64,000 bases of DNA from the IMG/VR virus record IMGVR_UViG_3300012286_000299, positions 109,277 through 173,276 of that record, one strand, 5' to 3'. Below, one piece after another: positions 1-64,000 of this stretch. The stretch comes from a virus. Lineage: Duplodnaviria > Heunggongvirae > Uroviricota > Caudoviricetes. The notes under the pieces are model-generated. The model did no database searches, was not told the DNA's origin, and worked only from the letters and a program-made list of their open reading frames with translations. A program made the translations under genes and the position numbers. Positions within the stretch are counted from its first letter, which is position 1; each line of letters opens with the position of its first letter.

Positions 1-1
1 T

Positions 2-1111
2 GAATATGGTCGTGTTGATTCTTCAAGTACTAAACTAACTAAATCTATGTCACAATGGGGTTCTATCTACCGTGAAAAAACTAAAAAAGGTTACAAAGAT
101 ATAACTCATTTAGTTACTGAAAAGGTAGAAGATGATTCTACAGATGAAGTAGATGAAGTATTAGCAAAATTAGATGAAGCTAAAGTAAATGCTTTTCTAG
201 ATTTAATGCAAAAGTATACTGATGGGTTAGTTAAAAATACTTATTCGGTTACTTATAAAAGTGTAACAGTTGAGCAAGTTAAAAAAGCACAGGATATCTT
301 AAATGAATTCGATGACATTAATAAAAGCGATGAGAAGGCTGTAAACGAAAAGTTAATCGAGTTATACACTGTTATTCCCCGAAGAATGGGTAAGGTTGGT
401 GATTATTTATTACCAAGATTAGATTTAGATAAAGCCTTAGAAAAAGAACAAGATAACATTGACGCGATGTCTTCTAAAGTTCAAATGTACGAGCAAGAGA
501 AAGAAAACTCTAAACAAAATAAGGATAAAAAAGAGAAACCAAAACAAACAATGTTGGATGTTTTAGGATTATCTAAAATGGTTGAAACTAAATCTAATTC
601 TGATTTAAAGTACTTAATTGATCAAATTGGTGGTAGTAGAAGAGTTGAAGGTATATTTGAATTAGTTAAACCTGAAGAAGATAAATCATTTGATAAGTGG
701 ATGAGTGGGCAGAAAAATGTTCAAACACGAACTTTAATTCATGGAACTAGATGTTCATCAGTATTATCAATTCTTAAACAAGGTTTGAAAATCAGACCTT
801 CAGGTAACTTCCAATTTTCAGGTAAAGTATATGGGAATGGTAATTACTTCTCAGAAGTAGTACAAAAATCCTTAGGTTATACTGGATATGATAATGATAA
901 AATATTATTAGTATACGAAGTACATACAGGTAATCCATTTGTTTATGATGGTTGGTATAGAGGTAATTCATTTACTTTAGATTACAAAAACTTACAACAA
1001 CGTGGATTTGATTCAACTTACGTTAAAGCAGGTAATGGATTATTAAACAGTGAAATTATTGCCTATAAAGAGGAACAATGTAGAATTAAATATATAATTT
1101 GGTTAAAATAA
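2..1111 (+). CDS. WGR-domain / PARP-like ADP-ribosyltransferase (5' end runs off the window)
   Basis: The frame stays open upstream of the Met at 47 back to nt 2 (EYGRVDSSS...KTKKGY looks like the tail of a WGR domain). The C-terminal half carries PARP H-Y-E triad contexts: LIHGTR, GNGNYFSE, LLNSEIIAY. Confidence 0.75.
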   Translation, partial: EYGRVDSSSTKLTKSMSQWGSIYREKTKKGYKDITHLVTEKVEDDSTDEVDEVLAKLDEAKVNAFLDLMQKYTDGLVKNTYSVTYKSVTVEQVKKAQDILNEFDDINKSDEKAVNEKLIELYTVIPRRMGKVGDYLLPRLDLDKALEKEQDNIDAMSSKVQMYEQEKENSKQNKDKKEKPKQTMLDVLGLSKMVETKSNSDLKYLIDQIGGSRRVEGIFELVKPEEDKSFDKWMSGQKNVQTRTLIHGTRCSSVLSILKQGLKIRPSGNFQFSGKVYGNGNYFSEVVQKSLGYTGYDNDKILLVYEVHTGNPFVYDGWYRGNSFTLDYKNLQQRGFDSTYVKAGNGLLNSEIIAYKEEQCRIKYIIWLK

Positions 1112-1139
1112 TAAGAACTTAATAAAAACTATAAGTAAT

Positions 1140-1712
1140 ATGAAAACAAGTAAGATTAACAAAGTGTTTAAAGTAGCAAAAGGTTTGTGTAAAGCAAATA
1201 ACACAGTAACTACTCTAGAAATTAAAAATGAATTGAGAAAAAAATACTCAAAAAGAAATTGGAGACAAGATGAAATTTCTCAAGTTATGGCTGATTTCTA
1301 TTTAGAGGGTAAATTTGATTACTTAGATAATGGTACATTCAGAGTGTATTCATTAGCAGGCACTAACCCAACATCAGCTCCAGCTACACAATCTACTGTA
1401 GTAAATAAAGTTGCAAAAGTAAAAGCACCAAAAGCTCCATTAACTACACAAAGAATTTCACGTACTAAAGCTTTGGATGTTATTCAAAACTCAAATGGTA
1501 AATTCTTCACAGTAACTTTCATTAAAAAAGATGGTTCACAACGTGTAATGAATGGTCAACATACATCAGATATGGGAGTAAGTCCATTAGGTTATATTTT
1601 AGTAAAAGATATGACAGCGGTACGTAAAAAAGAAACTTCAACTGTTAAAAGTGTAAATTTACAAACTATCGAAAGCATTAAATTAAATAATGTGTTGTTT
1701 AAAGTAGATTAA
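1140..1712 (+). CDS. hypothetical protein with a basic Ala/Pro/Lys linker and a small C-terminal barrel-like domain
   Basis: ORF track. Linker is VAKVKAPKAP. FFTVTFIKKDGSQRVMNG is reminiscent of WYL_2/DUF2693-type SH3 barrels (tentative). Confidence 0.6.
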   Translation: MKTSKINKVFKVAKGLCKANNTVTTLEIKNELRKKYSKRNWRQDEISQVMADFYLEGKFDYLDNGTFRVYSLAGTNPTSAPATQSTVVNKVAKVKAPKAPLTTQRISRTKALDVIQNSNGKFFTVTFIKKDGSQRVMNGQHTSDMGVSPLGYILVKDMTAVRKKETSTVKSVNLQTIESIKLNNVLFKVD

Positions 1713-1730
1713 ATTTTAAAAATTATTCAA

Positions 1731-1758
1731 AGAGAGCTTGCTTACGCAAGCTCTTTTT
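1731..1758 (+). terminator. rho-independent terminator
   Basis: 9-bp stem AGAGCTTGC / GCAAGCTCT with loop TTAC, followed by a T run. Confidence 0.75.
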
Positions 1759-1768
1759 CGTATATTTA
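1738..1768 (+). promoter_or_regulatory. promoter, TTG-N20-TATATTTA
   Basis: TTG at 1738-1740. The 20-nt spacer contains the terminator 3' arm. TTCG-TATATTTA core. Precedes ORF 1794. Confidence 0.65.
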
Positions 1769-1793
1769 AGTATATTAATTTAAAATAAAGGTT

Positions 1794-2054
1794 ATGAAGT
1801 TTTTAAGATTTCTTTTTGGAGTTCTGATAATGCCTGTAATAGGTTGTTTAGAAATTTTTCTAGCAATAATGTTTCTATGTTGGGCATTTAGTGGATTTGG
1901 GTTAATTATGATAGCTATAGATTATACTGATCATAATCATCATTTTACTTGGGTAGGGTATAGTTTAATGGTTTTAGATGCTATAATATTAATACTGTTT
2001 CTATATGAGCATGTAACAAATGTTTACGAAAAAGTTTATAAAAATCAAAATTAA
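1794..2054 (+). CDS. small membrane protein
   Basis: ORF track; two long hydrophobic segments. Confidence 0.65.
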   Translation: MKFLRFLFGVLIMPVIGCLEIFLAIMFLCWAFSGFGLIMIAIDYTDHNHHFTWVGYSLMVLDAIILILFLYEHVTNVYEKVYKNQN

Positions 2055-2059
2055 AAGTT

Positions 2060-2413
2060 ATGTTTAAAAAATTATTCGCTTACAAACCAACAGAGCAAGA
2101 ACAGCAGTTTATAGACATTGTTAAAGATTTATTAAATCATCCTGACACTGTAGTGAGAATGTCTTTTTATTCAAGAAAGTACTTTTTGACTAACGAGAAA
2201 AAGCATTACTATATGATGCTACAATGGCCAAATGTACAAGTAACTAATACTAAGTTTTCATTTTGTAAATCAATGCATCCAAAAGCATATGATATAATTT
2301 TAAAATTAGTACATGATTATATTGAAAAAGATCGTCAAGCGTTAGAAGATCATATTTTTGCAAACGAAAATAAAATGCTTGAACAAGTAAGAACTAAATT
2401 ACAATTAGCATAA
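2060..2413 (+). CDS. hypothetical protein
   Basis: ORF track; co-oriented and tightly packed; no motif recognised. Confidence 0.6.
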   Translation: MFKKLFAYKPTEQEQQFIDIVKDLLNHPDTVVRMSFYSRKYFLTNEKKHYYMMLQWPNVQVTNTKFSFCKSMHPKAYDIILKLVHDYIEKDRQALEDHIFANENKMLEQVRTKLQLA

Positions 2414-2652
2414 TGTATACAAAAAATATTTACATAGAAGGATTTTTAACTCGTAATGGGTTTAAAAAAATGAATGAAAATGATTTTGCTAATATGAAAT
2501 GTGTTGTAAAAGTTTTTCCCAAATATTATGAAATAGTATTTAATGATGATGAATTTGGGGAAATGACAATGTATACTGATAATATTTCAATACCTCAATT
2601 AGTAGGTATTTTAACTTGGCACGGTTTAATTGATAAAGATTACAATAAATAA
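2413..2652 (+). CDS. hypothetical protein
   Basis: ORF track; TAATG stop/start coupling to the upstream ORF. Confidence 0.6.
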   Translation: MYTKNIYIEGFLTRNGFKKMNENDFANMKCVVKVFPKYYEIVFNDDEFGEMTMYTDNISIPQLVGILTWHGLIDKDYNK

Positions 2653-2927
2653 TGAGAGTAAAACATAGTAAATTTAAAGATTGTGAATTTGTCGTTAGTG
2701 TTGATACTGATGGTAAAAGTTTTACATTAGTAAAAGATCCTTATCCGGCTTATGATGTTAAACCTGATTACTACATTTATTGGAGAAATATAGGAGAAGA
2801 TATTAGAACAGCAGGAAGAACATTATTACGTACTCCTTCAGGACGTAAAGTATCACAAAGTAGAGCTACTAAAATATTACATAATATGATAGCAGCATCA
2901 AAACAACTAACATTTAGCAAATTATAA
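2652..2927 (+). CDS. hypothetical protein
   Basis: ORF track; TAATG coupling. Confidence 0.6.
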   Translation: MRVKHSKFKDCEFVVSVDTDGKSFTLVKDPYPAYDVKPDYYIYWRNIGEDIRTAGRTLLRTPSGRKVSQSRATKILHNMIAASKQLTFSKL

Positions 2928-3160
2928 TGGCAGCACTATCAGACAACAAATACGATGTATTTAATTGGATTATAAAAGTTTATGATTCATGTGAGAATGT
3001 ATCTCAAATAATAACAACAGAAAAATTAATTCGAAACTTTTATAAAATGTACGACGATTATACTTTGTATGATAAGTTACAGGACTATTATTTCGAAGTA
3101 TCAGAAAGACTACAACAAAAAGTAGATAAAAAGACTAGAAAACAAATACTAAAAGGATAA
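2927..3160 (+). CDS. hypothetical protein
   Basis: ORF track; TAATG coupling. Confidence 0.6.
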   Translation: MAALSDNKYDVFNWIIKVYDSCENVSQIITTEKLIRNFYKMYDDYTLYDKLQDYYFEVSERLQQKVDKKTRKQILKG

Positions 3161-3163
3161 ATT

Positions 3164-3565
3164 ATGACATTTATACAGAAATACGTAGACTTTATCTTAG
3201 ATAACATCATACAGGATAATATAAGAGTTCAGCTTTACAAACCTTTTGAAGATGGTTCAAGAATGATTACAAAGATAGGACCTACAGTACATTGTAAAGT
3301 AAAGATTGAAGTAATTGAAAAGTATACACGATCTGCTAAACTAAAACTGACCTTTGATAAATACGAAATCGAAGAACTATTCTTCATACCTTTCAGCTCA
3401 AGTCCAGAATCAATTGAAGGTAAGACACGAACTAAAATTGAAAAGATCGTAAATCAAACTTTCATTGACGATAACAGAACTGAGGATATAAAGCAGATGT
3501 ACGAACAACAACACAAGTTATTAGGAGAAGCACTATCAAAAATAGTAGGTAAGAAAAAAATATGA
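3164..3565 (+). CDS. hypothetical protein
   Basis: ORF track; no motif recognised. Confidence 0.6.
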   Translation: MTFIQKYVDFILDNIIQDNIRVQLYKPFEDGSRMITKIGPTVHCKVKIEVIEKYTRSAKLKLTFDKYEIEELFFIPFSSSPESIEGKTRTKIEKIVNQTFIDDNRTEDIKQMYEQQHKLLGEALSKIVGKKKI

Positions 3566-3912
3566 AGCTAGATAAACAACTCACAACATTAAATCAAGTT
3601 GCTGGTGCTATGTTTTTAGCCAACTCTAGATTTAAAACACAAGCCCATATATCTTCTCAAATGCTAAATCCTGAATGCAATGTAGATCATGAGGAAAGAG
3701 TTAGATATGAAATAATACAAAATCTATCAAAGCATGCAGTTGATACTTTCTCCAAAGAAATTAAAAAACAACAAGTACATGATGGAGAAGTACATTCACT
3801 TGAATTATTTATATTTCCAACTGAAGCATTAAAACTAGCAGTAGAGTACATTATTTCAGAAATGCCACAATCAGAAATAGACAGAATAAGAACAACACCA
3901 ATTTTTATTTAA
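3562..3912 (+). CDS. hypothetical protein
   Basis: ORF track; ATGA overlap with the upstream ORF. Confidence 0.6.
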   Translation: MKLDKQLTTLNQVAGAMFLANSRFKTQAHISSQMLNPECNVDHEERVRYEIIQNLSKHAVDTFSKEIKKQQVHDGEVHSLELFIFPTEALKLAVEYIISEMPQSEIDRIRTTPIFI

Positions 3913-3939
3913 GATTAAGTAAAATAAAATGGAAAAAGT

Positions 3940-3970
3940 TTGCTTATTTAGATTTTTCTTCGTATATTTA
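3940..3970 (+). promoter_or_regulatory. promoter, TTG-N20-TATATTTA
   Basis: TTG at 3940-3942 and a TTCGTATATTTA core. Precedes ORF 4003. Confidence 0.65.
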
Positions 3971-4002
3971 AGTATTATAAATTTAAAAAATAAATAAAAA
4001 TT

Positions 4003-4170
4003 ATGAAAAACATACACATAATACCAACTACAAAGTCAAATAAGTTGTATAAAAATCTATTAACAGATAAATTATTTATTTTAGAAAATTCATTTATGGA
4101 TGTTTCTGAATGTAATAGAGAATATCAAAACATCTACATCACTTCTGATGAAGAAATTAAAGAAGGAGAT
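4003..4170 (+). repeat. dispersed direct repeat (copy 1), high nucleotide identity to 5706-5873
   Basis: Aligned by eye with only scattered substitutions. Includes the ATG and part of the upstream AAATAAATAA leader. Confidence 0.8.
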
Positions 4171-4953
4171 TATGGATTAATAGTAAATGAAGTATTATCA
4201 TATAGTCAAATGCACAAAAAATGGGGTATACCACAAGGTAAAAAAATCATTCTAACAACAGACCAAGACTTAATCAAAGATGGTGTACAACCTATTGATG
4301 ATGAGTTTTTAGAATGGTTTGTTAATAATCCAAGTTGTGAAAGTGTTGAGATTGAAGAATTATGTGGTGGATGTGGCAGTAATGATGGGGACTGTTGGAG
4401 AAGTAAAGAGTGTAATAAAGGGTATTATAAAAATAAATACAAAATAATCATTTCAAAAAAAGAACCTAAACAAGACATAAACACTTGTAAAAACTTTGAT
4501 AGAGAAATTGGTTGTGATTTAGCAGATTGTCTTTGTGAAAAAGAAGAACCTACTCAAGAACTAGCTAAAACAGAAATTGATTGGTCAGGTTTTCCAAAAT
4601 CAACACAAGAACAAGTTGGTTTTACTGAACCAAATATCATTGATGAATGGTTAGATAAAAATGGTAGTCCAGAAATTGCTAAACAAGTTGATGAAGAAGC
4701 AAAAGAGTTATGTGAACAAGAAACACTTGAAGAAGCTTTGGAAAGATTATCTTTAACAGATACTAAAAAATTAAGTATATTTTTAGATGGAATGAGGTAT
4801 CAACAAGAAAGAAGTTATAGTGAGGAAGAAGTTAAAATAATGTACAGAAGTTTATGGACTCCGAAGGATTTTGGGTTTTATAGTTCTTATGAAATGGAAA
4901 GTAATTTTGAAGACGATTTTAATTTATGGTTTGAACAATTTAAAAAGAAATAA
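4003..4953 (+). CDS. hypothetical Cys-rich protein (paralogue A of ORF 5706)
   Basis: ORF track. The N-terminal ~56 aa are near-identical to ORF 5706. Central CGGCGSNDGDCWRSKEC. Shares KEEPTQEL.KTEIDWSG with the paralogue. Confidence 0.7.
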   Translation: MKNIHIIPTTKSNKLYKNLLTDKLFILENSFMDVSECNREYQNIYITSDEEIKEGDYGLIVNEVLSYSQMHKKWGIPQGKKIILTTDQDLIKDGVQPIDDEFLEWFVNNPSCESVEIEELCGGCGSNDGDCWRSKECNKGYYKNKYKIIISKKEPKQDINTCKNFDREIGCDLADCLCEKEEPTQELAKTEIDWSGFPKSTQEQVGFTEPNIIDEWLDKNGSPEIAKQVDEEAKELCEQETLEEALERLSLTDTKKLSIFLDGMRYQQERSYSEEEVKIMYRSLWTPKDFGFYSSYEMESNFEDDFNLWFEQFKKK

Positions 4954-4954
4954 G

Positions 4955-5191
4955 ATGAAACAAACAGCAGTAGAATATTTAGAAAAAGAATTTAATACGT
5001 ATGGAACATTATTAAATGCTGATTTTATAAACGCAAAAGCAATGGAAAAGCAACAACAAGGCTATAGTGAAAATGAAGTTGAATTAATTGCTAATGAAAT
5101 GGTAAATTGGGCTATTGATAATATTGGTAATCCAAACCCTCAAAGTGGTAAAAAGTTTGATGAAGTTTTGGCTAAATATAAAAACAAATAA
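4955..5191 (+). CDS. hypothetical protein
   Basis: The ORF-track frame 4871-5191 was trimmed to the first non-overlapping ATG (MKQTAVEYL), 1 nt after the upstream stop. Confidence 0.55.
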   Translation: MKQTAVEYLEKEFNTYGTLLNADFINAKAMEKQQQGYSENEVELIANEMVNWAIDNIGNPNPQSGKKFDEVLAKYKNK

Positions 5192-5196
5192 AAATT

Positions 5197-5547
5197 ATGA
5201 AAACAGAAATTGCAGAATTAGAAATTAACCAACTAAAATCAGAAGGATTAAATTTTGATTATGAGTTTACACAAAAAAATTATCTTAATTACTTAAACTT
5301 GTGTATTGAAAAAGAAGGTTATGATATAAAAACAATTATATCAAAATTAAAACAAAATGAGAAAATTATTTTTTCACTTAATTTAGGTGATAACTTCAAT
5401 GGTTCAAAAGACCAAAAAAAAGGTAGCATTTATTGGAAACACCCACAATATGGTTTGTGCATTAGAGTTCAGTCAAGTGAAAAAAGTTTACAAGAATGGT
5501 CTTATGAATTAGAAAAAACATTTTCCTTAACTCCTTCTAACATATAA
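5197..5547 (+). CDS. hypothetical protein
   Basis: ORF track; no motif recognised. Confidence 0.6.
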   Translation: MKTEIAELEINQLKSEGLNFDYEFTQKNYLNYLNLCIEKEGYDIKTIISKLKQNEKIIFSLNLGDNFNGSKDQKKGSIYWKHPQYGLCIRVQSSEKSLQEWSYELEKTFSLTPSNI

Positions 5548-5705
5548 AAACAAATAAAATGAATAAACAAAATTTTTTTTTATCCTAAGAAAAATAATTG
5601 GGATATTGGGTGGCCTTGCTCTCCAAGATTTTTTAGTCTTTTAGTTTTAGGTATGACAGTGGTGATTTTAATATTAACTAATAACTTTTAAAAATAAATA
5701 AGATT

Positions 5706-5873
5706 ATGAAAAACATACACATATTATCAACAGATAAACCAAGTAGGTTGTATAGAAATCTATTAACAGACAAATTATTCATTTTAGAAAATTCAGTTAT
5801 GGATGTTTCTGAATGTAATAGAGAATACCAAAACATCTACATCACTAATGATGAAGAAATTAAAGATGGTGAT
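5706..5873 (+). repeat. dispersed direct repeat (copy 2) of 4003-4170
   Basis: See copy 1. Confidence 0.8.
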
Positions 5874-6194
5874 TGGTTTTTAACTCCGATGAATGATTTA
5901 GAATATGCAAATAAGGAATGGATAATTACTATTTCAAAATTTATACCTAAAACTAATTTTAAAAAAATCATCCTAACAACAGACCAAGATTTAGATGGAA
6001 TACAAGCTATTGATTATGAGTTTTTAGAATGGTTTTGTAAAAATAGTAGTTGTGAGTTTGTTGAGGTTCAAAAAGGATTTGCTGATGGAAGTAATTATGG
6101 TTATAACTTTCTTGATTACAAAATAATCATTACAAAAGAAGAACCTACTCAAGAACTTCCTAAAACAGAAATTGATTGGTCAGGACAAAACTAG
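5706..6194 (+). CDS. truncated paralogue B of ORF 4003
   Basis: Same N-terminus as ORF 4003 but lacks the Cys-rich insert. Homology breaks directly after EIDWSG, then QN-stop. Confidence 0.55.
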   Translation: MKNIHILSTDKPSRLYRNLLTDKLFILENSVMDVSECNREYQNIYITNDEEIKDGDWFLTPMNDLEYANKEWIITISKFIPKTNFKKIILTTDQDLDGIQAIDYEFLEWFCKNSSCEFVEVQKGFADGSNYGYNFLDYKIIITKEEPTQELPKTEIDWSGQN

Positions 6195-6295
6195 CAGCTG
6201 TACACTTAGGATGTGATCCATCAACAATTACAGCTAATTTAAGAGGAATAACAAAAAAAGGATTCGGTTATATATGGAAAAGAAAAACAACATAG
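6176..6295 (+). pseudogene. start-less remnant of a homing-endonuclease C-terminal DNA-binding tail
   Basis: Frame 2 reads LVRTKLAAVHLGCDPSTITANLRGITKKGFGYIWKRKTT-stop with no start codon. It resembles the tail of the intact HNH gene at 25103 (ISEAQRQIGGDIKGALAGRQKTAAGFIWKYKN). It overlaps the thyA-like start. Confidence 0.55.
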
Positions 6296-7509
6296 ATTCT
6301 CAGTATATTAAGCTACTAGAGGATATTTTAGAAAATGGTATTAAAAAACAAACAAGAAATGGTGAAACTATTTCAGTATTCGGAAGACAAATACGTCACG
6401 ATATGAAAGACGGTTTTCCGTTGCTTACAACCAAGAAAATGCCGTTCAAAACAATCGTAACAGAACTTCTTTGGTTCTTACGAGGTGATACCAATATTAA
6501 GTATTTGGTTGATAATAATTGTCATATTTGGGATGGTGATGCTTATAAGAATTATATAAATACCGCACCACCTACATTAGATGGGAAGTATTTATCACAA
6601 CCAGAATTTATTCATTGGATAAAAACAGATGATGAGTTTGCTAAGAAGTGGGGTGAGTTAGGTCCAATTTACGGTAAGCAATGGAGAGATATTCCTGTAA
6701 TAAAAGATGGAGATGTAGAAGGTCATAAGATATTAAGTAGTATAGACCAAATCCAAAACCTAATCAACGACCTTAAAACAAATCCAGACTCAAGACGATT
6801 AATGGTTAATGCTTGGAATGTTGGAGAATTAGACCAAATGGTTCTTCCACCTTGTCATTATGGATTTCAAGTTTATACTAGAGAGTTGACTAAACAGGAA
6901 CGTTGGATGGCTTATTGTAATAAATGTAATGAATTAAAAACAGAATCAATTATAGGTTCTACCGATGATAAAGTAATGGAAAGTTATTATCAAGAATATA
7001 ACATACCAACACGAGCAATCTCTTTAATGTGGAATCAACGTTCAGTGGATACATTCTTAGGTTTACCATTTAATATTGCTTCTTATGGATTGTTGTTGGA
7101 AATCATTGCTGAAATCGTTAACATGGTTCCTGACCAATTGATTGGTAATCTTGGTGATACACACTTGTATTCAAATCATATTGAACAAGCAAAAGAACAG
7201 ATTGGAAGAGAGCTTAATGAAGATGAGAGATATGAATTAGTAACCCAGCAAATGAGTAAACTAAGAGCGATCAGAGATGAAGATTACATTAATTACAATA
7301 TTCCAACTAGAACAAGACAACCTTATTCTTTACCTAAAGTAAGAATCAATACTGAATTCTGGAACCCTGGTACAGAAGATGGATGTGGAATGGGACCAGG
7401 AACTTATACAAAAGATATAGGTGCTCTTGTAGAAGGAATGGAAGTAAATGATTTTCAAATTGAGGATTATCAATCACATCCAACAATCAAAGCACCCTTA
7501 TCAAATTAA
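6274..7509 (+). CDS. thyA: thymidylate synthase (ThyA) family enzyme with large insertions; a dUMP-hydroxymethylase alternative is not excluded
   Basis: Motifs LPPCH, QRSVDTFLGLPFNIASY and GDTHLYSNH. 411 aa against ~264-320 for typical ThyA. Confidence 0.85.
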   Translation: MEKKNNIDSQYIKLLEDILENGIKKQTRNGETISVFGRQIRHDMKDGFPLLTTKKMPFKTIVTELLWFLRGDTNIKYLVDNNCHIWDGDAYKNYINTAPPTLDGKYLSQPEFIHWIKTDDEFAKKWGELGPIYGKQWRDIPVIKDGDVEGHKILSSIDQIQNLINDLKTNPDSRRLMVNAWNVGELDQMVLPPCHYGFQVYTRELTKQERWMAYCNKCNELKTESIIGSTDDKVMESYYQEYNIPTRAISLMWNQRSVDTFLGLPFNIASYGLLLEIIAEIVNMVPDQLIGNLGDTHLYSNHIEQAKEQIGRELNEDERYELVTQQMSKLRAIRDEDYINYNIPTRTRQPYSLPKVRINTEFWNPGTEDGCGMGPGTYTKDIGALVEGMEVNDFQIEDYQSHPTIKAPLSN

Positions 7510-7513
7510 AAAT

Positions 7514-7735
7514 ATGACACGAACTGAAATACACCCAAACACTTTTATATTTAGTGAAATACATGAATTAGAACCAGTTTCTTTAGAAATGGTGGTTGTG
7601 GATAAACAAGATGTTGTGTTATTTGACCATAAACAAGCAGCAGAACAGTTTTTAAATACTTTCCATGAAAAAGTTTGTGATTATTTTTTAATAGAACTAG
7701 TTGAAATAATTCAACAAACTAGATTAAATAAGTAA
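7514..7735 (+). CDS. hypothetical protein
   Basis: The ORF-track frame 7448-7735 was trimmed to the ATG at 7514 (MTRTEIHP), just after the thyA stop. Confidence 0.55.
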   Translation: MTRTEIHPNTFIFSEIHELEPVSLEMVVVDKQDVVLFDHKQAAEQFLNTFHEKVCDYFLIELVEIIQQTRLNK

Positions 7736-7740
7736 TTAAT

Positions 7741-8079
7741 ATGAATTTTATAATAGGGTTTTTATTAGGTTTATTGGCACAAGTATTAACTTTTATACAA
7801 TTACAAGGTCAATTCAAGTTTACTTGGATGAGAGAAAATCCATTTTTTGTAGCATTATTAGGATTACCCATTTCTTATTTATTAATTAAATCTGTTAATA
7901 GATTAGTAATACACTTTGATGGTCAATTATGGCCATCAAGGTTAATGGGTTTTTCAATAGGAGCAATAGTTTTTACTTTAATGTCACGTTGGTTATTTAA
8001 TGAACCCTTTACTTTAAAAACTGTTGTTTGTTTAACATTAGCATTTTGCATATTAATGATTCAATTATTTTGGAAATGA
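7741..8079 (+). CDS. membrane protein
   Basis: ORF track; several hydrophobic helices. Confidence 0.65.
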   Translation: MNFIIGFLLGLLAQVLTFIQLQGQFKFTWMRENPFFVALLGLPISYLLIKSVNRLVIHFDGQLWPSRLMGFSIGAIVFTLMSRWLFNEPFTLKTVVCLTLAFCILMIQLFWK

Positions 8080-8378
8080 AAAATTTAGAAACATGTCACC
8101 ATTGTGGTGAAGAAAAAGAAAACTGTTATCATGGATTTATAGCAATGACTCTTCCAATTCCTGAAGCAGAAGCTAAAAAGGAAAAATGGGGAGGGAAAGA
8201 ATGGTGGAAAAATTTAGAAAGAACAGATCTTACTAAAGAAGAGATGGAAGAGTTAGATGGACTTTGTACGTATGACCAACTACTAAATACAGTTGGAAGA
8301 GGAGTGCAGTGTGATGATTGTGGAAAAAGAGAAGCAGAACTTTATGAAATATATTATCCAAAAAGTTTGGAATCTTAA
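8076..8378 (+). CDS. small zinc-binding-type protein
   Basis: The frame of ORF 8028 was trimmed to the ATGA-coupled ATG at 8076. Two CxxC pairs (CHHCG, CDDCG). Confidence 0.55.
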   Translation: MKNLETCHHCGEEKENCYHGFIAMTLPIPEAEAKKEKWGGKEWWKNLERTDLTKEEMEELDGLCTYDQLLNTVGRGVQCDDCGKREAELYEIYYPKSLES

Positions 8379-8397
8379 AATAAATTTTGTATATTAA
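8367..8397 (+). promoter_or_regulatory. promoter, TTG-N20-TATATTAA
   Basis: TTG at 8367-8369 and a TTTGTATATTAA core. Precedes the small ORF 8414. Confidence 0.55.
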
Positions 8398-8413
8398 ATA
8401 AAAAATAAAAGTT

Positions 8414-8590
8414 ATGTTTGATACAATTTTAAAATGGTGGAACAGAAAGTGGAGTAATTGGGAACTTGATACTCCTGATTGTAAAGTATTTAATGATGAT
8501 TCATCAAAACGGCCTTGGCAGATCTACGATAGATTTAAACGTACATCTAATGATGGGTTAGTAGAGTATAAAAAAGTTATTAAATCATGA
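8414..8590 (+). CDS. hypothetical 58-aa protein (below the ORF-track cutoff)
   Basis: Translated by hand: MFDTILKWWNRKW...KKVIKS. Fills an otherwise empty gap. Confidence 0.5.
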   Translation: MFDTILKWWNRKWSNWELDTPDCKVFNDDSSKRPWQIYDRFKRTSNDGLVEYKKVIKS

Positions 8591-8763
8591 GACAAATAAA
8601 CGACCATATGAAAGACGTAGTAGGTATCGAACCCGTACAAAAACCACAACAACCACAACCTTCATTCAATCCTTTAAAATGGAATTGGACAGCAATTATT
8701 ACATGGGCAATAATGGGATTTATTGCTTTCAATATTTTTAAATACTTATTTAGTTTAATATGA
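8587..8763 (+). CDS. 58-aa membrane protein (below cutoff)
   Basis: ATGA coupling. C-terminal TM segment TAIITWAIMGFIAFNIF. Confidence 0.5.
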   Translation: MRQINDHMKDVVGIEPVQKPQQPQPSFNPLKWNWTAIITWAIMGFIAFNIFKYLFSLI

Positions 8764-8924
8764 GATCATTTTACGTTATTGCATTAGCAATTATTTTATT
8801 ACCTATACCTTATTTTACAGGATTACCACAATGGTTAGCTTTAATACCAACTGCTTATTTGGTTTGGATATTTATAACCTCTTCTTGGTATGCTATTAAA
8901 CGTACATTCTTTAACAAAGACTAA
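8760..8924 (+). CDS. 54-aa membrane protein (below cutoff)
   Basis: ATGA coupling at the 5' end and TAATG coupling at the 3' end. Two hydrophobic segments. Confidence 0.5.
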   Translation: MRSFYVIALAIILLPIPYFTGLPQWLALIPTAYLVWIFITSSWYAIKRTFFNKD

Positions 8925-9403
8925 TGATCTACACAATACAAAAAGGAAGTCATAGGAGTACCTGGTTACCTAAATTTAATACAAATACAATAATAAACTT
9001 TAAGTTTAAATTTTTATCTGATCCTTCATATATTTTAGGTAATAAATTAGATCAAGAAGACACTAACAAAATATTTGGAATATCAGATTCATGGTATCAT
9101 CGTAGACATTCAGTTAGATTAGGTTGGAGATATGATGACAAATTGCAAAAATCTATACTTTGTGTGTATTACTACAGAGATAGTAAACATTATACTCAAG
9201 ATTTAGGTGAAATGTATCAAGATAAAACATATTATGGTTTTATATCAATGTATAAAGATGAGTACATGATAGCATGTTTAGGAGATGTAATAACAATTCC
9301 AAGAACATCAAAATGGTGGGGTCCTCGATATTTATTGTTCCCATACTTTGGGGGACAACAAGTGGCACCAAAACAATTTAAAATAGAATTAACAAACTGG
9401 TAA
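8924..9403 (+). CDS. hypothetical protein, first gene of the queD-queE block
   Basis: ORF track; ends 3 nt before queD; no motif recognised. Confidence 0.65.
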   Translation: MIYTIQKGSHRSTWLPKFNTNTIINFKFKFLSDPSYILGNKLDQEDTNKIFGISDSWYHRRHSVRLGWRYDDKLQKSILCVYYYRDSKHYTQDLGEMYQDKTYYGFISMYKDEYMIACLGDVITIPRTSKWWGPRYLLFPYFGGQQVAPKQFKIELTNW

Positions 9404-9405
9404 AA

Positions 9406-9882
9406 ATGGGAAAATATCAATCAACAAAATTATTCGAGAACTACTCAGTAGCTATCAGACAATGGAAAGCACAACACTCACATTGTCAATTACTTCACGG
9501 ATATGCTTTAGAATTTAAAGTATGGTTTGAATCAATCGAACCTTTAGAAGAAAATCAATTAGACGAAATGAACTGGATCATGGACTATGGTGGGTTTAAA
9601 GAACAACCACAAGGAAACGGTTTAAAAGCATGGATGGACTATATGTGGGATCATACTCTACTAATCGAGAAAGATGATCCGCAATTAGAAACATTCCAAT
9701 ACATGCAAGAATTAGGTTTGTGTCATTTAAGAGTTATGGATAAGATTGGAGCTGAATCAGCTGCTAAACTAGTCTTCGATAAATTCAATGATGTAATGTC
9801 TAAGAATGGAGGAGGTAGAGTAAAAGTAGTAAAAGTAGAGTGCTGGGAAGCTCCTAAGAATTCATCAATTTATGGAGAGTAA
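9406..9882 (+). CDS. queD: 6-carboxytetrahydropterin synthase (QueD/PTPS family)
   Basis: HSHCQLLHGYALEF matches the QueD Cx3HG(H/Y) core. Size and neighbourhood (queE, folE) fit. Confidence 0.8.
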   Translation: MGKYQSTKLFENYSVAIRQWKAQHSHCQLLHGYALEFKVWFESIEPLEENQLDEMNWIMDYGGFKEQPQGNGLKAWMDYMWDHTLLIEKDDPQLETFQYMQELGLCHLRVMDKIGAESAAKLVFDKFNDVMSKNGGGRVKVVKVECWEAPKNSSIYGE

Positions 9883-10747
9883 ATTTCTACAAGAGAATGG
9901 TTTTTTCGATGATAATACAGGAAAAATATCTCTAGCAGATAAATTAGAAGGTAAAACAAAACAGTATATGAAATTAAAAAGAATAGAAGATTACAACAAA
10001 ATACTGCCGATAGTAGAAGTCTATACAGCAGTACAATCAGAAGGAAGTAGAGCAGGATATCCTACAGTAGTAATTCGAACAAGTGGCTGTACTCACCGCT
10101 GCTGGTTCGGTGAAGGAGGTTGGTGTGATAGTCCATACACATCAATTCATCCAGAGAAAGGGAAATATTCATTCCAGAATATAATTGAAGCATACGACAG
10201 AAATCCTCACATCACAGAGATGATGTTAACTGGAGGATCACCAACAATGCATCCAGCATTAGTAAACGAATTAACACATTTTGCACATGAAAGAGGAATT
10301 TTTATTACTATGGAAACAGAGGGATCACATTACTTGGAAACAGACTTTCCGATTAATTTACTTAGCATTAGCCCTAAGTTTTCAAATTCAATTCCAGCAT
10401 TGGGAACCCGCACTCCAGGCGGTGACATCGTTGATGAAAAGATGGTTAAACAGCATAACAAACTTAGATTAAATTATGATGCAATGTCTAAGTCAATTGC
10501 GTATCATTCTGATTATCACCTGAAACCAGTGTGGGATGGAGAGGATGAAGGAGCATTGAAAGAGATTATGGCTTGCATTAAAATTCTAGATATTCCAGAA
10601 GACAAAGTTTGGTTCATGCCAGCAGGAGATTCAAGAGAGGCTTTATTCAAATCATATCCTAAAATGTTTGATTGGGTAAGAGATAATGGATATAGATTGA
10701 CTTGGAGACCACACATCATTGCATTTGAAGATAAAAGAGAAGTATAA
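9872..10747 (+). CDS. queE: 7-carboxy-7-deazaguanine synthase (radical-SAM QueE)
   Basis: VVIRTSGCTHRCWFGEGGWCDSPYT cluster loop and GGSPTMH. Overlaps queD by 11 nt. Confidence 0.8.
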   Translation: MESKFLQENGFFDDNTGKISLADKLEGKTKQYMKLKRIEDYNKILPIVEVYTAVQSEGSRAGYPTVVIRTSGCTHRCWFGEGGWCDSPYTSIHPEKGKYSFQNIIEAYDRNPHITEMMLTGGSPTMHPALVNELTHFAHERGIFITMETEGSHYLETDFPINLLSISPKFSNSIPALGTRTPGGDIVDEKMVKQHNKLRLNYDAMSKSIAYHSDYHLKPVWDGEDEGALKEIMACIKILDIPEDKVWFMPAGDSREALFKSYPKMFDWVRDNGYRLTWRPHIIAFEDKREV

Positions 10748-10753
10748 TATCAT

Positions 10754-10784
10754 TTGGATATTAAAATAGAATTTATTACATTTA
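10754..10784 (+). promoter_or_regulatory. promoter, TTG-N20-TACATTTA
   Basis: TTG at 10754-10756, 20-nt spacer, TACATTTA. Precedes folE. Confidence 0.5.
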
Positions 10785-10803
10785 CCTATTAAAAAAATTA
10801 TAA

Positions 10804-11499
10804 ATGACAGAAAATAGAAAAAAAGTCCACAACGATTTAGAAGTGGTACAAGTGGGATTTGCTAATGGTGTAGCACCTGGATTTCCCCTAAATGAGATTG
10901 AAAAACAAGGTATGATTGAGCAGGCTGCTGAAGCCTATGGTCAGTTTTTAACAGCATTAGGTTGTGATTGGAAAAATGATCCTAATAGTGCTGATACACC
11001 AAGACGTGTAGCTAAAGCCTATGTTAACGATCTATGGAAAGGTAGATATACTCCAATGTCTGAAATTACTTCATTCCCAAGTGATGGTTATGATGGGATT
11101 GTGATTGAAAGAAATATCCCTTTAACATCAATGTGTTCACATCACCACCAAACAATTGGAGGGGTAGTTCATATTGGGTATGTGGTAGGTGAAAATGGTA
11201 GAGTAATTGGTTTATCTAAATTAAACCGAATTGTAGAGCATTTTGGGCGTAGAGGTGCTATTCAAGAACAATTAACCTCTGCTATTCATCAAGCTGTAGA
11301 TAAAATTTGTGAAAATAATAGAGGTGTAATAGTTTCTATTGTTGGTACTCACAATTGCGTTTCTTGTAGAGGTGTTAAGCATCAAGGTGCTTCAATGATT
11401 ACAACTAAAGCATCAGGTGTTTTTATGGAGAATGGAAACTTAGCAAGAGAAGAATTCTTTGATTCAATTAAAATTAATAATGGTAATCATCCAGTATAA
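10804..11499 (+). CDS. folE: GTP cyclohydrolase I
   Basis: SMCSHHHQTIGGVVHIGYV (compare SMCEHHLVPF in E. coli FolE) and RRGAIQEQLT. Confidence 0.9.
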   Translation: MTENRKKVHNDLEVVQVGFANGVAPGFPLNEIEKQGMIEQAAEAYGQFLTALGCDWKNDPNSADTPRRVAKAYVNDLWKGRYTPMSEITSFPSDGYDGIVIERNIPLTSMCSHHHQTIGGVVHIGYVVGENGRVIGLSKLNRIVEHFGRRGAIQEQLTSAIHQAVDKICENNRGVIVSIVGTHNCVSCRGVKHQGASMITTKASGVFMENGNLAREEFFDSIKINNGNHPV

Positions 11500-11903
11500 T
11501 GGCTTTAAGAATTCATAATAAAATTTATTTAGGTTGGGATGATATTAATGATTTAATTGATACATTATGTTCAAAAATTATTACTGATCTTCCTAATATT
11601 GATTCAGTTCATGGTATAAAACGCGGTGGGTTAATTCCTGCCGTGTTGGTATCACATAAATTAGGTTTACCGTGGTCTGACGTGATGTTACCTAATACTT
11701 TAGTAATAGATGATATTTGTGATACTGGAGTTACTTTAAAAAATACAGTTGGAACTTATACGGCTGCTTTACATTATAAACCTCATACTTCTTGTTTTAT
11801 ACCTAATATTTATGCCCACGAACATAAAGGTGATGAATGGATTATCTACCCTTGGGAAAGAAAAGATTCAGAATCTATACAAGATTATTTAAAAACAAAA
11901 TAA
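11499..11903 (+). CDS. type-I phosphoribosyltransferase, Gpt (xanthine-guanine PRT)-like
   Basis: PRPP loop LVIDDICDTGVTL, plus RGGLIPA and WIIYPWE. TAATG coupling to folE. Confidence 0.8.
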   Translation: MALRIHNKIYLGWDDINDLIDTLCSKIITDLPNIDSVHGIKRGGLIPAVLVSHKLGLPWSDVMLPNTLVIDDICDTGVTLKNTVGTYTAALHYKPHTSCFIPNIYAHEHKGDEWIIYPWERKDSESIQDYLKTK

Positions 11904-11907
11904 AAAC

Positions 11908-12099
11908 ATGGCAAAAACTGAACAAATTCTCCAAATTACAGAAGTTATTTCAAATTTAGGAAAAGATCTTTTATCTGCAAATGAATCTAAAACAAATGCA
12001 TCATCTGAAGATCTACTTTTAATAGAACAAAATATTCAATATCTTGAAACTGTTTTACAAGAACATAAAGATAAACTTCAACAACTTATTTCTGAATAA
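11908..12099 (+). CDS. hypothetical coiled-coil protein
   Basis: ORF track. Confidence 0.55.
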   Translation: MAKTEQILQITEVISNLGKDLLSANESKTNASSEDLLLIEQNIQYLETVLQEHKDKLQQLISE

Positions 12100-12102
12100 T
12101 AA

Positions 12103-12492
12103 ATGACAGAAAATTTTGATCCAAATGCTCCTTCAAGAGGATTAGGTGATACAATTGCTAAATTTACTCATACAACTGGTATAGCTAAAGCTGTAGAAGT
12201 TGTAACGGGTGCTTTAGGAATAGAAGATTGTGGTTGTGGAAGAAGACAAGAATGGGTTAATAATTTAATTCCATATGAGAATCAGCCCAACCATAATGTT
12301 CAATATGATCCTAATAATGCTACAGAAGTAGAAGAAGGGATATATGAGGTAATGTATGAGATCCATGCTACTAAAGAAGGTAATAAATTTGATTACAAAG
12401 TAGGTGAAAAAATTTTGATAAATGAAAATCATTTATTATATTCAAATTGGCCTTATTATATAATGATAGGCGCAGTTAAAAAACAAAATTAA
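12103..12492 (+). CDS. hypothetical protein
   Basis: ORF track; no motif recognised. Confidence 0.6.
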   Translation: MTENFDPNAPSRGLGDTIAKFTHTTGIAKAVEVVTGALGIEDCGCGRRQEWVNNLIPYENQPNHNVQYDPNNATEVEEGIYEVMYEIHATKEGNKFDYKVGEKILINENHLLYSNWPYYIMIGAVKKQN

Positions 12493-12501
12493 ATTAAAGT
12501 T

Positions 12502-13026
12502 ATGATTACAAAACCCAATGTACCTTTTATTGACGAGGTAGAAGAATTTAATGCCGTGATGGGCAAACCAAACAATTATGAACCAATTATTCCCGAAAGA
12601 AAAGAGTGGGAGTTCGTGTACAATTTCATCCTTGAGGAACTTGAAGAATATCGAGAAGCTTGCGAAGCAGGAAACATCGTGGAAGTTTTGGATGCTTTGT
12701 GCGATATTACTTATGTTGCCACTGGGAACGGTGCTATGCTACATGGCCTTAAGGGTAAGGTATGGCCGGCATATCAAGAAGTACAAGCTTCAAATTTATC
12801 GAAAGCTTGCCAAACTGAAGACGAAGCTAAAGCAACTGTCATTCAAAGATCGAGTGAACAAGGTGAAGAATGTCATTACGAAAAAGTTGGAGAATATTTC
12901 ATCGTATATCGAACAAGAGATAGAAAAGTAATGAAAAACGTAAATTACTTCAAACCAAACTTAAAACAATTCTTTACAGATAAAGAAATTCAAAAATCAT
13001 ATTTAATACAAATAACAGGAAATTAA
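12502..13026 (+). CDS. MazG-like all-alpha NTP pyrophosphohydrolase
   Basis: Acidic metal-binding helix pair EELEEYREACEAGNIVEVLDALCDITYV. Visibly GC-richer than its neighbours. Confidence 0.7.
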   Translation: MITKPNVPFIDEVEEFNAVMGKPNNYEPIIPERKEWEFVYNFILEELEEYREACEAGNIVEVLDALCDITYVATGNGAMLHGLKGKVWPAYQEVQASNLSKACQTEDEAKATVIQRSSEQGEECHYEKVGEYFIVYRTRDRKVMKNVNYFKPNLKQFFTDKEIQKSYLIQITGN

Positions 13027-13041
13027 TTTAAACTAGAAAAC

Positions 13042-13464
13042 ATGACAGCAATACAAGTATTAGGATTAATAGCATTTATAATAGCATTATCAGGTGTATT
13101 AGGGTTCTTATTTCAAGCCGGAAACGACGAAGAAGAAGAAGTTACATTTACTACTCCTGAGTATACTAAAGAAGAACTAGAAAATATTAAAGCTGCTGAA
13201 GCAGAATATAATAAACCTGTAGTAGCCGAAGAACTTGAAGTTACAGAACCTGAATTTGTAGCAAAAGGACTTAGTAGTACACCAGTAGCTCCGGAATTTC
13301 CAAACATAGGAAAGGATCTTACAAAAGTATTCCCACCAGATGCAACTATTAACACAGAAGAAATAGTAGAAACTAAATTGAAAAAGGTAAAAGAACCTAA
13401 ATCAGAGTTTCCAATTGATAAACCAAAGAAAAAAAGAAAATATTATCCTAAAAAAGCAAAATAA
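13042..13464 (+). CDS. membrane-anchored acidic protein with a Lys-rich tail
   Basis: N-terminal TM segment, EEEE/EELE-rich body, KPKKKRKYYPKKAK tail. Confidence 0.6.
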   Translation: MTAIQVLGLIAFIIALSGVLGFLFQAGNDEEEEVTFTTPEYTKEELENIKAAEAEYNKPVVAEELEVTEPEFVAKGLSSTPVAPEFPNIGKDLTKVFPPDATINTEEIVETKLKKVKEPKSEFPIDKPKKKRKYYPKKAK

Positions 13465-13539
13465 TATTAAATAAAGGTTAATTTTACATTATGGACTGAA
13501 TTAATTTAATTATTTTATAATCTGTCCATATTTATATGC

Positions 13540-14085
13540 ATGGATAAAAAAGTATGCAGTAAATGTAAAATTGAAAAAACTTTAGAAGAGTTTTCAATAG
13601 ATTTGTCTACTAAAAGTGGTAGAAAAAGTCAATGTAAAGAATGTAGAAAATTAATTTCTAAAAAGGAATATAAAAGTGATCCTTTATCTCATAATGTTAG
13701 AACTAGTGCTTATTATAAGGATAATAAAGAGTCTACTAGGAAGCAACAACGTGATTATGAAAGAAAACGTTTAAAAGTAGATCCCTTATTTAAATTAGGA
13801 AAATCAATGAGATGTCATTTGTATAGAATATTACAAGGACAAAAATCCATGAGTACTAAAGAATTATTAGGGTATAATGTTGAAGAATTAAAAATTCATA
13901 TTGAATCTCTTTGGGTAGAAGGAATGAATTGGGAAAATTGGGGTAAAGAATGGGAAATTGATCATATTTATCCTCTATCTCAATATTTAAAAGAAGGAGA
14001 AACTAGGCCTAGTATAATTAATAGTCTTAAAAATCTTCAACCTATAAGTAAAATTGAAAATCGAAAAAAATCAAATAAGTTATAA
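13540..14085 (+). CDS. HNH homing endonuclease (free-standing), paralogue of ORF 50911
   Basis: N-terminal CSKCK...CKEC zinc motif. C-terminal EIDHIYPLS...NLQPISKIENRKKSN. Abuts the polB start (TAATG). Confidence 0.8.
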   Translation: MDKKVCSKCKIEKTLEEFSIDLSTKSGRKSQCKECRKLISKKEYKSDPLSHNVRTSAYYKDNKESTRKQQRDYERKRLKVDPLFKLGKSMRCHLYRILQGQKSMSTKELLGYNVEELKIHIESLWVEGMNWENWGKEWEIDHIYPLSQYLKEGETRPSIINSLKNLQPISKIENRKKSNKL

Positions 14086-15812
14086 TGTATAAGAATATTG
14101 TTACGAATTCATTAGGGAAAAATAGATATAAGGTCATTTTATACACTGATGATGGAGTTGAAGAACATGAATTTCAAAATTATGCATATGAAGTGTGTAG
14201 CCAAAACCAGGCTACACATTTTGGTCTAAATGGAGAACCTTTAATGAAAACTACTTATTGGGATAAAACCAATCCCTTTATTCATTATCATGATATGCCT
14301 ATTCATCAAAAATTTTTAATTGATAAATATGGTACTAATGATGAACCCTCAACTACACATCAAGAAATATTTTTTGATATTGAGATTGAAATGGGAGGTG
14401 CTCTTACACCTGAGTACATTAGAAAAGCTCCAAAACCTGTTACTTCAATTGCTTGGTGGCATAAACAAGAAGATAAATGGTATATTTTAATTTTAGATAA
14501 AGATAATAAAATTGAAAAAACTACTATAGAGAATAAATATATTATTCCTGTACCTAACGAAAGAGAATTATTAAATAAGTGGTTAAATTATTTGAACAAA
14601 GTTAACCCTGATATCTTAATTGGCTATAATAGTGATTACTTCGATATACCTTACCTATACTATAGAATACTAAATCAATTAGGTGAACGTAGAGCTAATG
14701 CTTTCTCTCCAATAGGTAAAGTTAAAGAACAAAAACATTCAAATGAATCAGGAATGGTTTTTTGGAATGAAGAACAACCTATAAGAATAGAAGGAATGTA
14801 TTCTTTGGATTACATTCGCTTACATAAAAAATATTCGTTTGCAGATGAACCATCTTATAAATTAGATGCTTTAGGAGAAAAGTATTGTAAATTAGGTAAA
14901 ATTGAATATGAAGGTAGTTTAGACAGATTATTTGAAACTGATAAAGAAAAATTCATTGAATATAACTTTCGAGATGTTGAAATCCTAAAAGCACTTGATA
15001 ATAAATTTAATTATATTAGTTTAACTAAAAATCTAGCTCATAAGGGTAAAATCCATTATGATGATGTTTATCAATCATCTAAAATTCATGATGGAGCTAT
15101 TTCAGCATTCTTATTATCAGAAGATATAATTCCTCCTTCACGAGATAGAAACCCAATTAAAAAAGCTAATTACGCTGGTGGTTATTTGTTTTGTCCTAAA
15201 GCAGGGTTATATCGCTATATGTTTGATGAGGATTTAACTTCACTATACCCATCAATTATTATGTCTCTTAACATTGGTAAAGAAACATTAATAGGTAGAA
15301 TTATTGATTTAAATGATAGAAACAATCATTTAGGTTTAAATGATTTAATAAATGATATTGAAGATAGACCTCGTACTATGGAATGGTTTACTAATAAAGA
15401 TAAGTTCAGTAAAATTGATTGGACTTCTTCTAAAGTAGTTAAACTAATTCAACAATATAATTTGGCTATCTCAGCAAATGGTGTTATCTTTCGTACAGAT
15501 AAAGAGTCTGTATTATCAACTATTCTGAATAAGTGGTTTGATGAAAGGGTTTTATACAAAAATAAAATGAAAGCTGCATATAAAGCAGGAGATACAGTAG
15601 GTGGTGAGAAATATCATTTATTGCAATATACAATGAAAATCTTACTTAATTCACTTTATGGTGCTACAGCATTACCTTCATTTAGATATGGGAATGTAAT
15701 TCTATCAGAAGCAATCACTTTAAGTGGACAACGTATTATTCAAGAATCAGCACTTTGTGCTAACAGACATATGAACAAAGTTATTCGTGGTGAAATTAAA
15801 TTAGAGATATAA
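14085..15812 (+). CDS. family-B DNA polymerase, N-terminal piece (exonuclease domain plus motifs A and B)
   Basis: ExoI FFDIEIE, ExoII IGYNSDYFDIPYL, ExoIII YNFRDVEIL, motif A DLTSLYPSII, motif B KILLNSLYG. Stops before motif C. Confidence 0.92.
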   Translation: MYKNIVTNSLGKNRYKVILYTDDGVEEHEFQNYAYEVCSQNQATHFGLNGEPLMKTTYWDKTNPFIHYHDMPIHQKFLIDKYGTNDEPSTTHQEIFFDIEIEMGGALTPEYIRKAPKPVTSIAWWHKQEDKWYILILDKDNKIEKTTIENKYIIPVPNERELLNKWLNYLNKVNPDILIGYNSDYFDIPYLYYRILNQLGERRANAFSPIGKVKEQKHSNESGMVFWNEEQPIRIEGMYSLDYIRLHKKYSFADEPSYKLDALGEKYCKLGKIEYEGSLDRLFETDKEKFIEYNFRDVEILKALDNKFNYISLTKNLAHKGKIHYDDVYQSSKIHDGAISAFLLSEDIIPPSRDRNPIKKANYAGGYLFCPKAGLYRYMFDEDLTSLYPSIIMSLNIGKETLIGRIIDLNDRNNHLGLNDLINDIEDRPRTMEWFTNKDKFSKIDWTSSKVVKLIQQYNLAISANGVIFRTDKESVLSTILNKWFDERVLYKNKMKAAYKAGDTVGGEKYHLLQYTMKILLNSLYGATALPSFRYGNVILSEAITLSGQRIIQESALCANRHMNKVIRGEIKLEI

Positions 15813-16075
15813 TGGCATTAAAAGGACAATCAATTAGAAACGGGGTTACTATTAATATAAATGGTGTTAAAGCCGAAAAACAATTAGTTATTGATTTATC
15901 TGAAAATTGGGATGAATCACAAGAAAGATTCTTTAAGAAAATGCTTAAACAAGGAGGAAAATGTAAAGTTAATGGAAACTCATTTGAAATTATCCTCAAA
16001 GAAAGATCTGATATAGATTCAAAAGGAAATAGACCTATTAATTTACCACCAGTACCAGGAGAAAGAACATTTTAA
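15812..16075 (+). CDS. 87-aa ORF inserted between the two polB pieces
   Basis: ORF track. TAATG coupling upstream and TAATATG downstream. No nuclease or intein motif recognised. Confidence 0.5.
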   Translation: MALKGQSIRNGVTININGVKAEKQLVIDLSENWDESQERFFKKMLKQGGKCKVNGNSFEIILKERSDIDSKGNRPINLPPVPGERTF

Positions 16076-16076
16076 T

Positions 16077-17012
16077 ATGAAACATTTAGAAGATACCCCA
16101 TGGTGGATATGTGATGAAGGTGATTTTAATTTTTGTGCTTATGTTGATACAGATTCTAATTATTTCAATGCTGAGCCATTATTGAAACATTTATATCCTG
16201 ATTTTGATGAAAAAACTGATCAAGAAAAAGATGATTTATTAGAGAAAGTAGCTCTTAAGTACCAAGATATTATAACTGAACACTATGATATACTTGCTAA
16301 AGAAGCCTTTAATATTAGTACACACCGATTAGAAATGAAAACTGAGTGTGTTATTCGTTCTGCTTATTTTAGAGCTACAAGACGTTATGCTCAATGGATT
16401 ACTAAAAAAGAAGGTATAGCAAAAGAGGAATTAGACATTAAAGGATTAGAATTTAAAAAAGCTAATTTCCCTAAATATTTTGGAAAGTTTTATCAAGAAA
16501 TTCTTGAATTAATCATTAAAGGTACTTCACAGAGTATTATAGATAAGAAAATTCATGAATTTAGACAAGAAGCAACCTCAACTGATATAGATTTTACCCT
16601 TATAGGTAACCCAACATCAGTTAAAACATTAAATGAGTATATAGCTTCCCACCCTAAACCAGGTAAAATATTATCTGAAATAAAATCAGGAGCTGGTGCA
16701 TCAGTTAAAGCTTCTATCAAACATAATGATTTATTACGATTTTGGCAATTAGATTCAAAACATAGTCAAATAGTACAAGGTGATAAAGTAAAATGGGTTT
16801 ATTTAAAAAATAACCCTTATAATATAGAAGCTATTGCATTTTTAGAATTTGATATGGCTGATAAAATCAAAGACTTCATTAATGAATATATTGATAGAGG
16901 GAAAAGTTTTGAAACTATATTACAGAAAAAACTACAAGGCTTCTATGATGACCTTGAATGGATGTTACCACCAGCAAATCCACTAATACATAAATTTTTT
17001 ACATTCAACTAA
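16077..17012 (+). CDS. family-B DNA polymerase, C-terminal piece (motif C plus thumb)
   Basis: YVDTDSNYF (motif C) lies 25 aa from the start. Same reading frame as the N-terminal piece. Confidence 0.88.
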   Translation: MKHLEDTPWWICDEGDFNFCAYVDTDSNYFNAEPLLKHLYPDFDEKTDQEKDDLLEKVALKYQDIITEHYDILAKEAFNISTHRLEMKTECVIRSAYFRATRRYAQWITKKEGIAKEELDIKGLEFKKANFPKYFGKFYQEILELIIKGTSQSIIDKKIHEFRQEATSTDIDFTLIGNPTSVKTLNEYIASHPKPGKILSEIKSGAGASVKASIKHNDLLRFWQLDSKHSQIVQGDKVKWVYLKNNPYNIEAIAFLEFDMADKIKDFINEYIDRGKSFETILQKKLQGFYDDLEWMLPPANPLIHKFFTFN

Positions 17013-17734
17013 TGGATAAAACAATATTAACACAAATAATTGAAAGCTTTTACTTAAATGGATTAACATCTCAAGTTAAATTTAAGGTAAAAAACAACGA
17101 AGCTCACATTAAATTTGCAGTCGACAATAAGGATTGCATAGGAGAAGTTATTGCGCCTATAACTTTAGAAGATTGCGAGATTGGTATTTTTAATACTAGT
17201 CAATTACTTAAATTAATTAATATAACTAATGATTTTATTGATTTAAAATTAGAAAAAAATGGTATTCACTTTTTAAAACTTCATATTAGTGATAACCAAT
17301 TTGATTTATCATATAATTTAAGTGATTTAGGGTTAATTCAAGATCCTGGTGTAGTTCCTAATTTACCTCCTCATGATTTAGAATTTGATATTAATTTTGA
17401 TTTTACTCAAAAATATATTAAAGCACATAACGCATTAGATAAACCACCTCGTTTTGAAATAGGTGTATCTAAAGATTTTAAAAATGATGAAGTTATAAAT
17501 TTCATGATTGGTGAAAAATCATCTTATTCAAATAAAGCAAATTTTGCAGAATCTGGGAAAATTATAAATAAAATAAAACCTATAGCATTTAGTGCTAATA
17601 ACTTTAGAGAAGTAATATCTGTAAATAAAAATGCAGTAGGTAAGGTATGTGTTTATAAAGATGGGTTGTTAAAAATTAATCTAGAAGAAGCAGGAGTAAA
17701 ATCAGAATATTTTCTTGTAGCTTTACATGAGTAG
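17012..17734 (+). CDS. putative sliding clamp (gp45/PCNA-like)
   Basis: Call rests on position and size only: 240 aa, coupled to polB, with the clamp loader downstream. Confidence 0.45.
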   Translation: MDKTILTQIIESFYLNGLTSQVKFKVKNNEAHIKFAVDNKDCIGEVIAPITLEDCEIGIFNTSQLLKLINITNDFIDLKLEKNGIHFLKLHISDNQFDLSYNLSDLGLIQDPGVVPNLPPHDLEFDINFDFTQKYIKAHNALDKPPRFEIGVSKDFKNDEVINFMIGEKSSYSNKANFAESGKIINKIKPIAFSANNFREVISVNKNAVGKVCVYKDGLLKINLEEAGVKSEYFLVALHE

Positions 17735-17806
17735 TAATATTTATGACAAATGACCTAAGGGCAATTAATAACGAGTAGCAAAAGCACTCACAAAACGTAA
17801 ATCAAT

Positions 17807-18214
17807 ATGAGTACAAAATTTAATGAATTTGACATTCTATTCCACAATTTCTTTTACCCAACAAGTGGATTCGGTTCAGCAGCAACCACAAAACAACCTC
17901 ACCCTTTAAATATCTTTTATGACGATAACGGACTTCACTTTGAAGTAGCGTGTACTGGTCTTACTAAAGATGAGGTAAATGTAGATATCGAGGATGATAT
18001 CTTAAAAATTAGTTATAATAAAGCAGAAGAAGAAAAAGAACTTCATCCTGGAACAATCGTAAGAGGATTGTCTAAAAAATCTTTTAATTTAGGTTATAAA
18101 ATTTCAGCTAAATATGATTTGTCATTAGCACTAGCAAAACTAGAAAATGGTTTGCTAGAAATTTCTATACCTGTAGCTGAAAAAGCAAAACCAAAATCAA
18201 TAAAAATAAAATAA
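17807..18214 (+). CDS. small heat-shock protein (Hsp20/alpha-crystallin)
   Basis: LHFEVACTGLTKDEVNVDIEDDILKISYNK ... LENGLLEISIP. Confidence 0.8.
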   Translation: MSTKFNEFDILFHNFFYPTSGFGSAATTKQPHPLNIFYDDNGLHFEVACTGLTKDEVNVDIEDDILKISYNKAEEEKELHPGTIVRGLSKKSFNLGYKISAKYDLSLALAKLENGLLEISIPVAEKAKPKSIKIK

Positions 18215-18242
18215 AAATCTAAGCCCTTAGGTTAAGTTTTAT

Positions 18243-18273
18243 TTGGAGATTCAAGAAAAATTTATTATATTAT
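18243..18273 (+). promoter_or_regulatory. promoter, TTG-N20-TATATTAT
   Basis: TTG at 18243-18245 (the ORF track used it as a start codon), 20-nt spacer, TATATTAT. Confidence 0.55.
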
Positions 18274-18299
18274 ATAATAAAAATTTAATTATAAAAGTT

Positions 18300-18602
18300 A
18301 TGGCAAATCCTCAATTCAAAGGTAGACAAAAAGGATCTATCAAAAAAACATCAACAATTTCCGATCCATCATTGGGTAATTTTAAAATTATCGTAGATGA
18401 TGAAAGTTATAATCTAGTTTTAACTGACCCTGAAACTGGAAAGGAAAAAATTATTGGTTATTATACTAGATTAACTAATGCTTTAAAGTATGTAGTTAGA
18501 ACCCAAACAGTTGAGAAAAAACCAACTTATACTATTAAAGAATATATCCAAGAATTAGAAACAGTTTTAAACAATTTAAACAATTTAATTAACAATGAGT
18601 AA
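18300..18602 (+). CDS. hypothetical protein
   Basis: The ORF-track frame was trimmed to the first ATG (MANPQFKGRQ), downstream of the promoter. Confidence 0.6.
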   Translation: MANPQFKGRQKGSIKKTSTISDPSLGNFKIIVDDESYNLVLTDPETGKEKIIGYYTRLTNALKYVVRTQTVEKKPTYTIKEYIQELETVLNNLNNLINNE

Positions 18603-18888
18603 ATTAGAATCAAGAGGTGGTAGTATCATCTTAAAACAACTTGAAGAAAATGAAATGAAAGTTGGTAACATCATTATCCCTGATAATGGTCATGAAAAAT
18701 CACTTGTAGCTGAAATTATAGCAGTATCAGATGTATTTAATTGGCATAGAGGAGAATTTGTACCATCAGATCTAAAAATAGGTCAAAAAGTAGTAATCCC
18801 ACCAATGGGAGCACAAAAATTAACATTAGATAATGTAGATTATTTAATCATTTCACAAGAACAAATCCCAGCAATAATAGTAGATTAA
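18595..18888 (+). CDS. groES: co-chaperonin GroES/Cpn10-like
   Basis: 97 aa, directly upstream of groEL. GNIIIPD ... KIGQKVVIPP pattern. Confidence 0.75.
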   Translation: MSKLESRGGSIILKQLEENEMKVGNIIIPDNGHEKSLVAEIIAVSDVFNWHRGEFVPSDLKIGQKVVIPPMGAQKLTLDNVDYLIISQEQIPAIIVD

Positions 18889-18890
18889 TT

Positions 18891-20531
18891 ATGACAGAAA
18901 CAGTATTTGGACCCGAATTAAAATCAAAACTATTAGAAGGAGTTAGAAAACTCAATAATAGTGTATCATCTACCCTAGGACCAGCAGGTAGAACAGTATT
19001 AATTAAAGGTGAGTATGGTCAATTAACCGTAACTAAAGACGGTGTATCCGTAGCTAAGGCTTTTAAAGAATTAGAAGATCCAGTAGAATCTACAGGTGCA
19101 GAATTAGTACAAAAAGTATCAGTTAAATCCGCAAATGAAGTTGGAGATGGAACAACTACAGGTACTTTATTAACCTATGCTCTTTTAGAAGAAGGTTTAA
19201 AACATGTTAATGCAGGACAAAATGCAGTAGAAATTAAAAAAGGTATTGATGCTGCTGTAGAAGAAATTAAATCCTCACTTAACAATTTAACAGAAGATAT
19301 TTCTGATAACCAACAAATTAAAGAAGTTGCTACTATTTCAGGTAATAACGATGAAGAAATTGGTAATTTAATTGCTACTGCTTTAGAAAAAGTAGGCAGA
19401 GATGGAGTAGTTGCTATTGAAGAGTCTAAATCAGGCGAAACTTCACTTGAAGTTGTAGAAGGTATGCAGTTTGATAGAGGTTACAAATCACCTTATTTTG
19501 TAACTGATAATAATACAATGACAGCTGTATTAGATAACCCATATATTTTAATTTATAATGGTAGAATTACTAACCACCAAGAATTAATTCCAGCTTTAAC
19601 TTTAGCTAACACTGAAAAACGTTCATTATTAGTAGTAGCAGAAGATATTGATGGTGAAGCATTAGCAGTAGCTATTGTTAATAAAATGAGAGGTATTGTA
19701 AATGTTGTTGCTGTTAAAGCTCCTGATTTTGGAGATCGTAGAACAATGGCTTTAGAAGATTTAGCTATTATTACAGGTGGTCAAGTTTTATCTAAAGATA
19801 AGGGGCATAAATTAGAAAAAATTGATGTTAATACCTTAAAACAATGTTTAGGTACATCTCGTACTGCTACAATTGGAAAAGAGAAAACTACTATTGTAGA
19901 TGGTAAAGGTGAAGAAGAAGCTATTACAACTAGAGCTCAAGAAATTAAAAAACAAATTGATGACGCTGGTTCACCATTTGAAAAAGAAAAATTACAAGAG
20001 CGTTTAGGTAAGATGATTGGTGGAGTAGCTATTATTAACGTAGGTGGTAATAGTGAATTAGAAATCAAAGAGAAAAAAGATAGAGTAGAAGATGCTTTAT
20101 TCGCTACAAGAGCTGCTTTAGAAGAAGGTATTGTAGTAGGTGGTGGTACTGCTTTATTATATGCTAGAAAATCTATTACATTTGAAGGTGCAAATGATTT
20201 TGTTTTAGGTAAAAAAATAGTTTATAAAGCTGTAACAGCACCCTTCCAGAAAATTTTAACTAATGCCGGACACGATCTTGTAGAAGTACAATATTTAGGT
20301 TCTAAATTAACTGATTCTGAAAAAGGAAGTAATTGGGCAGGTCTTAATTATAAAGATTTATCAACAATGGATTTCAAATCAGCAGGTATTATTGATCCTA
20401 AAAAAGTAACTCGTATTGCATTAGAAAATGCAGCATCAGTTGCAGGTACAATTTTAACAACTGAATCTGTAATCTACGAGAAAAAAGAAGACAATAAAGA
20501 AGAAATCAATCCTATGCAAGGAATGATGTAA
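18891..20531 (+). CDS. groEL: chaperonin GroEL/Cpn60
   Basis: GPAGRTVLI, VTKDGVSVAK, VGDGTTTGT, GIVVGGGTALL, and a PMQGMM tail. Confidence 0.97.
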   Translation: MTETVFGPELKSKLLEGVRKLNNSVSSTLGPAGRTVLIKGEYGQLTVTKDGVSVAKAFKELEDPVESTGAELVQKVSVKSANEVGDGTTTGTLLTYALLEEGLKHVNAGQNAVEIKKGIDAAVEEIKSSLNNLTEDISDNQQIKEVATISGNNDEEIGNLIATALEKVGRDGVVAIEESKSGETSLEVVEGMQFDRGYKSPYFVTDNNTMTAVLDNPYILIYNGRITNHQELIPALTLANTEKRSLLVVAEDIDGEALAVAIVNKMRGIVNVVAVKAPDFGDRRTMALEDLAIITGGQVLSKDKGHKLEKIDVNTLKQCLGTSRTATIGKEKTTIVDGKGEEEAITTRAQEIKKQIDDAGSPFEKEKLQERLGKMIGGVAIINVGGNSELEIKEKKDRVEDALFATRAALEEGIVVGGGTALLYARKSITFEGANDFVLGKKIVYKAVTAPFQKILTNAGHDLVEVQYLGSKLTDSEKGSNWAGLNYKDLSTMDFKSAGIIDPKKVTRIALENAASVAGTILTTESVIYEKKEDNKEEINPMQGMM

Positions 20532-20536
20532 TAAAT

Positions 20537-20567
20537 TTGGAGTCTCGAAAGAGACTCCATATATTAA
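20537..20567 (+). promoter_or_regulatory. promoter, TTG-N20-TATATTAA
   Basis: TTG at 20537-20539. The spacer is the hairpin. TATATTAA at 20560-20567. Precedes ORF 20574. Confidence 0.55.
20539..20558 (+). terminator. hairpin after groEL
   Basis: GGAGTCTC GAAA GAGACTCC. There is no long T run, and it sits inside the next promoter's spacer. Confidence 0.55.
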
Positions 20568-20573
20568 AAAGTT

Positions 20574-21485
20574 ATGTTCAATAAAAAACACACTATTTGG
20601 GTAGAAAAATACAGACCAGATACTTTAGAAGGGTATATTGGTAATGAATTTTTTGTAGAGAAATTAAATCAATGGGTAGGAGATAATGATATCCCTCATC
20701 TATTACTTACAGGTCCTGCTGGTACAGGAAAAACAACTGCTGCTAAATTAATAGTAAATAATATTAATTGTGATTTTATCTACATTAATTGTTCAGATGA
20801 AAATGGTGTTGATACTATTAGAGATAAAGTAAAATCGTTTGTTTCCGCTGCTAGTTTTAAACCACTTAAAGTGGTTATAATGGATGAAGCAGATTTCTTA
20901 ACACTTAATGCTCAAGCATCTTTAAGAAACGTAATTGAAACTTATAGTTTAAATGCTCGTTTTATATTTACTTGTAATTTTGTAGAAAGAATTATGGAAC
21001 CAATTCAATCTAGAACAAATATATTTGAATTAATGCCTCCTTCTATGCAAGATGTAGCATTCAAATGTGTTGAAATTTTAGATTTAGAAAAAATTACTTA
21101 TACTAGAGCAGATATAGTAAGAATTGTAAAACAAACTTACCCTGATATTAGAAAGTGTTTAAACTTACTCCAAATATCTATTAGAAATGGAGAATTAATT
21201 GAAAGTAGAACTTCATCTAATTTTAAACAAACCTCTGACCAAGTAATAGAATTACTTAAAACTAAAAACGTTAAAAACTTTACTGCTATAAGACAGTTAG
21301 TAATGGATTCTAATGTTAGAGATTACAACGAGTTATATAGAGTATTATTTGAAAGAGCAGATGAATTTAATGAATCTGCTGTTACTACTCTTATAATAGC
21401 TGATTACCAACACAAATCAATTATGGCACCTGATAAAGAAATTACATTTTGTGCCTGTATCGCTAAATTATTAACAACTAAATAA
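20574..21485 (+). CDS. clamp-loader AAA+ ATPase (RFC small subunit / gp44-like)
   Basis: Walker A GPAGTGKTT, Walker B VIMDEADFLT, sensor PIQSRT. Confidence 0.9.
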   Translation: MFNKKHTIWVEKYRPDTLEGYIGNEFFVEKLNQWVGDNDIPHLLLTGPAGTGKTTAAKLIVNNINCDFIYINCSDENGVDTIRDKVKSFVSAASFKPLKVVIMDEADFLTLNAQASLRNVIETYSLNARFIFTCNFVERIMEPIQSRTNIFELMPPSMQDVAFKCVEILDLEKITYTRADIVRIVKQTYPDIRKCLNLLQISIRNGELIESRTSSNFKQTSDQVIELLKTKNVKNFTAIRQLVMDSNVRDYNELYRVLFERADEFNESAVTTLIIADYQHKSIMAPDKEITFCACIAKLLTTK

Positions 21486-21487
21486 AA

Positions 21488-21736
21488 ATGGAAGGACAAC
21501 AACCACAAATGAGCTTAGATTTAAGCAAAACAACTCCAATTTTAACTGCTGCTGGCGGTAAAATTTGGCATCAAGGATACCTTTTAAGAAAAGTATCTAA
21601 ATTTATAACTGGTACTAATGAAGACAATGTGCTACCAATCCAAGTATTCTATGATCCAGAAACTGGTGAGATTTTAAAAGATGGTTTACCTGATGAGTTT
21701 AAATTCATTTTAGAAGATGGACAAGAAAATCAATAG
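21488..21736 (+). CDS. hypothetical protein
   Basis: ORF track. Confidence 0.55.
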   Translation: MEGQQPQMSLDLSKTTPILTAAGGKIWHQGYLLRKVSKFITGTNEDNVLPIQVFYDPETGEILKDGLPDEFKFILEDGQENQ

Positions 21737-22139
21737 TATATTTGATTGGGTAAAACAAATGTCTTATGATAAAGAATCATGGTCCTCATTTTCGAATGAG
21801 GAGCATGAAATCTTTAGTAATTTTATGGTTAACAAAATAATTTCAATGAATCCTAACTATATTGAGTTAGTAGCTGAAATACAAGAATACCAAATGCCCA
21901 AACAAAAACTATATGAATTTTATTGTAAAACTTTACCTAAACAAAAATTCTTTAACAAATATCAAAAACCCTCTAAACAACAATACCCAAAAGAAGTAAT
22001 AAATTTATTAACACTTTATTATCAAATAAGTACAAGAGAAGTTTTAGATTACTGTAATATCTTAACACAACAAGATATAAAAGATATTTTATTACAATTA
22101 GGTAAAGATGAAAAAGAAATCAAAAAATTACTAAAATGA
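21717..22139 (+). CDS. hypothetical protein (possible clamp-loader accessory subunit, by position only)
   Basis: ORF track; 20-nt overlap with the upstream ORF. Confidence 0.5.
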   Translation: MDKKINSIFDWVKQMSYDKESWSSFSNEEHEIFSNFMVNKIISMNPNYIELVAEIQEYQMPKQKLYEFYCKTLPKQKFFNKYQKPSKQQYPKEVINLLTLYYQISTREVLDYCNILTQQDIKDILLQLGKDEKEIKKLLK

Positions 22140-22420
22140 GTGATTCAATAAAAAAATTTGAAGAAATGAATGATAGAGAAATGCATTTCACCATTGATGA
22201 TGATGAAAATAATATGGTAATACATCCAAATCACTATGGAGGTAAAGATAACCCTTATGAGGCTATCAAAGTTATAGAAGCTTGGGAAGTAGGATTTAAT
22301 TTAGGTAATACACTTAAATATATTTCCAGAGCAGGTAAAAAAGATAATATAATCCAGGATTTAGAAAAAGCTCTATTTTATTTAGATAGAGAAATCCAAA
22401 ATAGAAAAAAACTTGGCTAA
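22136..22420 (+). CDS. DUF3310-like phage protein
   Basis: HPNHYGG...PYEAIKVIEAW...GNTLKYISRAGKK...DLEKALFYL. Confidence 0.6.
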   Translation: MSDSIKKFEEMNDREMHFTIDDDENNMVIHPNHYGGKDNPYEAIKVIEAWEVGFNLGNTLKYISRAGKKDNIIQDLEKALFYLDREIQNRKKLG

Positions 22421-23384
22421 ACAAATCCCACCAGTATTAAAGGATCTTAAGAAGGTAATAGTTCCACCCGTCAACTACGAAGTTAATAAGTATATATCGT
22501 ATTCTCAATTAAGTATGTTTTCTAACTGCCCTTTTCAATGGGGTTTGAGATATAGAGATGGCTTTAAAGTATTTGAACCAAGTATACACGCGGTATTTGG
22601 AACAGCATTACACTTAACTCTACAAAACTATTTAACAGTATTGTATGAAGAAAGTGGTGTAGCAGCAGATCATTTAGATATTGAGACAGATTTTAAAAAT
22701 GCTTTAAAAAACGAATACAAACTTACTTTAGAAAAGAATAATAATGTTCATTTTTCTACAGCTGCGGAATTAGCAGAATTTTGTGATGATGGGATTCAAA
22801 TCCTTAATTTCATTAGAGAAAAACGAGCTGCTTACTTTTCTAAAAAAGGTTGGTATTTAGTAGGTTGTGAGTTACCAATTGTTTTGAACCCTATTAAAAC
22901 TCTAGAAAAAGTCTTTATAACAGGTTTTATTGATGTAGTGTTTTACCATGAACCAACTAATACAATTAAGATTCTTGATATAAAGACTTCAACTAGAGGT
23001 TGGGGTGACAAAGAAAAGAAAGATGATGTTAAAGTGACTCAAATACTTCTATACAAAAAGTTCTTTGCAGAACAATATGATTTCCCAATGGATAACATTG
23101 AGGTAGAATTCTTTATTACAAGAAGAAAAGTATATGAAGGTGGAGATTTCCCACAAAAACGAATTCAAGAATTTAAACCTGCTGCAGGTAAAATAAAATT
23201 GAATAAATCTACACAATTATTAGAAGGGTTTTTAAAACAAGTATTTGATTCTGAAGGGAATTACAATATGGCCGAATTAGAGAAAAAACCAAGTAAACGT
23301 AATTGTCATTTTTGTCCTTACAAAAATAATCAAGATTTATGTGATAAAAACGAGGATATTAAAAAAACATTCAAATTTTATTAG
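22413..23384 (+). CDS. PD-(D/E)XK exonuclease, Cas4/AddB-like with Fe-S cysteines
   Basis: GFIDVVF...ILDIKTS (D...DxK), QILLYK (QxxxY), an N-terminal Cys plus C-terminal CHFCPYKNNQDLC. The track start is TTG; the true start is uncertain. Confidence 0.75.
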   Translation: MAKQIPPVLKDLKKVIVPPVNYEVNKYISYSQLSMFSNCPFQWGLRYRDGFKVFEPSIHAVFGTALHLTLQNYLTVLYEESGVAADHLDIETDFKNALKNEYKLTLEKNNNVHFSTAAELAEFCDDGIQILNFIREKRAAYFSKKGWYLVGCELPIVLNPIKTLEKVFITGFIDVVFYHEPTNTIKILDIKTSTRGWGDKEKKDDVKVTQILLYKKFFAEQYDFPMDNIEVEFFITRRKVYEGGDFPQKRIQEFKPAAGKIKLNKSTQLLEGFLKQVFDSEGNYNMAELEKKPSKRNCHFCPYKNNQDLCDKNEDIKKTFKFY

Positions 23385-23425
23385 AGTACATATATTTATA
23401 TATAATAACAATAAAAATATAAATT

Positions 23426-23614
23426 ATGTCACAAAATCAACAATTAACAAGTGTGAAGGTAGACAAAGATATCTTTGAAGCTTTCAAAATTGAGACTATT
23501 AAAACTAAGTTCTCATTACAAAAATTAGCAGATAGGTGTATGCATCTATACTTAACAGACCCTGAATTTCAAAAAATGGTTCACGATCATATGAATTTGG
23601 AATTAGAAAAATAA
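23426..23614 (+). CDS. small protein, possibly a ribbon-helix-helix DNA binder
   Basis: SVKVDKDIFEAFKIETIKTKFSLQKLADRCMHLY has a strand-helix-helix pattern (tentative). Confidence 0.5.
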   Translation: MSQNQQLTSVKVDKDIFEAFKIETIKTKFSLQKLADRCMHLYLTDPEFQKMVHDHMNLELEK

Positions 23615-23619
23615 AATTT

Positions 23620-25044
23620 ATGAAAGAAGGTTATATACCAAAAGAACAAAGAAAAAAGATATTATTCATTTGTGATGATATCAGAATGCACTCGGGTGTA
23701 GCTACAATGGCTCGAGAAATAGTTTTAGGAACCTCTCACCATTATAACTGGGTAATAATTGGAGCAGCTATTGATCATCCTGAATCAGGACAAAGATTAG
23801 ACTTATCTGATGCTACTAACAAAGAAACTGGAAATGAGGATACAAATGTAATTATCTATCCTAGTAATGGATATGGAAGTGCTGATTTAATCAGATATAT
23901 GATAAAGAATGAAAAACCTGATGGGTTAATGTTCTTTACGGATCCAAGATATTATGACTGGTTATTTGCTATCGAAAATGAAGTAAGAAAACAAATACCA
24001 ATGATTTACTTAAACATTTGGGATGATTTACCTGCTCCACTTTATAATAGAGCATTCTATGAATCATGTGATGCTTTATTAGCTATCTCAAAACAAACCA
24101 AAAACATTAATGAAATGGTTTTAGGTAAAAAAGCAGATGGTAAAGTTATCTCTTATGTACCTCATGGTATTAATGAAAAAATGTTTTATCCTATAGAAGA
24201 TAAAACACAGTTACAAGAAACTAAGAAAAAATTATTTGGAGATAAAGAATTTGATTTTGTATTATTCTTTAATTCACGTAATATTAGGAGAAAATGTACT
24301 AGTGATTTATTAGCAGCTCATAAAATGTTTTTAGATTCTTTACCTAAAGAAAAAGCTGATAAAATTGCCTTAGTATTACATACACAAGTTGTAGATAATA
24401 ATGGTACTGATTTAGATGCTGTTAGAACTTTATTATTTGGTAAGAAATCAAACATATTCTTTTCAGATCAAAGAATTGATACTGCTGAGTTAAATAGAAT
24501 TTATAATATATCTGATGCTGTAGTATTACCTTCTTCAAATGAAGGATGGGGATTAGCAATAACTGAAGCTATGATGGCTGGTAAAATGATAATCGCTAAT
24601 GTAACTGGAGGTATGCAAGATCAAATGCGTTTTGAGGATGAAAATGGTAAATGGATTGAATTAACACCTGAATTTCCTTCTAATCATTTTGGTACTTATA
24701 AAAAATGTGGTAAGTGGGCTGTACCTGTATTCCCTAATAACATGTCATTAGTAGGTTCACCTATAACTCCTTATATTTGGGATGATAGATTAGATTTTAG
24801 AGACTTAGCAAATGCTATTAATCAGGTTTATGAATTATCTCCTGAAGAAAGAGTAGAAAATGGTAAAGCAGCTAGAGAATGGGTAACTTCTGATGAATCT
24901 GGTATGAGTGCTAGAATGATGTGCAATAATGTAATTAAAGATATTGATTTAACTTTAGAAACATTTAAACCTAAAAAATCATTTGATCTACTTTTAGTAG
25001 AAGATTTGGAACCTCTAGAATTAGTTCATAAATTAACGTATTAA
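23620..25044 (+). CDS. GT-B glycosyltransferase (GT4-like)
   Basis: LPSSNEGWGLAITEAMMAGKMIIANVTGG (EX7E motif). Confidence 0.8.
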   Translation: MKEGYIPKEQRKKILFICDDIRMHSGVATMAREIVLGTSHHYNWVIIGAAIDHPESGQRLDLSDATNKETGNEDTNVIIYPSNGYGSADLIRYMIKNEKPDGLMFFTDPRYYDWLFAIENEVRKQIPMIYLNIWDDLPAPLYNRAFYESCDALLAISKQTKNINEMVLGKKADGKVISYVPHGINEKMFYPIEDKTQLQETKKKLFGDKEFDFVLFFNSRNIRRKCTSDLLAAHKMFLDSLPKEKADKIALVLHTQVVDNNGTDLDAVRTLLFGKKSNIFFSDQRIDTAELNRIYNISDAVVLPSSNEGWGLAITEAMMAGKMIIANVTGGMQDQMRFEDENGKWIELTPEFPSNHFGTYKKCGKWAVPVFPNNMSLVGSPITPYIWDDRLDFRDLANAINQVYELSPEERVENGKAAREWVTSDESGMSARMMCNNVIKDIDLTLETFKPKKSFDLLLVEDLEPLELVHKLTY

Positions 25045-25102
25045 TTAGATAAGATAAGTTTTCCATTGGGTACATATATTTATTATCATAAATACGTACC
25101 TA

Positions 25103-25774
25103 ATGGATTATCAAAGAATTTACAACCAATTAATAGAAAAAGCTCAAAGTAGAACCTTAGAAGGTTATATTGAAAAACATCATATTATCCCTAAATGTCT
25201 AGGAGGAAGTAATGATAAAGAAAATTTAGTAGAATTAACAGCAAGAGAACATTTTTTATGTCATATGTTACTTTGTGAGATTTATCCTAAAGAAAATAAA
25301 CTAAAACATGCCTTATTTTTAATGTCTATTGGTAAACAAAGGATTAAAGAAAAACATTATGTTGTTGGTTCTAGAGTTTATGAAAGGCTTAAAACTGAAT
25401 ATTCTCAATTTTTAACAGGTAAAAAACAATCACAAGAAACTAAAGATAAAAAGAGTAAAGCTATGTTAGGAATTTGGGAAGATAAAACCCAAGAAGAAAA
25501 ATCTAAGATAGGACAAAAAAGATGGGACACTAGAATCAAAAATGGGACTACTAATATTAAAAGTATTAATAGAAGTAAATCATTAAAGGGTAGAGAAATT
25601 ACATGGGACCGAGGAGTTAATAAAATCATTATTCAATATGATAAACAAAATAACTTTATTAAAGAATGGTCTAGTATATCAGAAGCTCAAAGGCAAATAG
25701 GAGGGGATATTAAAGGTGCTTTAGCAGGGAGGCAAAAAACTGCTGCAGGTTTTATTTGGAAATACAAAAACTAG
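25103..25774 (+). CDS. HNH homing endonuclease with a C-terminal HTH tail, inserted between two GT genes
   Basis: EKHHIIPKCLGGSNDKENLVELTAREH. Tail reads WSSISEAQRQIGGDIKGALAGRQKTAAGFIWKY. Confidence 0.85.
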   Translation: MDYQRIYNQLIEKAQSRTLEGYIEKHHIIPKCLGGSNDKENLVELTAREHFLCHMLLCEIYPKENKLKHALFLMSIGKQRIKEKHYVVGSRVYERLKTEYSQFLTGKKQSQETKDKKSKAMLGIWEDKTQEEKSKIGQKRWDTRIKNGTTNIKSINRSKSLKGREITWDRGVNKIIIQYDKQNNFIKEWSSISEAQRQIGGDIKGALAGRQKTAAGFIWKYKN

Positions 25775-25786
25775 TTATTATATTAA
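25756..25786 (+). promoter_or_regulatory. promoter, TTG-N20-TATATTAA
   Basis: The -33 TTG lies inside the 3' end of the HNH ORF. TATATTAA at 25779-25786. Precedes ORF 25798. Confidence 0.5.
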
Positions 25787-25797
25787 AATAAAAAAAA

Positions 25798-27105
25798 ATG
25801 AAAAATACATTTGTGATATCATGTCCCATAGATTGTTATGCAGGGTATGGAGCACGTTCACGTGATTTAGTTAAAGCGTTAATTAATTTAGATAAATACG
25901 ATGTTAAAATAATGCCTCAACGTTGGGGAAATACACCTTGGAGTTTTATTGAAGATCATCAAGAAGAATGGGGATTTTTACAACCACATATTTTAACAGG
26001 TCAGTTAACTCAACAACCTGATATTTGGGCTCAAATAACAGTACCTAATGAATTTCAAGCTATTGGAAAATATAATATTGGAATAACAGCGGGTATCGAA
26101 ACTACTATTTGTGCTCCTCAATGGATTGAGGGTATGAATAGAATGAGTTTAAATTTAGTTTCATCAGAACATGCTAAAAAAGTATTTCAAGATTCTAAAT
26201 TTCAAAAACATGATGAAAGGACTAAACAAGTTGTTGGTGTAATAGAATTAACATCTCCTATTGAAGTATTATTTGAAGGAGTAGATATTGTTAAATACTT
26301 TGCATCTACATTAACTCCTACTTCCGAAATAAAGCAAGCCTTAGATAATGTAAAAGAAGAGTTTGCATTTTTATTTGTGGGTCATTGGCTTCAAGGTGAT
26401 TGGGGTCAAGATAGAAAAGATGTAGGAGGGTTAGTTAGAGTATTCTTAGAAGCCTTTAAAAATAAATCTAAAAAACCTGCTCTTATATTAAAAACAATGT
26501 CAGGTCCAACTAGTATTATAGATAGAGATAATATCTTGAAAAAAATAGACGTTATAAGACAATCTATGCCTACTAAAAACTTACCTAATATTTACTTATT
26601 TCATGGTGAAATATCAGACGATGAAATGAATCAATTATATAACCATTCTAAAGTAAAAGCAATGGTTAGTTTTACTAAAGGAGAAGGATTTGGTAGACCT
26701 TTACTTGAATTTACTCAAACTAAAAAACCAGTTATTGCTTCAAATTGGAGTGGACAATTGGATTTCTTAAACCCTGAATTTACTTCATTAATACCTGGTA
26801 CTTTAACTAATATTCATCCATCTGCTCAAGTTAAGGATATGTTAATTGATGGTTCACAGTGGTTTACAGTAGATTATGGATTTGCTGGTGGTATATTAAG
26901 AGATTATTTTGAAAATTATAAAAAATATCAAGATAATGGTAAACGTTTAGCACATTATTGTAAAACTAATTTCTCATTTGAGAAAATGCAAGAAAAATTA
27001 GATACTATATTAACTGCTAATATACCTGAGTTTCCAAAGCAAGTGCAATTGAAATTACCTCAATTAAAAAAGGTTGAGTTACCTAAATTAAAAAAAGTAG
27101 AATAA
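25798..27105 (+). CDS. GT-B glycosyltransferase
   Basis: SFTKGEGFGRPLLEFTQTKKPVIASNWSG (EX7E-like). Confidence 0.75.
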   Translation: MKNTFVISCPIDCYAGYGARSRDLVKALINLDKYDVKIMPQRWGNTPWSFIEDHQEEWGFLQPHILTGQLTQQPDIWAQITVPNEFQAIGKYNIGITAGIETTICAPQWIEGMNRMSLNLVSSEHAKKVFQDSKFQKHDERTKQVVGVIELTSPIEVLFEGVDIVKYFASTLTPTSEIKQALDNVKEEFAFLFVGHWLQGDWGQDRKDVGGLVRVFLEAFKNKSKKPALILKTMSGPTSIIDRDNILKKIDVIRQSMPTKNLPNIYLFHGEISDDEMNQLYNHSKVKAMVSFTKGEGFGRPLLEFTQTKKPVIASNWSGQLDFLNPEFTSLIPGTLTNIHPSAQVKDMLIDGSQWFTVDYGFAGGILRDYFENYKKYQDNGKRLAHYCKTNFSFEKMQEKLDTILTANIPEFPKQVQLKLPQLKKVELPKLKKVE

Positions 27106-27106
27106 A

Positions 27107-27559
27107 ATGAAAGATAAATTATCTATATGCCCACGTTGCGGGAGTGATGCTTGTTATGTCACTCCTGTAAATGAAGTAAAAAACAACTATTTCTGTTTTG
27201 GATGTGGTTTTCAAACAAATGACCTAATGAAAGAAGGTGAATTTGATTTTGAAACATATGAAGAACCATTACCTGAACTATATAAAGATCTTAAAAACAC
27301 TGATTCAGAAAAACGTGTTTGGTATCCAATTACTATTAATATTCAGGATAAAGGAACGGTATTTGCCAATGGAAAAACCAAAGATAATTGGACATGGGCA
27401 GGAGTAAAGGCCGTTGAAGTAAGCGAAGAAGAAAAAGGTAAATTTAAAATACCTGGTACTGAAGATTACTATACTCATAAAACTGATATTAAATCTTTAA
27501 AGAATTATCCACAAGATGATTTTATTGAAGCCCTAGATTATATAGGTTTTTATAATTAA
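27107..27559 (+). CDS. zinc-ribbon protein
   Basis: CPRCGSDAC ... CFGCG. Confidence 0.6.
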   Translation: MKDKLSICPRCGSDACYVTPVNEVKNNYFCFGCGFQTNDLMKEGEFDFETYEEPLPELYKDLKNTDSEKRVWYPITINIQDKGTVFANGKTKDNWTWAGVKAVEVSEEEKGKFKIPGTEDYYTHKTDIKSLKNYPQDDFIEALDYIGFYN

Positions 27560-27562
27560 TAT

Positions 27563-28180
27563 ATGAGAATAAGTTATGCAATTCCTGTTTGTAATGAACA
27601 TGAAGAATTAATGAGATTACTAAGCATCCTCATCACCAATAAAAGAGATGAGGATGAAATAGTAGTTCAATGTGATCAGGGTAATACTACACCTGAAGTA
27701 TATAAAGTATTAGACCAATTTTTTGGTAGAATAAGTGTTATAGAATTTCCATTAAAAGGTAATTTTGCGGCTTTTAAAAATAATTTAAAGAAGCATTGTA
27801 CTGGAGAATGGATTTTTCAAATTGATGCTGATGAATACGTAACTATTGAATTTTTACAAAGTTTACATTTAATTTTACAAGATAATCCTACAACAGAAGT
27901 ATTTTTGCTTCCTAGAATTAATACTGTAGAAGGATTAACTCAAGAGCATATTAATAAATGGAGATGGAATGTAAATGAGAAAGGATGGGTTAACTTCCCA
28001 GATTTACAACCTCGTATACTTCAAAATTCACCTAAAATTAATTGGGGTAATAAAGTACATGAAGTACTAATGGGTCATAGTACATGGTCTACTTTACCAT
28101 TAGAAGATGATTATTGTCTGTATCATCCAAAACATATTGAAAGACAAGAACGACAAAATAATTTATACGATTTATTATGA
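27563..28180 (+). CDS. GT-A (family 2-like) glycosyltransferase
   Basis: ISYAIPVCNEHEEL ... QIDADEY (DxD). Confidence 0.7.
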   Translation: MRISYAIPVCNEHEELMRLLSILITNKRDEDEIVVQCDQGNTTPEVYKVLDQFFGRISVIEFPLKGNFAAFKNNLKKHCTGEWIFQIDADEYVTIEFLQSLHLILQDNPTTEVFLLPRINTVEGLTQEHINKWRWNVNEKGWVNFPDLQPRILQNSPKINWGNKVHEVLMGHSTWSTLPLEDDYCLYHPKHIERQERQNNLYDLL

Positions 28181-29529
28181 TAAAATTTATAATATTTGAT
28201 TTAGATGGTGTTTTAGTAGAAGCCAAAAATATTCATTTTGAAGCTTTAAATGAAGCTTTAGGAAAAAAATATGAAATATCTTGGAATGAACATTTAAGTA
28301 AATATGATGGTTTAAAAACAAATCAAAAACTTGAAATGTTAACTCAAGATAAAGGGTTACCTGTTGCATTATATAAACAAGTTTGGGATGAAAAACAACG
28401 ATTAACTTTACATAAGTTAAAAAACTTACAACCTGATACTCAATTAATGGTTTGTATGGATTCATTAGTACAACAAGGTTATAAATTAGCAGTATGTTCA
28501 AATAGTATACGTAAAACTGTATTAACAGTGTTATCTAAATTAAATATAATTGAAAATTTTGATTTAATATTATCTAATGAAGACGTAAAGAATAGTAAAC
28601 CTCATCCTGAGATTTATTGGAAAGCCATATCACAAATGGGTTTTTTACCTGAGGAAACACTTATTGTTGAGGATTCACCTTATGGTTTACTAGCCGCAAG
28701 CAGGAGTAAAGCTTCTGTAATGAGAGTTGGATCCCCAAAAGATATTTCGTATAATAACATTTATAAATACTTAAACCAAGAAAAAATGAATTTAACACCT
28801 AAATGGAAAGATGACAAATTAAATGTTTTAATTCCTATGGCTGGAGCTGGTTCACGTTTTGAACAAGCAGGTTATACTTTTCCTAAACCTCTAATAGAAG
28901 TAAAAGGTAAACCAATGATCCAAGTTGTAGTTGAAAACTTAAACTTAGAAGCAAATTATATTTATGTAGTACAAAAAGCTCATAGACAAAAATATAACTT
29001 AGATACATTATTAAATCTAATTACACCAGGATGTAAAATTGTAGAGACTGATGGGTTAACTGAAGGAGCAGCATGTACTGCTTTATTAGCTAAAGAATTT
29101 ATAGACAACAATGCTCCATTGTTTTTTGCTAATTCAGATCAATTTGTAGAATGGGACTCAAATGAATTTATGTATAAAATGAATGAAACTAACGCTGATG
29201 GTGGTATTGTTTCATTTACTGCTACTCACCCTAAATGGTCATTTGCTAAAGTTGATGAAAACGGATTAGTAACTAAAGTTGCTGAGAAAAATCCTATTTC
29301 AGATATAGCAACTGTAGGATATTACTACTGGAAACATGGTTCAGATTTTGTTAAATATGCTGAGCAAATGATTGAAAAAAATATAAGAGTAAATAATGAA
29401 TTCTATGTATGTCCTGTATTTAATCAAGCAATTGAAGATTGTAAACAAATCCGAACTTTTAACACTAATGGAATGTGGGGTCTTGGAACACCTGAAGATT
29501 TAAATTATTATTTAGAACATTATGTATAA
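28177..29529 (+). CDS. bifunctional HAD phosphatase/mutase-like plus sugar-phosphate nucleotidyltransferase
   Basis: N-terminal IIFDLDGVLVEA (DxDG) ... VCSNS ... VEDSPYG. C-terminal LIPMAGAGSRF...KPLIEVKGKPMI. Confidence 0.8.
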   Translation: MIKFIIFDLDGVLVEAKNIHFEALNEALGKKYEISWNEHLSKYDGLKTNQKLEMLTQDKGLPVALYKQVWDEKQRLTLHKLKNLQPDTQLMVCMDSLVQQGYKLAVCSNSIRKTVLTVLSKLNIIENFDLILSNEDVKNSKPHPEIYWKAISQMGFLPEETLIVEDSPYGLLAASRSKASVMRVGSPKDISYNNIYKYLNQEKMNLTPKWKDDKLNVLIPMAGAGSRFEQAGYTFPKPLIEVKGKPMIQVVVENLNLEANYIYVVQKAHRQKYNLDTLLNLITPGCKIVETDGLTEGAACTALLAKEFIDNNAPLFFANSDQFVEWDSNEFMYKMNETNADGGIVSFTATHPKWSFAKVDENGLVTKVAEKNPISDIATVGYYYWKHGSDFVKYAEQMIEKNIRVNNEFYVCPVFNQAIEDCKQIRTFNTNGMWGLGTPEDLNYYLEHYV

Positions 29530-30322
29530 ATTACATATAGTAATACCTATTGGAGTAAGTTCACCTGGGACTCCAGTACCTGAATTTTTATTAAATGGTA
29601 TAGAAAGTTTAAAAGAACAAACATTAGATGATATTCTAATTACAGTAGCAGCTGACGAAAATATATCAGATGAATGTAAACAAGTATTAAAAGATACAGG
29701 TGTAAATGTTGAATGGTTTCCTGAGTATTCTTATTTTACTAAAGAAGGAATTTGGGGTAAAATATTTAAATGTTGGGAAAATTATGATTCACAATATGTT
29801 TCATTTCTTCATTATGATGATCTTTGGGAAAGTAATAAAGCTTTAAATCAAATTAATTTTATTGAAAAAAACAATTTAGATGGTTGTTGGTCCCAAGTAT
29901 ATCTTATAAATGATAATAATGAAATTACTAGTGGAGATAGTATGCAAATTAGTAAATTATCTGCTAATTCTGTAGGATATTTAATTCCATGGATGTGTCA
30001 TTCTACTATTATAAAAAAAGATACCATATTAAACTGTGGAATATTAGAATATAGAGAAAAATGGAATTGTGATTTTGAATGGTTATATACTGTATTTTTA
30101 CATAAAATTAAAAACCTAATGAAATGTGAGGATGCTATATTTTTATGGAGACAACATGAAAGTCAAGTATCACACGCTCAAGGGATTAATATGAAAGAAG
30201 ATAATAATCATGTTAAAGAACAAAGAGAACTTGTAGGTTATTCGTTTGATGAAACCATGGAAGATTCTCGTTATGTGATGGAAAATATAAATTTAGAGGA
30301 GATTAAAAAACTATACAAATAA
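29522..30322 (+). CDS. GT-A (family 2-like) glycosyltransferase
   Basis: LHIVIPIG...ESLKEQT...ILITVAADE...FLHYDDLW. Confidence 0.65.
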   Translation: MYKLHIVIPIGVSSPGTPVPEFLLNGIESLKEQTLDDILITVAADENISDECKQVLKDTGVNVEWFPEYSYFTKEGIWGKIFKCWENYDSQYVSFLHYDDLWESNKALNQINFIEKNNLDGCWSQVYLINDNNEITSGDSMQISKLSANSVGYLIPWMCHSTIIKKDTILNCGILEYREKWNCDFEWLYTVFLHKIKNLMKCEDAIFLWRQHESQVSHAQGINMKEDNNHVKEQRELVGYSFDETMEDSRYVMENINLEEIKKLYK

Positions 30323-30324
30323 AA

Positions 30325-31011
30325 ATGGAAAATTTAAATCAATATGTAAATATGCTTAATGAAGCATACAAAATGGGAACAAATAACCACCCAGAACACA
30401 ATTCAAATCCTAATTATTGGGGCTTACTTTTAAATAGTATTAAATCAAATCCTGAAAACTGGGATGGGAAAAAAGCACTTGATTTTGGGTGTGGTAAAGG
30501 AAGAAATGTAACTAATATGTTATCTTTAGCTAATTTTGAAAGAGTAGATGGTATAGATGTTAGTGAAGATAATGTTAGATACTGTAAAGAAATATACACT
30601 AATCAACCTTCTGACTTTTATAAAAATTCAGGGGAAGATTTATCTGATTTAAATGATAATGAATATGATTTTGTAATGAGTACTATTGTATTCCAACATA
30701 TTTGTGTACATGAATTAAGATATAAATTAAAAGAAGAAATATATAGAGTATTAAAACCTGGAGGAGAATTTTCATTCCAAATGGGATTTGGACCTATAGA
30801 TTGGAGTGGTAATACAAAACAGAGAACTTACTTTGAAAATGGGTATAACGCTGAAAATTCTAATGGAAGTAATGATGTTCGAGTATCAGACCCACAAGAT
30901 TTAGTTAATGATTTAAGTAAAATTGGTTTTAAAGATATTACTTATTCTGTTGAAGAGCCTTGGGAAGATGGAGGTCATCCTAATTGGATTTATGTAAAAT
31001 GTTTTAAATAA
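30325..31011 (+). CDS. SAM-dependent methyltransferase
   Basis: Motif I ALDFGCGKGRN, then LKPGGEF. Confidence 0.8.
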   Translation: MENLNQYVNMLNEAYKMGTNNHPEHNSNPNYWGLLLNSIKSNPENWDGKKALDFGCGKGRNVTNMLSLANFERVDGIDVSEDNVRYCKEIYTNQPSDFYKNSGEDLSDLNDNEYDFVMSTIVFQHICVHELRYKLKEEIYRVLKPGGEFSFQMGFGPIDWSGNTKQRTYFENGYNAENSNGSNDVRVSDPQDLVNDLSKIGFKDITYSVEEPWEDGGHPNWIYVKCFK

Positions 31012-31871
31012 TGAACACTTGTATATTTACAACTCATACCACTTTAAATTTAAAACATGCTGAATACAGTTTGAAGTCCCTATTGGGGCTTCAAAGTGTT
31101 GATGTGATATGGGATAATTTTATAATTTATAATACTCATGATCATGAATTGAGTAACTATGATTTAGTAAATTTAATTAAACAATTTGATGTTAAGAATT
31201 ATATTAAAAACCTTTTAATATTTCCTTATGATTCTGAAATAAATAAAAAAAATTTATTACAAGATATAAGAAATTGGTATGATATAGGATTATCATTAGA
31301 ATTACAAAACACACCAGGTAAAATGTTATGGTTAAAATCAGACTATTGTGTTTCTAATAATTTCAACCAAATATTCTTAGAACATAGTCTTAATAATTGT
31401 ATGTGGTCATTACCTACATTAGGGGCTAAACAAAAAATTAGTTATGACACTATATTAACTAAACTTAATTTACCTGAGTTTACTACATCAGATTTTGAAA
31501 CATATTATAGGGGAGGAGATAATCCTAATAATGAATTATCTAATGAAGAAATATCACCTAATGGAGAAATGGATTATCATCCATCTATAAATTATGTTTC
31601 TCATAATTACGTTCATGATTTTAACTTACATGTTATATCTAATGATACTTTAGAATTAGGTAGAGAATTAGCTTATCATCCTCAAGTATTCGATATGAAT
31701 TCAACATGGGGTGGTCCCCATAATTTATTTTATGGTTTGAAACAAAATGGAGTGTATTTTAGTGGTGAATATAGAGCTTATGGTATCCATATGTTTCATG
31801 AAATAATTTCTGAAAATAGGTTGGAAGACAGAGGAGATGATCGTAAATTACATATAGGAGAAAAATATTAA
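31011..31871 (+). CDS. hypothetical protein of the glycosylation island
   Basis: ORF track; TAATG coupling; no motif recognised. Confidence 0.6.
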   Translation: MNTCIFTTHTTLNLKHAEYSLKSLLGLQSVDVIWDNFIIYNTHDHELSNYDLVNLIKQFDVKNYIKNLLIFPYDSEINKKNLLQDIRNWYDIGLSLELQNTPGKMLWLKSDYCVSNNFNQIFLEHSLNNCMWSLPTLGAKQKISYDTILTKLNLPEFTTSDFETYYRGGDNPNNELSNEEISPNGEMDYHPSINYVSHNYVHDFNLHVISNDTLELGRELAYHPQVFDMNSTWGGPHNLFYGLKQNGVYFSGEYRAYGIHMFHEIISENRLEDRGDDRKLHIGEKY

Positions 31872-31877
31872 AAAATT

Positions 31878-32312
31878 ATGATACTAATTTCACATAGAGG
31901 GAATACAAACGGGAAGTTTGAATCCTATGAAAATGAACCTAATTACATTGATAAAGCCATATCAGAAGGATATGATGTTGAAATTGATATTTGGTGTATT
32001 GAAGGTCTTTTATTATTAGGACATGATAAACCACAATACGGTATAACACAACATTGGTTAAATGAACGACATGATAAATTATGGATACATTGTAAAAATG
32101 TAGAAGCTGTAGAATGGTTTAACATGATTAAAGGGTTTAATTATTTTTGGCATGAAGAAGATACAGTAACATTGACATCACATGGATTTATTTGGGCTTA
32201 CCCAGGTAAACAACCTATAAAAAATTCAATAGCAGTATTACCTGAAAAATACAATGATAATTTAAATCAATGTATAGGAATATGCTCCGATTATTTAAAA
32301 AATTATAAATAA
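31878..32312 (+). CDS. glycerophosphodiester phosphodiesterase (GDPD)-like
   Basis: ISHRGN...ENEPNYIDKAISEGYDVEIDIW follows the HRG..EN..E.D pattern. Confidence 0.6.
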   Translation: MILISHRGNTNGKFESYENEPNYIDKAISEGYDVEIDIWCIEGLLLLGHDKPQYGITQHWLNERHDKLWIHCKNVEAVEWFNMIKGFNYFWHEEDTVTLTSHGFIWAYPGKQPIKNSIAVLPEKYNDNLNQCIGICSDYLKNYK

Positions 32313-32908
32313 TGAAAAACAGAGTTATTTTAGGAGGACCTTTAAGAGGAAATATAAATAACTGGAATAAATTACAAGAATTATTCTCATTATTATCAGC
32401 TGAGGTATACGTGTCATCTTATACAAAATGGGAAAATGTTCCTTTTGAATATCATTATACTCAAACAAAACCCTTTTTAGATTTAACATGTTTTTCTCAA
32501 GGACAACATGTTCACAATGCTAGATATAAAGAACAATGGGAATCATTATATACTTGTTATTCTACCTTTTCTCCATCATTTTCAGAAGATGATATAATCT
32601 TTAAATTAAGAAATGATATATGTTTAGAATCTTCATTAAATATATTATTAGAACTCCAAATAAAAGATAATTACATACACGCTCCCAATACTGAATTTCA
32701 TATGAATTGTCCATTTGATGTGAATGTAGTATGTAATGACCAATTTTATATTTCTAAAAAACCAGTAGCTGATAAGATCTTTAATCTTCCTTATAATTTT
32801 GTATTTGATTCTAATAAAGATTTAGGTATAGAAGCTATTTTACGGGATTATATGTCACAACAAAATATCAATTTAGAAACATTTGAATTTAAATACTCCC
32901 GAGTATGA
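32312..32908 (+). CDS. hypothetical protein of the glycosylation island
   Basis: ORF track; TAATG coupling. Confidence 0.6.
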   Translation: MKNRVILGGPLRGNINNWNKLQELFSLLSAEVYVSSYTKWENVPFEYHYTQTKPFLDLTCFSQGQHVHNARYKEQWESLYTCYSTFSPSFSEDDIIFKLRNDICLESSLNILLELQIKDNYIHAPNTEFHMNCPFDVNVVCNDQFYISKKPVADKIFNLPYNFVFDSNKDLGIEAILRDYMSQQNINLETFEFKYSRV

Positions 32909-33618
32909 AGTTAGCAATTTGCATAAGTGGTCAACCTAGAAATTTTGAACAAGGTTATGAAAGTTTAAAAACTTATTTTTTAGACAAATATGATTGTGAT
33001 ATTTACTTTCATACTTGGAAAATTGATAGTTTTGAATCAACTAATTTTGGTTTTGGTAATCATCAATATAGTTTTGATAGAAATGATTATTATAGTTTAA
33101 ACTTTTTATATCAACCCAAAAATCACATTTTAGAAAATCCTATTATATTTGATAGTAGTGGTTATAAATGTCCAATTTGGAGACAACCACTAAATAATAC
33201 ATTAAGTATGTTTTATTCTATTTATAGATCTTTTCAATTAATTGAAGGGAATTATGATTATATTATAAGAACTAGATTTGATGTAAATTACTCTAAATTT
33301 AATTTGGAGTTTCCAGAAAAAGGTATTATATTACCAGAATGGAATACTGATATTAGAGTTAAATCTAGGGGTTATTATGATGTATTTGCTTTGGGTAAAC
33401 CCGAAGATATGAAAATATATTCACAAGTATTTTCAAATATTATATCTTATGTAACTAATGATGAAGATTTTCTTAACTTCTTAACAGGAGGTTGGCCTGG
33501 ACAAGACTCACCATTAAGAAATGAGTATTTATTAAAATGGCATTTATTAAAAAATAATATAAAAGTAAAAGAATTACCTACATTAGAAATAAAAGCTGAT
33601 GTTGGTTTAATAAGATAA
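32905..33618 (+). CDS. hypothetical protein of the glycosylation island (possible transferase)
   Basis: ORF track. The N-terminus MKLAICISGQPRN loosely echoes ORF 32312 (ILGGPLRGN). Confidence 0.6.
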   Translation: MKLAICISGQPRNFEQGYESLKTYFLDKYDCDIYFHTWKIDSFESTNFGFGNHQYSFDRNDYYSLNFLYQPKNHILENPIIFDSSGYKCPIWRQPLNNTLSMFYSIYRSFQLIEGNYDYIIRTRFDVNYSKFNLEFPEKGIILPEWNTDIRVKSRGYYDVFALGKPEDMKIYSQVFSNIISYVTNDEDFLNFLTGGWPGQDSPLRNEYLLKWHLLKNNIKVKELPTLEIKADVGLIR

Positions 33619-33619
33619 T

Positions 33620-34534
33620 ATGAAAGGAGTCATAACTATATTTGCATTACCCCAAGAATTAGAAGATTTATCTTTAACATTATATAACCTAAAAAGAAAT
33701 TCAGTTTATTTAGACCCACAAGACAAATATTCAGTAGACATAACATTATGTTTATCAGATGAATTAACAGATTGGAACAGTTCTATATTACCTAAAGATT
33801 ATATTGAACAACGAACTATTGAATTATGTAAAAAGTTTTTAGATTGGTGTGAATATGATTTAAATATTGAAAAAGGAGATAATATATTAGGATGTGTTTC
33901 TCAAAGACGATATAGTTTAAATAAACATCAAGATGCTGATTTTTTTATTTGGTTAGATTGTGATTTTATATTTAAAGATTCAACATTATCCTATATGGCT
34001 ACTGCATATCAAAATATAAAAGATATAGGAACTAATAATTTTATTCTAACCCCTCAATTTGTAAGACAATGGGACACTTCATGGGATGTATTAGTTAATG
34101 AAAAATTTATAAATCACCCTATATGTTACCACGAATCAGCAGATGTTTATATTGATACCCTTCCACAAAATGATGAAATACAAGTTAAACAAATCAATAA
34201 CATTAAATTTGCAGGTGGGTGGTTCACATTAATAACAGGTAAATTATTACAAGAAATAACTATCCCTGAATCTTTAGGCCATTATGGTTTAGAAGATAAT
34301 TTTGTTATTGAGTGTTCTAAAATACTACAACATAAAGGTGTAAATATATCTCAATTTATATTAGACGGACTTGTTATAGGTGAAAGTTATACTCATAGAC
34401 CAAATCAAACTATTAAAAATTTTATTACAAGTAAAAATAGAAAACAAGAATTTACTCAAATAGCACAAGATAATTTTCCAATTGAATTAAATAAATTTTA
34501 TGAAAGAAGTAACAGTAGTATTAACAGCCTGTAA
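33620..34534 (+). CDS. GT-A-like glycosyltransferase (tentative)
   Basis: FIWLDCDFIF DxD-type motif; context. Confidence 0.5.
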   Translation: MKGVITIFALPQELEDLSLTLYNLKRNSVYLDPQDKYSVDITLCLSDELTDWNSSILPKDYIEQRTIELCKKFLDWCEYDLNIEKGDNILGCVSQRRYSLNKHQDADFFIWLDCDFIFKDSTLSYMATAYQNIKDIGTNNFILTPQFVRQWDTSWDVLVNEKFINHPICYHESADVYIDTLPQNDEIQVKQINNIKFAGGWFTLITGKLLQEITIPESLGHYGLEDNFVIECSKILQHKGVNISQFILDGLVIGESYTHRPNQTIKNFITSKNRKQEFTQIAQDNFPIELNKFYERSNSSINSL

Positions 34535-35189
34535 TAGGGCAGATTTATTAGAACGAACTTTAGATAGTTTTTTCGAAATGAACACTTATCCTCTTAAACG
34601 TTTTATTATCATTGATGATGGGATGAATTTTGGATGTAATGATTTTGTTAAAGATAAATATGATTTTCCTATTGAATTAATTTATAATGATCCTAAATTA
34701 TATCAAATTAAATCTATTGATTATGCCTATTCTTTAGTTGATACTGAATATATATTTCATATGGAAGAGGATTGGTTATTTCTTAAATCAGGTTTTATTG
34801 AAGATTCAATAGAAATATTAGAACAAGATCCTAACATAGTTCAAGTATGGTTAAGAGGTTTAGATGATAAAACTTTAAATCACCCTTATTCTCCTGATTT
34901 ATATTCTAGTGGTGATAAAAAATTAGTAATGAATTTACCTAATGGAGTATGGGGTGGAATTAGTTTTAACCCGGGATTAAATAGATTAAGTGATTGGAAA
35001 TCATTTGCTAATGGTTATGATGGATGTACTAGATTAACTCCTCCAGAAAACAGTGGTGGTGTAACACTTGAATGTGATATATCATATGAAAACATTCAAC
35101 GAGGTAAAATCACTATGAGATTTGTAGAATCATACATAGAACATATAGGATGGGATAGACATATAATACACGGAATAAATGGAGAATAA
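34500..35189 (+). CDS. GT-A (family 2-like) glycosyltransferase
   Basis: VTVVLTACNRADLLERTLDSF...FIIIDDG...HMEEDW. Confidence 0.7.
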   Translation: MKEVTVVLTACNRADLLERTLDSFFEMNTYPLKRFIIIDDGMNFGCNDFVKDKYDFPIELIYNDPKLYQIKSIDYAYSLVDTEYIFHMEEDWLFLKSGFIEDSIEILEQDPNIVQVWLRGLDDKTLNHPYSPDLYSSGDKKLVMNLPNGVWGGISFNPGLNRLSDWKSFANGYDGCTRLTPPENSGGVTLECDISYENIQRGKITMRFVESYIEHIGWDRHIIHGINGE

Positions 35190-36384
35190 ATTTAATATAA
35201 GCAATATATCAGTTGTTGTACCAAGTTACAATAATTTAGAATACCTTAAATCTTTATATAAATCAGTTAGACAAGTTTCATCTGAAATTGAATTAATAAT
35301 GTTTAGTGATGGTTCAACTGATGGGACTAAAGAATGGTTAGAACAATTAAATGATTCTAATTCAATAATAAAATGTTATAATGAAAGAAAGGGACATACC
35401 TTATTATATGATGAAGGATTTTTATTAGCAACTAAAGAAATCATAGGTATATTACATGCTGATATGATTGTAAATAAGAATTTCTTTAATTCTATTATAA
35501 AACATATTGCTACTAATAATATAGTTTGTGGAACGTGTATAGAACCACCTTTACACCCACCTGGAGGAGAAAAACATATATTAGATCTTGGAATGTATCC
35601 TAATGAATTCAATGAGGATAAATTTAATAGTTTTTGTAATGATAAAGATGTAAATCAAATATCCGAAGGTATATTTGCTCCTTGGTTTTTACTTAAAGAT
35701 GATTATATATCAAAAATAGGTAAACATGATATTATATATGCTCCTTATGGATACGAAGATAGTGATCTATTTACTAGAATGGCTTTAGCTAATTTTAATT
35801 TTATACAAAGTAGAGATGCTTTTGTATATCATTTTACTCAAAGAGGTCATAAATGGACTAAAGGAGTAGGGATAGAAAATAATGATTATCAGTATCAAAT
35901 GGGTAAAACTCGAAAAGAATATATTAGAAAGTTTGGGAGTGATCCTAAATTTGATTTTAATCATAAACCTACCCCTTCACCTAAATATAATATTGCTTAT
36001 GTAGTTAAACATGCAAACATGCAAATAGTAGAAGTATTAGAACCTTGGTGTGATAGACTTTATATTGAAGACAGTATGCAAGTGATTACAGATTCTTATA
36101 GAGAAAAAGAACAACTAAATACCAAGTTTGATTTATCAAAAAGAGTTCTTACATTGGAGTATAATGATCCAAAAGGAGAGAATGACATCGTAGTAGAATT
36201 TGATGCAAAACAATTTACAAATGCCGATTTTGCTTTCTTACAAAGACTTCCTGAGATTATAAAAGATAATGGAGATATAGGTGAATTTGAATTTGATATA
36301 TTTAAAATAACTATCAATTCAATGACTGAATACCAAAATGATTTAATTTATTTTGATAAAAATAATATTTATATTAAAACATAA
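35179..36384 (+). CDS. family 2 glycosyltransferase
   Basis: ISVVVPSYNNLEYLKSLYKSV...FSDGSTDGT...HADMIV. Confidence 0.85.
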   Translation: MENKFNISNISVVVPSYNNLEYLKSLYKSVRQVSSEIELIMFSDGSTDGTKEWLEQLNDSNSIIKCYNERKGHTLLYDEGFLLATKEIIGILHADMIVNKNFFNSIIKHIATNNIVCGTCIEPPLHPPGGEKHILDLGMYPNEFNEDKFNSFCNDKDVNQISEGIFAPWFLLKDDYISKIGKHDIIYAPYGYEDSDLFTRMALANFNFIQSRDAFVYHFTQRGHKWTKGVGIENNDYQYQMGKTRKEYIRKFGSDPKFDFNHKPTPSPKYNIAYVVKHANMQIVEVLEPWCDRLYIEDSMQVITDSYREKEQLNTKFDLSKRVLTLEYNDPKGENDIVVEFDAKQFTNADFAFLQRLPEIIKDNGDIGEFEFDIFKITINSMTEYQNDLIYFDKNNIYIKT

Positions 36385-36387
36385 ATT

Positions 36388-36834
36388 ATGGAATTTAAAT
36401 TACGAGATTTTTTCTTAAATGAAGAACTTCTTAGAGAAGAAGGTGAACTAAATTATGAAGCCACTTTAGGAGGTGAAAAATTTAGAGTGGTAGTTGATGT
36501 AAATAAAAACCCAACTAAAAAAGGTATCAAGGTTAAATTTTTCCCTGTTAATGAACAAGGAATGGTCCTTAGTAACTTAACACCTGAAGAAATAGATACA
36601 TTACAAAATAGTATTGCAACTGCAGTAACATCAAAATTTACTGATTATGGTTTAGAATTTGATAGAGATACAGATGCCCCTGATAGACAAGCAGCTAATT
36701 TCCAAATCCCATTAGATTCAGTATTTGCTTTTATTAGAGATACAATATTAGGAGGAGGCGAAGAATCAAGTATGGAAACACAACCTACTGAAGTTCCAAA
36801 TGAAATAGGTTATGATGAAGAAGAAAACGCCTAA
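36388..36834 (+). CDS. hypothetical acidic protein
   Basis: ORF track. Confidence 0.6.
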   Translation: MEFKLRDFFLNEELLREEGELNYEATLGGEKFRVVVDVNKNPTKKGIKVKFFPVNEQGMVLSNLTPEEIDTLQNSIATAVTSKFTDYGLEFDRDTDAPDRQAANFQIPLDSVFAFIRDTILGGGEESSMETQPTEVPNEIGYDEEENA

Positions 36835-37135
36835 TTTAATTTTAACAAGCTATAGTTTAAGAGGGGTACTAGATACCCTTTTTAATACTGAAATTCAAAA
36901 TGTTTTATATAATGAAACTTTTGAAAGTATTAAAACTGCTTTACAAACTAAAAAACGAGAATGTGTTGTATGTAACATTGGGCAATTAGAAACAACTATA
37001 ACACTTTCTAAATCCAATTGGGAACCTGCTTTAAAATCAATATTAGACTTTTATGTTAAAATAGAAGATTATGATAAATGTTCTCAAATTAACAAATTAA
37101 TACAAGAATTAAATGGAGAAGGAAGTAAAAAGTAA
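36812..37135 (+). CDS. hypothetical protein with a UVR-like C-terminal motif
   Basis: EDYDKCSQINKLIQEL. Paralogous tails occur in ORFs 38609 and 53629. Confidence 0.55.
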   Translation: MMKKKTPNLILTSYSLRGVLDTLFNTEIQNVLYNETFESIKTALQTKKRECVVCNIGQLETTITLSKSNWEPALKSILDFYVKIEDYDKCSQINKLIQELNGEGSKK

Positions 37136-37532
37136 TCTTGAAGAGGGATTTAATAAACTTTTCAACACTACAGTTAATATTAAGAGACAAAAAAAGGATA
37201 AAGAATTAAGAAAAAAAACATTATTCATATCTCTTATTAAACAATATGAAGATGTTATATCTAATTCATTTAAATTATTTGAAGGTTTTGGAATTGATTT
37301 AAAAGATTATGAAGATAATTATCATCAAATCATAGATAAAGTGCTCTTACTAAGTTGGGGTGCTGATGTATATGAAATAATTAATTATTATTTATATGAT
37401 CGTTTCGCTATGGATGGATTACCTAATTGCATTATAGAAGAAGTAGAAGGTGTAGAACAAGAGGTATTTTTAAGTAACCCTGAAGAATTGTATAACTACT
37501 TAGTAAATATAAATCCGAATTTTTTAAAATAA
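37113..37532 (+). CDS. hypothetical protein
   Basis: ORF track. Confidence 0.55.
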   Translation: MEKEVKSNLEEGFNKLFNTTVNIKRQKKDKELRKKTLFISLIKQYEDVISNSFKLFEGFGIDLKDYEDNYHQIIDKVLLLSWGADVYEIINYYLYDRFAMDGLPNCIIEEVEGVEQEVFLSNPEELYNYLVNINPNFLK

Positions 37533-37535
37533 GTT

Positions 37536-38192
37536 ATGGGAACTAGAGGTAAAGCCCCTAAAATTTACTCTAAGGAAGATTTGTTACGTTCAATGAAGGT
37601 TACTAAGAGTATCAGAGCAGCTGCTCGATACTTAAACTGTTCATATCAACATATTAAACCTTATTTTAAATCATATCGAGTTGATGACAACGATCCCAAC
37701 TCGCCTACATTATTTGATGTTCATAAAAATCAATTAGGTAAAGGTATTCCTAAATTCCTAAAACATCATGGTAAAGACCCGGATTTACAGAAAATACTAA
37801 CAGGAGAGTTATACACTGAATCATTTAGTATAGACAAATTCAAACGTCGTTTAATTCAGGAAGCTATATTAGCTGAAGAATGTGTTTGTTGTGGATTTAA
37901 AGAACAACGTGTATCAGATTATAGAGTACCCTTATTAATTAATTTTAAAAATGGGAATAAACGAGATTGGAAACGAGAAAATTTAGAATTTCTTTGTTAT
38001 AACTGTTACTTCTTAACAATTGGAGATGTGTTTACTAAAAAACAAACACAGGATATTGAAGATTATAATGAGGGGTATAAAGCAAATCAGGTAACTTGGG
38101 AATTAGATGAATATGCTGAAGAGCATTTCCGTTCACTAGGGTTAATTGATACTCCAAATGAAGAAGATGACTTTGTTTCTTATAATAGATAA
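37536..38192 (+). CDS. HNH-type homing endonuclease-like protein with an N-terminal HTH
   Basis: SIRAAARYLNCSYQHI, then CVCCG...PLLINFKNGNKRDWKRENLEFLCYNCY (a degenerate HNH/zinc pattern). Confidence 0.55.
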   Translation: MGTRGKAPKIYSKEDLLRSMKVTKSIRAAARYLNCSYQHIKPYFKSYRVDDNDPNSPTLFDVHKNQLGKGIPKFLKHHGKDPDLQKILTGELYTESFSIDKFKRRLIQEAILAEECVCCGFKEQRVSDYRVPLLINFKNGNKRDWKRENLEFLCYNCYFLTIGDVFTKKQTQDIEDYNEGYKANQVTWELDEYAEEHFRSLGLIDTPNEEDDFVSYNR

Positions 38193-38194
38193 GT

Positions 38195-38225
38195 TTGGAA
38201 ATTTAAAATTTTCTTCGTATATTAT
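38195..38225 (+). promoter_or_regulatory. promoter, TTG-N20-TATATTAT
   Basis: TTG at 38195-38197 and a TTCGTATATT core. Precedes ORF 38243. Confidence 0.65.
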
Positions 38226-38242
38226 AAGGTAAATCAAAAATT

Positions 38243-38608
38243 ATGAAAGTAGAAAATAGAGGTAGACAAGCCATAAATGATACTGTTATAAAACAATATA
38301 CTCAAGTATTTAAAGACCACAAAGGTGAAATAACTACTTGGGAATGGGACAAAAACATTCACGCAAATGGTCCTATTAGTGTTACTATTAAAGATCCCTT
38401 CTGGAGTGTTTTTGATAAAAAAGAAAAACAATTAGCTGATCTCTTAGATAGATACGAACCCAAAGGTAACGAGCGCAAACCACGTATTACAAAAGCTGAT
38501 AAAGAATTAATGGAGCAACTAGAATCCGAAATAAATGAAATCTGGTATGACTCATTCCCTGAAGATAGACCCAAAACTAGAAAACCAAGAACACCTAAAA
38601 ACAAATAA
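38243..38608 (+). CDS. hypothetical basic protein
   Basis: ORF track. Confidence 0.6.
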   Translation: MKVENRGRQAINDTVIKQYTQVFKDHKGEITTWEWDKNIHANGPISVTIKDPFWSVFDKKEKQLADLLDRYEPKGNERKPRITKADKELMEQLESEINEIWYDSFPEDRPKTRKPRTPKNK

Positions 38609-38920
38609 ATGAAAGCCAAAAAAATGACCTTAAGGGATTTAGATGAACTAATTGATTTCTCTGAAAATGAACCTGATCAAATTCATAATCAGACCTACAA
38701 AATGTTAAACCAAGAATGGAATAAGAATAAAAAATTCTCCATAGTTGACTTGTTTGTAGTTGAATTAACTGATGATGATGAAATGGAAGAGGTTATTTTA
38801 ACAGTTCAAGAACATGAATGGGAACGAGCCTTAGAATTAGGATTAGAACATTTTGAATCAGTTGAAAATTATGAAATGTGTGCTAAAGTTAAAAAATTAT
38901 TAGAAACAATTACTTTATAA
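38609..38920 (+). CDS. hypothetical protein with a UVR-like C-terminal motif
   Basis: ENYEMCAKVKKLLETI. Confidence 0.6.
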   Translation: MKAKKMTLRDLDELIDFSENEPDQIHNQTYKMLNQEWNKNKKFSIVDLFVVELTDDDEMEEVILTVQEHEWERALELGLEHFESVENYEMCAKVKKLLETITL

Positions 38921-38952
38921 TATTTATATCATATAATTTAAACTAATATAAA

Positions 38953-39429
38953 ATGAATAACGACTTTAACTTAAAACAATTCCTTACTGAAGGAAAATTA
39001 TTGAAAGAAAGTAAAGAAACTTTTAATACTCCTGAAGATTTAGCTGATTTTCTTAATCAGCATAAAGAAGAATTCTTTAATGAATTTAATACAGATGTTA
39101 TAATGTATGTAGTAGATGCCTTTGGGCCATTTGACGTTGATGGTGAAAATATAGATAACGAATGGGTTGAGGATCACTGGGATCATGAAAATATTAAAAA
39201 TTTTATTAAAAAATATTGGATGAAACCTGAAATGAAATTTGAAGTTGTAGATTTAGATACAGCAGAGGGTAATTTTCCTATAGTAAGTATATCTTGGCCC
39301 GGGTCCGATACTGATGTAGATATGTCAGGATATACATGGTTCCAAAATACTCCTGATACTGATACATCTTTTGGAGGTGATAAAACTGTAAACTTTTTAG
39401 GTAGAAAATTTTGGTATGATTATAATTAA
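38953..39429 (+). CDS. hypothetical acidic protein
   Basis: ORF track. Confidence 0.6.
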   Translation: MNNDFNLKQFLTEGKLLKESKETFNTPEDLADFLNQHKEEFFNEFNTDVIMYVVDAFGPFDVDGENIDNEWVEDHWDHENIKNFIKKYWMKPEMKFEVVDLDTAEGNFPIVSISWPGSDTDVDMSGYTWFQNTPDTDTSFGGDKTVNFLGRKFWYDYN

Positions 39430-39451
39430 ACTAAAATTTACATATAAAAAT

Positions 39452-39482
39452 TTGGCTCCCTAAGGGAGCCTTTGTATATTTA
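39452..39482 (+). promoter_or_regulatory. promoter, TTG-N20-TATATTTA
   Basis: TTG at 39452-39454. The spacer is the hairpin. TTTGTATATTTA core. Precedes ORF 39508. Confidence 0.6.
39454..39470 (+). terminator. hairpin terminator
   Basis: GGCTCCC TAA GGGAGCC followed by TTTG. Confidence 0.6.
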
Positions 39483-39507
39483 ACATTATAAATTTAAAAC
39501 AATAAAA

Positions 39508-39711
39508 ATGAGTTATTTCCAAGTAAACGTGTCTATTATAGACACAAATGACAAAGGTAAACAAACTAAAGTTACCGAACAATACCTAGTTGACGCTGTA
39601 AGTGTAACTGATGCCGAAGTAAAAGTTACTAAAATGTACGAAGACGAAGGTGGAAGCGTTGATTTCCAAGTTAAAAGTGTTAAGGAAACTAAGATCTTAC
39701 AGGTAATTTAA
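39508..39711 (+). CDS. small protein, DUF4494-like (tentative)
   Basis: KVTEQYLVDAVSVTDAEVKV recalls the Bacteroidota DUF4494 core, from memory. Confidence 0.55.
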   Translation: MSYFQVNVSIIDTNDKGKQTKVTEQYLVDAVSVTDAEVKVTKMYEDEGGSVDFQVKSVKETKILQVI

Positions 39712-39747
39712 TACCCGTCCCTATTTATATCCCTCCATATATACGCC

Positions 39748-39951
39748 ATGAAACACCTATTTAAACACAACGACAAACTCTATGTTATCATACGCGATAT
39801 GGCTATGCACAATTTTGAAAACAAAAATGGTAGCATTAACATGGAGGTACTCAAAGCATGGAGGGATCATATGGGGTGCGATCACGTTTTAAGACACAAC
39901 GACCGTTATTTATTAGTACAAACAATACAAGACGCAATAATAGAAGAATAG
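39748..39951 (+). CDS. hypothetical protein
   Basis: ORF track; locally GC-richer. Confidence 0.55.
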   Translation: MKHLFKHNDKLYVIIRDMAMHNFENKNGSINMEVLKAWRDHMGCDHVLRHNDRYLLVQTIQDAIIEE

Positions 39952-39953
39952 TT

Positions 39954-40157
39954 ATGGCAAGTGAATTTATAAATCACATGAAGGGTAAATACCCGGAATT
40001 AGATATAGACACGATTGTTAAATTAGTTAACCAAAATGTTAACAGTATTCAAACTCATACTAAAAATCCTAACAAACAAATATCTGTTCCATTAGGATGT
40101 GACATGAATAAAAATTTGATAATCAAAACTATTTCAGAATATTTAAAAAAAGATTAA
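39954..40157 (+). CDS. hypothetical protein
   Basis: The ORF-track frame 39858 was trimmed to the ATG at 39954 (MASEFINHMKG), right after the upstream stop. Confidence 0.55.
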   Translation: MASEFINHMKGKYPELDIDTIVKLVNQNVNSIQTHTKNPNKQISVPLGCDMNKNLIIKTISEYLKKD

Positions 40158-40158
40158 A

Positions 40159-40410
40159 ATGAAAACAGTAATTAAATACGGAGCAGCATGGTGCGGGCCT
40201 TGTAAGGTTTATGCCCCTAAATTTGCTCAAGCACAAAGTGAAATTTCAGGAGTTAATTTCCAATCAGTAGATGTTGATTCGGGTGATCCAAGAATTGTTG
40301 AACATGGAATTAGAAACGTTCCTACTACAGTGGTAATTGATGAGAATGGAAGCGTTCGTAAACAAACAGGTGTTATGAGTGTAGACCAATTAAGAGCGTT
40401 CATAGGGTAA
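40159..40410 (+). CDS. thioredoxin
   Basis: YGAAWCGPCKVYAPKF active site; 83 aa. Confidence 0.9.
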   Translation: MKTVIKYGAAWCGPCKVYAPKFAQAQSEISGVNFQSVDVDSGDPRIVEHGIRNVPTTVVIDENGSVRKQTGVMSVDQLRAFIG

Positions 40411-40434
40411 TATTTATTACCATACACTAAACTT

Positions 40435-41658
40435 ATGGCTCAATTAAAAGATATATTACCTCAAATACCTAAAGATGAATTAGCGATTTTAAAATCATTA
40501 AATCAGGAATTAGGAAAAGAATTAACAGAAGCAACTGCTAAAGAAACTGCTCAAGCTGTTAAAACAATAATTAAAGGATGGAAAGGTTGGTCACAGGCCA
40601 TGTTAGCAGCAATGCTATTAACACCAAATATATCTAATGCCTTAGAGACATACGCACCTGATACTTTAGATGCAATTAAAACTGAAATATCAGGAGAAAA
40701 ATCAAGTGAAATTAAAGGTAACCCAACTGCTGTTAAAACAGTAGACTTCTCACAAACCTTTTCTTCAGGGCAATCAGAAATTGTTAATAAACAAGTTATA
40801 CTTGAGAAAGTTAATGATTTGAAAAAATGGATAAGTGAAAATAAAACTAAACCATTTAAAATTGTAATCACAGCTAGCGAATCAAGAGTACCAAATCAAG
40901 CAGGATTTGAAGAAGGTGAATTGGCTCAAGCAAGAGGTGAAGCAATTAAAGCCGTAGTTGACAATTTAGGAGCACAAGATGTTGAAATCAAATCATTAGT
41001 AGGTGGACCTGCTTGGGATGGTAAAAACAAAGATGATGTTAAATATACTAAACACCAATACATTAAAGTTAGTATAGTAATTGATACAGAAAGTATCTGT
41101 ACTATGAATAGTATTGATGATACAGGTAAACAAGGTAATTCAACCAACAACTTTAGAACATATGATGAGTATCTAAGTGGAGATGGTAATATAACACTTC
41201 ATACAGGAACAATACCTGATAGAATGATTGTATTGGATGAAAATGATAATATCACACACGATACAGGATATGTAGCAACTGATGAGACTAATGCTCAAAG
41301 TGGGTATCAAGAATGGAATTACGTTCCAATTTATGTTTTAAAATTAACTAAATTGAAATCTAATCAAACTGTAATGGGATCAAATGTAGAAACCATTAAA
41401 GTAACATCTTATGAAGATTTAGTTAACAAAATGTTAAAACCAGGAGCTAAACAAGCTAAAAGTGATACTGTAGATAAAGCATTAGAAGAGTTAAAATCAA
41501 TGGTTGAAAGTGGGGTTAAAGAATTTGTTATTTATAAAGTAGGAACAGGTGATTTAAAAGTCGAGTTCATGAATAATAAAGGAGATACTAAAGTGCAAAT
41601 ATTCTCACCCGTTGGTAAAACAGGGTTCAGTTTAAAAGGACAATGTACTAGAATATAA
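40435..41658 (+). CDS. hypothetical 407-aa protein (weak OmpA-C-like middle segment)
   Basis: ORF track. KIVITASESRVPNQ...LAQARGEAIKAVVDNLG is only suggestive. Confidence 0.6.
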   Translation: MAQLKDILPQIPKDELAILKSLNQELGKELTEATAKETAQAVKTIIKGWKGWSQAMLAAMLLTPNISNALETYAPDTLDAIKTEISGEKSSEIKGNPTAVKTVDFSQTFSSGQSEIVNKQVILEKVNDLKKWISENKTKPFKIVITASESRVPNQAGFEEGELAQARGEAIKAVVDNLGAQDVEIKSLVGGPAWDGKNKDDVKYTKHQYIKVSIVIDTESICTMNSIDDTGKQGNSTNNFRTYDEYLSGDGNITLHTGTIPDRMIVLDENDNITHDTGYVATDETNAQSGYQEWNYVPIYVLKLTKLKSNQTVMGSNVETIKVTSYEDLVNKMLKPGAKQAKSDTVDKALEELKSMVESGVKEFVIYKVGTGDLKVEFMNNKGDTKVQIFSPVGKTGFSLKGQCTRI

Positions 41659-41662
41659 AAAG

Positions 41663-41682
41663 AGGCTTGTTAATTCAAGCCT
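41663..41682 (+). terminator. hairpin terminator
   Basis: AGGCTTG TTAATT CAAGCCT followed by TTCTT. Confidence 0.7.
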
Positions 41683-41697
41683 TTCTTCGTATATTAT
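41667..41697 (+). promoter_or_regulatory. promoter, TTG-N20-TATATTAT
   Basis: The -33 TTG is part of the terminator's 5' arm. TTCGTATATT core. Precedes ORF 41719. Confidence 0.65.
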
Positions 41698-41718
41698 ATC
41701 AAATTAAAATAATAAGTT

Positions 41719-42327
41719 ATGGAAGTTAAAATCTACAGAGAGCCTGAAAATGAAGCTCTAATATTGGATGAAGAACAATTAGCAGAATATCATGAATTAA
41801 CTGCTGAGTTGGGTCTTCAAGTTGTTGATCAGCAAGAACAAAAAGTACCAAACGTTTATACATTTCTAAACTCTGCTATGACTAAACAATTACATGCTAT
41901 ATGTCCTAGACATTTAAAAGTGGAAGAGTATAAAAAATCTACTATACCTGTAGAGGTATTGAAAGTGTTAAAGTTTGCTAAAGAACAAAACATGTATGAA
42001 GGTTATGAAATTTGGTATAATGATGTTGAACCAGATCCACTGTTAATTGGATGGAATTATTCAAATGATAGAGCTAGAGAAAACAATTATGATTGGCAAA
42101 AAGATAGATTCTTAATGGCTCGTTGGGGTGATTGCGCTATGGAATTACCTGAATTACTACAAGTAGGATTTGATAAGTTAAAACAAGAATTAATTGATAA
42201 AGCTAAACAAGCCATATCAACTTGCAAATCAGTAATAGAAGACCCTGACATGTATGTTAGAAAAGTGTTGAGTGATCAATCTGCTAACATCGATTTAACT
42301 ACTACTTCATCAAACACAATTTATTAA
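41719..42327 (+). CDS. hypothetical protein
   Basis: ORF track. Confidence 0.6.
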   Translation: MEVKIYREPENEALILDEEQLAEYHELTAELGLQVVDQQEQKVPNVYTFLNSAMTKQLHAICPRHLKVEEYKKSTIPVEVLKVLKFAKEQNMYEGYEIWYNDVEPDPLLIGWNYSNDRARENNYDWQKDRFLMARWGDCAMELPELLQVGFDKLKQELIDKAKQAISTCKSVIEDPDMYVRKVLSDQSANIDLTTTSSNTIY

Positions 42328-42328
42328 T

Positions 42329-42925
42329 ATGAAATTCAAATCACAACAAGCTTTTAATTATCACGAATTAAAAGGGTTATATCCTTACATTAAAGGTACA
42401 AAAGGTTTTATAGCAGGAGGATGCTTCAAAGACATATTTGCAGGTAACAAAGCTAGAGACATTGATGTTTTCTTTGAAAATGAAAGCGACTATAAAAAGG
42501 CTGTAAAACTTTATAAAACCAAAAATAATTTTAAGAAAATATACTCAAACGACAACTGTACAGGGTATAGAGATCTTAAAAACAATGTTGGAGTTGAATT
42601 AGTTAAATCAATATTTGGAACACCTGAAGCGGTGTTGGAGCAATTCGATTTTACTATTGTAAAAGCAGCTTACTATAACCCACCTACAGACGAGCAAGAA
42701 ATTCAATTCATATTTCACCCTGACTTTTTTGAGCATTTGCTTCTTAAAAGATTAGTTTTAGATGATGCTATACCTAGAGCTGTAGCAACACTTAACAGAA
42801 GTTGGAAATATGCTGCTTATGGATTTGGGTTGTGTAGAGAAAGTAAAGTTAAATTATCAAATGAGATTATCAACAAAGGAGTTGTTGATGACATTAATGG
42901 AGATTTATATTTTGGATATGACTAA
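42329..42925 (+). CDS. divergent class-II nucleotidyltransferase (CCA/poly(A)-polymerase head-domain-like)
   Basis: AGGCFKDIFAGNKARDIDVFF (GGxxxD...DxD) and QFDFTIVKAAY (compare RRDFTINA). Confidence 0.55.
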   Translation: MKFKSQQAFNYHELKGLYPYIKGTKGFIAGGCFKDIFAGNKARDIDVFFENESDYKKAVKLYKTKNNFKKIYSNDNCTGYRDLKNNVGVELVKSIFGTPEAVLEQFDFTIVKAAYYNPPTDEQEIQFIFHPDFFEHLLLKRLVLDDAIPRAVATLNRSWKYAAYGFGLCRESKVKLSNEIINKGVVDDINGDLYFGYD

Positions 42926-43403
42926 TAAAATATATAGAATGTATGGGTTAGTTCCATACAATATTAGCCCAATTCAGCAAGCTATTCAATATGGACATGC
43001 AGTTGTTGAGTATTTGAACAGTTATTTTAATGAACCTGACTGTACTGAGTGGAGATTGAATGATAAAACATTTATTATCTTAAATGGGGGTACAACTAAC
43101 AAATCATATTCAGAGTTTGGTACATTAAATAAACATCAACAGACGTTAAAATTTGCTGGAGTACGTAATGCTAGTTTTTTTGAACCTGATTTAGGAAATC
43201 AATTAACAGCAGTTGTCTTCTTGGTTGATGAAAGAGTTTATGATAAAAAGATGTGGCCTGATTATAATGGGTTATGTTACATGGATGGAACACCTGATGA
43301 AACAGAGTATTATACTTGGAAAATGCAATTTGCTGAAACTGAAGAAGAAGTAAACCAAATATTATTTTTAAGAGATTTCTTAAAACAATTTAGATTGGCT
43401 TAA
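42918..43403 (+). CDS. PTH2-like (peptidyl-tRNA hydrolase 2 fold) protein, tentative
   Basis: The track frame 42810 was trimmed to the ATG at 42918. SPIQQAIQYGHAV and FFEPDLGNQLTAVVFLV resemble PTH2 blocks. Confidence 0.4.
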   Translation: MTNKIYRMYGLVPYNISPIQQAIQYGHAVVEYLNSYFNEPDCTEWRLNDKTFIILNGGTTNKSYSEFGTLNKHQQTLKFAGVRNASFFEPDLGNQLTAVVFLVDERVYDKKMWPDYNGLCYMDGTPDETEYYTWKMQFAETEEEVNQILFLRDFLKQFRLA

Positions 43404-43425
43404 CTAAAAATTCTTCGTATATTAA
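43395..43425 (+). promoter_or_regulatory. promoter, TTG-N20-TATATTAA
   Basis: TTG at 43395-43397 and a TTCGTATATT core. Precedes ORF 43443. Confidence 0.65.
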
Positions 43426-43442
43426 ATCAAAATTAAAAGGTT

Positions 43443-44180
43443 ATGCCAAAATTATTTAAAGTAGGAGGATGTGTTAGAGATAGGTTGCTAGGAGTAAAGA
43501 CAAAAGATATTGACTTTGTATTTGTTCTAGATGATCTAAACAAAACAGTTGAAGAAGGATTTCAAGAGATGAAATCTTGGATGGAGAATGAAGGATTTAC
43601 AATATTCCTATCAGTCCCTGAAATGTACACAATCAGAGCTAAATTCCCACCTGACCATAAATTCGCTAAATTAGATGCTGACTTTGTAATGGCTCGTAAA
43701 GAAACTGGTTATGAAGAAGGAACAAGACGTCCTGTTTTAGAATTAGGAACTCTTGAAGATGATTTGGTTCGTAGAGACTTCACAGTTAATGCTATGGCTG
43801 AGGATGAGGATGGAAACATTATTGATATGTTCAATGGATTAGAAGATTTAGATTTTATGTTACTTCGTACTCCATTAGATCCAAAAGATACATTCATGGA
43901 TGATCCTTTGAGAATCTTACGTGCATTGAGATTTGTAATTACAAAAGGATTTACAATGTACGTAGATGTTTGGGAAGCAATACAACAACCACACATCCTA
44001 GCCAAACTAACTCAAACTGTAAGCAGTGAGAGAATAAGAGAAGAGGTATTAAAGATGATGGCTGTAGATACTCCAAGAACAATTCGATTGTTAATAGATA
44101 TTGATAATGAAGTGCCAGGATTTTTAGAAGTAGTATTCAAAGAAGGATTGTGGTTAAAACCAACATTTGAAAAAATATAG
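43443..44180 (+). CDS. cca: tRNA nucleotidyltransferase (CCA-adding enzyme family), short form
   Basis: GGCVRDRLLGVKTKDIDFVF, RRDFTVNAMA, DPLRILRALRF. Confidence 0.88.
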   Translation: MPKLFKVGGCVRDRLLGVKTKDIDFVFVLDDLNKTVEEGFQEMKSWMENEGFTIFLSVPEMYTIRAKFPPDHKFAKLDADFVMARKETGYEEGTRRPVLELGTLEDDLVRRDFTVNAMAEDEDGNIIDMFNGLEDLDFMLLRTPLDPKDTFMDDPLRILRALRFVITKGFTMYVDVWEAIQQPHILAKLTQTVSSERIREEVLKMMAVDTPRTIRLLIDIDNEVPGFLEVVFKEGLWLKPTFEKI

Positions 44181-44182
44181 TT

Positions 44183-44404
44183 ATGGAGAATTTTAGATTA
44201 CAAGCACTAGAAAGACGTGCTGAGGAACTAGTATTGGAATTAAGGGAACAAGGATTAATCAATCCAGATTTTGAATTGATCGGAGCAATAATATTTAATA
44301 AGTATAAGGGCTCTGAAGATAGGTTTAATGACCTTATTGGTAATATTGTAGAATTGAGAAAAGAAGCAGAAGACTTCCTTAAAAAACTAAAAGATGATAA
44401 ATAA
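44183..44404 (+). CDS. small coiled-coil protein
   Basis: ORF track. Confidence 0.55.
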   Translation: MENFRLQALERRAEELVLELREQGLINPDFELIGAIIFNKYKGSEDRFNDLIGNIVELRKEAEDFLKKLKDDK

Positions 44405-44996
44405 TATAGAACAAATAAAAGGATTGCTTCATTTTGAAGCACCAGGTGATTTTTATATGTTATACGTTTTTAAACGTAAGAAAGATCAGCCTGAAGGTGA
44501 AAGAGATAATCATCAATCAGTACGAACAATTAAGACATACTGTATTGAAAGTATCGATCACTTGGAAAGACGTTATGATGAGATCATACAACTGTGTGAA
44601 ATGTTTAAAGCAAGAGCTTATATTCACGTACAGAAACAGAACCATGCAGATGTATCATTGGAAATGATGATGGCACTTGCTCAACGTATTAAGAACGGAC
44701 AGCCAAATCAAAAAGGTTTATTCGATTCTGTTGTAGGTCAAATCAAGACTCAAGAAAAGAGATGGATTGTTGACATTGATACAAAAGATTTTGACTATGT
44801 GAAGAATGTACATGACTTTATCAATACTTTACAACCTGCAGGGCATAAAACTGAAGCTATTGTACCTACTAAGAATGGTTGTCATTTAATTACTTGTAAG
44901 TTTAATGTAATGGAATTTGCAAAACAATTCCCGGATGTTGATATACAGAAAAAGAATCCAACTTTATTATACTATCCTGATAGTTTGGATTTTTAA
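44394..44996 (+). CDS. hypothetical protein (WIVDIDTKD ... VPTKNGCHLI; a faint AEP/prim-pol-like pattern, unverified)
   Basis: ORF track; motif resemblance only. Confidence 0.55.
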   Translation: MINNIEQIKGLLHFEAPGDFYMLYVFKRKKDQPEGERDNHQSVRTIKTYCIESIDHLERRYDEIIQLCEMFKARAYIHVQKQNHADVSLEMMMALAQRIKNGQPNQKGLFDSVVGQIKTQEKRWIVDIDTKDFDYVKNVHDFINTLQPAGHKTEAIVPTKNGCHLITCKFNVMEFAKQFPDVDIQKKNPTLLYYPDSLDF

Positions 44997-45015
44997 ATTA
45001 AACTTCGTATATTTA
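44985..45015 (+). promoter_or_regulatory. promoter, TTG-N20-TATATTTA
   Basis: TTG at 44985-44987 (inside the 3' end of ORF 44394) and a TTCGTATATTTA core. Precedes ORF 45038. Confidence 0.65.
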
Positions 45016-45037
45016 ATCAAATAAAAAGATAAAGGTT

Positions 45038-45490
45038 ATGAAATTAAAAGAAAAGTTATTTGCTGACTTCATCACAGCAATGAAAGCTAAAGATGAAGTA
45101 GCTAAATCTGCCTTAAGTAGTGTTAAAGCCAAAATTATTGAAGCTGAAAAAGCAGCTGGTAATTGGGAACCTACAGATAGTGAAGTGTTAAAGATTATAA
45201 TCAAAGCTATTAAACAACGTGAAGAATCACAAGCTATATTTTTTAGTTCAGGCAGGATTCAACTTTCAATAGACGAAGCCAATGAAGCATCTGTACTGAG
45301 AAATTATTTACCCCAACAAATGACTGAAGTTGAAATTGAAAATGCAATACGCACAATTTCATCTGATATAATTGGTGTTGTTAATAATATGCAGGCCCTG
45401 AAAGGTAAAGTTATTGGTGAATTCAATAAACAATATAATGGGCAAGCTGATATAAATTTGGTAAAGCAAATTGTAGAGCGTATATTATGA
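45038..45490 (+). CDS. GatB/YqeY-domain protein
   Basis: LKEKLFADFITAMKAKDEVAKSALSSVKAKI ... LRNYLPQQMTEVEIENAI ... NLVKQIVERIL. Confidence 0.75.
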   Translation: MKLKEKLFADFITAMKAKDEVAKSALSSVKAKIIEAEKAAGNWEPTDSEVLKIIIKAIKQREESQAIFFSSGRIQLSIDEANEASVLRNYLPQQMTEVEIENAIRTISSDIIGVVNNMQALKGKVIGEFNKQYNGQADINLVKQIVERIL

Positions 45491-45666
45491 AAACAGTTTT
45501 AAGATTAATAAGTCGTGAGGGTAGTGACTTCATTGAAGTCCCAAACCCTTATAATATGACTCCAAGAAAAGACGATAATTTCGTTTGGAAAGAAAAATGT
45601 TATGTAGTTGATTGGGTTGAGTTTGATTTTGACACAAACACACTTTATATAATTTCAGTAAAATAA
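45487..45666 (+). CDS. hypothetical 59-aa protein (below cutoff)
   Basis: ATGA coupling to the YqeY-like ORF. Fills the gap before the ligase gene. Confidence 0.5.
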   Translation: MKTVLRLISREGSDFIEVPNPYNMTPRKDDNFVWKEKCYVVDWVEFDFDTNTLYIISVK

Positions 45667-45668
45667 TT

Positions 45669-46790
45669 ATGACAAAATTTCCAGCGTTGTATAAACGTTC
45701 AAACAGTAAAGACCACATTAATGAGTGGCAAATCGAAGTTGATGGTTGTATGTTTAGAACTACAACTGGGTTTGTAGGTATGAAAATGTTTACAGGCGAT
45801 TGGACAGTATGTTCTCCTAAAAATATTGGGAAGAAAAACGGAACCACTGCAGAACAACAAGCATTAGCTGAAGCTCAAGCGCTATGGCAAAAACGTAAAG
45901 ATTTAGGTTATTGGGAGGACGTTAATGACTGTGATAAGAAAGTATTCTTCCAACCTATGTTGGCACAAGACTATGATAAACGTAAAGGTAAAATCAAATA
46001 CCCTATCTTATCACAACCTAAATTAGATGGTGTTAGATGTGTCATTAAATCAGACGGAATGTGGTCTCGTAATGGTAAAGAAATTATATCTGCACCACAT
46101 ATATTTGAGAATCTAAAGCATATCTTCGAGAGTCAACCTGACCTAGTGTTAGACGGTGAGTTATATACTTCAGATAGGAGCGTTGATTTTAACACAATTA
46201 TTTCATGTGTTAGAAAGACAAAACCAACACAAGATGATTTAGATATGTCACAACAATACATAGAGTATTGGATGTATGATATAGTAAATGATAAGGATCA
46301 AGGTTATGAAGAGCGATATGAAGATTTAATTGACTTGATGTTGAATTACAAATTAGATACTTTATTGTTTCATGTAGTAGCTACTTATGAACTGCCTGAT
46401 GAAAAACACGTTATTGACCAGTTAAGTCATTACCTTGAACAAGGTTTTGAAGGGCAAATACTACGTGAATGTAATTCGTTTTATGAAAATAAACGCTCAA
46501 ATGGTTTATTAAAGCATAAAATATTTCATGATGAAGAATTTAAAATTCTAGCTATCAATGAAGGTGTAGGTAAATTTGCTAATAAAGCTGCTACAATGTC
46601 GTTTCAAACATCAATTGGTGTTAAATTTGATGCTACTATTAATGGTACTATGGCTTATTTAGAAGAAATTTGGGCTAATAAAGACAATTTAATAGGTAAG
46701 TTAGCAACTGTTAAGTATTTTGAAGAAACTACTGATGGTTCACTACGTTTTCCTAAAGTAATTAATATTGATAGAGCTAGTTATGAATAA
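45669..46790 (+). CDS. ATP-dependent DNA ligase
   Basis: Motif I KLDGVR, motif III VLDGELY, motif IV EGQILR, motif V LLKHK, motif VI-like LRFPKV. Confidence 0.88.
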   Translation: MTKFPALYKRSNSKDHINEWQIEVDGCMFRTTTGFVGMKMFTGDWTVCSPKNIGKKNGTTAEQQALAEAQALWQKRKDLGYWEDVNDCDKKVFFQPMLAQDYDKRKGKIKYPILSQPKLDGVRCVIKSDGMWSRNGKEIISAPHIFENLKHIFESQPDLVLDGELYTSDRSVDFNTIISCVRKTKPTQDDLDMSQQYIEYWMYDIVNDKDQGYEERYEDLIDLMLNYKLDTLLFHVVATYELPDEKHVIDQLSHYLEQGFEGQILRECNSFYENKRSNGLLKHKIFHDEEFKILAINEGVGKFANKAATMSFQTSIGVKFDATINGTMAYLEEIWANKDNLIGKLATVKYFEETTDGSLRFPKVINIDRASYE

Positions 46791-47163
46791 GTTTATATTA
46801 ACAATATTATTAATGAGCAGTATGTTGTGTACTGCTCAGTTTTTTAACAGTGATTTAGATAGAAGATATTTTTATCATTGGGAATCAGTTAATCCACAAC
46901 AGAATGATATGGAAATTATTATTCATAGAGAAAGTGGTAAAGCTAGGGTAACTGAAATTAAATTTGAGAAAGAAGGTAAATTAGGACAAGCTGTTGTTTA
47001 TACTACAGTTTATGTTTGTAAAAATAGAAAAGGTAAAATGGTAGTTGAAACTATTGATCCATCTACATTACAAATCATAGATAGTGAGTATATTCTCACT
47101 AAGGATAAAAAGTTATTGAGAATAACACAAAACGATACTATTACATTTCAAAGGCGATATTAA
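46783..47163 (+). CDS. secreted protein
   Basis: The track frame was trimmed to the ATG at 46783. Signal peptide MNKFILTILLMSSMLCTAQ. Confidence 0.6.
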   Translation: MNKFILTILLMSSMLCTAQFFNSDLDRRYFYHWESVNPQQNDMEIIIHRESGKARVTEIKFEKEGKLGQAVVYTTVYVCKNRKGKMVVETIDPSTLQIIDSEYILTKDKKLLRITQNDTITFQRRY

Positions 47164-47433
47164 ATGGAAAAAACAGGTAATACTGAGAAACTCAAATACA
47201 CATTTGAAACTGCAGCTAATTTAGAAGTGTTTATGCCTAATTTAAACGATTGGTATAGAGTTACAGCAAGAGAATTTCGCTCATTTAATGGAAAAAGACG
47301 TATAAACAACGTTGAGTATAATGGTGATATATACTTGTATGGAACCAATAAATTAATCGATTTAAACACAGAGATTCAAGGGAAAATAGCAGGTTATAGT
47401 TGGGTTTCTAAAAGAAGAGCAGGAGAGGATTAG
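47164..47433 (+). CDS. hypothetical protein
   Basis: ORF track. Confidence 0.6.
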   Translation: MEKTGNTEKLKYTFETAANLEVFMPNLNDWYRVTAREFRSFNGKRRINNVEYNGDIYLYGTNKLIDLNTEIQGKIAGYSWVSKRRAGED

Positions 47434-47461
47434 AATTATTAAAACTTTCTTCGTATATTTA
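47431..47461 (+). promoter_or_regulatory. promoter core TTCGTATATTTA (TAG replaces TTG at -33)
   Basis: Core at 47450-47461. Precedes ORF 47485. Confidence 0.55.
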
Positions 47462-47484
47462 AGTATAATTTTAAAAATAAAATA

Positions 47485-47679
47485 ATGTTAGAAAAAATTG
47501 GAACAGTTATTGGATTATTAGTTGTAGTAGCAGTATTATTGGCTTGGCCAGTCCAGTTACTATGGAATGGTTGTTTAGTTGGAGCAGTTGATGGAGTACA
47601 TCCAATTGGCTTTTGGCAAGCAATGGGGTTAAATTTCTTGTTTGGTATGTTATTTAAATCATCTAGTTCAAGTAAGTAA
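47485..47679 (+). CDS. small membrane protein
   Basis: ORF track; two hydrophobic helices. Confidence 0.6.
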   Translation: MLEKIGTVIGLLVVVAVLLAWPVQLLWNGCLVGAVDGVHPIGFWQAMGLNFLFGMLFKSSSSSK

Positions 47680-47897
47680 TGAGTGGTAAAATAACAAAAA
47701 TTCAGGAAAAAGTACCTCAAGAGACTACACTACCTGATGGAACATATACCGGAACGTGGGGTGGATACACCATTGACGTTAGGTACAAGGACAAGTCTTA
47801 TGAACTTACTACTGAAGAAGGAGTAAGAGGAATGGGATTCAAAGTAGTAGTTCATATTGTGGACGGAGTAGCAACATTCACATCAACAAATAATTAA
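47679..47897 (+). CDS. hypothetical protein
   Basis: ORF track; TAATG coupling. Confidence 0.6.
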   Translation: MSGKITKIQEKVPQETTLPDGTYTGTWGGYTIDVRYKDKSYELTTEEGVRGMGFKVVVHIVDGVATFTSTNN

Positions 47898-47899
47898 TT

Positions 47900-48133
47900 A
47901 TGAAGATATCAACAGGATGGAAAATAATATTATATGCTTTTGCAGTAATATTACTAATACAGGGTTTGGATTTATCATATTATTTGATGAATCAAAAAGA
48001 TAGTTACTTAGCTAACTTAGGGATAATAGCCTTAGTAGCAAATATTGCAGCTATAGGATATTGTTTAGTGCAAATAGTAACAAATGCTTTACAACACATT
48101 AAAGAACAAATTAAAAAAGAAGAACAGCCATGA
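47900..48133 (+). CDS. small membrane protein
   Basis: ORF track; two TM segments. Confidence 0.6.
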   Translation: MKISTGWKIILYAFAVILLIQGLDLSYYLMNQKDSYLANLGIIALVANIAAIGYCLVQIVTNALQHIKEQIKKEEQP

Positions 48134-48501
48134 TTATATTATTTTTATTAGTAATAGCTTTAGTTATAGGAATTATAATAGAGTGTATAAACATGGCTGA
48201 ACATGGAACACCCGCTAAAGATTCTGACATTTTAGAGATGTTAGAGAATTGTGAATCAAGTTATGAAGTAGAAAAAAAATGGAATGACAAATTCAAACTA
48301 AAAGCATCATATAGAACATTAGCACCTACTATACATCAAACACAGTATAGTGTTATATTTCCATATTATATAAGTGATGTAGGTGTTATTCCTATCTGGT
48401 ATAAGTCAGCAGGTAGAATTAGAAAAATATTTGAGGAAAAGATCTCTGCCTCAAAATATGATGTAACAAAGAGAGATAAATTAGGTTTAAATAAAAAATA
48501 A
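48130..48501 (+). CDS. membrane-anchored protein
   Basis: N-terminal TM segment MIILFLLVIALVIGIIIECI. Confidence 0.6.
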   Translation: MIILFLLVIALVIGIIIECINMAEHGTPAKDSDILEMLENCESSYEVEKKWNDKFKLKASYRTLAPTIHQTQYSVIFPYYISDVGVIPIWYKSAGRIRKIFEEKISASKYDVTKRDKLGLNKK

Positions 48502-48504
48502 GTT

Positions 48505-48861
48505 ATGATGATATTATTAATAATATTAGGAGTTATATGGATTGCTGGTACAATAGCATCATTTAGTAGTTTTAAATACTATAAATCAACTTACCAAAAA
48601 TTAGTAAATGGTAATGTTGTGTTTAATTATAAATCAAGTGGGTTATATTGGTTTTGTGAACCTTCAAATAAAGATAAATATATAGATGATGTTGTATTTT
48701 TTACACATCTTGATGGGACTATAAGTGATATAAAAGTAGGAGATGGAGAATATATACATGGGGGTGTATTATCATATATGAGCCCTTATTCACTTTACTG
48801 GTTGTTCAAGTATAAAAATTGGTTTAAAGAAAATAAAGCTAAATTTGATTCTATAAAATAA
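48505..48861 (+). CDS. membrane-anchored protein
   Basis: N-terminal TM segment MMILLIILGVIWIAGTIASF. Confidence 0.6.
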   Translation: MMILLIILGVIWIAGTIASFSSFKYYKSTYQKLVNGNVVFNYKSSGLYWFCEPSNKDKYIDDVVFFTHLDGTISDIKVGDGEYIHGGVLSYMSPYSLYWLFKYKNWFKENKAKFDSIK

Positions 48862-48875
48862 TTTTCGTATATTTA
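48845..48875 (+). promoter_or_regulatory. promoter, TTG-N20-TATATTTA
   Basis: TTG at 48845-48847. Precedes ORF 48902. Confidence 0.65.
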
Positions 48876-48901
48876 ATTATAATTTTAAACAAATAAAGTT
48901 T

Positions 48902-49156
48902 ATGACAACGTACAAACACATTCGTACAGGTAGAGTAATTACCGAATCAGATTACAGAAGATTAAGTTCATACGAACAAAGAGACTATTCATACAATGGA
49001 AGCTCTTCATCAACATCAGACAGTTCAGGAGATTTTTTAACATCAGCAGCTATTGGTTATGCAACTGATAATGCTTTGTTAGGAGGTGCACTTGGAGGAG
49101 ATATGCTTGGAGGTATTGTAGGTGATCTTTTAGATGGTGACGGAGGATTATTCTAA
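48902..49156 (+). CDS. glycine-zipper protein
   Basis: C-terminal LLGGALGGDMLGGIVGDLLDGDGG. Confidence 0.6.
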   Translation: MTTYKHIRTGRVITESDYRRLSSYEQRDYSYNGSSSSTSDSSGDFLTSAAIGYATDNALLGGALGGDMLGGIVGDLLDGDGGLF

Positions 49157-49443
49157 TGAAAAAAGTACTATTAGCATTACTGTTAGTTATAAGTATAGCT
49201 AGCTGTAATAAGGCTGAAGAAGCAAAAGATACAGGTAATACACAACAAGAACAAGTAGCTTGGGATTTAGACACAACTACATATGATGCTGTTGACGTAG
49301 ATGAAACTTCAGAAGATGAAGTATCTAATGGTCCCACAGAATGGATTTGGGACGGTAGTCAATTCGATACATTATATGTTGGAGCTACTTTAAGAATCTC
49401 AAACATTGATGGAGATAAAGTTTATTTAGTTATGTCAAAATAA
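49156..49443 (+). CDS. lipoprotein
   Basis: Signal peptide plus lipobox LLLVISIASC. Confidence 0.65.
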   Translation: MKKVLLALLLVISIASCNKAEEAKDTGNTQQEQVAWDLDTTTYDAVDVDETSEDEVSNGPTEWIWDGSQFDTLYVGATLRISNIDGDKVYLVMSK

Positions 49444-49445
49444 AT

Positions 49446-49476
49446 TTGATTATATAAATTTTTCTTCGTATATTAA
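49446..49476 (+). promoter_or_regulatory. promoter, TTG-N20-TATATTAA
   Basis: TTG at 49446-49448. A second, perfect TAnnTTTG box (TACCTTTG, 49509-49516) lies in the long leader before ORF 49568. Confidence 0.6.
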
Positions 49477-49567
49477 ATCATTAGAAATTTAAAAATTAAG
49501 GTTGATACTACCTTTGCAAAAATAGTATTAGATAAATAAAAACAAGTTATAAATTAAAAACAAAAAA

Positions 49568-50407
49568 ATGAAGAAAATTTTAGGTATTTTAGGAGCGATT
49601 GTATTAATTTTCGCAATGTTTAGTTCATGTGATGTGGTAAATGCCGGTCACGTAGGGGTTAAGGTTGATATGTTTGGTTCCGGTAAAGGAGTACAGAATG
49701 TAACAGCATGTACAGGATGGGTATTTTACAACCCAATCACAACAAAGGTATATGAGTTCCCAACTTATATCCAGCATAAAGAGTATAAGAAAACAGAAGA
49801 TGGAGATAATTCATTTACTGTAAATACTAAAGACGGGTCTGAGTTTAGAGTGTCACCTATACTAAATTATTCAGTTAATCCTGATAAAGCACCTTCAATC
49901 TTTGCTAAATATAGACGTACATTACCTGAATTAGAGGAAGGATTTTTAAAGACTGCTATTTATGATGCATTTAGATTAGCAACAAATAAATATTCAGCTG
50001 AAGAATTAATATCTAATCGAGCTAAATTTGAAGTTGAAGTACGTAAATTATTAGAAGCACAAATTGTTAAAGAAGGATTTATTGTTAATCAATTTACATC
50101 TAATTTAGAATATCCAACATCATTTAAGAATGCTATTAATGCTAAGAATAATGCAGTACAAGCTGCTTTAACAGCTGAGAATCAAGTTAAAACAGCTGAA
50201 GCACAAGCTAAAATTAAAGTAGCACAAGCAGCTGGTAACGCTGAAGCATTACTTACAAATGCACGAGCTGAAGCTGAATCTAATAAATTAAGATTATCAA
50301 CATTGACTCCAATGCTATTACAACAACAATGGATTGAAAAGTGGGATGGTGCATTACCAACTACACAGTTAGCATCAGGTGCTAATACAATGTATGGTTT
50401 GAAGTAA
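49568..50407 (+). CDS. SPFH/Band-7 (prohibitin/stomatin-like) lipoprotein
   Basis: Lipobox AMFSSC, GHVGVKVDMFG ... SPFH-type body, and an Ala/Gln-rich coiled-coil tail. Confidence 0.8.
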   Translation: MKKILGILGAIVLIFAMFSSCDVVNAGHVGVKVDMFGSGKGVQNVTACTGWVFYNPITTKVYEFPTYIQHKEYKKTEDGDNSFTVNTKDGSEFRVSPILNYSVNPDKAPSIFAKYRRTLPELEEGFLKTAIYDAFRLATNKYSAEELISNRAKFEVEVRKLLEAQIVKEGFIVNQFTSNLEYPTSFKNAINAKNNAVQAALTAENQVKTAEAQAKIKVAQAAGNAEALLTNARAEAESNKLRLSTLTPMLLQQQWIEKWDGALPTTQLASGANTMYGLK

Positions 50408-50425
50408 TAAAAATACTCAAAGAGG

Positions 50426-50443
50426 GGCTTGTTAATACAAGCC
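50426..50443 (+). terminator. hairpin terminator
   Basis: GGCTTG TTAATA CAAGCC followed by TTTCTTT. Confidence 0.7.
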
Positions 50444-50459
50444 TTTCTTTGTATATTAA
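50429..50459 (+). promoter_or_regulatory. promoter, TTG-N20-TATATTAA
   Basis: The TTG lies in the hairpin's 5' arm. TTTGTATATT core. Precedes ORF 50474. Confidence 0.6.
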
Positions 50460-50473
50460 ATCAAATAAAATAT

Positions 50474-50656
50474 ATGCCTCAAAAATATTATCAAGTACTG
50501 TTAAAAACAGGAAAAACACACCCATCACTTTATATTAATCTTCAAACAGCAATTAAAAAAGTAGGAGTAGAAAATATAAAAGAAATCAAAGAAATTAGAG
50601 CAGAATTAGTTAATGCCAAGTACAACGAAATAGTAGGAACAATCAATATAGAATAG
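50474..50656 (+). CDS. hypothetical protein
   Basis: The track frame 50429 (TTG inside the terminator) was trimmed to the ATG at 50474 (MPQKYYQ). Confidence 0.55.
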   Translation: MPQKYYQVLLKTGKTHPSLYINLQTAIKKVGVENIKEIKEIRAELVNAKYNEIVGTINIE

Positions 50657-50657
50657 T

Positions 50658-50798
50658 ATGTCTAAAAACTCAGCAAAATCAAATTACGAACAATTAATGG
50701 CATGGTTACCAACATTGAATGCACCAAAATTAAAAGTAGAACAATCTTCTACTAAGTTTTCAAAATCTACATATTACAAAGAAAAAGGTGTAAAGTAA
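50658..50798 (+). CDS. hypothetical 46-aa protein (below cutoff)
   Basis: Translated by hand: MSKNSAKSNYEQLMAWLP... Starts 2 nt after the upstream stop. Confidence 0.4.
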   Translation: MSKNSAKSNYEQLMAWLPTLNAPKLKVEQSSTKFSKSTYYKEKGVK

Positions 50799-50910
50799 TA
50801 TAAAATATTAATATTTATAGGTATAGTGTCGGACCTATAATATAAAATATTAATTTAAAGCTTATGGTGAGTAGAGAGTCCGACCTCGAAAACCTAAGCT
50901 TTTATTTTTT

Positions 50911-51546
50911 ATGGAAACCAAGGAATGTAAAGTTTGTAAAAATGAAAAAACATTAAATAATTTTAGTAAAAATCAAAAATCTATTGATGGGTTACATTAT
51001 AAATGTAAGGAATGTGTTAAAGAATATAATAAACATCATTACCAAAATAATGAGGAATCTATTAAAAATTATCACCAAAAATGGAGAGAAGATAATTTTA
51101 GTTATTTTAAAGATTACTATCAAAATAATGAGGAATACCTTAAAGGTAAAAATAAAGATTGGAGAGAAAATAATAAGGAAATGTTTAAAAATTATCAAAA
51201 AAACTATTCTAAATATAGGTTACAAAATGATCCTGTTTTTAAATTCAAATTTAATGTTAGAAATTTAATCAAGGGGTCTTTTAAAAGAGCTTGTAATGGT
51301 TTATTTCCTAAAACAGCAAAATCTATAGATATATTAGGATGTAATTTTGAATATTTTATTCAACATATACAATCTCAATTTACAGAAGGTATGACTTTAG
51401 AAAATTATGGTAAATGGCATTTAGACCATATTATACCCATATCAAAAGCACAAACCGAGGAAGATATTATAAAATTAAATCATTATACTAATTTTCAACC
51501 CTTATGGGCTATTGATAATTTAAAAAAAGGAAATAAAATTAAATAA
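50911..51546 (+). CDS. HNH homing endonuclease (free-standing), paralogue of ORF 13540
   Basis: CKVCKNEKTLNNF...CKEC, then WHLDHIIPIS...NFQPLWAIDNLKKGNK. Preceded by a 110-nt repeat- and hairpin-rich spacer. Confidence 0.8.
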   Translation: METKECKVCKNEKTLNNFSKNQKSIDGLHYKCKECVKEYNKHHYQNNEESIKNYHQKWREDNFSYFKDYYQNNEEYLKGKNKDWRENNKEMFKNYQKNYSKYRLQNDPVFKFKFNVRNLIKGSFKRACNGLFPKTAKSIDILGCNFEYFIQHIQSQFTEGMTLENYGKWHLDHIIPISKAQTEEDIIKLNHYTNFQPLWAIDNLKKGNKIK

Positions 51547-51553
51547 ACAACTA

Positions 51554-51730
51554 ATGACTGAAAGAAAACAAATTATTCAGCAAGTAAAAGAGTTAGGTAT
51601 CAAAACTGATAAACCTGCTCATATGTGCACTACATCTTATCTTAAAGGGTTATTACCTAAAGAAGAAGTTAAACAAGAAGAAGTTAAAATTGGGTTTTTT
51701 AAGAAGGTTTTAAGAGGATTAGGCTTTTAA
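51554..51730 (+). CDS. 58-aa protein with a HeH/SAP-like N-terminus (below cutoff), paralogous to the N-terminus of ORF 59038
   Basis: IIQQVKELGIKTDKPAHMCTTSYLKGLL against IIAEVKKLGLTTEKPAHQCKTDYLQQVL. Confidence 0.55.
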   Translation: MTERKQIIQQVKELGIKTDKPAHMCTTSYLKGLLPKEEVKQEEVKIGFFKKVLRGLGF

Positions 51731-51750
51731 AGCCTTTCTTCGTATATTAA
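51720..51750 (+). promoter_or_regulatory. promoter core TTCGTATATTAA (TAG at -33)
   Basis: Core at 51739-51750. Precedes ORF 51778. Confidence 0.55.
51721..51735 (+). terminator. short hairpin
   Basis: AGGCTT TTA AAGCCT followed by TTCTT. Confidence 0.45.
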
Positions 51751-51777
51751 AGCATTATTAATTTAAAAATAAAGGTT

Positions 51778-52575
51778 ATGAGTTTAAAAGCATTATCAAA
51801 AGGGGAATTAGCAGCATTAGCTCCTCAAACATTCAATCATGAAATCGGTTCTAATTTAACTGATAAGTATGTTCATATTCCAACTGATACCATAGTTGAT
51901 GATATGGAAGCGTTAGGTTGGTTTCCGTATGATGTAAAAACAGTTAGAGCAAGAAAGAAAAATGCTCAAACTGCTAAACATTTAATTCAGTTTTTTAACC
52001 CAAATATTGTTATTAATAACGAAGAAGGTGAAGCTGATATGCACCCAACACTATTACTTATCAATTCACATGATGGCTCTACAGCGGTTAGATTTGAAAT
52101 GGGTGTGTTTAGAATGATTTGTGAAAATGGTTTAGTAATCAAATCACAGGATTTCGGTGGATTCAGAATGAGACACATGGGTTATACCTTTGAAGATTTA
52201 CGTCAGTACATTAATCAATTGGTTGAAACACTACCAACTGTAGTTGCTAACCTGAATAAGTTTTCACAAGTATTAATGACACCTGAGCAACAACACGATT
52301 TCGCTGTTAAAGCAGTTGCAGCTCGTTTTGGTGAAGATAAACAATTGTCAGATGAGGCTATTAAAGATTTATTATTAGCAGAACGTAAAGAGGATATTGG
52401 TGATAATGTTTGGGTTGTATTAAATCGTGTTCAAGAAAAATTAACAAGTGGTGGTTTTAGTTACTTGGGTGTTAAAGGTAAACCAAGAAAAGCACGAGCT
52501 GTTAAAAATTTCACACAGGATGTTGAAATGAACTCCAAATTGTGGGAATTAGCTGAAACATATTTAATTAACTAA
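51778..52575 (+). CDS. DUF932-family protein
   Basis: LLLINSHDGSTAVRFEMGVFRMICENGLV. Confidence 0.7.
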   Translation: MSLKALSKGELAALAPQTFNHEIGSNLTDKYVHIPTDTIVDDMEALGWFPYDVKTVRARKKNAQTAKHLIQFFNPNIVINNEEGEADMHPTLLLINSHDGSTAVRFEMGVFRMICENGLVIKSQDFGGFRMRHMGYTFEDLRQYINQLVETLPTVVANLNKFSQVLMTPEQQHDFAVKAVAARFGEDKQLSDEAIKDLLLAERKEDIGDNVWVVLNRVQEKLTSGGFSYLGVKGKPRKARAVKNFTQDVEMNSKLWELAETYLIN

Positions 52576-52580
52576 TAATA

Positions 52581-52602
52581 AAGGGCCTGGAATAGGGCCC
52601 TT
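52581..52602 (+). terminator. hairpin terminator
   Basis: AAGGGCC ... GGCCCTT followed by TAAATTTT. Confidence 0.65.
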
Positions 52603-52623
52603 TAAATTTTCTTCGTATATTTA
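52593..52623 (+). promoter_or_regulatory. promoter core TTCGTATATTTA (TAG at -33)
   Basis: Core at 52612-52623. Precedes denV. Confidence 0.55.
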
Positions 52624-52637
52624 ATAAAATAAAGGTT

Positions 52638-53075
52638 ATGACAAGAATTAATGCATTCATACCAGTTGAGGATTTATCAAACAAACATTTGATAGCTGAA
52701 CACAGAGAGATAAAACGTATACCTAATCACGTAGCTAAACATTTTAGTAAAATGTCTCTATCAAAAATACCTAAACAATTTACGCTTAATACTGGTCACG
52801 TTACTTTCTTCTTTGATAAAGGGCAATTTACCTATGAAAGGTATAAGCAGCTTTATGAAGAGTGTAAAAAAAGAGGGTTCAATATCACTTATTATGGACA
52901 TGCTTGGGATGTTTATAAAGATAAACCTGATGTTTGGAATAAAGATTTAAACGTAACATCACAAGAAAAAATACGCATACAAACCCTAATTAAAGATAGA
53001 ATTAGGAGTAATGAAAAAATAGCCCTTGAAAAAAAGTTAGCAAAAAAGTTAAGTAAATCTATTTTGGATTTATAA
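52638..53075 (+). CDS. denV: pyrimidine-dimer DNA glycosylase (T4 endonuclease V family)
   Basis: MTRINAFIPVEDLSNKHLIAEHREIKRIP...GHVTFFFDK...KRGFNI is near-collinear with T4 DenV ([27 protein letters not shown]...GHVTFFYDK...KRGFNI). Confidence 0.95.
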   Translation: MTRINAFIPVEDLSNKHLIAEHREIKRIPNHVAKHFSKMSLSKIPKQFTLNTGHVTFFFDKGQFTYERYKQLYEECKKRGFNITYYGHAWDVYKDKPDVWNKDLNVTSQEKIRIQTLIKDRIRSNEKIALEKKLAKKLSKSILDL

Positions 53076-53094
53076 AATAATCTTCGTATATTTA
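53064..53094 (+). promoter_or_regulatory. promoter, TTG-N20-TATATTTA
   Basis: TTG at 53064-53066. Precedes ORF 53117. Confidence 0.65.
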
Positions 53095-53116
53095 ATTATA
53101 ATTAAAAATAAAGGTT

Positions 53117-53350
53117 ATGACATCACAAATGAATGAATACCATACTACTTTAAATAAGGTAGAAGAAATTATCACAATGTTAAGAAGTTTAACTCATAAA
53201 GGTGATTGTGTTGATGGAGAGACAATGCAATACATACTTGAACAGGTAGGTATGCAAGACCAAATGTTAAGACAACTAATGATGTCTATGCCTTATGATG
53301 AGGTTGAGTACATAATGGAAGAAAGAGCAATCTTTGAAAACAATAAGTAA
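53117..53350 (+). CDS. hypothetical protein
   Basis: ORF track. Confidence 0.6.
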   Translation: MTSQMNEYHTTLNKVEEIITMLRSLTHKGDCVDGETMQYILEQVGMQDQMLRQLMMSMPYDEVEYIMEERAIFENNK

Positions 53351-53625
53351 TGATAGTAGAACTATACACAATAGCATTTCCACATAATGGGGAAATAGTG
53401 TCTGAATTACACACATTCGATTCAGAAGATGAAAGTGATTTATTTGCTGTAATAGAGTATTTGGAAGAAGATGGAATTGATAGAGATGAAATGTCTCAAG
53501 ATGAATTTGAAACTGCTTGTAGAAAATGGTTATTTGAAGATGAAGTAGCATCTTGGGGACAAGCATTTGTTAATTGCATAGTTGTAACTAAAGAACAGTT
53601 AAAAAGAATTAAAAATATACAATAA
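53350..53625 (+). CDS. hypothetical acidic protein
   Basis: ORF track; TAATG coupling. Confidence 0.6.
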   Translation: MIVELYTIAFPHNGEIVSELHTFDSEDESDLFAVIEYLEEDGIDRDEMSQDEFETACRKWLFEDEVASWGQAFVNCIVVTKEQLKRIKNIQ

Positions 53626-53628
53626 GCT

Positions 53629-53991
53629 ATGGATAATAATTGGAAACCCGGAGACATTGGTATTTGTATCAATACAGGAAAACTACCTCATCAAAAAAAT
53701 GGTACAAACTTACCACCATTAAGACTTAAGGCAGAATATCTAGTTCAAAATGTTTCAAATTGTGGATGTGGTCTAATAGTGTTAGATGTAGGTTTTGGCT
53801 TAACTGACGGCAAAGGTGTAAATTGTAGTTGTGGAGCAACTACATCACCAGCAACCGGAATTAGATGGATAGCAGCTGAAAGATTAGTTAAGAAACAAAC
53901 TAAAAGTGAAATTGAATCGCAAATTGAAGAAGCAGTTGCTAATGAAAATTATGAGTTAGCTCCGGAATTAACAAAAAAATTAGAACAATAA
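53629..53991 (+). CDS. hypothetical protein with a UVR-like C-terminal motif
   Basis: ENYELAPELTKKLEQ. Confidence 0.6.
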   Translation: MDNNWKPGDIGICINTGKLPHQKNGTNLPPLRLKAEYLVQNVSNCGCGLIVLDVGFGLTDGKGVNCSCGATTSPATGIRWIAAERLVKKQTKSEIESQIEEAVANENYELAPELTKKLEQ

Positions 53992-53997
53992 AAGGTT

Positions 53998-54396
53998 ATG
54001 AAAAGAGTAATAGTTAAGTACAAAGATAGTGAACAAACACTAATTTATCACATTGTTAGTTTTAAAAACGACAAACGTCAAATTCTAGTTGAGGATGTAA
54101 AAGAATTCTTAGCAAACCCAAGAGTAGAATCATACGAAATCATAGACATGTCAGGGCGATCATCGAATTCTGATGGTGAAGGTAAAGTATACGAATCGAA
54201 GTACGAACGGGAAAATAATAACTTACCTAAAATAATCGCTAATGAGGTAATACAAGTTGCTACATCATTAAAAGGTTGTACTAAGGAAACCATTGATAAA
54301 TGGAACCAACATCTTGATTTTGACTTACATGAAAAGTTAAATGGTGAATACGGTTTTACAGGCGCCAAAAGATTATATAATATCTTTGGATTGTAA
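53998..54396 (+). CDS. hypothetical protein
   Basis: ORF track. Confidence 0.6.
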   Translation: MKRVIVKYKDSEQTLIYHIVSFKNDKRQILVEDVKEFLANPRVESYEIIDMSGRSSNSDGEGKVYESKYERENNNLPKIIANEVIQVATSLKGCTKETIDKWNQHLDFDLHEKLNGEYGFTGAKRLYNIFGL

Positions 54397-54416
54397 AATA
54401 TAACTTCGTATATTAA
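54386..54416 (+). promoter_or_regulatory. promoter, TTG-N20-TATATTAA
   Basis: TTG at 54386-54388. Precedes the small ORF 54438. Confidence 0.65.
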
Positions 54417-54437
54417 AGCATAATTAAAATATAAATT

Positions 54438-54551
54438 ATGAAAGATTTTGCAGATTGCGGGTTTTATTTTGCAATGGGATGTTGTCTCTTTGCTTGTGGT
54501 GTAATGGTGAGTGCACTAATTTTTAGAATGTTTAAAGATTTATTTAGATAA
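54438..54551 (+). CDS. 37-aa Cys-rich membrane peptide (below cutoff)
   Basis: Promoter-driven. MKDFADCGFYFAMGCCLFACGVMVSALIFRMFKDLFR. Confidence 0.5.
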   Translation: MKDFADCGFYFAMGCCLFACGVMVSALIFRMFKDLFR

Positions 54552-54553
54552 TT

Positions 54554-54670
54554 ATGAGTTTAGTAAGTAATTGTTGTGGTGCGTATTCAGAATATGCTGA
54601 GGACATAGACATTTGTCCTGATTGTCTTGAACATTGTGAATTCGAAGATGATGAAGAAGATGAAGATTAA
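54554..54670 (+). CDS. 38-aa Cys-rich acidic peptide (below cutoff)
   Basis: MSLVSNCCGAYSEYAEDIDICPDCLEHCEFEDDEEDED. Confidence 0.45.
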   Translation: MSLVSNCCGAYSEYAEDIDICPDCLEHCEFEDDEEDED

Positions 54671-54676
54671 ATAAAT

Positions 54677-54707
54677 TTGTTTTATTAAAATTTACTTAGT
54701 ATATTAA
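54677..54707 (+). promoter_or_regulatory. promoter, TTG-N20-TATATTAA (TTAG variant)
   Basis: TTG at 54677-54679. Precedes ORF 54730. Confidence 0.6.
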
Positions 54708-54729
54708 ATCATAATTAAAATAATAAGTT

Positions 54730-54933
54730 ATGTTTAAAACGGAAAAAGCAAGAGATTTATTTAGTCAATTATTGGATGTTAATTGGAAAATTGACAATAA
54801 AGAATATCGTTCACCTGAAGAACGAATTGAATTGAATGCCCAATACCGTAAGTTATATGATGAACTTATGTTAGAGATGGGTACAGAAGAGTTCACCAAA
54901 TTCATGGAAATGGGTCACAAATTGTTTAATTAA
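54730..54933 (+). CDS. hypothetical protein
   Basis: ORF track. Confidence 0.6.
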   Translation: MFKTEKARDLFSQLLDVNWKIDNKEYRSPEERIELNAQYRKLYDELMLEMGTEEFTKFMEMGHKLFN

Positions 54934-54943
54934 AATAAAGGTT

Positions 54944-55132
54944 ATGATATTACAGGTAATTAACACCAAAAAGGAAAAACACAATCAAATTCGTACAACT
55001 AAGGAAACTTTATTTCAAGACCTTAAAACTCAAGGTTGGGCAGTCCAAGATTGTAAAGTAACAGAACTAAATGAGGCTTTAGTAAACACTGTATATCGTG
55101 GTACTGATGGTAAAAATTCATTAAAACGTTAA
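54944..55132 (+). CDS. hypothetical protein
   Basis: ORF track. Confidence 0.55.
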   Translation: MILQVINTKKEKHNQIRTTKETLFQDLKTQGWAVQDCKVTELNEALVNTVYRGTDGKNSLKR

Positions 55133-55135
55133 AAT

Positions 55136-55288
55136 ATGGTAGTATTATTAGCACAACTTGTATTAATGGGTATAAATTTATATCTAGCAAAAGTACAAAC
55201 AGAACAGGGTAGAAATCCAGCAATACAATATTTTGTTGCAGGAATGTGTTTTATGGGTGCAATTGATGCACTTATTAAATTACTTTAG
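55136..55288 (+). CDS. 50-aa membrane peptide (below cutoff)
   Basis: MVVLLAQLVLMGINLYLAK...FVAGMCFMGAIDALIKLL. Confidence 0.45.
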   Translation: MVVLLAQLVLMGINLYLAKVQTEQGRNPAIQYFVAGMCFMGAIDALIKLL

Positions 55289-55297
55289 TAAGGCAAT

Positions 55298-55366
55298 AGT
55301 CAGGTAGTGTAATGGTAGCACCCGGAGGTCACACTTCTAGAACAGGTTCGAATCCTGTCCTGACTA
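55298..55366 (+). tRNA. tRNA-like element 1 (69 nt, non-canonical; possible pseudo-tRNA, loop GUCACAC would read CAC/Val)
   Basis: Good acceptor stem AGTCAGG/CCTGACT, D arm GTGT-AATGGTA-GCAC and T arm ACAGG-TTCGAAT-CCTGT. Only 20 nt remain for position 26, the anticodon arm and the variable loop, and the best stem needs 2 G-U pairs and a C-A mismatch. No encoded CCA. Confidence 0.45.
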
Positions 55367-55367
55367 C
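55344..55367 (+). repeat. 24-nt exact direct repeat (copy 1): AGGTTCGAATCCTGTCCTGACTAC
   Basis: Identical to 55560-55583. It is the T arm plus 3' acceptor of both tRNA-like elements. Confidence 0.95.
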
Positions 55368-55482
55368 AAAGTAATGCCTGGCGAAGTTGTCAAAACCGGG
55401 ATGAAGCAGAATTGTAAATAAAACACGCGAGTGTATAATGACAGATGGGATACACAAAAGTTACAATTAGAATTACTTAAAC

Positions 55483-55582
55483 AGTCAGGTGGCACTGAAG
55501 GTAGAGTGCTCCATAAAATAAGCAATAAGTGGTAATATGGTACCAATACTTATAGCCTTAGGTTCGAATCCTGTCCTGACTA
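55483..55582 (+). tRNA. tRNA-like element 2 (100 nt) with a long internal hairpin in place of a normal anticodon/variable region
   Basis: Same acceptor stem and T loop as element 1. D arm GCAC-TGAAGGTAGA-GTGC (type-II-like). Local positions 40-74 (55522-55556) fold into a ~13-bp interrupted hairpin (ATAAGT/ACTTAT plus TGGTA/TACCA). No encoded CCA. Confidence 0.4.
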
Positions 55583-55583
55583 C
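55560..55583 (+). repeat. 24-nt exact direct repeat (copy 2)
   Basis: See 55344-55367. Confidence 0.95.
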
Positions 55584-55592
55584 TATAACAAT

Positions 55593-55615
55593 ATAAGTGT
55601 TTCATAACCACTTAT
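55593..55615 (+). terminator. hairpin after tRNA-like element 2
   Basis: ATAAGTG tttcataac CACTTAT followed by TATTTTT. Confidence 0.5.
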
Positions 55616-55637
55616 TATTTTTAATTATGCCCGTAAT

Positions 55638-55655
55638 TAGCCCCGAAAGGGGCTA
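55638..55655 (+). terminator. hairpin terminator
   Basis: TAGCCCC GAAA GGGGCTA followed by TTACTTTATTT. Confidence 0.65.
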
Positions 55656-55664
55656 TTACTTTAT

Positions 55665-55695
55665 TTGGAGGGTATAAATTAAATTCGTATATTTA
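55665..55695 (+). promoter_or_regulatory. cassette promoter (TTGGAGGGTATAAATTAAATTCGTATATTT)
   Basis: Extended right-arm consensus. Precedes ORF 55712. Confidence 0.6.
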
Positions 55696-55711
55696 TTACA
55701 AATAAAATAAA

Positions 55712-55849
55712 ATGAAAGTAGTACAATTCACATTACAGGAAAGATGGGCTGCATCAAAGCACATGGTTCAAAAGAACAAGAAAAAATACAATAGGGAAAA
55801 AGATAAAAGAGAAAATAGGGAGGCTGGTAAGTCTCCTTACTTCATTTAA
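55712..55849 (+). CDS. 45-aa basic peptide (below cutoff)
   Basis: Promoter-driven. MKVVQFTLQERWAASKHMVQKNKKKYNREKDKRENREAGKSPYFI. Confidence 0.45.
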   Translation: MKVVQFTLQERWAASKHMVQKNKKKYNREKDKRENREAGKSPYFI

Positions 55850-55878
55850 TATATTTATAAGGGTCCTTATTTAGTTTC

Positions 55879-55909
55879 TTTGAGTGTTTAAAACTAATTC
55901 GTATATTAA
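55879..55909 (+). promoter_or_regulatory. cassette promoter
   Basis: TTTGAGTG...AATTCGTATATTAAAGTATAATTAA. Precedes ORF 55933. Confidence 0.6.
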
Positions 55910-55932
55910 AGTATAATTAAAAAATAAAGGTT

Positions 55933-56202
55933 ATGAATAAAATTGAAATAGAAGGTAAAGTTTATGAGCAAATTGAACAAAAATCTTCTAATAATGGGGT
56001 AAGTAAAAAAATGCTAGGAATGTTAGCTATGGCACAAGCTATGTATAACTTATCTTTTGGTGGTTCCAATTATAGCCGACAAAGACCCTCTGTAAATATA
56101 GTTGAAGAGTTCCGACTAATACAACAAAAGAAAAGTAAATTAAATCGTTCTGATAGGGACTGGGTTATATATCAATTTAATAGAAATTTTAAAGAAGTAT
56201 AA
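55933..56202 (+). CDS. hypothetical protein
   Basis: ORF track; own promoter. Confidence 0.65.
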   Translation: MNKIEIEGKVYEQIEQKSSNNGVSKKMLGMLAMAQAMYNLSFGGSNYSRQRPSVNIVEEFRLIQQKKSKLNRSDRDWVIYQFNRNFKEV

Positions 56203-56206
56203 GGTT

Positions 56207-56524
56207 ATGAATTTAGATTTTGACTTAATTAGAAGTGAGGTATTAGTAGCACGTAAGGAAGATAGTCCTAACGATTGCCCTTCCACAAATGTTGAAGAAC
56301 TTTCTGAAAATATAAAATATTTACTTGAAGAGCTTCCTATAATGAATTTATCTAATATTGAAGACCTCGATGAGGATGAATTCAGTTTATTTGATGATTA
56401 CTTTGAGGATGAACAATTCTGGATATTGATTTGGAAAGGCAGAACATTCTTTGTAGATACTCAAGGGTATTCCTATGCAAGATATTGTGGTGAATTAATT
56501 AATTATAATGAAGTTGAGGGTTAA
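56207..56524 (+). CDS. hypothetical acidic protein
   Basis: ORF track. Confidence 0.6.
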   Translation: MNLDFDLIRSEVLVARKEDSPNDCPSTNVEELSENIKYLLEELPIMNLSNIEDLDEDEFSLFDDYFEDEQFWILIWKGRTFFVDTQGYSYARYCGELINYNEVEG

Positions 56525-56543
56525 AATTAACTTAGTATATTAA
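56513..56543 (+). promoter_or_regulatory. cassette promoter (TTAG variant)
   Basis: TTGAGGGTTAAAATTAACTTAGTATATTAAAGTATATTAA. Precedes ORF 56567. Confidence 0.6.
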
Positions 56544-56566
56544 AGTATATTAATAATTAAAAAGTT

Positions 56567-56761
56567 ATGGCAAGTAAGATATTAATGTATAATGATGTAA
56601 CCGGGGAAGTAGTAGCTACTACTGCTAGTCTTGAAGGGCATAAGTTTGCAAACTTCATTGAAAAAGGATTTAAACCTATTTGTATAGCTTACCCTGTAAG
56701 TTACTCAGTAGCTGTAGAATCCTATACTGAAGAAAAACATGTAAGGTTAACTAAAAAATAA
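56567..56761 (+). CDS. hypothetical protein
   Basis: ORF track; own promoter. Confidence 0.6.
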   Translation: MASKILMYNDVTGEVVATTASLEGHKFANFIEKGFKPICIAYPVSYSVAVESYTEEKHVRLTKK

Positions 56762-56765
56762 GATT

Positions 56766-56927
56766 ATGACACAATTTGAAAAAAATTCTTTATCAATAGC
56801 AAAAGAACTAATTGAATTAAAATTTAAGGTTCAAGTTATTGCAATAGATTTTGAAGATGGTTCGGGAAGAAATTTTATTGTAACTACAAAGGATAATCCT
56901 TTAAAGAAAAGATTTGTTAAATTTTAA
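56766..56927 (+). CDS. 53-aa protein (below cutoff)
   Basis: MTQFEKNSLSIAKELIELKF... Shares the MTQFE start with the next ORF. Confidence 0.45.
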   Translation: MTQFEKNSLSIAKELIELKFKVQVIAIDFEDGSGRNFIVTTKDNPLKKRFVKF

Positions 56928-56935
56928 ATAAGGTT

Positions 56936-57100
56936 ATGACACAGTTTGAAGAAAACAACCCTAAGGAATTAAAGAAATTTATTTCCGAGTTAGACAATCT
57001 TATAGATGAATTTCACCCTAACATATATCTAATTGATGATGTGTTTAAAGGGGTAGAAATTATAAGAAACGCTATTAAGGAAGTGATTGCTGAGAAATAA
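56936..57100 (+). CDS. 54-aa protein (below cutoff)
   Basis: MTQFEENNPKELKKFISELDNLIDEF... Confidence 0.45.
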   Translation: MTQFEENNPKELKKFISELDNLIDEFHPNIYLIDDVFKGVEIIRNAIKEVIAEK

Positions 57101-57113
57101 CTTCGTATATTTA
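57083..57113 (+). promoter_or_regulatory. cassette promoter
   Basis: AACTTCGTATATTTAAGCATAATTAA. Precedes ORF 57137. Confidence 0.6.
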
Positions 57114-57136
57114 AGCATAATTAAAATAATAAAGTT

Positions 57137-57382
57137 ATGGCAAGAGGAGAAGGAACAATTACCTATGATGGTGTAGAAATTGATATTGAATTCCAATATG
57201 AACCTTTAGTAAGAGGTAGAATGTGGATGGACAATGGTGACCCAGGTTACCCTGATGAAGGAGGTGAATTCTATATTGAAAAAGCATTCATTGGAGGGCA
57301 AGATGTAACTGATTTACTTGGTGAAGACAAGCTAGAATCAATAGCTGAAGCCTATCAAGAAAAACATGGTGGGGAATATTAA
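57137..57382 (+). CDS. hypothetical protein
   Basis: ORF track; own promoter. Confidence 0.65.
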   Translation: MARGEGTITYDGVEIDIEFQYEPLVRGRMWMDNGDPGYPDEGGEFYIEKAFIGGQDVTDLLGEDKLESIAEAYQEKHGGEY

Positions 57383-57391
57383 TTCCCTGTC

Positions 57392-57422
57392 GTGTTTATT
57401 ATAAATTTACCTCGTATATTAA
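57392..57422 (+). promoter_or_regulatory. cassette promoter (CTCG variant)
   Basis: TTACCTCGTATATTAAAGCATAATTAA. Precedes ORF 57447. Confidence 0.55.
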
Positions 57423-57446
57423 AGCATAATTAAAATAAGAAAAGTT

Positions 57447-57842
57447 ATGAGTGCTGAATCAATTAAAATTGCATTTATTAAATTAAATGCTGCTGATAAA
57501 ATTAAAGTAAGGGCTTATATAAAATCCCTTAGTGAATCTTATAAGAAACCACCCTTAAAAGTTAAGGAATATAAAGTTAATACTATAACGGGTGCACTCA
57601 AACATACCCTATCCTCAATGGGGTGTGATATTGAAAATAAATATACATTTTCAGATAATCGTACCATTGGAATCAGTGTTAAAATATGTAACTTAAAACT
57701 TACAAAATCCCAGGAACAAGAAGTGAAATCTAAAATGGAAAACTTGGGGTACACTTACCACAGTATAAAAAGACCTTCACATAATCATGGTTCACCATAT
57801 TATAGAGATACTTTTAAGGGTACAAGATTTCATTTTTCTTAA
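57447..57842 (+). CDS. hypothetical protein
   Basis: ORF track; own promoter. Confidence 0.65.
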   Translation: MSAESIKIAFIKLNAADKIKVRAYIKSLSESYKKPPLKVKEYKVNTITGALKHTLSSMGCDIENKYTFSDNRTIGISVKICNLKLTKSQEQEVKSKMENLGYTYHSIKRPSHNHGSPYYRDTFKGTRFHFS

Positions 57843-57855
57843 AATAGTTAAGGTA

Positions 57856-57886
57856 TAGTGAGGTATAAATTAACTTCGTATATTAA
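57856..57886 (+). promoter_or_regulatory. cassette promoter
   Basis: GTGAGGTATAAATTAACTTCGTATATTAAGGCATAATTAA. Precedes ORF 57914. Confidence 0.65.
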
Positions 57887-57913
57887 GGCATAATTAATTA
57901 AAACATTAATATA

Positions 57914-58222
57914 ATGGATTACGGAAAAAAGTATTTCACTAACAACAATAAATTTGGTGTTGGTAGAGTTGAGACAATGAGGTTAGTTAATCAACCTGAA
58001 ATTTTGAATTTCATAACTCACAATCCTGGAAGAACAGAACTACAAATTATGGAGCAGTTGTATAATTACCCTAATTATGTAGGTATATTTCAGGAAAGTA
58101 ATAAAAAGTATGCTGACCGATTAAGAGCATTACTTCATAGTGGGAAAATATCCCGAGTTAAAGCTAGAACCATAGATGGGCCTCGTTTTATATATTTCTC
58201 AATATATGAGAAAAAGGCATAG
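57914..58222 (+). CDS. hypothetical protein
   Basis: ORF track; own promoter. Confidence 0.65.
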   Translation: MDYGKKYFTNNNKFGVGRVETMRLVNQPEILNFITHNPGRTELQIMEQLYNYPNYVGIFQESNKKYADRLRALLHSGKISRVKARTIDGPRFIYFSIYEKKA

Positions 58223-58250
58223 TAAGGTATAAATTAACTTCGTATATTAA
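58220..58250 (+). promoter_or_regulatory. cassette promoter
   Basis: GTAAGGTATAAATTAACTTCGTATATTAAGGCATAATTAA. Precedes ORF 58275. Confidence 0.65.
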
Positions 58251-58274
58251 GGCATAATTAAAATATTAAATGTT

Positions 58275-58571
58275 ATGAGTAAGTATGTAGAATTAATGAA
58301 TAACCCACCTAAATTAACTATTAAGGAGGGTGCTCGAGAAGTAGTGTTTAAAACCATAGCAAGTATGTGTGATAATGTTCACTACATTACATTCAAGAAA
58401 AATAATGAAGGTGACTTCAAAATGAGCGGTAATGGGTTTTCACTCTCAAACTGGGGAATGAAACATACACCTCAAGAGATTGAGTGGGAAGCAGATGAAA
58501 ACCTATGGGGAGGGGTTATTGCAATGGTTAATTCAGGTTATGAAGTTATTGAATCTGTAGTAAGTAGATAA
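58275..58571 (+). CDS. hypothetical protein
   Basis: ORF track; own promoter. Confidence 0.65.
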   Translation: MSKYVELMNNPPKLTIKEGAREVVFKTIASMCDNVHYITFKKNNEGDFKMSGNGFSLSNWGMKHTPQEIEWEADENLWGGVIAMVNSGYEVIESVVSR

Positions 58572-58578
58572 TAAGGCA

Positions 58579-58609
58579 TTTTGAGGTATAAATTAACTTC
58601 GTATATTAA
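58579..58609 (+). promoter_or_regulatory. cassette promoter
   Basis: TTGAGGTATAAATTAACTTCGTATATTAAAGTATAATTAA. Precedes ORF 58638. Confidence 0.65.
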
Positions 58610-58637
58610 AGTATAATTAAAATAAATAATTAAGGTT

Positions 58638-58952
58638 ATGACAAAAACACAAACAGTAGACTTATTAAAAAGTCAATTGCCAGGATTTTATTCCGCAGAA
58701 CAAGTAATCAATCTAATTGAGAAGATGGAGGACACTCCAAAAATTACTCAGGAACACATTAAAGAAATTGCAAGAAGTATCATGAATGATATTGAAAGCG
58801 AGGCACAAAGAGGTCACATTGTCAGTAATGACGAGGTTGAATTTGACTTAAGACACAGAGAAATTGAAGTGACTGACGTTCCAATTAACTTTGATACCAT
58901 CAGAGAGTGTATTGAAGAAGGTCTATCAAATGCCTTTGAAGAAGAAGAATAA
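58638..58952 (+). CDS. hypothetical acidic protein
   Basis: ORF track; own promoter. Confidence 0.65.
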   Translation: MTKTQTVDLLKSQLPGFYSAEQVINLIEKMEDTPKITQEHIKEIARSIMNDIESEAQRGHIVSNDEVEFDLRHREIEVTDVPINFDTIRECIEEGLSNAFEEEE

Positions 58953-58961
58953 ATCAAGGTA

Positions 58962-58992
58962 GTTGAGGGACAAAAATAAATTCGTATATTTA
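58962..58992 (+). promoter_or_regulatory. cassette promoter
   Basis: TTGAGGGACAAAAATAAATTCGTATATTTAAAACATATTAA. Precedes ORF 59038. Confidence 0.6.
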
Positions 58993-59037
58993 AAACATAT
59001 TAATAATAAAAAAGTTTAATTTTAAAATTTAAAGGTT

Positions 59038-59499
59038 ATGAACAGAATTGAAATCATTGCAGAAGTAAAAAAATTAGGTTTAACAACAGAAAAACCTGCG
59101 CACCAATGTAAAACTGATTACTTACAACAAGTATTAGATGCACACTATGCAACTAGTGTTGAAGTAAAACAGAAAGGTAGACCTGTGAATGAAAACAGTG
59201 AACGCCAAAAACGACTTGCTGAATTAGAAGCAAAACGTGAAGCAGGTGAACTACGTAAAGGTAGACCAGTAGTGGAAGGTAGTGCTCGTCAAGTGAGATT
59301 ATCACTTAAAGGTACATTGCCATTAGGTAGAAAACCAAATCCTGAAAGCGCTGCTTACAAACGTAAAATGGAATTGGAAGCAAAACGTGCTGCGGGTGAA
59401 CTAAAAAGAGGTAGACCAGCACAAGTAAAAGAAGCAGCTGAACCAGTAGCAGCTCAAGTAGAAGCGCCTGCAGCAGCAGAGCCACAAACTGAAGTATAA
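59038..59499 (+). CDS. AT-hook-type DNA-binding protein with a HeH/SAP-like N-terminus and an internal repeat
   Basis: GRP cores x4 (KGRPVNE, KGRPVVE, LGRKPNP, KRGRPAQ). Repeated ELEAKR(E/A)AGEL(R/K)(K/R)GRP. Ala/Pro-rich tail. Visibly GC-richer. Confidence 0.7.
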   Translation: MNRIEIIAEVKKLGLTTEKPAHQCKTDYLQQVLDAHYATSVEVKQKGRPVNENSERQKRLAELEAKREAGELRKGRPVVEGSARQVRLSLKGTLPLGRKPNPESAAYKRKMELEAKRAAGELKRGRPAQVKEAAEPVAAQVEAPAAAEPQTEV

Positions 59500-59516
59500 G
59501 AATTAATTACAGAAAA

Positions 59517-59541
59517 GGGACATGACGATTAGTTATGTCCC
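59517..59541 (+). terminator. hairpin after ORF 59038
   Basis: GGGACAT gacgattagtt ATGTCCC followed by TTACTTT. Confidence 0.55.
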
Positions 59542-59568
59542 TTACTTTAACCCTTAATCAGTATATAT

Positions 59569-59805
59569 TTGAAAAGACATACAGTAATTAGCAAAAAATA
59601 TGTTGAAACCTACAAAAATTACCCTAAAGCAAAACCCAAACCACAATATATAATTGGGTGTGTTTATTATGGAAGAAACCGCTCAAATCATTTAAAATTA
59701 GGCATACTAACCTTATTTGGTGATAGGGTATCAACTTTAAAAACTAAAGATGGTAAATTGGTTAAAGTTAAAAATAACACTCTAAAAAGCGCTCAAACAG
59801 GGTAG
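59569..59805 (+). CDS. hypothetical basic protein (start codon doubtful)
   Basis: The ORF track uses a TTG that is part of a perfect TATATTTG (-7-type) box at 59564-59571. There is no in-frame ATG. Confidence 0.35.
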   Translation: MKRHTVISKKYVETYKNYPKAKPKPQYIIGCVYYGRNRSNHLKLGILTLFGDRVSTLKTKDGKLVKVKNNTLKSAQTG

Positions 59806-59835
59806 TTTGAGGTATAATTTAACTTCGTATATTAA
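59805..59835 (+). promoter_or_regulatory. cassette promoter
   Basis: TTGAGGTATAATTTAACTTCGTATATTAAAGTATAATTAA. Precedes ORF 59860. Confidence 0.65.
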
Positions 59836-59859
59836 AGTATAATTAATAAATACATTATT

Positions 59860-59982
59860 ATGGTAAAAGTAGTTAAATCAGGCATCACATATTATGAGGT
59901 AAATTTAGGTAGTATATCTCTAATTGCATTTGAACCACAGGAATTAGTTATTAGCAACAGAAAAACCTGCGCACCAATGTAA
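59860..59982 (+). CDS. 40-aa ORF whose 3' end is rewritten by the duplication junction
   Basis: MVKVVKSGITYYEVNLGSISLIAFEPQELVI then SNRKTCAPM-stop. The second copy at 60731 ends RMVNMNISLN-stop. Confidence 0.4.
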   Translation: MVKVVKSGITYYEVNLGSISLIAFEPQELVISNRKTCAPM

Positions 59983-60370
59983 AACTGATTACTTACAACA
60001 AGTATTAGATGCACACTATGCAACTAGTGTTGAAGTAAAACAGAAAGGTAGACCTGTGAATGAAAACAGTGAACGCCAAAAACGACTTGCTGAATTAGAA
60101 GCAAAACGTGAAGCAGGTGAACTACGTAAAGGTAGACCAGTAGTGGAAGGTAGTGCTCGTCAAGTGAGATTATCACTTAAAGGTACATTGCCATTAGGTA
60201 GAAAACCAAATCCTGAAAGCGCTGCTTACAAACGTAAAATGGAATTGGAAGCAAAACGTGCTGCGGGTGAACTAAAAAGAGGTAGACCAGCACAAGTAAA
60301 AGAAGCAGCTGAACCAGTAGCAGCTCAAGTAGAAGCGCCTGCAGCAGCAGAGCCACAAACTGAAGTATAA
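59948..60370 (+). pseudogene. 5'-truncated duplicate of the AT-hook gene (lacks the first 15 codons, promoter and ATG)
   Basis: The frame opens after a TAG at 59945-59947. The ORF track could only start it at a GTG (60056). Sequence is identical to 59077-59499. Confidence 0.6.
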
Positions 60371-60387
60371 GAATTAATTACAGAAAA

Positions 60388-60412
60388 GGGACATGACGAT
60401 TAGTTATGTCCC
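60388..60412 (+). terminator. hairpin (duplicate of 59517-59541)
   Basis: Identical sequence at +871. Confidence 0.55.
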
Positions 60413-60439
60413 TTACTTTAACCCTTAATCAGTATATAT

Positions 60440-60676
60440 TTGAAAAGACATACAGTAATTAGCAAAAAATATGTTGAAACCTACAAAAATTACCCTAAAG
60501 CAAAACCCAAACCACAATATATAATTGGGTGTGTTTATTATGGAAGAAACCGCTCAAATCATTTAAAATTAGGCATACTAACCTTATTTGGTGATAGGGT
60601 ATCAACTTTAAAAACTAAAGATGGTAAATTGGTTAAAGTTAAAAATAACACTCTAAAAAGCGCTCAAACAGGGTAG
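60440..60676 (+). CDS. duplicate of ORF 59569 (same start-codon doubt)
   Basis: Identical 78-aa translation. Confidence 0.35.
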   Translation: MKRHTVISKKYVETYKNYPKAKPKPQYIIGCVYYGRNRSNHLKLGILTLFGDRVSTLKTKDGKLVKVKNNTLKSAQTG

Positions 60677-60706
60677 TTTGAGGTATAATTTAACTTCGTA
60701 TATTAA
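60676..60706 (+). promoter_or_regulatory. cassette promoter (duplicate)
   Basis: Identical to 59805-59835. Precedes ORF 60731. Confidence 0.65.
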
Positions 60707-60730
60707 AGTATAATTAATAAATACATTATT

Positions 60731-60856
60731 ATGGTAAAAGTAGTTAAATCAGGCATCACATATTATGAGGTAAATTTAGGTAGTATATCTCTAATTGCAT
60801 TTGAACCACAGGAATTAGTTATTAGAATGGTAAACATGAATATATCACTAAACTAA
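60731..60856 (+). CDS. 41-aa ORF, presumably the ancestral version of ORF 59860
   Basis: Promoter-driven; below the ORF-track cutoff. Confidence 0.45.
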   Translation: MVKVVKSGITYYEVNLGSISLIAFEPQELVIRMVNMNISLN

Positions 60857-60864
60857 TAAAGGTT

Positions 60865-61128
60865 ATGACGGAAAAATCAACTCAACAAGCGGCAAACGTT
60901 GCCAAAATAGGATTAATTATTTTATGGGCGGCATTCATGTATTCCCTAACATCATGTGGTTCACAATGTTCAAGAACAAAACGTTATTGGAGAAACCATA
61001 GATGTGTCGAGGTGAAAACCCAAAAATCAATCAACAGGGCAAGAAGATCATTGGATAGAAGAATACAATCAGCACAACAACAGTATGCTATTGTCAACAA
61101 TGAAATCATAATGTTTGAAAATTATTAG
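60865..61128 (+). CDS. lipoprotein / membrane-anchored basic protein
   Basis: IGLIILWAAFMYSLTSCGS (signal peptide plus lipobox). Confidence 0.6.
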   Translation: MTEKSTQQAANVAKIGLIILWAAFMYSLTSCGSQCSRTKRYWRNHRCVEVKTQKSINRARRSLDRRIQSAQQQYAIVNNEIIMFENY

Positions 61129-61133
61129 TGGTC

Positions 61134-61164
61134 GTTTGAGGTATAAATTTACTTCGTATATTTA
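61134..61164 (+). promoter_or_regulatory. cassette promoter
   Basis: TTGAGGTATAAATTTACTTCGTATATTTAAGCATATTAA. Precedes ORF 61193. Confidence 0.65.
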
Positions 61165-61192
61165 AGCATATTAATAATTAAAATATAATGTT

Positions 61193-61375
61193 ATGAAATT
61201 TAATGGTTTTGAAAAGTACTTAATTATACAAGGGTTAAATATAGTTAAGGAACAAGCTAAAACTGAAATACGTGAAGCTATAGCCAAAGGTGAAATGCCT
61301 ATTATGACGGAAGATTTCATTGATATAACTGTGAAAGAAGCCCTAGACAAATTAAATAAATTAACTGTAGAATAA
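61193..61375 (+). CDS. hypothetical protein
   Basis: ORF track; own promoter. Confidence 0.6.
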   Translation: MKFNGFEKYLIIQGLNIVKEQAKTEIREAIAKGEMPIMTEDFIDITVKEALDKLNKLTVE

Positions 61376-61377
61376 TT

Positions 61378-61563
61378 ATGGTAGCTAAAGTAAGAGAATA
61401 CTTCAGACAAAACTATGGACACGTGTACTTTGATGACATTAGTGATTCATTTATTGAAGAATACATGTCACGTTCCTACGTAGTCTCATTATCATTTGAA
61501 ATGCAAATGGACTGTTTGTATGATGCAGTCATGTCACAATCAATGGTTGATTATGACGAATAA
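61378..61563 (+). CDS. hypothetical protein
   Basis: ORF track. Confidence 0.55.
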   Translation: MVAKVREYFRQNYGHVYFDDISDSFIEEYMSRSYVVSLSFEMQMDCLYDAVMSQSMVDYDE

Positions 61564-61579
61564 AAAATTAATTATGGTA

Positions 61580-61610
61580 TGTGAGGGTTAAATATAACCT
61601 CGTATATTTA
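61580..61610 (+). promoter_or_regulatory. cassette promoter (CTCG variant)
   Basis: GTGAGGGTTAAATATAACCTCGTATATTTAAGTATAATTAA. Precedes ORF 61635. Confidence 0.6.
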
Positions 61611-61634
61611 AGTATAATTAATAAATAAAACATC

Positions 61635-61901
61635 ATGACAAAAGAGGAATTTATAGCAGGAACACCGTTCTATGTAGGTAAAAAAAGATACAGAGGTGAA
61701 TCAACACACTATTATGACCCAAAAATAGGTTGTATTTGTAAACAAAATAGATCTTCGGCCGATGAAAGAATTGTACTTGAAGATTATGCTTGCAATATTA
61801 AAAAAGTAGGTAGATTAGGGTTCGAAGGGTTCACTCATGTAATGAATAAACAAGTGAATGTTAAATATAAATTTGAGCATTTGAGTGTATTTGAGGGTTA
61901 A
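61635..61901 (+). CDS. hypothetical protein
   Basis: ORF track; own promoter. Confidence 0.65.
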   Translation: MTKEEFIAGTPFYVGKKRYRGESTHYYDPKIGCICKQNRSSADERIVLEDYACNIKKVGRLGFEGFTHVMNKQVNVKYKFEHLSVFEG

Positions 61902-61920
61902 GATTAGCTTCGTATATTAA
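61890..61920 (+). promoter_or_regulatory. cassette promoter
   Basis: TTGAGGGTTAAGATTAGCTTCGTATATTAAGGTATAATTAA. Overlaps the 3' end of ORF 61635. Precedes ORF 61951. Confidence 0.65.
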
Positions 61921-61950
61921 GGTATAATTAATAATAAAAACATAAAGGTT

Positions 61951-62316
61951 ATGAAAAAAGTTGTAAAAAAAGCATCACAGGTTAAGGTATCTATTACCCA
62001 CAAAACATTAATGGTGAATTTCGAGTTCCCAATTGTAGTAGGACAAGTTAAGATAATTGCTATTGGTCTAGCTCATGTTTATAAGGGTGATGAATCAGGA
62101 CAAATTGAAGCAGATATCGATTTTATGGATTATGGGGAAACAACCTATATGGACATGCCTGTTGAGGGGTATGAGGGTGTGAAAAAGTTAAAGGAAATGC
62201 ACAAAGGATTTGGTATTGACTTAGGTACCCTAATTGATAATGAATTCAATAAGGTTGTAACAGAGGAATTCAAAACCGAATTCCTAAAACAATTCGACGT
62301 TAGAATGTTTGAATAA
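61951..62316 (+). CDS. hypothetical protein
   Basis: ORF track; own promoter. Confidence 0.65.
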   Translation: MKKVVKKASQVKVSITHKTLMVNFEFPIVVGQVKIIAIGLAHVYKGDESGQIEADIDFMDYGETTYMDMPVEGYEGVKKLKEMHKGFGIDLGTLIDNEFNKVVTEEFKTEFLKQFDVRMFE

Positions 62317-62323
62317 TAAAAAT

Positions 62324-62342
62324 AAGCCCCGGAATGGGGCTT
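62324..62342 (+). terminator. hairpin terminator
   Basis: AAGCCCC GGAAT GGGGCTT. Confidence 0.6.
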
Positions 62343-62365
62343 ATAAATTTTACTTCGTATATTTA
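62335..62365 (+). promoter_or_regulatory. cassette promoter
   Basis: TTTTACTTCGTATATTTAAGTATAATTAA. Precedes ORF 62388. Confidence 0.6.
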
Positions 62366-62387
62366 AGTATAATTAAAAATTAAGGTT

Positions 62388-62705
62388 ATGTTAAATACAA
62401 CTTATTTAGGAAGAGAAATCACTAGACGTGATAATGTTAAAGTAGAAGGTACATTCCAATCATTTTATGAGGCATCAAAACGTTTGATGGGGATGGGTTA
62501 TATAATGGGAAGCATGTGTGGAGATGAACCAATAGGGTTTGCCGATGCAGACAAATACGAGTATATTGCCAAATGGAGAAACATTGACCCGAGCGATAGA
62601 GTAAAAGTGGACGGGGTAATGATCAGTAGTGACTGGAGAGAGGGTAGTGTTGAAATAATATGGTTTAAAGAGCCATTAAATAAGGCAGTAGCGGGTATAA
62701 ATTAA
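62388..62705 (+). CDS. hypothetical protein
   Basis: ORF track; own promoter. Confidence 0.65.
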   Translation: MLNTTYLGREITRRDNVKVEGTFQSFYEASKRLMGMGYIMGSMCGDEPIGFADADKYEYIAKWRNIDPSDRVKVDGVMISSDWREGSVEIIWFKEPLNKAVAGIN

Positions 62706-62718
62706 CTTCGTATATTGA
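62688..62718 (+). promoter_or_regulatory. cassette promoter
   Basis: GCGGGTATAAATTAACTTCGTATATTGAGGTATAATTAA. Overlaps the 3' end of ORF 62388. Precedes ORF 62743. Confidence 0.6.
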
Positions 62719-62742
62719 GGTATAATTAAAAAAGTAAACGTT

Positions 62743-63087
62743 ATGGTAAAAGAAATTACTGCAATAGATAAACTGATTGCTATTGAGGAAATGCTTGTTA
62801 AAATGAGGTATGACACTACAGGAATGAGTGTGAGCCAAGCACTGGAAATAATGAAGGCAACGGTAAAGGCTATTGATAAAGCAAAATTACCCTCAAACAC
62901 GATTTACCCTATGACACGAGACGATTTATACAAAATAATGGATTCAGAAAACTATACGGTGGACGAGATCAAAGATTCAGTGTATATGGGGAACAGAATA
63001 ACCACTATATTGGAGAATGAGGACGTGGAGATAGATGACGAACAGGTAAAGGTGTTGGTGGTAGAGTACCAAAATGCTAGAGCATAG
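62743..63087 (+). CDS. hypothetical protein
   Basis: ORF track; own promoter. Confidence 0.65.
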   Translation: MVKEITAIDKLIAIEEMLVKMRYDTTGMSVSQALEIMKATVKAIDKAKLPSNTIYPMTRDDLYKIMDSENYTVDEIKDSVYMGNRITTILENEDVEIDDEQVKVLVVEYQNARA

Positions 63088-63231
63088 TAATGTTAAACCA
63101 TTCCAATATCTAAAGATATCGTAATGTGGAAACTTATTCCTAGTATATTGGGGTAACGGACAAATGTTCCGGCGGTAACGCTTAATAGTATAGTTGTATG
63201 TGGAAATTGGGTTAAATTGGGGTGGATAATA

Positions 63232-63256
63232 GGGCAGGGTCTCCGCTCCCCTGCCC
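63232..63256 (+). other. GC-rich 8-bp stem hairpin inside an ORF-free GC-rich spacer
   Basis: GGGCAGGG tctccgctc CCCTGCCC. Confidence 0.7.
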
Positions 63257-63311
63257 CGTTATGGAATAACTTTCCTCCCTACCTCCCTTGTATATACAAT
63301 TTTTAATGGAA

Positions 63312-63342
63312 CTAGGTGGAACAAATCAACTTCGTATATTAT
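63312..63342 (+). promoter_or_regulatory. cassette promoter
   Basis: CAACTTCGTATATTATAGTATATTAA. Precedes ORF 63371. Confidence 0.6.
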
Positions 63343-63370
63343 AGTATATTAATAATTAAACAACTATATT

Positions 63371-63553
63371 ATGATAAAGTTTGAGGTTTACCCAAGTGTT
63401 AGATTACAAGCACACCAATTGTTAATCAATTCGAACCGTTTGAAAAGTGTATTTTATAATACTGGAAATACTTTCCTAATTGACCCCGTTGATTTACCTC
63501 GTTGTAAGGAAATACTTACCAAACGAATGATTAAATTAAAGGTAGTTAATTAA
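63371..63553 (+). CDS. hypothetical protein
   Basis: ORF track; own promoter. Confidence 0.6.
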   Translation: MIKFEVYPSVRLQAHQLLINSNRLKSVFYNTGNTFLIDPVDLPRCKEILTKRMIKLKVVN

Positions 63554-63557
63554 GGTA

Positions 63558-63588
63558 ATAGGGGAATAAAAATCCCTTCGTATATTAT
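63558..63588 (+). promoter_or_regulatory. cassette promoter
   Basis: TCCCTTCGTATATTATAGTATAATAA. Precedes ORF 63619. Confidence 0.6.
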
Positions 63589-63618
63589 AGTATAATAAAA
63601 AATATAAAATTAAAGGTT

Positions 63619-63855
63619 ATGAAAGCTAAAGTACAAATTAAATCAGTGTTCGAACAAATTGCAGGTAAAGTATTTACCATGACCAATGTTACCCAAGCCA
63701 AAGAGTATATCACTGAATTTATTACCAGTAAAGGTATTGATGGTACCGACAAACAAACCATCGTTAATAACGTTAATAAATGTACCTCAATTGCACAACT
63801 ACAACGTTACGTGTGTAATTCATTATTAATGTATGAGGGTATGGGTATCAGTTAA
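63619..63855 (+). CDS. hypothetical protein
   Basis: ORF track; own promoter. Confidence 0.65.
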   Translation: MKAKVQIKSVFEQIAGKVFTMTNVTQAKEYITEFITSKGIDGTDKQTIVNNVNKCTSIAQLQRYVCNSLLMYEGMGIS

Positions 63856-63885
63856 TACCCCGCTATTACCCACATTCCCACCGCA

Positions 63886-63930
63886 GGGACCCAGGCTTTA
63901 CAGCCCCGGGTCCCTTCTTTGTTTTTCTTT
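63886..63930 (+). terminator. strong GC-rich rho-independent terminator
   Basis: GGGACCC-a-GGCT ttac AGCC-cc-GGGTCCC followed by TTCTTTGTTTTTCTTT. Confidence 0.75.
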
Positions 63931-63940
63931 CCCTTTTCGT

Positions 63941-63961
63941 CCGAATTCGGTCCGCATGCGG
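63941..63961. repeat. two back-to-back perfect 10-bp palindromes
   Basis: CCGAATTCGG (63941-63950) and CCGCATGCGG (63952-63961), separated by one T, in GC-rich DNA. Confidence 0.9.
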
Positions 63962-64000
63962 ATCGGCACGGGTTGCCCACGCGGCGTTGCTGTCCATAAA

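What the first reader, a model, noticed from the sequence alone, without database searches (positions are those of the whole stretch)
55298..55583. Two tandem tRNA-like elements with identical acceptor/T-arm halves but aberrant anticodon regions
Seen: both elements start AGTCAGGT and end with the same 24 nt, AGGTTCGAATCCTGTCCTGACTAC, which forms the T arm and 3' acceptor. Both have convincing D arms. Element 1 is only 69 nt. After the D arm and before the T arm there are 20 nt where 22-23 are needed. The only loop with U33/A37 character (GUCACAC, anticodon CAC) sits on a stem with two G-U pairs and a C-A mismatch, leaving a 2-3 nt variable loop. Element 2 is 100 nt. Its centre (55522-55556) forms a long interrupted hairpin (ATAAGT/ACTTAT stacked on TGGTA/TACCA) instead of a 5-bp/7-nt anticodon arm. 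An alternative CCATA/TATGG stem would enclose a 20-nt loop. Neither encodes CCA. Inference: these could be decayed tRNA genes, tRNAs with an unusual small insertion, or acceptor/T-arm minihelix mimics. Mimics could act as substrates or decoys for CCA-adding enzymes, RNase P/Z or host tRNA-targeting nucleases. The phage's own CCA-enzyme pair 12 kb upstream makes the last option worth testing.
Basis: seen in the sequence. Interest (0 to 1): 0.6.

Follow-up and report, generated by a model that had tools for sequence, protein, structure and literature searches.

The report
Phage tRNA-like RNAs, swappable centres
The two odd tRNA look-alikes belong to a large family in uncultivated phages, not found described in the literature searched, in which a nearly invariant tRNA "frame" carries hundreds of unrelated middle sections that related phages swap at the same genomic spot.

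Summary
E1 (55298-55367) and E2 (55483-55583) share their first 8 nt and last 24 nt and fold as cloverleaves. Neither has a normal anticodon arm or an encoded CCA. ARAGORN calls E1 "tRNA-???". Rfam tRNA scores E1 at 44.8 bits only by skipping the anticodon arm, and nothing calls E2.

They are not decayed tRNAs. The 22-mer GGTTCGAATCCTGTCCTGACTA occurs in at least 120 IMG/VR contigs, often 2-6 copies each, but in no isolate genome and no GenBank phage. I collected 237 copies. All share a chassis: AGTCAGG, a D arm, a variable centre, then ACAGGTTCGAATCCTGTCCTGACTA-C. Eight of its 12 stem pairs show compensatory changes.

The centres are 20 to over 130 nt long and fall into about 160 unrelated types among 183 unique elements. 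Each type is better conserved than its flanks. Eight related phages with 91% identical flanks carry six unrelated centres at one locus. One element type is shared by a 28% GC phage and a 52% GC phage.

Best reading: these are stable, non-decoding tRNA-like RNAs matured by RNase P and a CCA-adding enzyme (one is encoded about 11 kb upstream). The exchangeable centre would be the specificity domain. Its function is unknown. The closest known analogues are the T4 species 1 and 2 RNAs.

The parts
55298..55367 (+). E1, a 69-nt tRNA-like RNA gene plus C74. Acceptor 5' strand 55298-55304; D arm 55307-55321 (GTGT/AATGGTA/GCAC); centre 55322-55341; T arm 55342-55358; acceptor 3' strand 55359-55365; A73 at 55366; C74 at 55367.
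   Evidence: It matches the family chassis exactly.
55324..55338 (+). E1 central mini-hairpin (GGAGGT CAC ACTTCT). The core GGAGGTCACACTTC is conserved in L010, L142-L147 and L144. It can be drawn as a weak anticodon-like arm with loop GUCACAC, but the outer stem pairs do not covary.
55368..55482 (+). Spacer between E1 and E2. It holds a promoter-like site (TTGTAA 55412-55417, 16 nt, TATAAT 55434-55439) and an inverted repeat (GTGTAT 55431-55436 / ATACAC 55450-55455). It is 83-84% identical to spacers in L142 and L091, where it lies between chassis elements of other types.
55483..55583 (+). E2, a 100-nt tRNA-like RNA gene plus C74. Acceptor 5' strand 55483-55489; D arm 55492-55509 (GCAC/TGAAGGTAGA/GTGC); centre 55510-55557; T arm 55558-55574 (the stem TTAGG/CCTGT has only 4 pairs); acceptor 3' strand 55575-55581; A73 at 55582; C74 at 55583.
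   Evidence: It has 2 mismatches to the 25-nt 3' chassis, both at positions 49-50.
55522..55556 (+). E2 central interrupted hairpin (ATAAGT+GGTA / TACC+ACTTAT, 6-nt loop), preceded by about 11 unpaired A-rich nucleotides. No relative of this centre type was found anywhere.
55638..55655 (+). Intrinsic-terminator-like hairpin (TAGCCCCGAAAGGGGCTA followed by a T-rich tail) downstream of E2.
43443..44180 (+). Phage tRNA nucleotidyltransferase (CCA-adding type). It is the likely 3'-end maturation enzyme for RNAs that end at C74. This is context, not part of the element.
   Evidence: Pfam PolyA_pol, 7.5e-20; PHROG tRNA nucleotidyltransferase, 4e-68.
42329..42925 (+). Second nucleotidyltransferase-like ORF. 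Its 64%-identical homologue in L029 lies about 200 nt downstream of a chassis element. This is context.

Best explanation
E1 and E2 are two genes of a large family of phage tRNA-like small RNAs that I could not find described in the literature I searched. Every member has the same near-invariant chassis: acceptor stem AGUCAGG/CCUGACU with A73 and C74, a D arm with G18G19, and the T arm ACAGGUUCGAAUCCUGU. In place of the anticodon and variable arms, each member carries an unrelated 'centre' of 20 to over 130 nt.

Shown here: the chassis is maintained as RNA structure. Centre types are conserved as units, occur in unrelated genomic contexts, and are swapped at a fixed locus among closely related phages.

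Inferred: each gene is transcribed from its own or an upstream promoter. RNase P cuts the 5' leader, the 3' end is trimmed to C74, and a CCA-adding enzyme (phage-encoded in this window) completes it. This yields a stable L-shaped RNA that cannot decode codons. The chassis would then serve for biogenesis, stability and recognition, and its repeated identical sequence lets homologous recombination exchange cassettes. The centre would be the specificity domain that acts in trans, most likely by binding or decoying a protein in phage-host or phage-phage conflict. The molecular target is unknown.
For: I collected 237 copies in 1.2 Mb of loci, and 122 of them have an identical chassis.

Not a host tRNA: there were only 18 genome hits, all on MAG contigs. 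None of 50,697 GenBank phage records carries it.

RNA structure: 96.8% of stem cells are paired, and 8 of 12 pairs show double changes against 1.3+-0.9 in shuffles (0 of 500 shuffles reached this).

tRNA-type tertiary positions are kept: U8 176/183, A14 162, A15 161, U48 156, A73 180, C74 179. The leader is T(-1) in 147/182, A(-2) in 131 and A(-4) in 126. By ARAGORN's printed 3' ends, 217 of 235 canonical phage tRNAs in the same loci end in C, as if the base after the discriminator were also C. Their acceptor stems vary freely, for example among the tRNA-Leu genes listed.

Hypervariable centres: 183 unique elements fall into 160 clusters. No Rfam family other than tRNA matches them, and no coherent intron model fits.

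Centres conserved as units: identity is 0.76-1.0 within a type, against about 0.35-0.6 for the flanks. One sub-family shows compensatory pairs in its centre helix.

Fixed-locus swapping: eight contigs have flanks 91% identical and a 3' chassis 99% identical, yet carry six unrelated centres.

Horizontal transfer: L115 (52% GC) and L039 (28% GC) share a 133-nt element whose centre is 90% identical. Centre GC is independent of genome GC (r=0.14).

Module shuffling at the chassis: the window, L142, L143, L145, L146 and L147 share one spacer flanked by different element types.

A CCA-adding enzyme is encoded in the window, and no canonical tRNA is present in the 64 kb.
Against: There is no expression or processing data; all biogenesis steps are inferred. 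Centres fold only slightly better than random sequence (mean z -0.64 against -0.32). No target was found: there is no antisense match in the window, no known aptamer family, and no protein gene consistently linked to the elements. The high identity within a centre type could partly reflect recent transfer rather than selection. Some chassis copies carry perfect anticodon arms (L039 Lys-UUU; L066 Ile-UAU), so the chassis is not exclusive to non-decoding RNAs. E2 is an atypical member, with a weak T stem, no A14, C at -1, and no relatives.
Confidence: 0.5

Rival explanations
1. Top-half decoy or competitor. The conserved acceptor, T arm and elbow are the active part. They would soak up or compete for something that recognises tRNA bodies: tRNA-targeting defence nucleases or nucleotidyltransferase toxins, an aminoacyl-tRNA synthetase such as LeuRS, EF-Tu, or processing enzymes. 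The centre would only need to be non-decoding and uncleavable, so it is free to vary.
For: The chassis is nucleotide-invariant while the centres vary freely. Genomes carry several copies, which would raise dosage. Most members keep A73, the A15:U48 pair and a Leu-type D arm GGCGGAAUUGGUAGACGC; from established work on E. coli LeuRS, these are what that enzyme needs, and not the anticodon. The literature shows that anticodon-arm-directed nucleases drive changes in phage tRNA anticodon arms (PMC12445682). Centres are only weakly structured.
Against: Each centre type is far better conserved than its flanks and shows compensatory changes. The E1 core is identical in distant phages. No cellular genome carries this acceptor/T-arm sequence, so the element does not copy a specific host tRNA. 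Fixed-locus swapping of centres looks like selection acting on the centre.
Confidence: 0.2
2. Unusual but working tRNAs. E1 would be a tRNA-Val(CAC) with a deliberately weakened anticodon stem and short variable loop, for example to resist anticodon-stem nucleases. E2 would be a tRNA with an intron or a very long extra arm.
For: The E1 loop GUCACAC has U33, the anticodon CAC and A37, together with A73; from established knowledge, A35, C36 and A73 are ValRS identity elements. ARAGORN calls the L010 homologue tRNA-Val(cac). Some chassis copies are good tRNAs: L039 Lys-UUU scores 66 bits and L066 is Ile-UAU. Phage tRNAs with shortened anticodon stems are functional (PMC12445682).
Against: In the window, L010 and L144, the outer anticodon-stem pairs of the E1 type do not covary (C.A, G.G and G.G mismatches), and G32-C38 can close the loop to 5 nt. 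Infernal has to skip the arm. A GUG decoder is an odd need for a 29% GC phage. E2 has no 5-bp/7-nt arm at all. ARAGORN's only solution for E2 is a 13-nt intron at a non-canonical site with anticodon GGU, and across the family the intron calls are random.
Confidence: 0.1
3. RNA-processing punctuation, as with the 't-elements' of plant mitochondria. The tRNA-like fold would only recruit RNase P and RNase Z to cut polycistronic phage transcripts and define mRNA ends, and the excised RNA would have no function of its own.
For: All copies are co-oriented with each other (0 of 139 loci have copies on both strands), and the window's large ORFs all lie on the same strand. E1 starts 10 nt after the stop codon of ORF 55136-55288. 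In the 52% GC group, the element sits about 30 nt upstream of the next gene's ATG. The leader is RNase P-friendly.
Against: This does not explain the conservation and horizontal sharing of particular centres. It also does not explain the invariant chassis sequence, the tandem copies with their own promoter and terminator in the window, or the clustering inside tRNA arrays.
Confidence: 0.08
4. Selfish or neutral DNA. The elements would be tRNA-derived repeats that spread and recombine among phages, possibly helped by homing endonucleases in tRNA regions, with no RNA function. Alternatively, they are tRNA pseudogenes homogenised by gene conversion.
For: The same element occurs in unrelated flanks and across very different GC backgrounds. 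Deletion and shuffling between chassis copies is seen. GIY-YIG endonuclease genes occur in 12 loci.
Against: Compensatory changes maintain the RNA stems. tRNA tertiary positions and the leader and trailer signals are conserved. A copy-and-paste mobile element would carry one centre, not about 160.
Confidence: 0.07

Closest known systems
Bacteriophage T4 stable RNAs species 1 and 2 (rnaC, rnaD) in the T4 tRNA cluster
   Same: These are phage-encoded, non-decoding stable RNAs of about 120-140 nt that sit among tRNA genes. rnaC ends in a tRNA-type T arm (CCGGGTTCGAATCCCGG) followed by an acceptor-like tail. Their function is still unknown.
   Different: There is no sequence similarity to the chassis (one search found no match in phages). 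T4 has two fixed genes, not a multi-copy family with an invariant frame and exchangeable centres. The rnaC 5' half shows no obvious D arm.
Engineered 'tRNA scaffold' for expressing recombinant RNAs, and viral tRNA-linked small RNAs such as the MHV68 TMERs (from my own knowledge)
   Same: A tRNA body whose anticodon region is replaced by, or linked to, a cargo RNA gains RNase P and RNase Z processing and stability. The architecture is the same as proposed here.
   Different: The first is man-made and the second is a eukaryotic-virus pol III unit with the cargo placed 3' of the tRNA. No natural bacterial-virus library with the cargo inside the tRNA frame turned up in my searches.
Phage tRNAs with altered anticodon arms that evade tRNA-targeting defence nucleases (PrrC, PARIS AriB, retron effectors, P2 OLD)
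   Same: They are phage-encoded, occur in tRNA arrays, and their anticodon-arm region is the part under arms-race selection (PMC12445682; titles).
   Different: Those remain decoding tRNAs with normal 7-nt loops. Most chassis elements, including E2 and probably E1, have no usable anticodon arm.
tmRNA
   Same: It has a tRNA-like acceptor and T-arm domain, with a large insertion replacing the anticodon arm.
   Different: ARAGORN finds no tmRNA. The elements lack G3.U70 (they have U3-A70) and have no tag reading frame. The centres are as short as 20 nt and are unrelated to one another.
Bacterial and phage Y RNA-like YrlA
   Same: It is a non-coding RNA with a tRNA-like D-arm/T-arm elbow module, and it is also found in phages (PMC4201824, listed).
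   Different: By my recollection of YrlA (the paper was listed but not read here), the RNA ends lie in the Ro-binding stem and the 'acceptor' is closed by a loop. Here the ends form the acceptor stem. Rfam gave no YrlA hit.

Membership tests
Canonical tRNA (Rfam RF00005) | A 7-bp acceptor stem with discriminator, a D arm with G18G19, and a T arm with a GTTCRANYC loop. | tested here: met
   Both elements have these features. E1 scores 44.8 bits against a gathering score of 29. E2 gets no RF00005 hit at E<=10, although its arms are visible by eye and in the fold.
Canonical tRNA (Rfam RF00005) | A 5-bp anticodon stem with a 7-nt loop (U33, purine 37) and a 4-5 nt or long structured variable region. 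| tested here: not met
   In E1, Infernal skips the arm (16 nt where the model has 18), ARAGORN reports a 6-nt loop with a 2-base anticodon, the outer stem pairs do not covary among four homologues, and the variable loop is 2-3 nt. E2 has a 48-nt centre containing a 10-bp interrupted hairpin with a 6-nt loop.
Intron-containing tRNA | Removing one insert at a consistent position restores a canonical anticodon arm of a consistent isotype. | tested here: not met
   ARAGORN -i on 183 elements gave 24 different 'isotypes', with scattered intron positions and lengths. For E2 it gave Thr(GGU) with a 13-nt insert at position 34/35. The inserts are far too short to be group I introns.
tmRNA | A tRNA-Ala-like domain with G3.U70, a tag-peptide reading frame and pseudoknots. 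| tested here: not met
   ARAGORN reports no tmRNA. The 3-70 pair is U-A. The E1 centre is only 20 nt long.
Decayed tRNA pseudogene | Loss of selective constraint: stems accumulate unpaired changes and there is no conservation between genomes. | tested here: not met
   96.8% of stem cells are paired and 8 of 12 pairs carry compensatory changes. The chassis is identical in 122 of 237 copies. The E1 core is conserved in L010, L142 and L144.
'AGUCAGG-chassis' phage tRNA-like RNA family (defined here) | A 5' AGTCAGG(T), a D arm, then a 3' end ACAGGTTCGAATCCTGTCCTGACTA followed by C, all on the same strand as neighbouring copies. | tested here: met
   E1 has no mismatches. E2 has 2 mismatches, at positions 49 and 50 only. 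Both lie on the + strand, 115 nt apart.
'AGUCAGG-chassis' phage tRNA-like RNA family (defined here) | A centre that is a discrete, type-specific cassette shared with other phages. | tested here: inconclusive
   The E1 type was found in 8 other contigs (L010, L142-L147). The E2 centre and D arm were found nowhere else.
T4 species 1/2 RNA-like stable RNAs | Sequence homology to T4 rnaC or rnaD. | tested here: not met
   blastn of 55250-55660 against all GenBank phages found no match. By eye, rnaC shares only the generic T-loop.
T4 species 1/2 RNA-like stable RNAs | Accumulates as a stable RNA processed by RNase P from tRNA-cluster transcripts. | not testable with these tools
   This needs RNA data. 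The only indirect support is the leader consensus T(-1)/A(-2)/A(-4).
LeuRS-chargeable tRNA-Leu-like RNA | A73 together with the tertiary-core elements of E. coli-type tRNA-Leu (A14, A15:U48, G18G19 placement). The anticodon is not required (established knowledge). | tested here: inconclusive
   Family-wide, the counts are A73 180/183, A15 161/183 and U48 156/183, and most members have the D arm GGCGGAAUUGGUAGACGC. E1 and E2 themselves have non-Leu D arms: E1 is a type-I arm with A at position 48, and E2 lacks A14. Charging itself cannot be tested here.

The most novel reading that the evidence does not exclude
Uncultivated phages, mostly from freshwater by the look of the MAG and contig sources, maintain and exchange a shared pool of hundreds of different RNA 'cassettes'. 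Each is displayed on one invariant tRNA chassis, which gives it tRNA-type maturation and stability. The cassettes would be RNA-based specificity determinants, such as protein-binding decoys or inhibitors, in phage-host or phage-phage conflict. The identical chassis sequence would be the recombination handle that lets phages swap them. This would be a natural counterpart of the laboratory tRNA-scaffold aptamer and a new kind of modular RNA system.
Probability: 0.3. Interest if true: 0.9.

Novelty: new variant of a known kind. Interest (0 to 1): 0.78.

Why it matters
Phage tRNA genes are now known to be weapons in the conflict over host tRNA-cleaving defences. The non-decoding tRNA-like RNAs of phages, such as T4 species 1 and 2, have had no known function for 50 years.

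This locus opens onto a family with hundreds of members that has the signature of a conflict system: an invariant frame, hypervariable and horizontally exchanged inserts, and different inserts at the same locus in sister phages. If the inserts bind host or rival-phage factors, this would be a new RNA-based layer of phage counter-defence. It would also be a ready-made natural library of tRNA-embedded functional RNAs.

In practical terms, tRNA finders mis-annotate these genes with random anticodons, such as 'tRNA-Pro(agg)' or 'tRNA-Cys(gca)'. This contaminates tRNA and codon-usage analyses of viromes.

Tried and rejected
1. Antisense regulator. I searched the whole window for reverse complements of the E1 and E2 centres. 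Only 10-11-mers turned up, at about the same rate as sense controls. Rejected for targets within this window; host targets could not be tested.

2. rRNA guide or mimic. Centres show no antisense excess against E. coli 16S/23S; antisense matches are actually depleted. There is a roughly 2-fold excess of sense 10-12-mers over dinucleotide shuffles. However, homologous centres hit different rRNA sites, so this probably reflects shared RNA motifs or composition. I left it as an unexplained weak signal.

3. Intron-bearing tRNAs. ARAGORN -i gave incoherent results.

4. Known RNA families in the centres. Rfam at gathering threshold on 126 kb of loci returned only tRNA. Rfam in E-value mode on 55000-55900 returned nothing credible other than E1.

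5. Host tRNA mimicry or an attP core. The 22-mer is absent from isolate genomes.

6. Cultured relatives. No GenBank phage carries the chassis. Tenacibaculum phage pT24 has only a degenerate look-alike and other odd 'tRNA-Undet' genes.

7. Orthologues of the window locus. Two flanking proteins found no relatives in IMG/VR. An exact-protein lookup found nothing. The E2 D-arm pattern found nothing in viral or metagenome contigs.

8. An obligate protein partner. Clustering ORFs from 139 loci found no universally linked gene. The most frequent were DUF932 (15 loci), terminase (13) and GIY-YIG (12). tRNA-metabolism genes recur nearby only sporadically.

9. A second T-arm as a common centre module. 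This occurs in only about 7 of 183 elements.

10. A chassis covariance model. I prepared one but did not build it, because the regex with up to 6 mismatches had already shown only two copies in the window.

11. One search mixed two sub-families in one alignment and is uninformative.

12. Literature. Seven searches, including the sequence itself, found no description of the family. Fremin et al. 2023 (PMC10690425) list a few tRNA-like candidate RNAs in IMG/VR but do not describe this architecture.
Full report
OBSERVATION. The sequence is as described. E1 runs 55298-55366 (69 nt to the discriminator A, then C at 55367). E2 runs 55483-55582 (100 nt, then C at 55583). Both begin AGTCAGGT and both end AGGTTCGAATCCTGTCCTGACTAC. 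The 22-mer GGTTCGAATCCTGTCCTGACTA occurs exactly twice in 64 kb, even with 3 mismatches allowed, against 0 expected. Without constraints, both fold into an acceptor stem, D arm, one central hairpin and T arm. Neither encodes CCA.

STANDARD TOOLS. ARAGORN finds one gene in the whole window: E1, called 'tRNA-???' with a two-base anticodon. Rfam's tRNA model matches E1 at 44.8 bits, but only by treating the anticodon arm as a local end. It does not match E2 even at E<=10, and no other Rfam family is credible here.

A LARGE FAMILY. In one genome for each of 185,579 species it occurs only 18 times. All 18 hits are on MAG contigs, many of them binned with Bacteroidota, and none is in an isolate. It is absent from 50,697 GenBank phage records, and I found no paper containing the sequence or describing the family.

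A relaxed search of the 1.2 Mb of fetched loci gave 237 copies, of which 122 have an identical chassis. Nearly all read as follows: AGTCAGG-TG-[D arm, mostly the tRNA-Leu type GGCGGAAT(T)GGTAGACGC]-[variable centre]-T-ACAGGTTCGAATCCTGT-CCTGACT-A-C. Total length ranges from 54 to 196 nt, with a median of 105. All copies within a locus are on the same strand.

THE CHASSIS IS A SELECTED RNA STRUCTURE. Across 54 distinct chassis variants, 96.8% of stem positions pair. Eight of the 12 acceptor and T-stem pairs show compensatory double changes, against 1.3+-0.9 in shuffles (0 of 500 shuffles reached this), and slid controls collapse. Examples are AGTTAGG/CCTAACT in the L142 group, GTTCAGG/CCTGAAC, and ACAAG/CTTGT.

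tRNA tertiary positions are kept: U8, A14, A15, G18G19, U48, A73. The base after the discriminator is C in 179 of 183. By ARAGORN's printed 3' ends, 217 of 235 canonical phage tRNAs in the same loci also end in C, as if they too carried C after the discriminator. The 5' leader is T(-1) in 81%, A(-2) in 72% and A(-4) in 69%, which fits what is known of good bacterial RNase P substrates.

In contrast, the canonical tRNAs of these phages, for example the tRNA-Leu genes listed, have freely varying acceptor stems. The near-invariance of the chassis sequence therefore goes beyond what folding requires, and it remains unexplained.

THE CENTRES ARE HYPERVARIABLE CASSETTES. The 183 unique elements fall into 160 unrelated centre clusters. 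Centres match no Rfam family. They give no coherent intron or anticodon model and fold only slightly better than random sequence. Yet each type is a conserved unit: identity within a type is 0.76-1.0, against 0.35-0.6 for the flanks, and one sub-family shows compensatory pairs in a helix that starts right after position 26.

The clearest evidence is a natural experiment. Eight related ~52% GC contigs (L022, L051, L066, L077, L096, L105, L108, L115) have orthologous flanks: the upstream 300 nt are 91% identical and the 3' chassis is 99% identical. At that one locus they carry six unrelated centres.

Elements also move between very different phages. L115 (52% GC) and L039 (28% GC) share a 133-nt element whose centre is 90% identical, in unrelated flanks. 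The chassis occurs in genomes of 25-53% GC, and centre GC (~41%) is independent of genome GC.

Close relatives of L142 differ by the presence, absence and order of whole elements, with breakpoints in the chassis. A few chassis copies carry perfect anticodon arms (L039 Lys-UUU). L066 has the body of the L009 tRNA-Ile(UAU) with only the acceptor stem exchanged for AGTCAGG.

E1 AND E2 WITHIN THE FAMILY. E1 matches the chassis exactly and has a type-I D arm. Its centre core GGAGGTCACACTTC recurs in L010, L142-L147 and L144. The L142 group has a compensatory change in the acceptor stem. The core can be drawn as a weak anticodon arm with loop GUCACAC (anticodon CAC, Val). However, the outer stem pairs are mismatched differently in each homologue, and G32-C38 can close the loop. 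I rate real decoding as unlikely but not excluded.

E2 is an outlier. It has two changes at positions 49 and 50 (a 4-bp T stem), a long D stem without A14, and C at -1. No relative of its centre or its D arm turned up in IMG/VR or the metagenomes.

The 115-nt spacer between E1 and E2 is 83-84% identical to spacers in L142 and L091. There it separates chassis elements of other types, and in L142 the E1 type lies downstream of it rather than upstream. It contains a conserved TATAAT-type promoter-like site within an inverted repeat. A terminator-like hairpin follows E2 at 55638-55655.

The window is from a low-GC (~29%), distantly T4-like phage. It has no canonical tRNA gene in its 64 kb. It does have a tRNA nucleotidyltransferase (43443-44180), a second nucleotidyltransferase-like ORF (42329-42925) and a YqeY/GatB-like ORF (45038-45490). 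Homologues of the latter two lie next to chassis elements in other phages.

MECHANISM. Shown: this is a conserved, base-paired tRNA frame with exchangeable centres that are conserved as units and turn over rapidly.

Inferred: the genes are transcribed, RNase P cuts the 5' end, the 3' end is trimmed to C74, and a CCA-adding enzyme completes it, giving stable L-shaped RNAs that cannot decode. The chassis supplies maturation, stability and recognition, and acts as a recombination handle. The centre is the specificity domain, probably binding or decoying a protein in a conflict setting. I put this at about 0.5. The claim of family membership itself is above 0.9.

Rivals: the chassis alone is the active decoy (0.2); the elements are unusual decoding tRNAs (0.1); they are RNase P/Z punctuation marks for mRNAs (0.08); they are selfish or neutral repeats (0.07). 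No target, partner or expression data are available, and this is the main weakness.

COMPARISON AND NOVELTY. In kind, the nearest known things are the T4 species 1 and 2 stable RNAs, tmRNA, YrlA, the laboratory tRNA scaffold, and phage tRNAs with nuclease-resistant anticodon arms. None combines an invariant frame with a shared pool of unrelated inserts.

I file this as a new variant of a known kind (phage tRNA-like stable RNAs). There is a real possibility, about 0.3, that it is a new modular RNA system.

Noticed in passing
window 55368-55482; L142 7910-8020 (-); L091 7-97 (-): The spacer between E1 and E2 is 83-84% identical in two other phages. It has a conserved TATAAT-type promoter-like site inside the inverted repeat GTGTAT...ATACAC, which could be an operator. 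The flanking tRNA-like elements are of different types in each phage.
   Followed up: partly
window 42329-45490: There is a cluster of tRNA-metabolism genes: a tRNA nucleotidyltransferase (43443-44180), a second nucleotidyltransferase-like ORF (42329-42925), an overlapping hydrolase-like ORF (42810-43403), and a YqeY/GatB-like ORF that PHROGs labels 'tRNA amidotransferase' (45038-45490). No canonical tRNA gene exists in the 64-kb window.
   Followed up: partly
window 51778-52575 and 15 related loci: A DUF932 protein gene is the ORF most often found near chassis elements: 15 of 139 loci, at 40-45% identity. Its function is unknown.
   Followed up: no
window 41719-42327; L054, L044, L064: A 202-aa ORF with no Pfam or PHROG family has homologues (28-56% identity) within about 1 kb of chassis elements in three other phages.
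   Followed up: no
L022, L051, L066, L077, L096, L105, L108, L115 (12 nt upstream of the element): In the ~52% GC phage group, TATATTTG lies at -12 to -5 relative to A1 of the element. This matches the Bacteroidota -7 promoter motif TAnnTTTG, which suggests transcription starts at or near A1 and that the host is a Bacteroidota.
   Followed up: partly
L066 4958-5031 versus L009 8-81 (-): A tRNA-Ile(UAU) in L066 has a body identical to that of the L009 tRNA-Ile(UAU), but its acceptor stem GCTCTCG/CGGGAGT is replaced by the chassis stem AGTCAGG/CTTGACT. The acceptor stem has been swapped.
   Followed up: partly
centres of 183 elements versus E. coli rrsB/rrlB (L140): Sense-strand 10-12-mers shared with 16S/23S rRNA are about 2-fold over dinucleotide-shuffle expectation (k=10: 71 against 42.8+-7.2). 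Antisense matches are depleted. This probably reflects shared RNA motifs or composition, since homologous centres hit different rRNA sites.
   Followed up: partly
L141 (Tenacibaculum phage pT24, NC_049383) 4790-4868 and 5157-5235: Two near-identical 'tRNA-Undet' genes have an extended anticodon stem (…CGCGGGTATATTACCCTCG…). This is another kind of aberrant tRNA in a cultured Bacteroidota phage.
   Followed up: no
L022, L049, L116 and others: Some family members carry an extra hairpin inserted in the D loop. About 7 of 183 have a second T-arm-like hairpin (stem + TTCGANN + stem) inside the centre, against 0.75 expected by chance.
   Followed up: partly
L009, L001, L015 and others (ARAGORN output): ARAGORN assigns chassis elements arbitrary identities, such as tRNA-Pro(agg), tRNA-Cys(gca), tRNA-Glu(ctc) and tRNA-Pyl. 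Automated virome tRNA counts will be contaminated by this family.
   Followed up: yes

Follow-up and report, generated by a model that had tools for sequence, protein, structure and literature searches.

The early promoters of phage T4 are numerous, strong and of host type (sigma-70 promoters with UP-like elements), each serving one or a few small non-essential genes, and many genes of the early clusters act in host takeover or counter host defences. Promoter-early stem-loop (PeSL) cassettes are known from the hyperplastic regions of RB49/phi1, T4/PST and KVP40/nt-1 (Arbiol et al. 2010, PMC2839356; Comeau et al. 2014, PMC4122927). PeSL cassettes are the closest known system to the locus described here, an array of small-gene cassettes at the right end of the window (the complete 64,000-nt stretch of phage DNA analyzed), in which each unit is led by the same phage promoter.

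The phage is an uncultured relative of the Flavobacterium phage vB_FspM_immuto, to which the window shows 40 to 60% amino acid identity with the same gene order. It is a T4-related myovirus of the Immutovirus kind from fresh water, and its host is probably Flavobacterium-like. In immuto, a small-ORF block lies after a glycosyltransferase cluster, HNH and DUF932 and before T5orf172, phosphohydrolase and baseplate genes, as in the lineage of the window. In the relatives the array is internal: a GC-rich element comes after it, then a few genes and finally the baseplate module, so that the "right arm" of the preliminary description is a property of the window and not of the genome.

Between positions 55,665 and 63,855 we counted 18 plus-strand TTCGTATATT cores spaced 214 to 871 bp apart, in line with the approximately 18 promoter-headed units that the preliminary description had reported. 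Over the whole window, exact TTCGTATATT occurs 28 times on the plus strand and never on the minus strand; with at most one mismatch, 43 matches were found compared to 11.4 expected, and 0 of 100 shuffles reached 43. Each array core is followed after 16 to 47 nt by an ATG opening short ORFs (40 to 153 aa), one to three per unit as had been described. An ATG-initiated ORF at this distance, on a single strand throughout, was found for 34 of the 36 cores in the window, and the fixed spacing recurs at 23 of 24 sites in the related locus L003 and 24 of 26 in L011; at least five one-strand cores with the same coupling are present in 40 IMG/VR loci. The ORFs belong to no recognizable family: ten of them gave no Pfam match, and a PHROG search with 20 yielded nothing better than E = 0.008. 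A long consensus had been proposed to head every unit, but only about 10 of the 18 headers fit it and the remainder share just the core and the box after it. The 23-mer TATAAATTAACTTCGTATATTAA, with up to three mismatches, has 11 matches (0.01 expected), ten in the array and one at 54394. The five headers singled out earlier as nearly identical agree pairwise at 31 to 39 of 40 nt, and exact identity runs between headers have a median of 12 nt and a maximum of 37 nt. The headers are mutually alignable by construction. Stop codons lie within the following header in the two cases already noted (ORFs 61635-61901 and 62388-62705) and in a third (56207-56524).

All units are encoded on the plus strand. 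Unit 1 (55652-55849, core 55684-55693, upstream hairpin 55638-55655) carries ORF 55712-55849 (45 aa) of gene family F16, conserved in both L003 (71%) and immuto. Unit 2 (55866-56524, core 55898-55907) contains ORFs 55933-56202 (89 aa) and 56207-56524 (105 aa), both missing from L003. Unit 3 (56500-57100, core 56532-56541 = TTAGTATATT) has three ORFs, 56567-56761 (64 aa), 56766-56927 (53 aa) and 56936-57100 (54 aa, F17), the last being common to the window and L011. In unit 4 (57070-57382, core 57102-57111, ORF 57137-57382 of 81 aa, F18), homology to L003 begins at 57110, given as the last core base; at this locus L003 has kept the leader and lacks the promoter. Three cassettes are missing from L003, namely unit 5 (57379-57842, core 57411-57420 = CTCGTATATT, hairpin 57371-57387, ORF 57447-57842 of 131 aa), unit 6 (57843-58222, core 57875-57884, ORF 57914-58222 of 102 aa) and unit 7 (58207-58571, core 58239-58248, ORF 58275-58571 of 98 aa). 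The headers of units 6 and 7 are identical at 39 of 40 positions with a 37-nt exact run, and the unit 7 family, F19, is present in L011 at a different relative position. The next L003 homology block begins at 58586, within the header of unit 8 (58566-58952, core 58598-58607, ORF 58638-58952 of 104 aa, F20). Unit 9 (58949-59805, core 58981-58990) comprises ORF 59038-59499 (153 aa, F9), with a hairpin after its stop codon, and the TTG-initiated ORF 59569-59805 (78 aa), which is kept in L003 with mainly synonymous substitutions.

Unit 10 (59792-60676, core 59824-59833, hairpin 59792-59811) consists of a chimeric ORF (59860-59982, 40 aa), a 5'-truncated and frame-shifted copy of F9, and a second copy of the 78-aa ORF at 60440-60676. 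In unit 11 (60663-61128, core 60695-60704), ORF 60731-60856 (41 aa, F21) has a 41-aa homologue with 63% identity in the immuto array and is followed by ORF 60865-61128 (87 aa). Unit 12 (61121-61563, core 61153-61162) encodes ORFs 61193-61375 (60 aa) and 61378-61563 (61 aa, F22), and unit 13 (61567-61901, core 61599-61608 = CTCGTATATT) ORF 61635-61901 (88 aa, F23), whose stop codon at 61899-61901 lies inside the header of unit 14. The latter is a transposed cassette (61877-62316, core 61909-61918, ORF 61951-62316 of 121 aa, F24). Unit 15 (62322-62705, core 62354-62363) has a terminator hairpin embedded at 62322-62344 and ORF 62388-62705 (105 aa, F25); in unit 16 (62675-63087, core 62707-62716), ORF 62743-63087 (114 aa) is followed by 240 non-coding nucleotides. 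Unit 17 (63299-63553, core 63331-63340) encodes ORF 63371-63553 (60 aa). The last gene of the array, ORF 63619-63855 (78 aa, F26) of unit 18 (63545-63855, core 63577-63586, hairpin 63560-63578), is conserved in L003 and L006-L016.

Flavobacterium promoters have the consensus T-12, A-11, T-8, T-7, T-6, G-5, with TTTG at -33 and AT-rich motifs at -18 and -28 (PMC6847099), and the median 5'UTR comprises 24 nt (PMC9723704). The header accordingly reads as a putative Bacteroidetes-type promoter. T-12, A-11, T-8 and T-7 are always present, TTTG occupies -36 to -33 in the class-A headers, an AT-rich TATAAATTAA lies at -27 to -18 in the spacer, and TATATTWA covers -12 to -5; downstream follow a conserved YATAATTAAAA with the predicted transcript start and an A-rich leader ending (A)AGGTTATG. 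About one-third of the headers contain a terminator-like hairpin. Four parts would thus give each header a complete expression signal: a -33 element (TTTG or TTG), an AT-rich spacer whose GC-rich hairpin and T-run, where present, may end the upstream transcript, an invariant TTCG preceding TATATTWA, and the start region with its 17- to 24-nt leader free of a Shine-Dalgarno sequence. A second TATAAT-like box had been considered a tandem start signal or a conserved 5'-UTR element. With TATATT set at -12 to -7 in the Flavobacterium -7 box numbering (PMC6847099), this box starts at about -3 to +1, which favors the transcript start and first leader bases and makes a second promoter less likely; every lineage, immuto among them, has kept the box.

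If host RNA polymerase with its primary sigma factor reads the headers without phage help, the cassettes would be early genes, and judged from the promoter boxes the host enzyme alone is the most likely reader. The early, host-takeover timing proposed in the preliminary description is therefore what we infer. In the complete immuto genome, 20 of 22 plus-strand header motifs (AGTTGC-N16-TTCnTATATTTAGGTATCAATAATTAAAAC) lie at 60.9 to 76.2 kb and none in the structural half (80 to 160 kb), where a different motif, TATTTATA, was found in 13 of 32 upstream regions; the absence of the header motif there suggests that the cassettes are not late. Reading by a phage-modified or phage-specified polymerase, involving a phage sigma factor, an activator appropriating host sigma as at T4 middle promoters, or ADP-ribosylated RNA polymerase, would instead make them delayed-early or middle rather than immediate-early genes. 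Such a polymerase would fit several deviations from the host pattern: no header has G-5, which is nearly invariant in host promoters, and about half also lack T-6; TTCG, which the host consensus does not include, never varies in the window, L003, L010, L011 and the 40 IMG/VR loci; the sub-family TTGAGGTATAAATTAAC, dominant in the array, has its -33 TTG displaced by 1 to 2 nt, along with a phased pair of GG boxes near -39/-38 and -29/-28; and L010 and L011 have, instead of the TTG, an AAGGA box some 6 nt farther upstream. A PARP-type ADP-ribosyltransferase is also encoded at 47-1111 of the window. We nevertheless regard this alternative as unlikely. TTG stands exactly at the host -33 position in class-A and immuto headers, the fourth core base varies in immuto (TTCnTAT), so that CGT is not universally required, and the larger ORFs scanned included no sigma-like or MotA/AsiA-like protein. 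Moreover, the unmodified host enzyme has to read promoters of some class, and no other canonical host-promoter-like motif is enriched on the immuto plus strand (2 plus versus 9 minus).

The header motif is not specific to the right arm but heads genes from 38 kb on and at 1.7, 3.9 and 8.4 kb. Fourteen plus-strand sites that belong to this class and have TTTGG at -36 to -32 lie at 38182-54730 (cores 38214, 39471, 41686, 43414, 45004, 47450, 48864, 49465, 50448, 51739, 52612, 53083, 54405 and 54696), and three more at 1725-8413 (cores 1757, 3959 and 8386, plus strand). DUF932, a conserved non-cassette gene, is headed by it as well. The 38- to 55-kb block also shows large insertions and deletions relative to L003/L004, and the array is best explained as the densest stretch of a hyperplastic promoter-rich block at about 38 to 64 kb of the window. 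The start context AAGGTTATG, reported as frequent in the array and recurring elsewhere, was indeed found 21 times on the plus strand and never on the minus strand (0.65 expected), and TTATG precedes 28 of 34 promoter-proximal genes versus 35 of 95 other genes.

As the preliminary description had anticipated, the relatives are not collinear. Gene-family maps revealed differences in cassette content and order among eight relatives (comparison of the window, L003/L004, L006, L010, L011, L013, L015 and immuto), in the form of insertions, deletions, replacements and one transposition, with most junctions in headers or at the ATG. Nine of the 16 homology block ends between the window and L003 fall in headers, which make up 19% of the sequence (binomial P = 9e-4). 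In the transposition, window 61908-62390 matches L003 9616-10083, and F24 precedes F22 and F23 in L003 and follows both in the window. A three-way alignment identified the L003 header at 8402 as a chimera, with its left part from window header 57411 and its right part from 58598, which accounts for the insertion or deletion of units 5 to 7. In L015, a strain 93 to 96% identical, a 23-aa ORF takes the place of the F25 coding sequence and the next header, with the two junctions exactly at the ATGs. If selection merely kept genes intact, surviving junctions would likewise lie close to gene borders. A header's upstream half tracks the upstream gene (identity 0.73 versus 0.61, Mann-Whitney P = 0.007), while the corresponding test of the leader with the downstream gene was not significant (P = 0.12). 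These alignments show a pattern of cassettes gained, lost and reordered at headers.

The mechanism behind this pattern would be recombination between the heads, about 70 nt long, that all cassettes have in common, either within the promoter itself or in the stretch from the -7 box to the ATG. Owing to the shared head, a crossover could delete, insert, replace or move intact expressed genes, and over time related phages would end up with different cassette sets. With exact identity between headers this short, homologous exchange mediated by them is no more than plausible. The sole recombination event visible within the window itself is independent of headers: an exact tandem duplication of 871 bp on the plus strand (59084-60825; copies 59084-59954 and 59955-60825, 100% identical over 871 nt), of which L003 has one copy. 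Its junction lies inside ORFs with zero shared bases, hence no header was used, and no record of the junction ORF exists in other assemblies. Unit 10 is the product of this duplication, and units 10 and 11, being partly duplicated, are not independent cassettes. The duplication shows that header-independent illegitimate recombination also acts in the array.

It is accordingly possible, if doubtful, that the headers are expression signals only and that turnover proceeds by illegitimate, homology-independent recombination and horizontal acquisition, with gene- or promoter-breaking recombinants being lost. Besides the duplication, the bare TTATG without a header at the right junction of the L015 replacement points this way, as do identity tracts of mostly 12 nt or less and the fact that headers align anyway, which inflates the apparent coincidence of junctions. 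However, the chimeric L003 header changes partner within the header itself, upstream halves co-segregate with the upstream gene, and no truncated gene remnants were seen at the window/L003 junctions; experiments with T4-like phages have demonstrated that equivalent elements recombine with one another (PMC2839356). A highly conserved site of about 40 nt bordering each cassette could also be recognized by a site-specific recombinase or a homing endonuclease dedicated to integron-like cassette capture, and HNH/homing endonucleases are encoded at 25103-25774 and 37536-38192, with a T5orf172 gene downstream of the array in relatives. We consider this highly improbable, as the ORFs scanned included no integrase or recombinase, the headers are neither palindromic nor attC-like, crossover points vary (within the promoter, past the core, at the ATG), and the same motif precedes conserved non-cassette genes such as DUF932. 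Overall, host-read promoter headers together with header-bounded cassette shuffling offer the best explanation, to which we assign a probability of roughly 70%.

Like the early clusters of T4, the array combines many predicted strong host-type promoters with one or a few small genes each; the T4 promoters differ in their sigma-70 type and UP-like elements. The small-ORF block of vB_FspM_immuto_2-6A (MW353175), annotated as hypothetical proteins immuto26A_113 to _147, is likewise a one-strand array of headed small genes and shares at least six cassette families (F11, F16, F20, F21, F22 and F23) in a different order; it differs in its amino acid identity of only about 40 to 60%, its own header sequence and its origin from a brackish-water isolate. 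The portion of the literature reached by our search held no description of this array or its headers. With PeSL cassettes the locus has in common a conserved composite element of about 50 to 70 nt, made up of a host-type promoter and the translation start of the next gene, which is flanked by small ORFan genes, occupies variable regions of a T4-related myovirus and is absent from structural modules; relatives show insertions, deletions, replacements and displacements beside the elements, with crossovers in the AT-rich part or in the stretch from the -10 box to the ATG. Unlike PeSL elements, the headers are of the Bacteroidetes -33/-7 kind with an additional invariant TTCG rather than sigma-70 TTGACA-N17-TATAAT, their A-rich leader ends in GTTATG and has no Shine-Dalgarno sequence, and a stem-loop occurs in only about one-third of them, inside the promoter (between or overlapping the -33 element and core) and not upstream of it. 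PeSL cassettes are further associated with mini-circles and early transcription. With its very high density of 18 headers in 8.2 kb, the array is the counterpart, in a Flavobacterium phage, of the hyperplastic regions known from T4-like phages.

The 10-mer TTCGTATATT, the core of the promoter-like header that precedes each small-gene cassette, occurs with at most one mismatch at 18 sites between positions 55,665 and 63,855, all on the plus strand and spaced 214 to 871 bp apart. Exact copies in the whole window number 28, every one of them on the plus strand, and 43 matches were found when one mismatch was permitted, compared to 11.4 expected. At 34 of 36 sites in the window, an ATG-initiated ORF begins 16 to 47 nt past the core, mostly 23 to 30 nt. 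The core and ORF positions bear out the unit count, unit sizes, and ORF sizes given in a preliminary description, as well as the stop codons reported there inside headers. The headers named as near-identical share 31 to 39 of 40 nt, whereas the proposed long consensus of about 40 nt fits about 10 of the 18 headers and not the remaining ones. Headers also occur outside this arm: 14 more sites head genes at 38.2 to 54.7 kb, and three are located at 1.7, 3.9, and 8.4 kb.

Pfam and PHROG searches gave no assignment for 20 array ORFs. A 78-aa gene with a TTG start, present at 59569-59805 and 60440-60676, is preceded by a hairpin and the strongly conserved TTAACCnTTAATCAGTATATATTTG; its protein is conserved in the metagenomic relative L003 with mostly synonymous differences, and ATG-only gene calling would overlook it. 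The 153-aa protein encoded at 59038-59499 (family F9) contains three AT-hook-like K/RGRP motifs in two 50-residue repeats and has its N-terminal 35 residues in common with a 58-aa paralogue at 51554-51730. An identity as HeH/AT-hook protein found no support in Pfam, and DNA binding is only a reading of the motifs. In the 87-aa ORF at 60865-61128 a hydrophobic segment is followed by the lipobox-like sequence LTSC; judging from this ORF and a 23-aa ORF at positions 112-183 of the relative L015, the cassette pool seems to include small membrane proteins.

All coding sequences of the window lie on the plus strand, and the G+C content is about 30%. The gene content comprises a T4-type set for replication and nucleotides, with a split family-B DNA polymerase, clamp loader, exonuclease, thymidylate synthase, QueE, GTP cyclohydrolase, GroEL, ligase, glycosyltransferases, and homing endonucleases. 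The polymerase is encoded at 14085-17012 by two ORFs of 575 aa (exonuclease and start of the palm) and 311 aa (C-terminal part) separated by 264 nt; a homing endonuclease gene is located at 25103-25774 and an HNH gene at 37536-38192. The polymerase did not give the lineage, its best match being merely 34% identical (Microcystis phage), and no match turned up when the arm was compared by megablast with 50,697 phage records. A blast search with one 70-nt header picked up the cultured Flavobacterium phage vB_FspM_immuto_2-6A (160 kb, genus Immutovirus; here immuto), whose proteins are 40 to 60% identical to those of the window, with gene order kept. In immuto, a glycosyltransferase cluster, HNH, and DUF932 are followed by about 35 small hypothetical genes and then by T5orf172, phosphohydrolase, and baseplate. 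As immuto grows on Flavobacterium sp. LMO8, the window phage probably has a Flavobacterium-like host within the Bacteroidota. In the part of the immuto literature accessible to us, the array and its headers are apparently undescribed.

The nearest metagenomic relatives are L003 and L004 from IMG/VR, L006 to L014 from JGI freshwater metagenomes, and L015 and L016 from Logan. Sequence beyond the last array gene continues alike in these relatives, and the array is therefore an internal block between replication/metabolism and structural genes rather than a right arm, as it had been called. Directly before the array, two tRNA-like genes lie within 55298-55583. The first (55298-55366; 44.8 bits with Rfam) has an anticodon arm 2 nt short and receives no name from ARAGORN; the second (about 55484-55583) contains an insertion of about 50 nt, and its 3′ end of 24 nt is identical to that of the first. 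L003 has a 146-nt tRNA match at the corresponding place, and the Rfam search found nothing besides a tRNA. In all close relatives the last array gene is succeeded by about 230 nt of conserved, GC-rich, non-coding sequence (L003 12600-12830; also L007, L008, L009, and L015; in the window, whose end truncates it, 63856-64000), followed by a different promoter-like sequence, CCATATACTTATAGGAAATTAAAATTAAAT. Rfam gave no match for this GC-rich element, and an alignment of three sequences showed no convincing covariation; an RNA, an origin, and a packaging signal are candidate identities. Within unit 16, a 240-nt non-coding stretch of higher G+C content (63088-63330) includes a hairpin, GGCAGGG...CCCCTGCC. 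The predicted folding of this stretch does not surpass that of shuffled sequence (z = -1.65), the relatives contain no homologue of it, and on comparison it proved not to be a copy of the GC-rich element.

The alignment of relatives, which the preliminary description had named as the check on its proposal, showed that the array is not collinear: cassette content and order differ in every relative. In terms of gene families (F numbers), the window reads F16 / two window-only genes / two window-only genes plus F17 / F18 / three cassettes with F19 in the third / F20 / F9 / F21... / F22 / F23 / F24 / F25 / ... / F26, and L003 reads F16 / F18 / F20 / F9 / F24 / F22 / F23 / F25 / ... / F29 / F26. 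L006, L011, and L013 have further different orders, and immuto shares families in yet another one (F16, F21, F22, F11, F20, F23). Nucleotide homology blocks between the window and L003 (57110-57450, 58586-59434, 59504-59849, 61908-62390, 62306-62745, and 63566-63855) each begin at a header core and extend as far as the following header or ATG. Of 16 block ends, nine are located in headers, which make up 19% of the sequence (P = 9e-4), a figure to be read with the caveats that headers can be aligned with one another by construction and that selection for intact genes would also push surviving junctions to gene borders. The other block ends are mostly gaps within syntenic genes.

Three individual events are clean. 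Header 8402 of L003 matches window header 57411 on its left side and window header 58598 on its right side, which accounts for three window-only cassettes. The F24 cassette, which precedes F22 and F23 in L003, follows both of them in the window, and is bounded by headers in both genomes. In L015, a strain with 93 to 96% identity, a 23-aa hydrophobic ORF substitutes the F25 coding sequence (62388-62705, 105 aa) together with the next header, the junctions lying a few bases past one ATG and at the next ATG. The likeness of headers of orthologous genes is often 0.37 to 0.60 and that of non-orthologous headers within one genome 0.67 to 0.81. The upstream half of the header tracks the upstream gene (P = 0.007), and the leader weakly tracks the downstream gene (P = 0.12). 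Exact identity between headers is short, with a median of 12 nt and a maximum of 37 nt. The original interpretation is partly supported, in what it says of promoter-headed cassettes and of their shuffling. Two window blocks of about 3 kb are missing from the L003/L004 phage: 42329-45668 with five genes, one of them for a tRNA nucleotidyltransferase, and 47450-50470 with three genes, one for a Band-7 protein. As header-class promoters flank each of the two blocks, the plastic region begins well before 55.7 kb.

The sole rearrangement visible within the window itself used no header. It is an exact 871-bp tandem duplication (copies 59084-59954 and 59955-60825), the junction of which lies inside ORFs with zero shared bases. 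One header was duplicated along with the 78-aa TTG-start gene and the 3′ portion of the gene for the 153-aa protein, and a frame-shifted 40-aa chimera arose at 59860-59982. Searches of other assemblies gave no confirmation of the duplication, as the junction ORF, F9, and the 87-aa ORF have no record elsewhere; it may have arisen very recently or during assembly, as an artefact. No recombinase or integrase, as would belong to an integron-like system, was found among the ORFs scanned, and the headers contain no inverted repeats, unlike the imperfect palindromes of the integron type.

For the analysis of the headers as promoters, TATATT was set at positions -12 to -7, in line with the numbering used for the -7 box of Flavobacterium, TAHHTTTG (T-12, A-11, T-8, T-7, T-6, and G-5; PMC6847099). 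In the headers at 38 to 55.6 kb (class A), in L003, and in immuto, TTTG or TTG is found at -36 to -33, the position of the host -33 element, and is followed by an AT-rich spacer and TTCG at -16 to -13. This geometry is the two-box spacing of the host phylum and not that of sigma-70. A sigma-70 promoter TTGAGG-N15-TATATT was rejected because the spacing is wrong and the lineage infects Bacteroidota; a generic sigma-70 scan, uninformative in AT-rich DNA, gave 85 sites with 101 expected. The reading as an ECF-sigma promoter, suggested by CGT in the -10 region and an upstream GGAA box, was discarded because the spacing exceeds that of such promoters by 3 to 4 nt and because the G is not constant in immuto. 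The dominant sub-family of the flagged arm has the form AAGGYA-N4-(T)TGAGGTATAAATTAAC-TTCGTATATT, with TTG moved by 1 to 2 nt or replaced by GTG/GTA, and with two GG boxes at about -39/-38 and -29/-28, one helical turn apart. The more distant relatives L010 and L011 have no TTG and carry an AAGGA box where the upstream GG box sits. Within the -7 box, T-12, A-11, T-8, and T-7 are always present and T-6 in about half of the headers. The host G-5 occurs in no header; the window lineage and immuto have A at this position, followed by G at -3 or GG at -4/-3. The full set of near-invariant -7 box bases that characterize Bacteroidetes primary-sigma promoters is not kept in the headers.

A second TATAAT-like box had been noted just downstream of TATATT. 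It starts at about -3 to +1 and is kept in every lineage (YATAATTAAAA in the window, GGTATCAATAATTAAAAC in immuto). As a sigma-70 promoter it does not hold up, having no -35 box; it can be read as the putative transcript start and the first bases of an A-rich leader of 17 to 24 nt, a length that fits the median 5′ UTR of 24 nt in Flavobacterium psychrophilum (PMC9723704). The leader ends with (A)AGGTTATG. AAGGTTATG occurs 21 times on the plus strand of the window and not on the minus strand, with 0.65 expected, and TTATG precedes 28 of 34 promoter-proximal starts compared to 35 of 95 other starts. No Shine-Dalgarno sequence at functional spacing was found; AAGG before ATG was rejected as such, since the 2-nt spacing is too close and Bacteroidota do not use Shine-Dalgarno sequences (PMC6847099). 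About one-third of the headers contain a GC-rich hairpin (12 of 37 in the window, 8 of 24 in L003, 6 of 25 in L011, and 6 of 22 in immuto). In the flagged arm this applies to 6 of 18 headers, and one more distant hairpin is located before 55898. The hairpins are embedded in or overlap the promoter, and their T-run merges into the TTC of the core, an arrangement suggesting that hairpin and header form a very compact terminator-promoter unit.

Sequence features indirectly favour the view that header-driven transcription is early, or at least not late, as the preliminary description had proposed, because the header resembles the host promoter geometry and because of the motif distribution in immuto. 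In the complete immuto genome the header motif is found 22 times on the plus strand, 20 of these in the array at 60.9 to 76.2 kb and none in the structural half at 80 to 160 kb. Another motif, TATTTATA, takes its place in that half and is found in 13 of the 32 regions upstream of genes. The motif (C)ATATTTATA / TATTTATA is also located about 20 to 25 nt upstream of some replication-region genes in the window (sites 13480-13540, 20540-20574, 23390-23426, and 25060-25103) and is a candidate for a late or middle promoter class.

As G-5 is missing and TTCG is invariant, dependence of the headers on a phage factor is possible. T4-type middle promoters have, in place of the -35 element, a conserved activator box near -30, and they need a phage activator and co-activator. 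The GG boxes of the arm's sub-family would be the candidate counterpart of that box; no MotA/AsiA-like protein was found among the ORFs scanned, most of the small ones defying classification. The 354-aa protein encoded at 47-1111 contains a PARP-type ADP-ribosyltransferase domain (Pfam E = 1e-16) and is a candidate modifier of host proteins, e.g., RNA polymerase, which bears on how the headers are read. For a 266-aa L003 protein encoded downstream of the array, sigma-like by eye, we make no claim, as Pfam, PHROG, and PDB sequence searches gave no match. A more far-reaching and, in our estimation, rather improbable reading is that the headers form a clade-wide private promoter code, for which the host polymerase would be reprogrammed by a virion-delivered or very early phage factor, and double as the substrate of an active exchange of cassettes. 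The invariant TTCG and the loss of the host G-5 throughout would then mark the headers as other than ordinary host promoters. If true, the code would be common to a large clade of Bacteroidota phages from aquatic habitats, most of them uncultured, and the exchange at the ~70-nt module would involve mini-circles that co-infecting phages pass to each other.

A scan of IMG/VR for the core plus start box gave at least 118 loci, at least 40 of which carry 5 to 32 exact cores on one strand with the same ATG coupling, on contigs of up to 168 kb. A scan with the single protein F20 gave no match in IMG/VR. By the counts of the core scan, the header design is common in uncultured aquatic phages. The compact consensus flags probable early genes in such phages, the headers are candidates for short and strong modules of promoter plus leader, of use in Bacteroidota, in which the standard signals for expression do not work, and the fast-turnover ORFans form a defined pool for host-takeover or anti-defence screening. 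With immuto on Flavobacterium sp. LMO8, a cultured relative opens the consensus, the modules, and the ORFan pool to experiment.

The closest described system is that of the promoter-early stem-loop (PeSL) cassettes of T4-like phages. PeSL are composite promoter, terminator, and start-codon elements concentrated in hyperplastic regions; they adjoin insertions, deletions, replacements, and displacements between close relatives. Mapping placed their crossovers between the -10 box and the ATG, and the formation of mini-circles has been demonstrated (PMC2839356, PMC4122927). At the level of sequence, the array shares most PeSL characteristics. The class-A headers of the window and the headers of L003 and immuto, too, have a host-type promoter with two boxes at canonical spacing, and headers supply with their 3′ end the start codon of the next gene. 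They are dense among variable small ORFans, with 18 sites in 8.2 kb, and none lies in the structural half of immuto, and the relatives show insertions, deletions, replacements, and displacements with junctions in headers. The idea of regulatory cassettes as recombination modules is thereby carried from T4-like phages of Proteobacteria to Flavobacterium-type phages, a widespread and barely studied group with another promoter grammar and without Shine-Dalgarno sequences. The differences are that the header promoter is of the Bacteroidetes -33/-7 type with TTCG, whereas that of PeSL is sigma-70; that the headers have no Shine-Dalgarno sequence; that the stem-loop is present in about one-third of the headers and inside the promoter, whereas in PeSL it is found in every element and just upstream; and that the density of elements in the array is very high.

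Follow-up and report, generated by a model that had tools for sequence, protein, structure and literature searches.

A perfect tandem repeat of 871 bp in a block of small phage genes raises the question of whether a segment of the genome has truly been doubled, or whether its second copy was introduced when the sequence was assembled or linearised. The stretch of DNA analysed, hereafter the window, is 64,000 nt long with a G+C content of 30%, and all its genes, as well as all features described below, are on the plus strand. It encodes a split family B DNA polymerase, a clamp loader, GroEL/GroES, a ligase and glycosyltransferases. Genes for QueE-like and GTP-cyclohydrolase proteins are also present, a pair typical of 7-deazaguanine synthesis. 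From about 52 kb on, nearly every small gene is preceded by a header of 50-70 nt with the core CTTCGTATATT-AAG-ATAATTAA.

Direct comparison within the window confirmed the perfect repeat that had been noticed in the sequence-only reading of this locus. Copy 1 (59084-59954) and copy 2 (59955-60825) are identical at 871 of 871 positions with no mismatch, and a perfect match of this length is impossible by chance. They are the only pair of exact repeats longer than 37 nt in the 64-kb window, and were not listed by Tandem Repeats Finder, which was run with a period limit of 500. The run of matching bases at period 871 is exactly 871 bases long, leaving zero microhomology at the junction between 59954 and 59955, which reads ...GTTATTAG/CAACAGAAAAACC... 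or, in another extract, ...GGAATTAGTTATTAG/CAACAGAAAAACCTG. The base preceding copy 1 is A where the unit ends in G, and the base following copy 2 is A where the unit begins with C, so the junction is blunt, as claimed from the sequence. The left boundary is GGTTTAA/CAACAG, the right boundary is GTTATTAG/AATGGT, and GCATTTGAACCACAGGAATTAGTTATTAG is a tag sequence from within the unit. The two copies are arranged head to tail with a novel junction, as in a real tandem duplication. Exact searches of IMG/VR for the junction and for the right boundary, and of the GTDB genomes for the end of the unit, returned no match.

Each boundary cuts a gene. On the left, the unit opens with the second base of codon 16 of a 153-aa gene (59038-59499); on the right, it closes with the second base of codon 32 of a 41-aa ORF (60731-60856). 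Measured back from the two boundaries, the ends of the nearest repeated promoter headers are 56 and 83 nt away, in line with the earlier observation that the boundaries miss the headers, and header-mediated homologous recombination is therefore not the source of the repeat. Exchange between the headers at 58959-59037 and 59802-59859 was rejected on this ground, the boundaries lying beyond both of them. A mobile element was likewise rejected, as the boundaries fall inside genes that run uninterrupted in relatives. The hexamer AATTAG occurs 6-7 nt upstream of both breakpoints and is equalled by 6% of random position pairs; similarity flanking the breakpoints is thus at chance level.

In order, the unit contains the AT-hook-like gene from codon 16 onwards, a terminator-like hairpin, a 78-aa ORF, a promoter header and the first 31 codons of the 41-aa ORF. 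The full-length AT-hook-like gene (59038-59499; P0154 on the source contig) encodes 153 aa and is preceded by a header at 58959-59037, which belongs to repeat families D1 and D11, with the common core TTCGTATATT, and carries a TTGAGG-16-TATATT site. This header lies outside the unit and is therefore single. With the unit starting at codon 16, copy 2 of the gene lacks the first 15 codons, the ATG and the promoter, as had been read from the sequence. A stop lies in its frame three codons ahead of the junction, and the GTG at 60056 is the first start codon to follow, so that the only possible reading is a product of 104 aa (60056-60370; recorded as P0174), in which the GRP repeats are kept and the N-terminal domain is gone. 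The terminator-like hairpin 3' of the gene (59515-59543, and 60386-60414 in copy 2) has a 12-bp stem with a folding energy of -19 kcal/mol and a z score of -4.8; the stem is kept in relatives with differing sequences. The 78-aa ORF starts at a TTG (59569-59805, and 60440-60676 in copy 2), has homologs in relatives, is recorded as P0172, and is the sole gene that is duplicated intact. It is followed by the promoter header of the small ORF, a member of repeat families D1 and D3 (59802-59859, and 60673-60730 in copy 2). The ORF at 59569 and one promoter are thus doubled whole, which the sequence-only reading had also stated.

The small ORF behind this header exists in two forms. The native form of 41 aa (60731-60856) crosses the right boundary, and the form spanning the junction (59860-59982) has 40 aa and acquires the new C-terminus that had been reported for copy 1, its product ending in ...ELVISNRKTCAPM (new tail SNRKTCAPM). 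Homologs of the 41-aa ORF, themselves of 41 aa, were found in four other sources (P0177-P0179, and positions 629-754 of the relative L091), and 60731-60856 is therefore regarded as native and the 40-aa junction ORF as derived. Beyond the repeat on its right side, the next gene encodes 87 aa (60865-61128), and the order of the 41-aa and 87-aa ORFs is also seen in L091; an IMG/VR search for relatives of the 87-aa ORF gave nothing further. No function could be assigned to the duplicated genes from PHROGs, Pfam, the sequences of solved structures or Foldseek.

The AT-hook-like protein of 153 aa belongs to a family with 419 homologs at E<=1e-10. In its AlphaFold model, helices at residues 3-13 and 26-40 form an N-terminal helix-loop-helix. 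C-terminal to this, the alignment and the model display basic repeats of 28 aa, each made of a GRP loop and a helix. Four GRP/GRK motifs are present, three of them immediately preceded by K or R. The protein was not matched by the Pfam AT_hook model at E<=1, nor by any solved structure in sequence and Foldseek comparisons. Proteins with AT-hook motifs are similar to it in that the GRP cores are repeated and the protein is very basic and largely non-globular; they differ in that its repeats are 28-aa units of GRP loop plus helix, with no AT_hook match. The earlier label of AT-hook is therefore kept here for the likeness of the GRP/GRK motifs, as a resemblance and not as a Pfam family assignment.

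Comparison with related genomes had been proposed as a check on the repeat, and a single copy of the stretch was found in all eight related contigs examined (L002-L005 from IMG/VR and L025-L028 from JGI). The alignments of L025 and L003 cross the left boundary without break. L091, which has only the 3' part of the AT-hook-like gene, aligns to 60375-61196 unbroken across the right boundary (60825/60826), and its match to copy 1 ends at 59953. Full-length homologs of the 78-aa ORF are located directly 3' of the AT-hook-like gene in seven relatives (L002, L003, L004, L025, L026, L027 and L028) with 39-76% amino acid identity, and L091, with a 79-aa gene called at that position, is the eighth relative with this order. 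Judged from these alignments, the single copy is the ancestral state. Self-comparison of about 90 related loci revealed no comparable perfect repeat. Local duplications of other kinds do occur: the relative L044 carries a segment of the AT-hook-like gene twice, with 88% identity and 1.55 kb apart, and the window itself contains an older, diverged duplication of the ORFs at 4003-4953 and 5706-6194, with 53% amino acid identity and DNA segments of 78-96% identity.

Exact protein look-ups mapped the proteins of the window to one JGI/IMG contig of 173,276 nt, which encodes P0154, P0174, P0156 and P0172 exactly. The proteins recorded for this source contig include the full 153-aa protein, the separate 104-aa product from the GTG, the 78-aa ORF, the native 41-aa ORF and the flanking genes. 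Since the 153-aa and the 104-aa protein are both recorded, the deposited contig contains both copies. Its recorded proteins do not include the 40-aa junction ORF but do include the 41-aa twin, though the two share the same start and have about equal crude dicodon scores (-3.2 and -2.1, respectively). The 31-aa partial of the small ORF that could be expected at the 3' end of a contig is not recorded either. Absence of the junction-spanning product favours a terminal overlap of the contig; this is suggestive only, and the gene caller may simply miss small ORFs.

Some proteins of the window were also found in the Logan k=31 assembly of run ERR3489837, which is 100% identical to the window at 11133-25812, 47447-57890 and 61436-62824. 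Between 57,890 and 61,436, none of nine proteins tested by exact look-up was on record, one of the nine, the 78-aa ORF, being uninformative because its TTG start may have been rendered as L. Breaks of this assembly are seen at 11133, near 35014, at 61436 and at 62824 as well, and the window has no repeat at these places. Because of these breaks elsewhere without repeats, the gap at 57,890-61,436 fits fragmentation by strain variation and a true repeat equally well. Only the flanking contigs of ERR3489837 and L091 were recovered by exact-protein look-ups, none of them across the junction, and no paper naming the run was found in the literature.

On this evidence, it is moderately probable that the second copy of the 871 bp is an artefact of assembly or linearisation. 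We infer that the copies represent the two ends of the source contig itself, or a loop traversed once too often, rather than true neighbours in the DNA, and the phage genome would then carry the segment once. The genome would assemble as a circle, and the graph path would stall in the hypervariable early-gene region. By halting at two branch points, reached from both directions, the path would write the intervening edge at both contig ends. These ends would then be made adjacent, either because the contig was treated as circular in cutting out the window, or because the assembly process joined it end to end or traversed a loop. Zero differences over 871 nt, the junction without microhomology and the single copy in relatives speak for this origin. 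Arbitrary contig ends produce such a junction about half the time, and genuine rearrangements in phages like T4 usually have their junctions in short direct repeats. The contigs of relatives have lengths of 158-173 kb (172,779, 168,764, 168,099 and 166,116 nt, for example), and this clustering, which includes the 173,276 nt of the source contig, suggests complete, circularly assembled genomes. Circularly assembled phage contigs normally end in a self-overlap, and artificial overlaps are found at the ends of SPAdes contigs (PMC5923482). Moreover, the AT-hook-like locus is a hot spot for assembly breaks. Six of 23 IMG/VR contigs have an end inside the AT-hook-like gene or no more than 70 nt away, compared with about 0.7 as roughly estimated from the lengths; among 64 JGI contigs, twelve have a match that starts or stops no more than 5 nt from a contig end, mostly at residue 45 (both counts are hand tallies). 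The gap of ERR3489837 at 57,890-61,436 covers this locus as well. The junction ORF is missing from the records of the source contig, and with the copies at contig ends it could not exist. The product of the repeat also has no functional logic, with one gene copy truncated and promoterless and one small ORF frameshifted. Several observations stand against an artefact. The record of the truncated copy starts at the internal GTG (104 aa) and is not an edge partial, as an internal position predicts, an argument weakened by L091, in which the same GTG is recorded at a true contig edge. The length of 871 nt is not a usual assembler k (55-141) and the overlap does not equal k; for anything longer, an entire edge of the graph must be repeated. 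For a de Bruijn assembler to place two copies of a unit within one contig, reads spanning the junction are needed, and the copies adjoin only if contig ends were joined or wrapped. The 31-aa partial is missing, and genuine local duplications are present in the lineage.

A real and very recent tandem duplication, fixed or carried by part of the population and generated by illegitimate recombination or by template switching between sister genomes, is a possible but rather doubtful explanation. During replication, codon 32 of the 41-aa ORF would have been joined to codon 16 of the AT-hook-like gene. The 78-aa ORF, the terminator and one early promoter would have been doubled, and the truncated GRP-repeat copy placed behind the promoter of the small ORF. 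The presence of both copies in the deposited contig, the internal GTG start and the need of graph assemblers for junction reads to write the unit twice are all accommodated. A recent event is further suited by the ancestral single copy and the derived junction, and has precedents in the double copy of L044 and the diverged pair at 4003-4953 and 5706-6194. A true repeat would also fragment ERR3489837 at k=31 between 57,890 and 61,436. Yet microhomology is absent from the junction, the ORF spanning it was not recorded while its twin was called, and none of the roughly 90 related loci has a comparable perfect repeat. For an 871-bp event at a random place in about 172 kb, it would be coincidental that one boundary hit the 462-nt gene where contig ends are concentrated, and the event yields neither an in-frame fusion nor any other plausible benefit. 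Perfect direct repeats are expected to be unstable in a recombination-proficient phage. A duplication would probably be neutral and short-lived, because homologous recombination collapses direct repeats of 871 bp. The structural part of the earlier interpretation, which had offered a recent event, a population variant or an artefact, thus stands, while the illegitimate recombination that it proposed is here the more doubtful explanation and an artefact the moderately probable one. An incipient gene-dosage accordion, that is, a real duplication at its first step in a wild population under host pressure, is very unlikely. It would raise the expression of the conserved 78-aa ORF, and perhaps supply, from a different early promoter, a GRP-repeat DNA-binding protein truncated at its N-terminus. 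Equally improbable is that the 871 bp are the physical direct terminal repeat of a linear virion genome whose termini were joined in the record or in the window. The exact copies with sharp boundaries and the location among small early genes driven by strong promoters conform to such a repeat, and the long terminal repeats of T5- and SPO1-type phages do lie in regions of small early genes. However, the boundaries at codon 16 of the 153-aa gene and codon 32 of the 41-aa ORF cut ORFs that are conserved and continuous in relatives, and similar genes with their promoters continue on the same strand on both sides. The replication genes are moreover of T4 type (family B polymerase and clamp loader), and phages with such genes usually package by the headful, with no fixed ends.

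Both leading readings belong to well-known kinds, namely the terminal overlap of circular assemblies and the spontaneous tandem duplication in large lytic phages. The repeat shares base-perfect copies and blunt, gene-ignoring boundaries with the terminal self-overlap of circular phage contigs ('DTR'; PMC5923482), as well as a source contig of about complete-genome size and a position where assemblies break. It differs in that 871 nt far exceeds a k-mer overlap and in that the copies are adjacent, so that a joining or wrapping step is needed. The duplications of the T4 rII region resemble it in their head-to-tail arrangement, size of about a kilobase, novel junction inside genes and expected instability, and in the T4-type replication genes. 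Classical T4 rII duplications were genetically selected, with junctions usually in short direct repeats; here, in contrast, there is no microhomology and no evident selection. Gene amplification by tandem copies is seen in poxvirus accordions such as the K3L arrays, which likewise are recombination-driven tandem copies of a small early-gene segment, unlike the present case with two copies only and the 78-aa ORF alone intact. The product of the repeat shows no functional design. The repeat is ordinary under each reading and carries little biological weight either way. If it is an artefact, perfect, blunt and gene-ignoring tandem repeats in contigs of near-complete-genome size need to be checked against contig ends before they are read in evolutionary terms. 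If it is real, it would be another transient tandem duplication in a large lytic phage, and a modest marker of the reshuffling of small-gene 'cassettes'.

The genome itself belongs to a large freshwater phage that is uncultured. The GC-rich end of the window was also considered as a possible chimeric join, and this was rejected since the same element is present in relatives. Among GenBank phages, a near-identity search with the region at 58-62 kb gave no match, and with the region at 11-31 kb the only match was one of 525 nt with 90% identity to the Flavobacterium phage immuto.

Besides the 871-bp perfect tandem repeat, the window contains an older local duplication represented by ORFs 4003-4953 and 5706-6194. 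The two products share 53% amino acid identity with nearly identical first 60 residues, and the ORFs contain DNA segments 78-96% identical at a spacing of about 1.7 kb. The repeat also continues into the upstream sequence of each gene. A second case was found in the related JGI contig L044, where segments of the AT-hook-like gene (59038-59499 on the plus strand of the window) are located at 2068-2383 and 3621-3938, 1,553 nt apart and 88% identical. This pair is a diverged duplication of the AT-hook-like gene in another strain.

Residues 44-47 of the AT-hook-like protein (KGRPVN) were found to be the shared start point of many metagenome contigs from different samples, including L024, L033, L047, L059, L067, L073, L075, L078 and L091, and this position is a sharp assembly break point. 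A hairpin is located in the spacer (59497-59570) between this gene and the downstream 78-aa ORF (59569-59805, plus strand). Its stem is kept in the homologous spacers of related contigs (L002, L003, L025-L028 and L091) despite differing sequences, with the stem sequences GGGACAT, GGGGTATA and GGGGGGTTAA. The hairpin is followed by a conserved TTAATCAGTATATATTTG, which overlaps the TTG start codon.

A total of about 30 copies of a promoter-like header, 50-70 nt each, are distributed from about 47400 to 63620 in the window, with scattered copies from 1731, and nearly every small early gene has one ahead of it. The header core reads CTTCGTATATT(A/T)AAG(T/C)ATAATTAA; a TTTG/TTGAGG box is often present about 20 nt upstream, and AAAGGTTATG lies downstream at the start codon.

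At window position 63856 there is a sudden transition to a non-coding, G+C-rich element about 250 nt long, in a phage of 30% G+C; the window holds only the part 63856-64000, which is cut by the window end. The element is kept at the same position in four related contigs, namely L002 (4937-5217), L003 (12591-12870), L005 (about 11087-11268) and L006 (about 12177-12287). Its invariant blocks consist of GCCCACNCGNCGTTGCTGTCC and a hairpin with perfect pairing, AGATCG-NNAC-GATCT, after which CATATATAC motifs occur. No match to the element was found in Rfam, and RNAalifold support was weak (four sequences). The element may act as an origin or as a regulatory region, or it may be a non-coding RNA.

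A tRNA-like gene at 55298-55367 matches the tRNA model of Rfam at 44.8 bits, with an anticodon not assignable by ARAGORN. The family B DNA polymerase is encoded by two ORFs (14085-15812 and 16077-17012) with an 87-aa ORF in between. The thymidylate synthase ORF (6274-7509) is 411 aa long, yet the part of the PHROG profile that it covers is only about 280 positions, which suggests that roughly 130 aa have been inserted.
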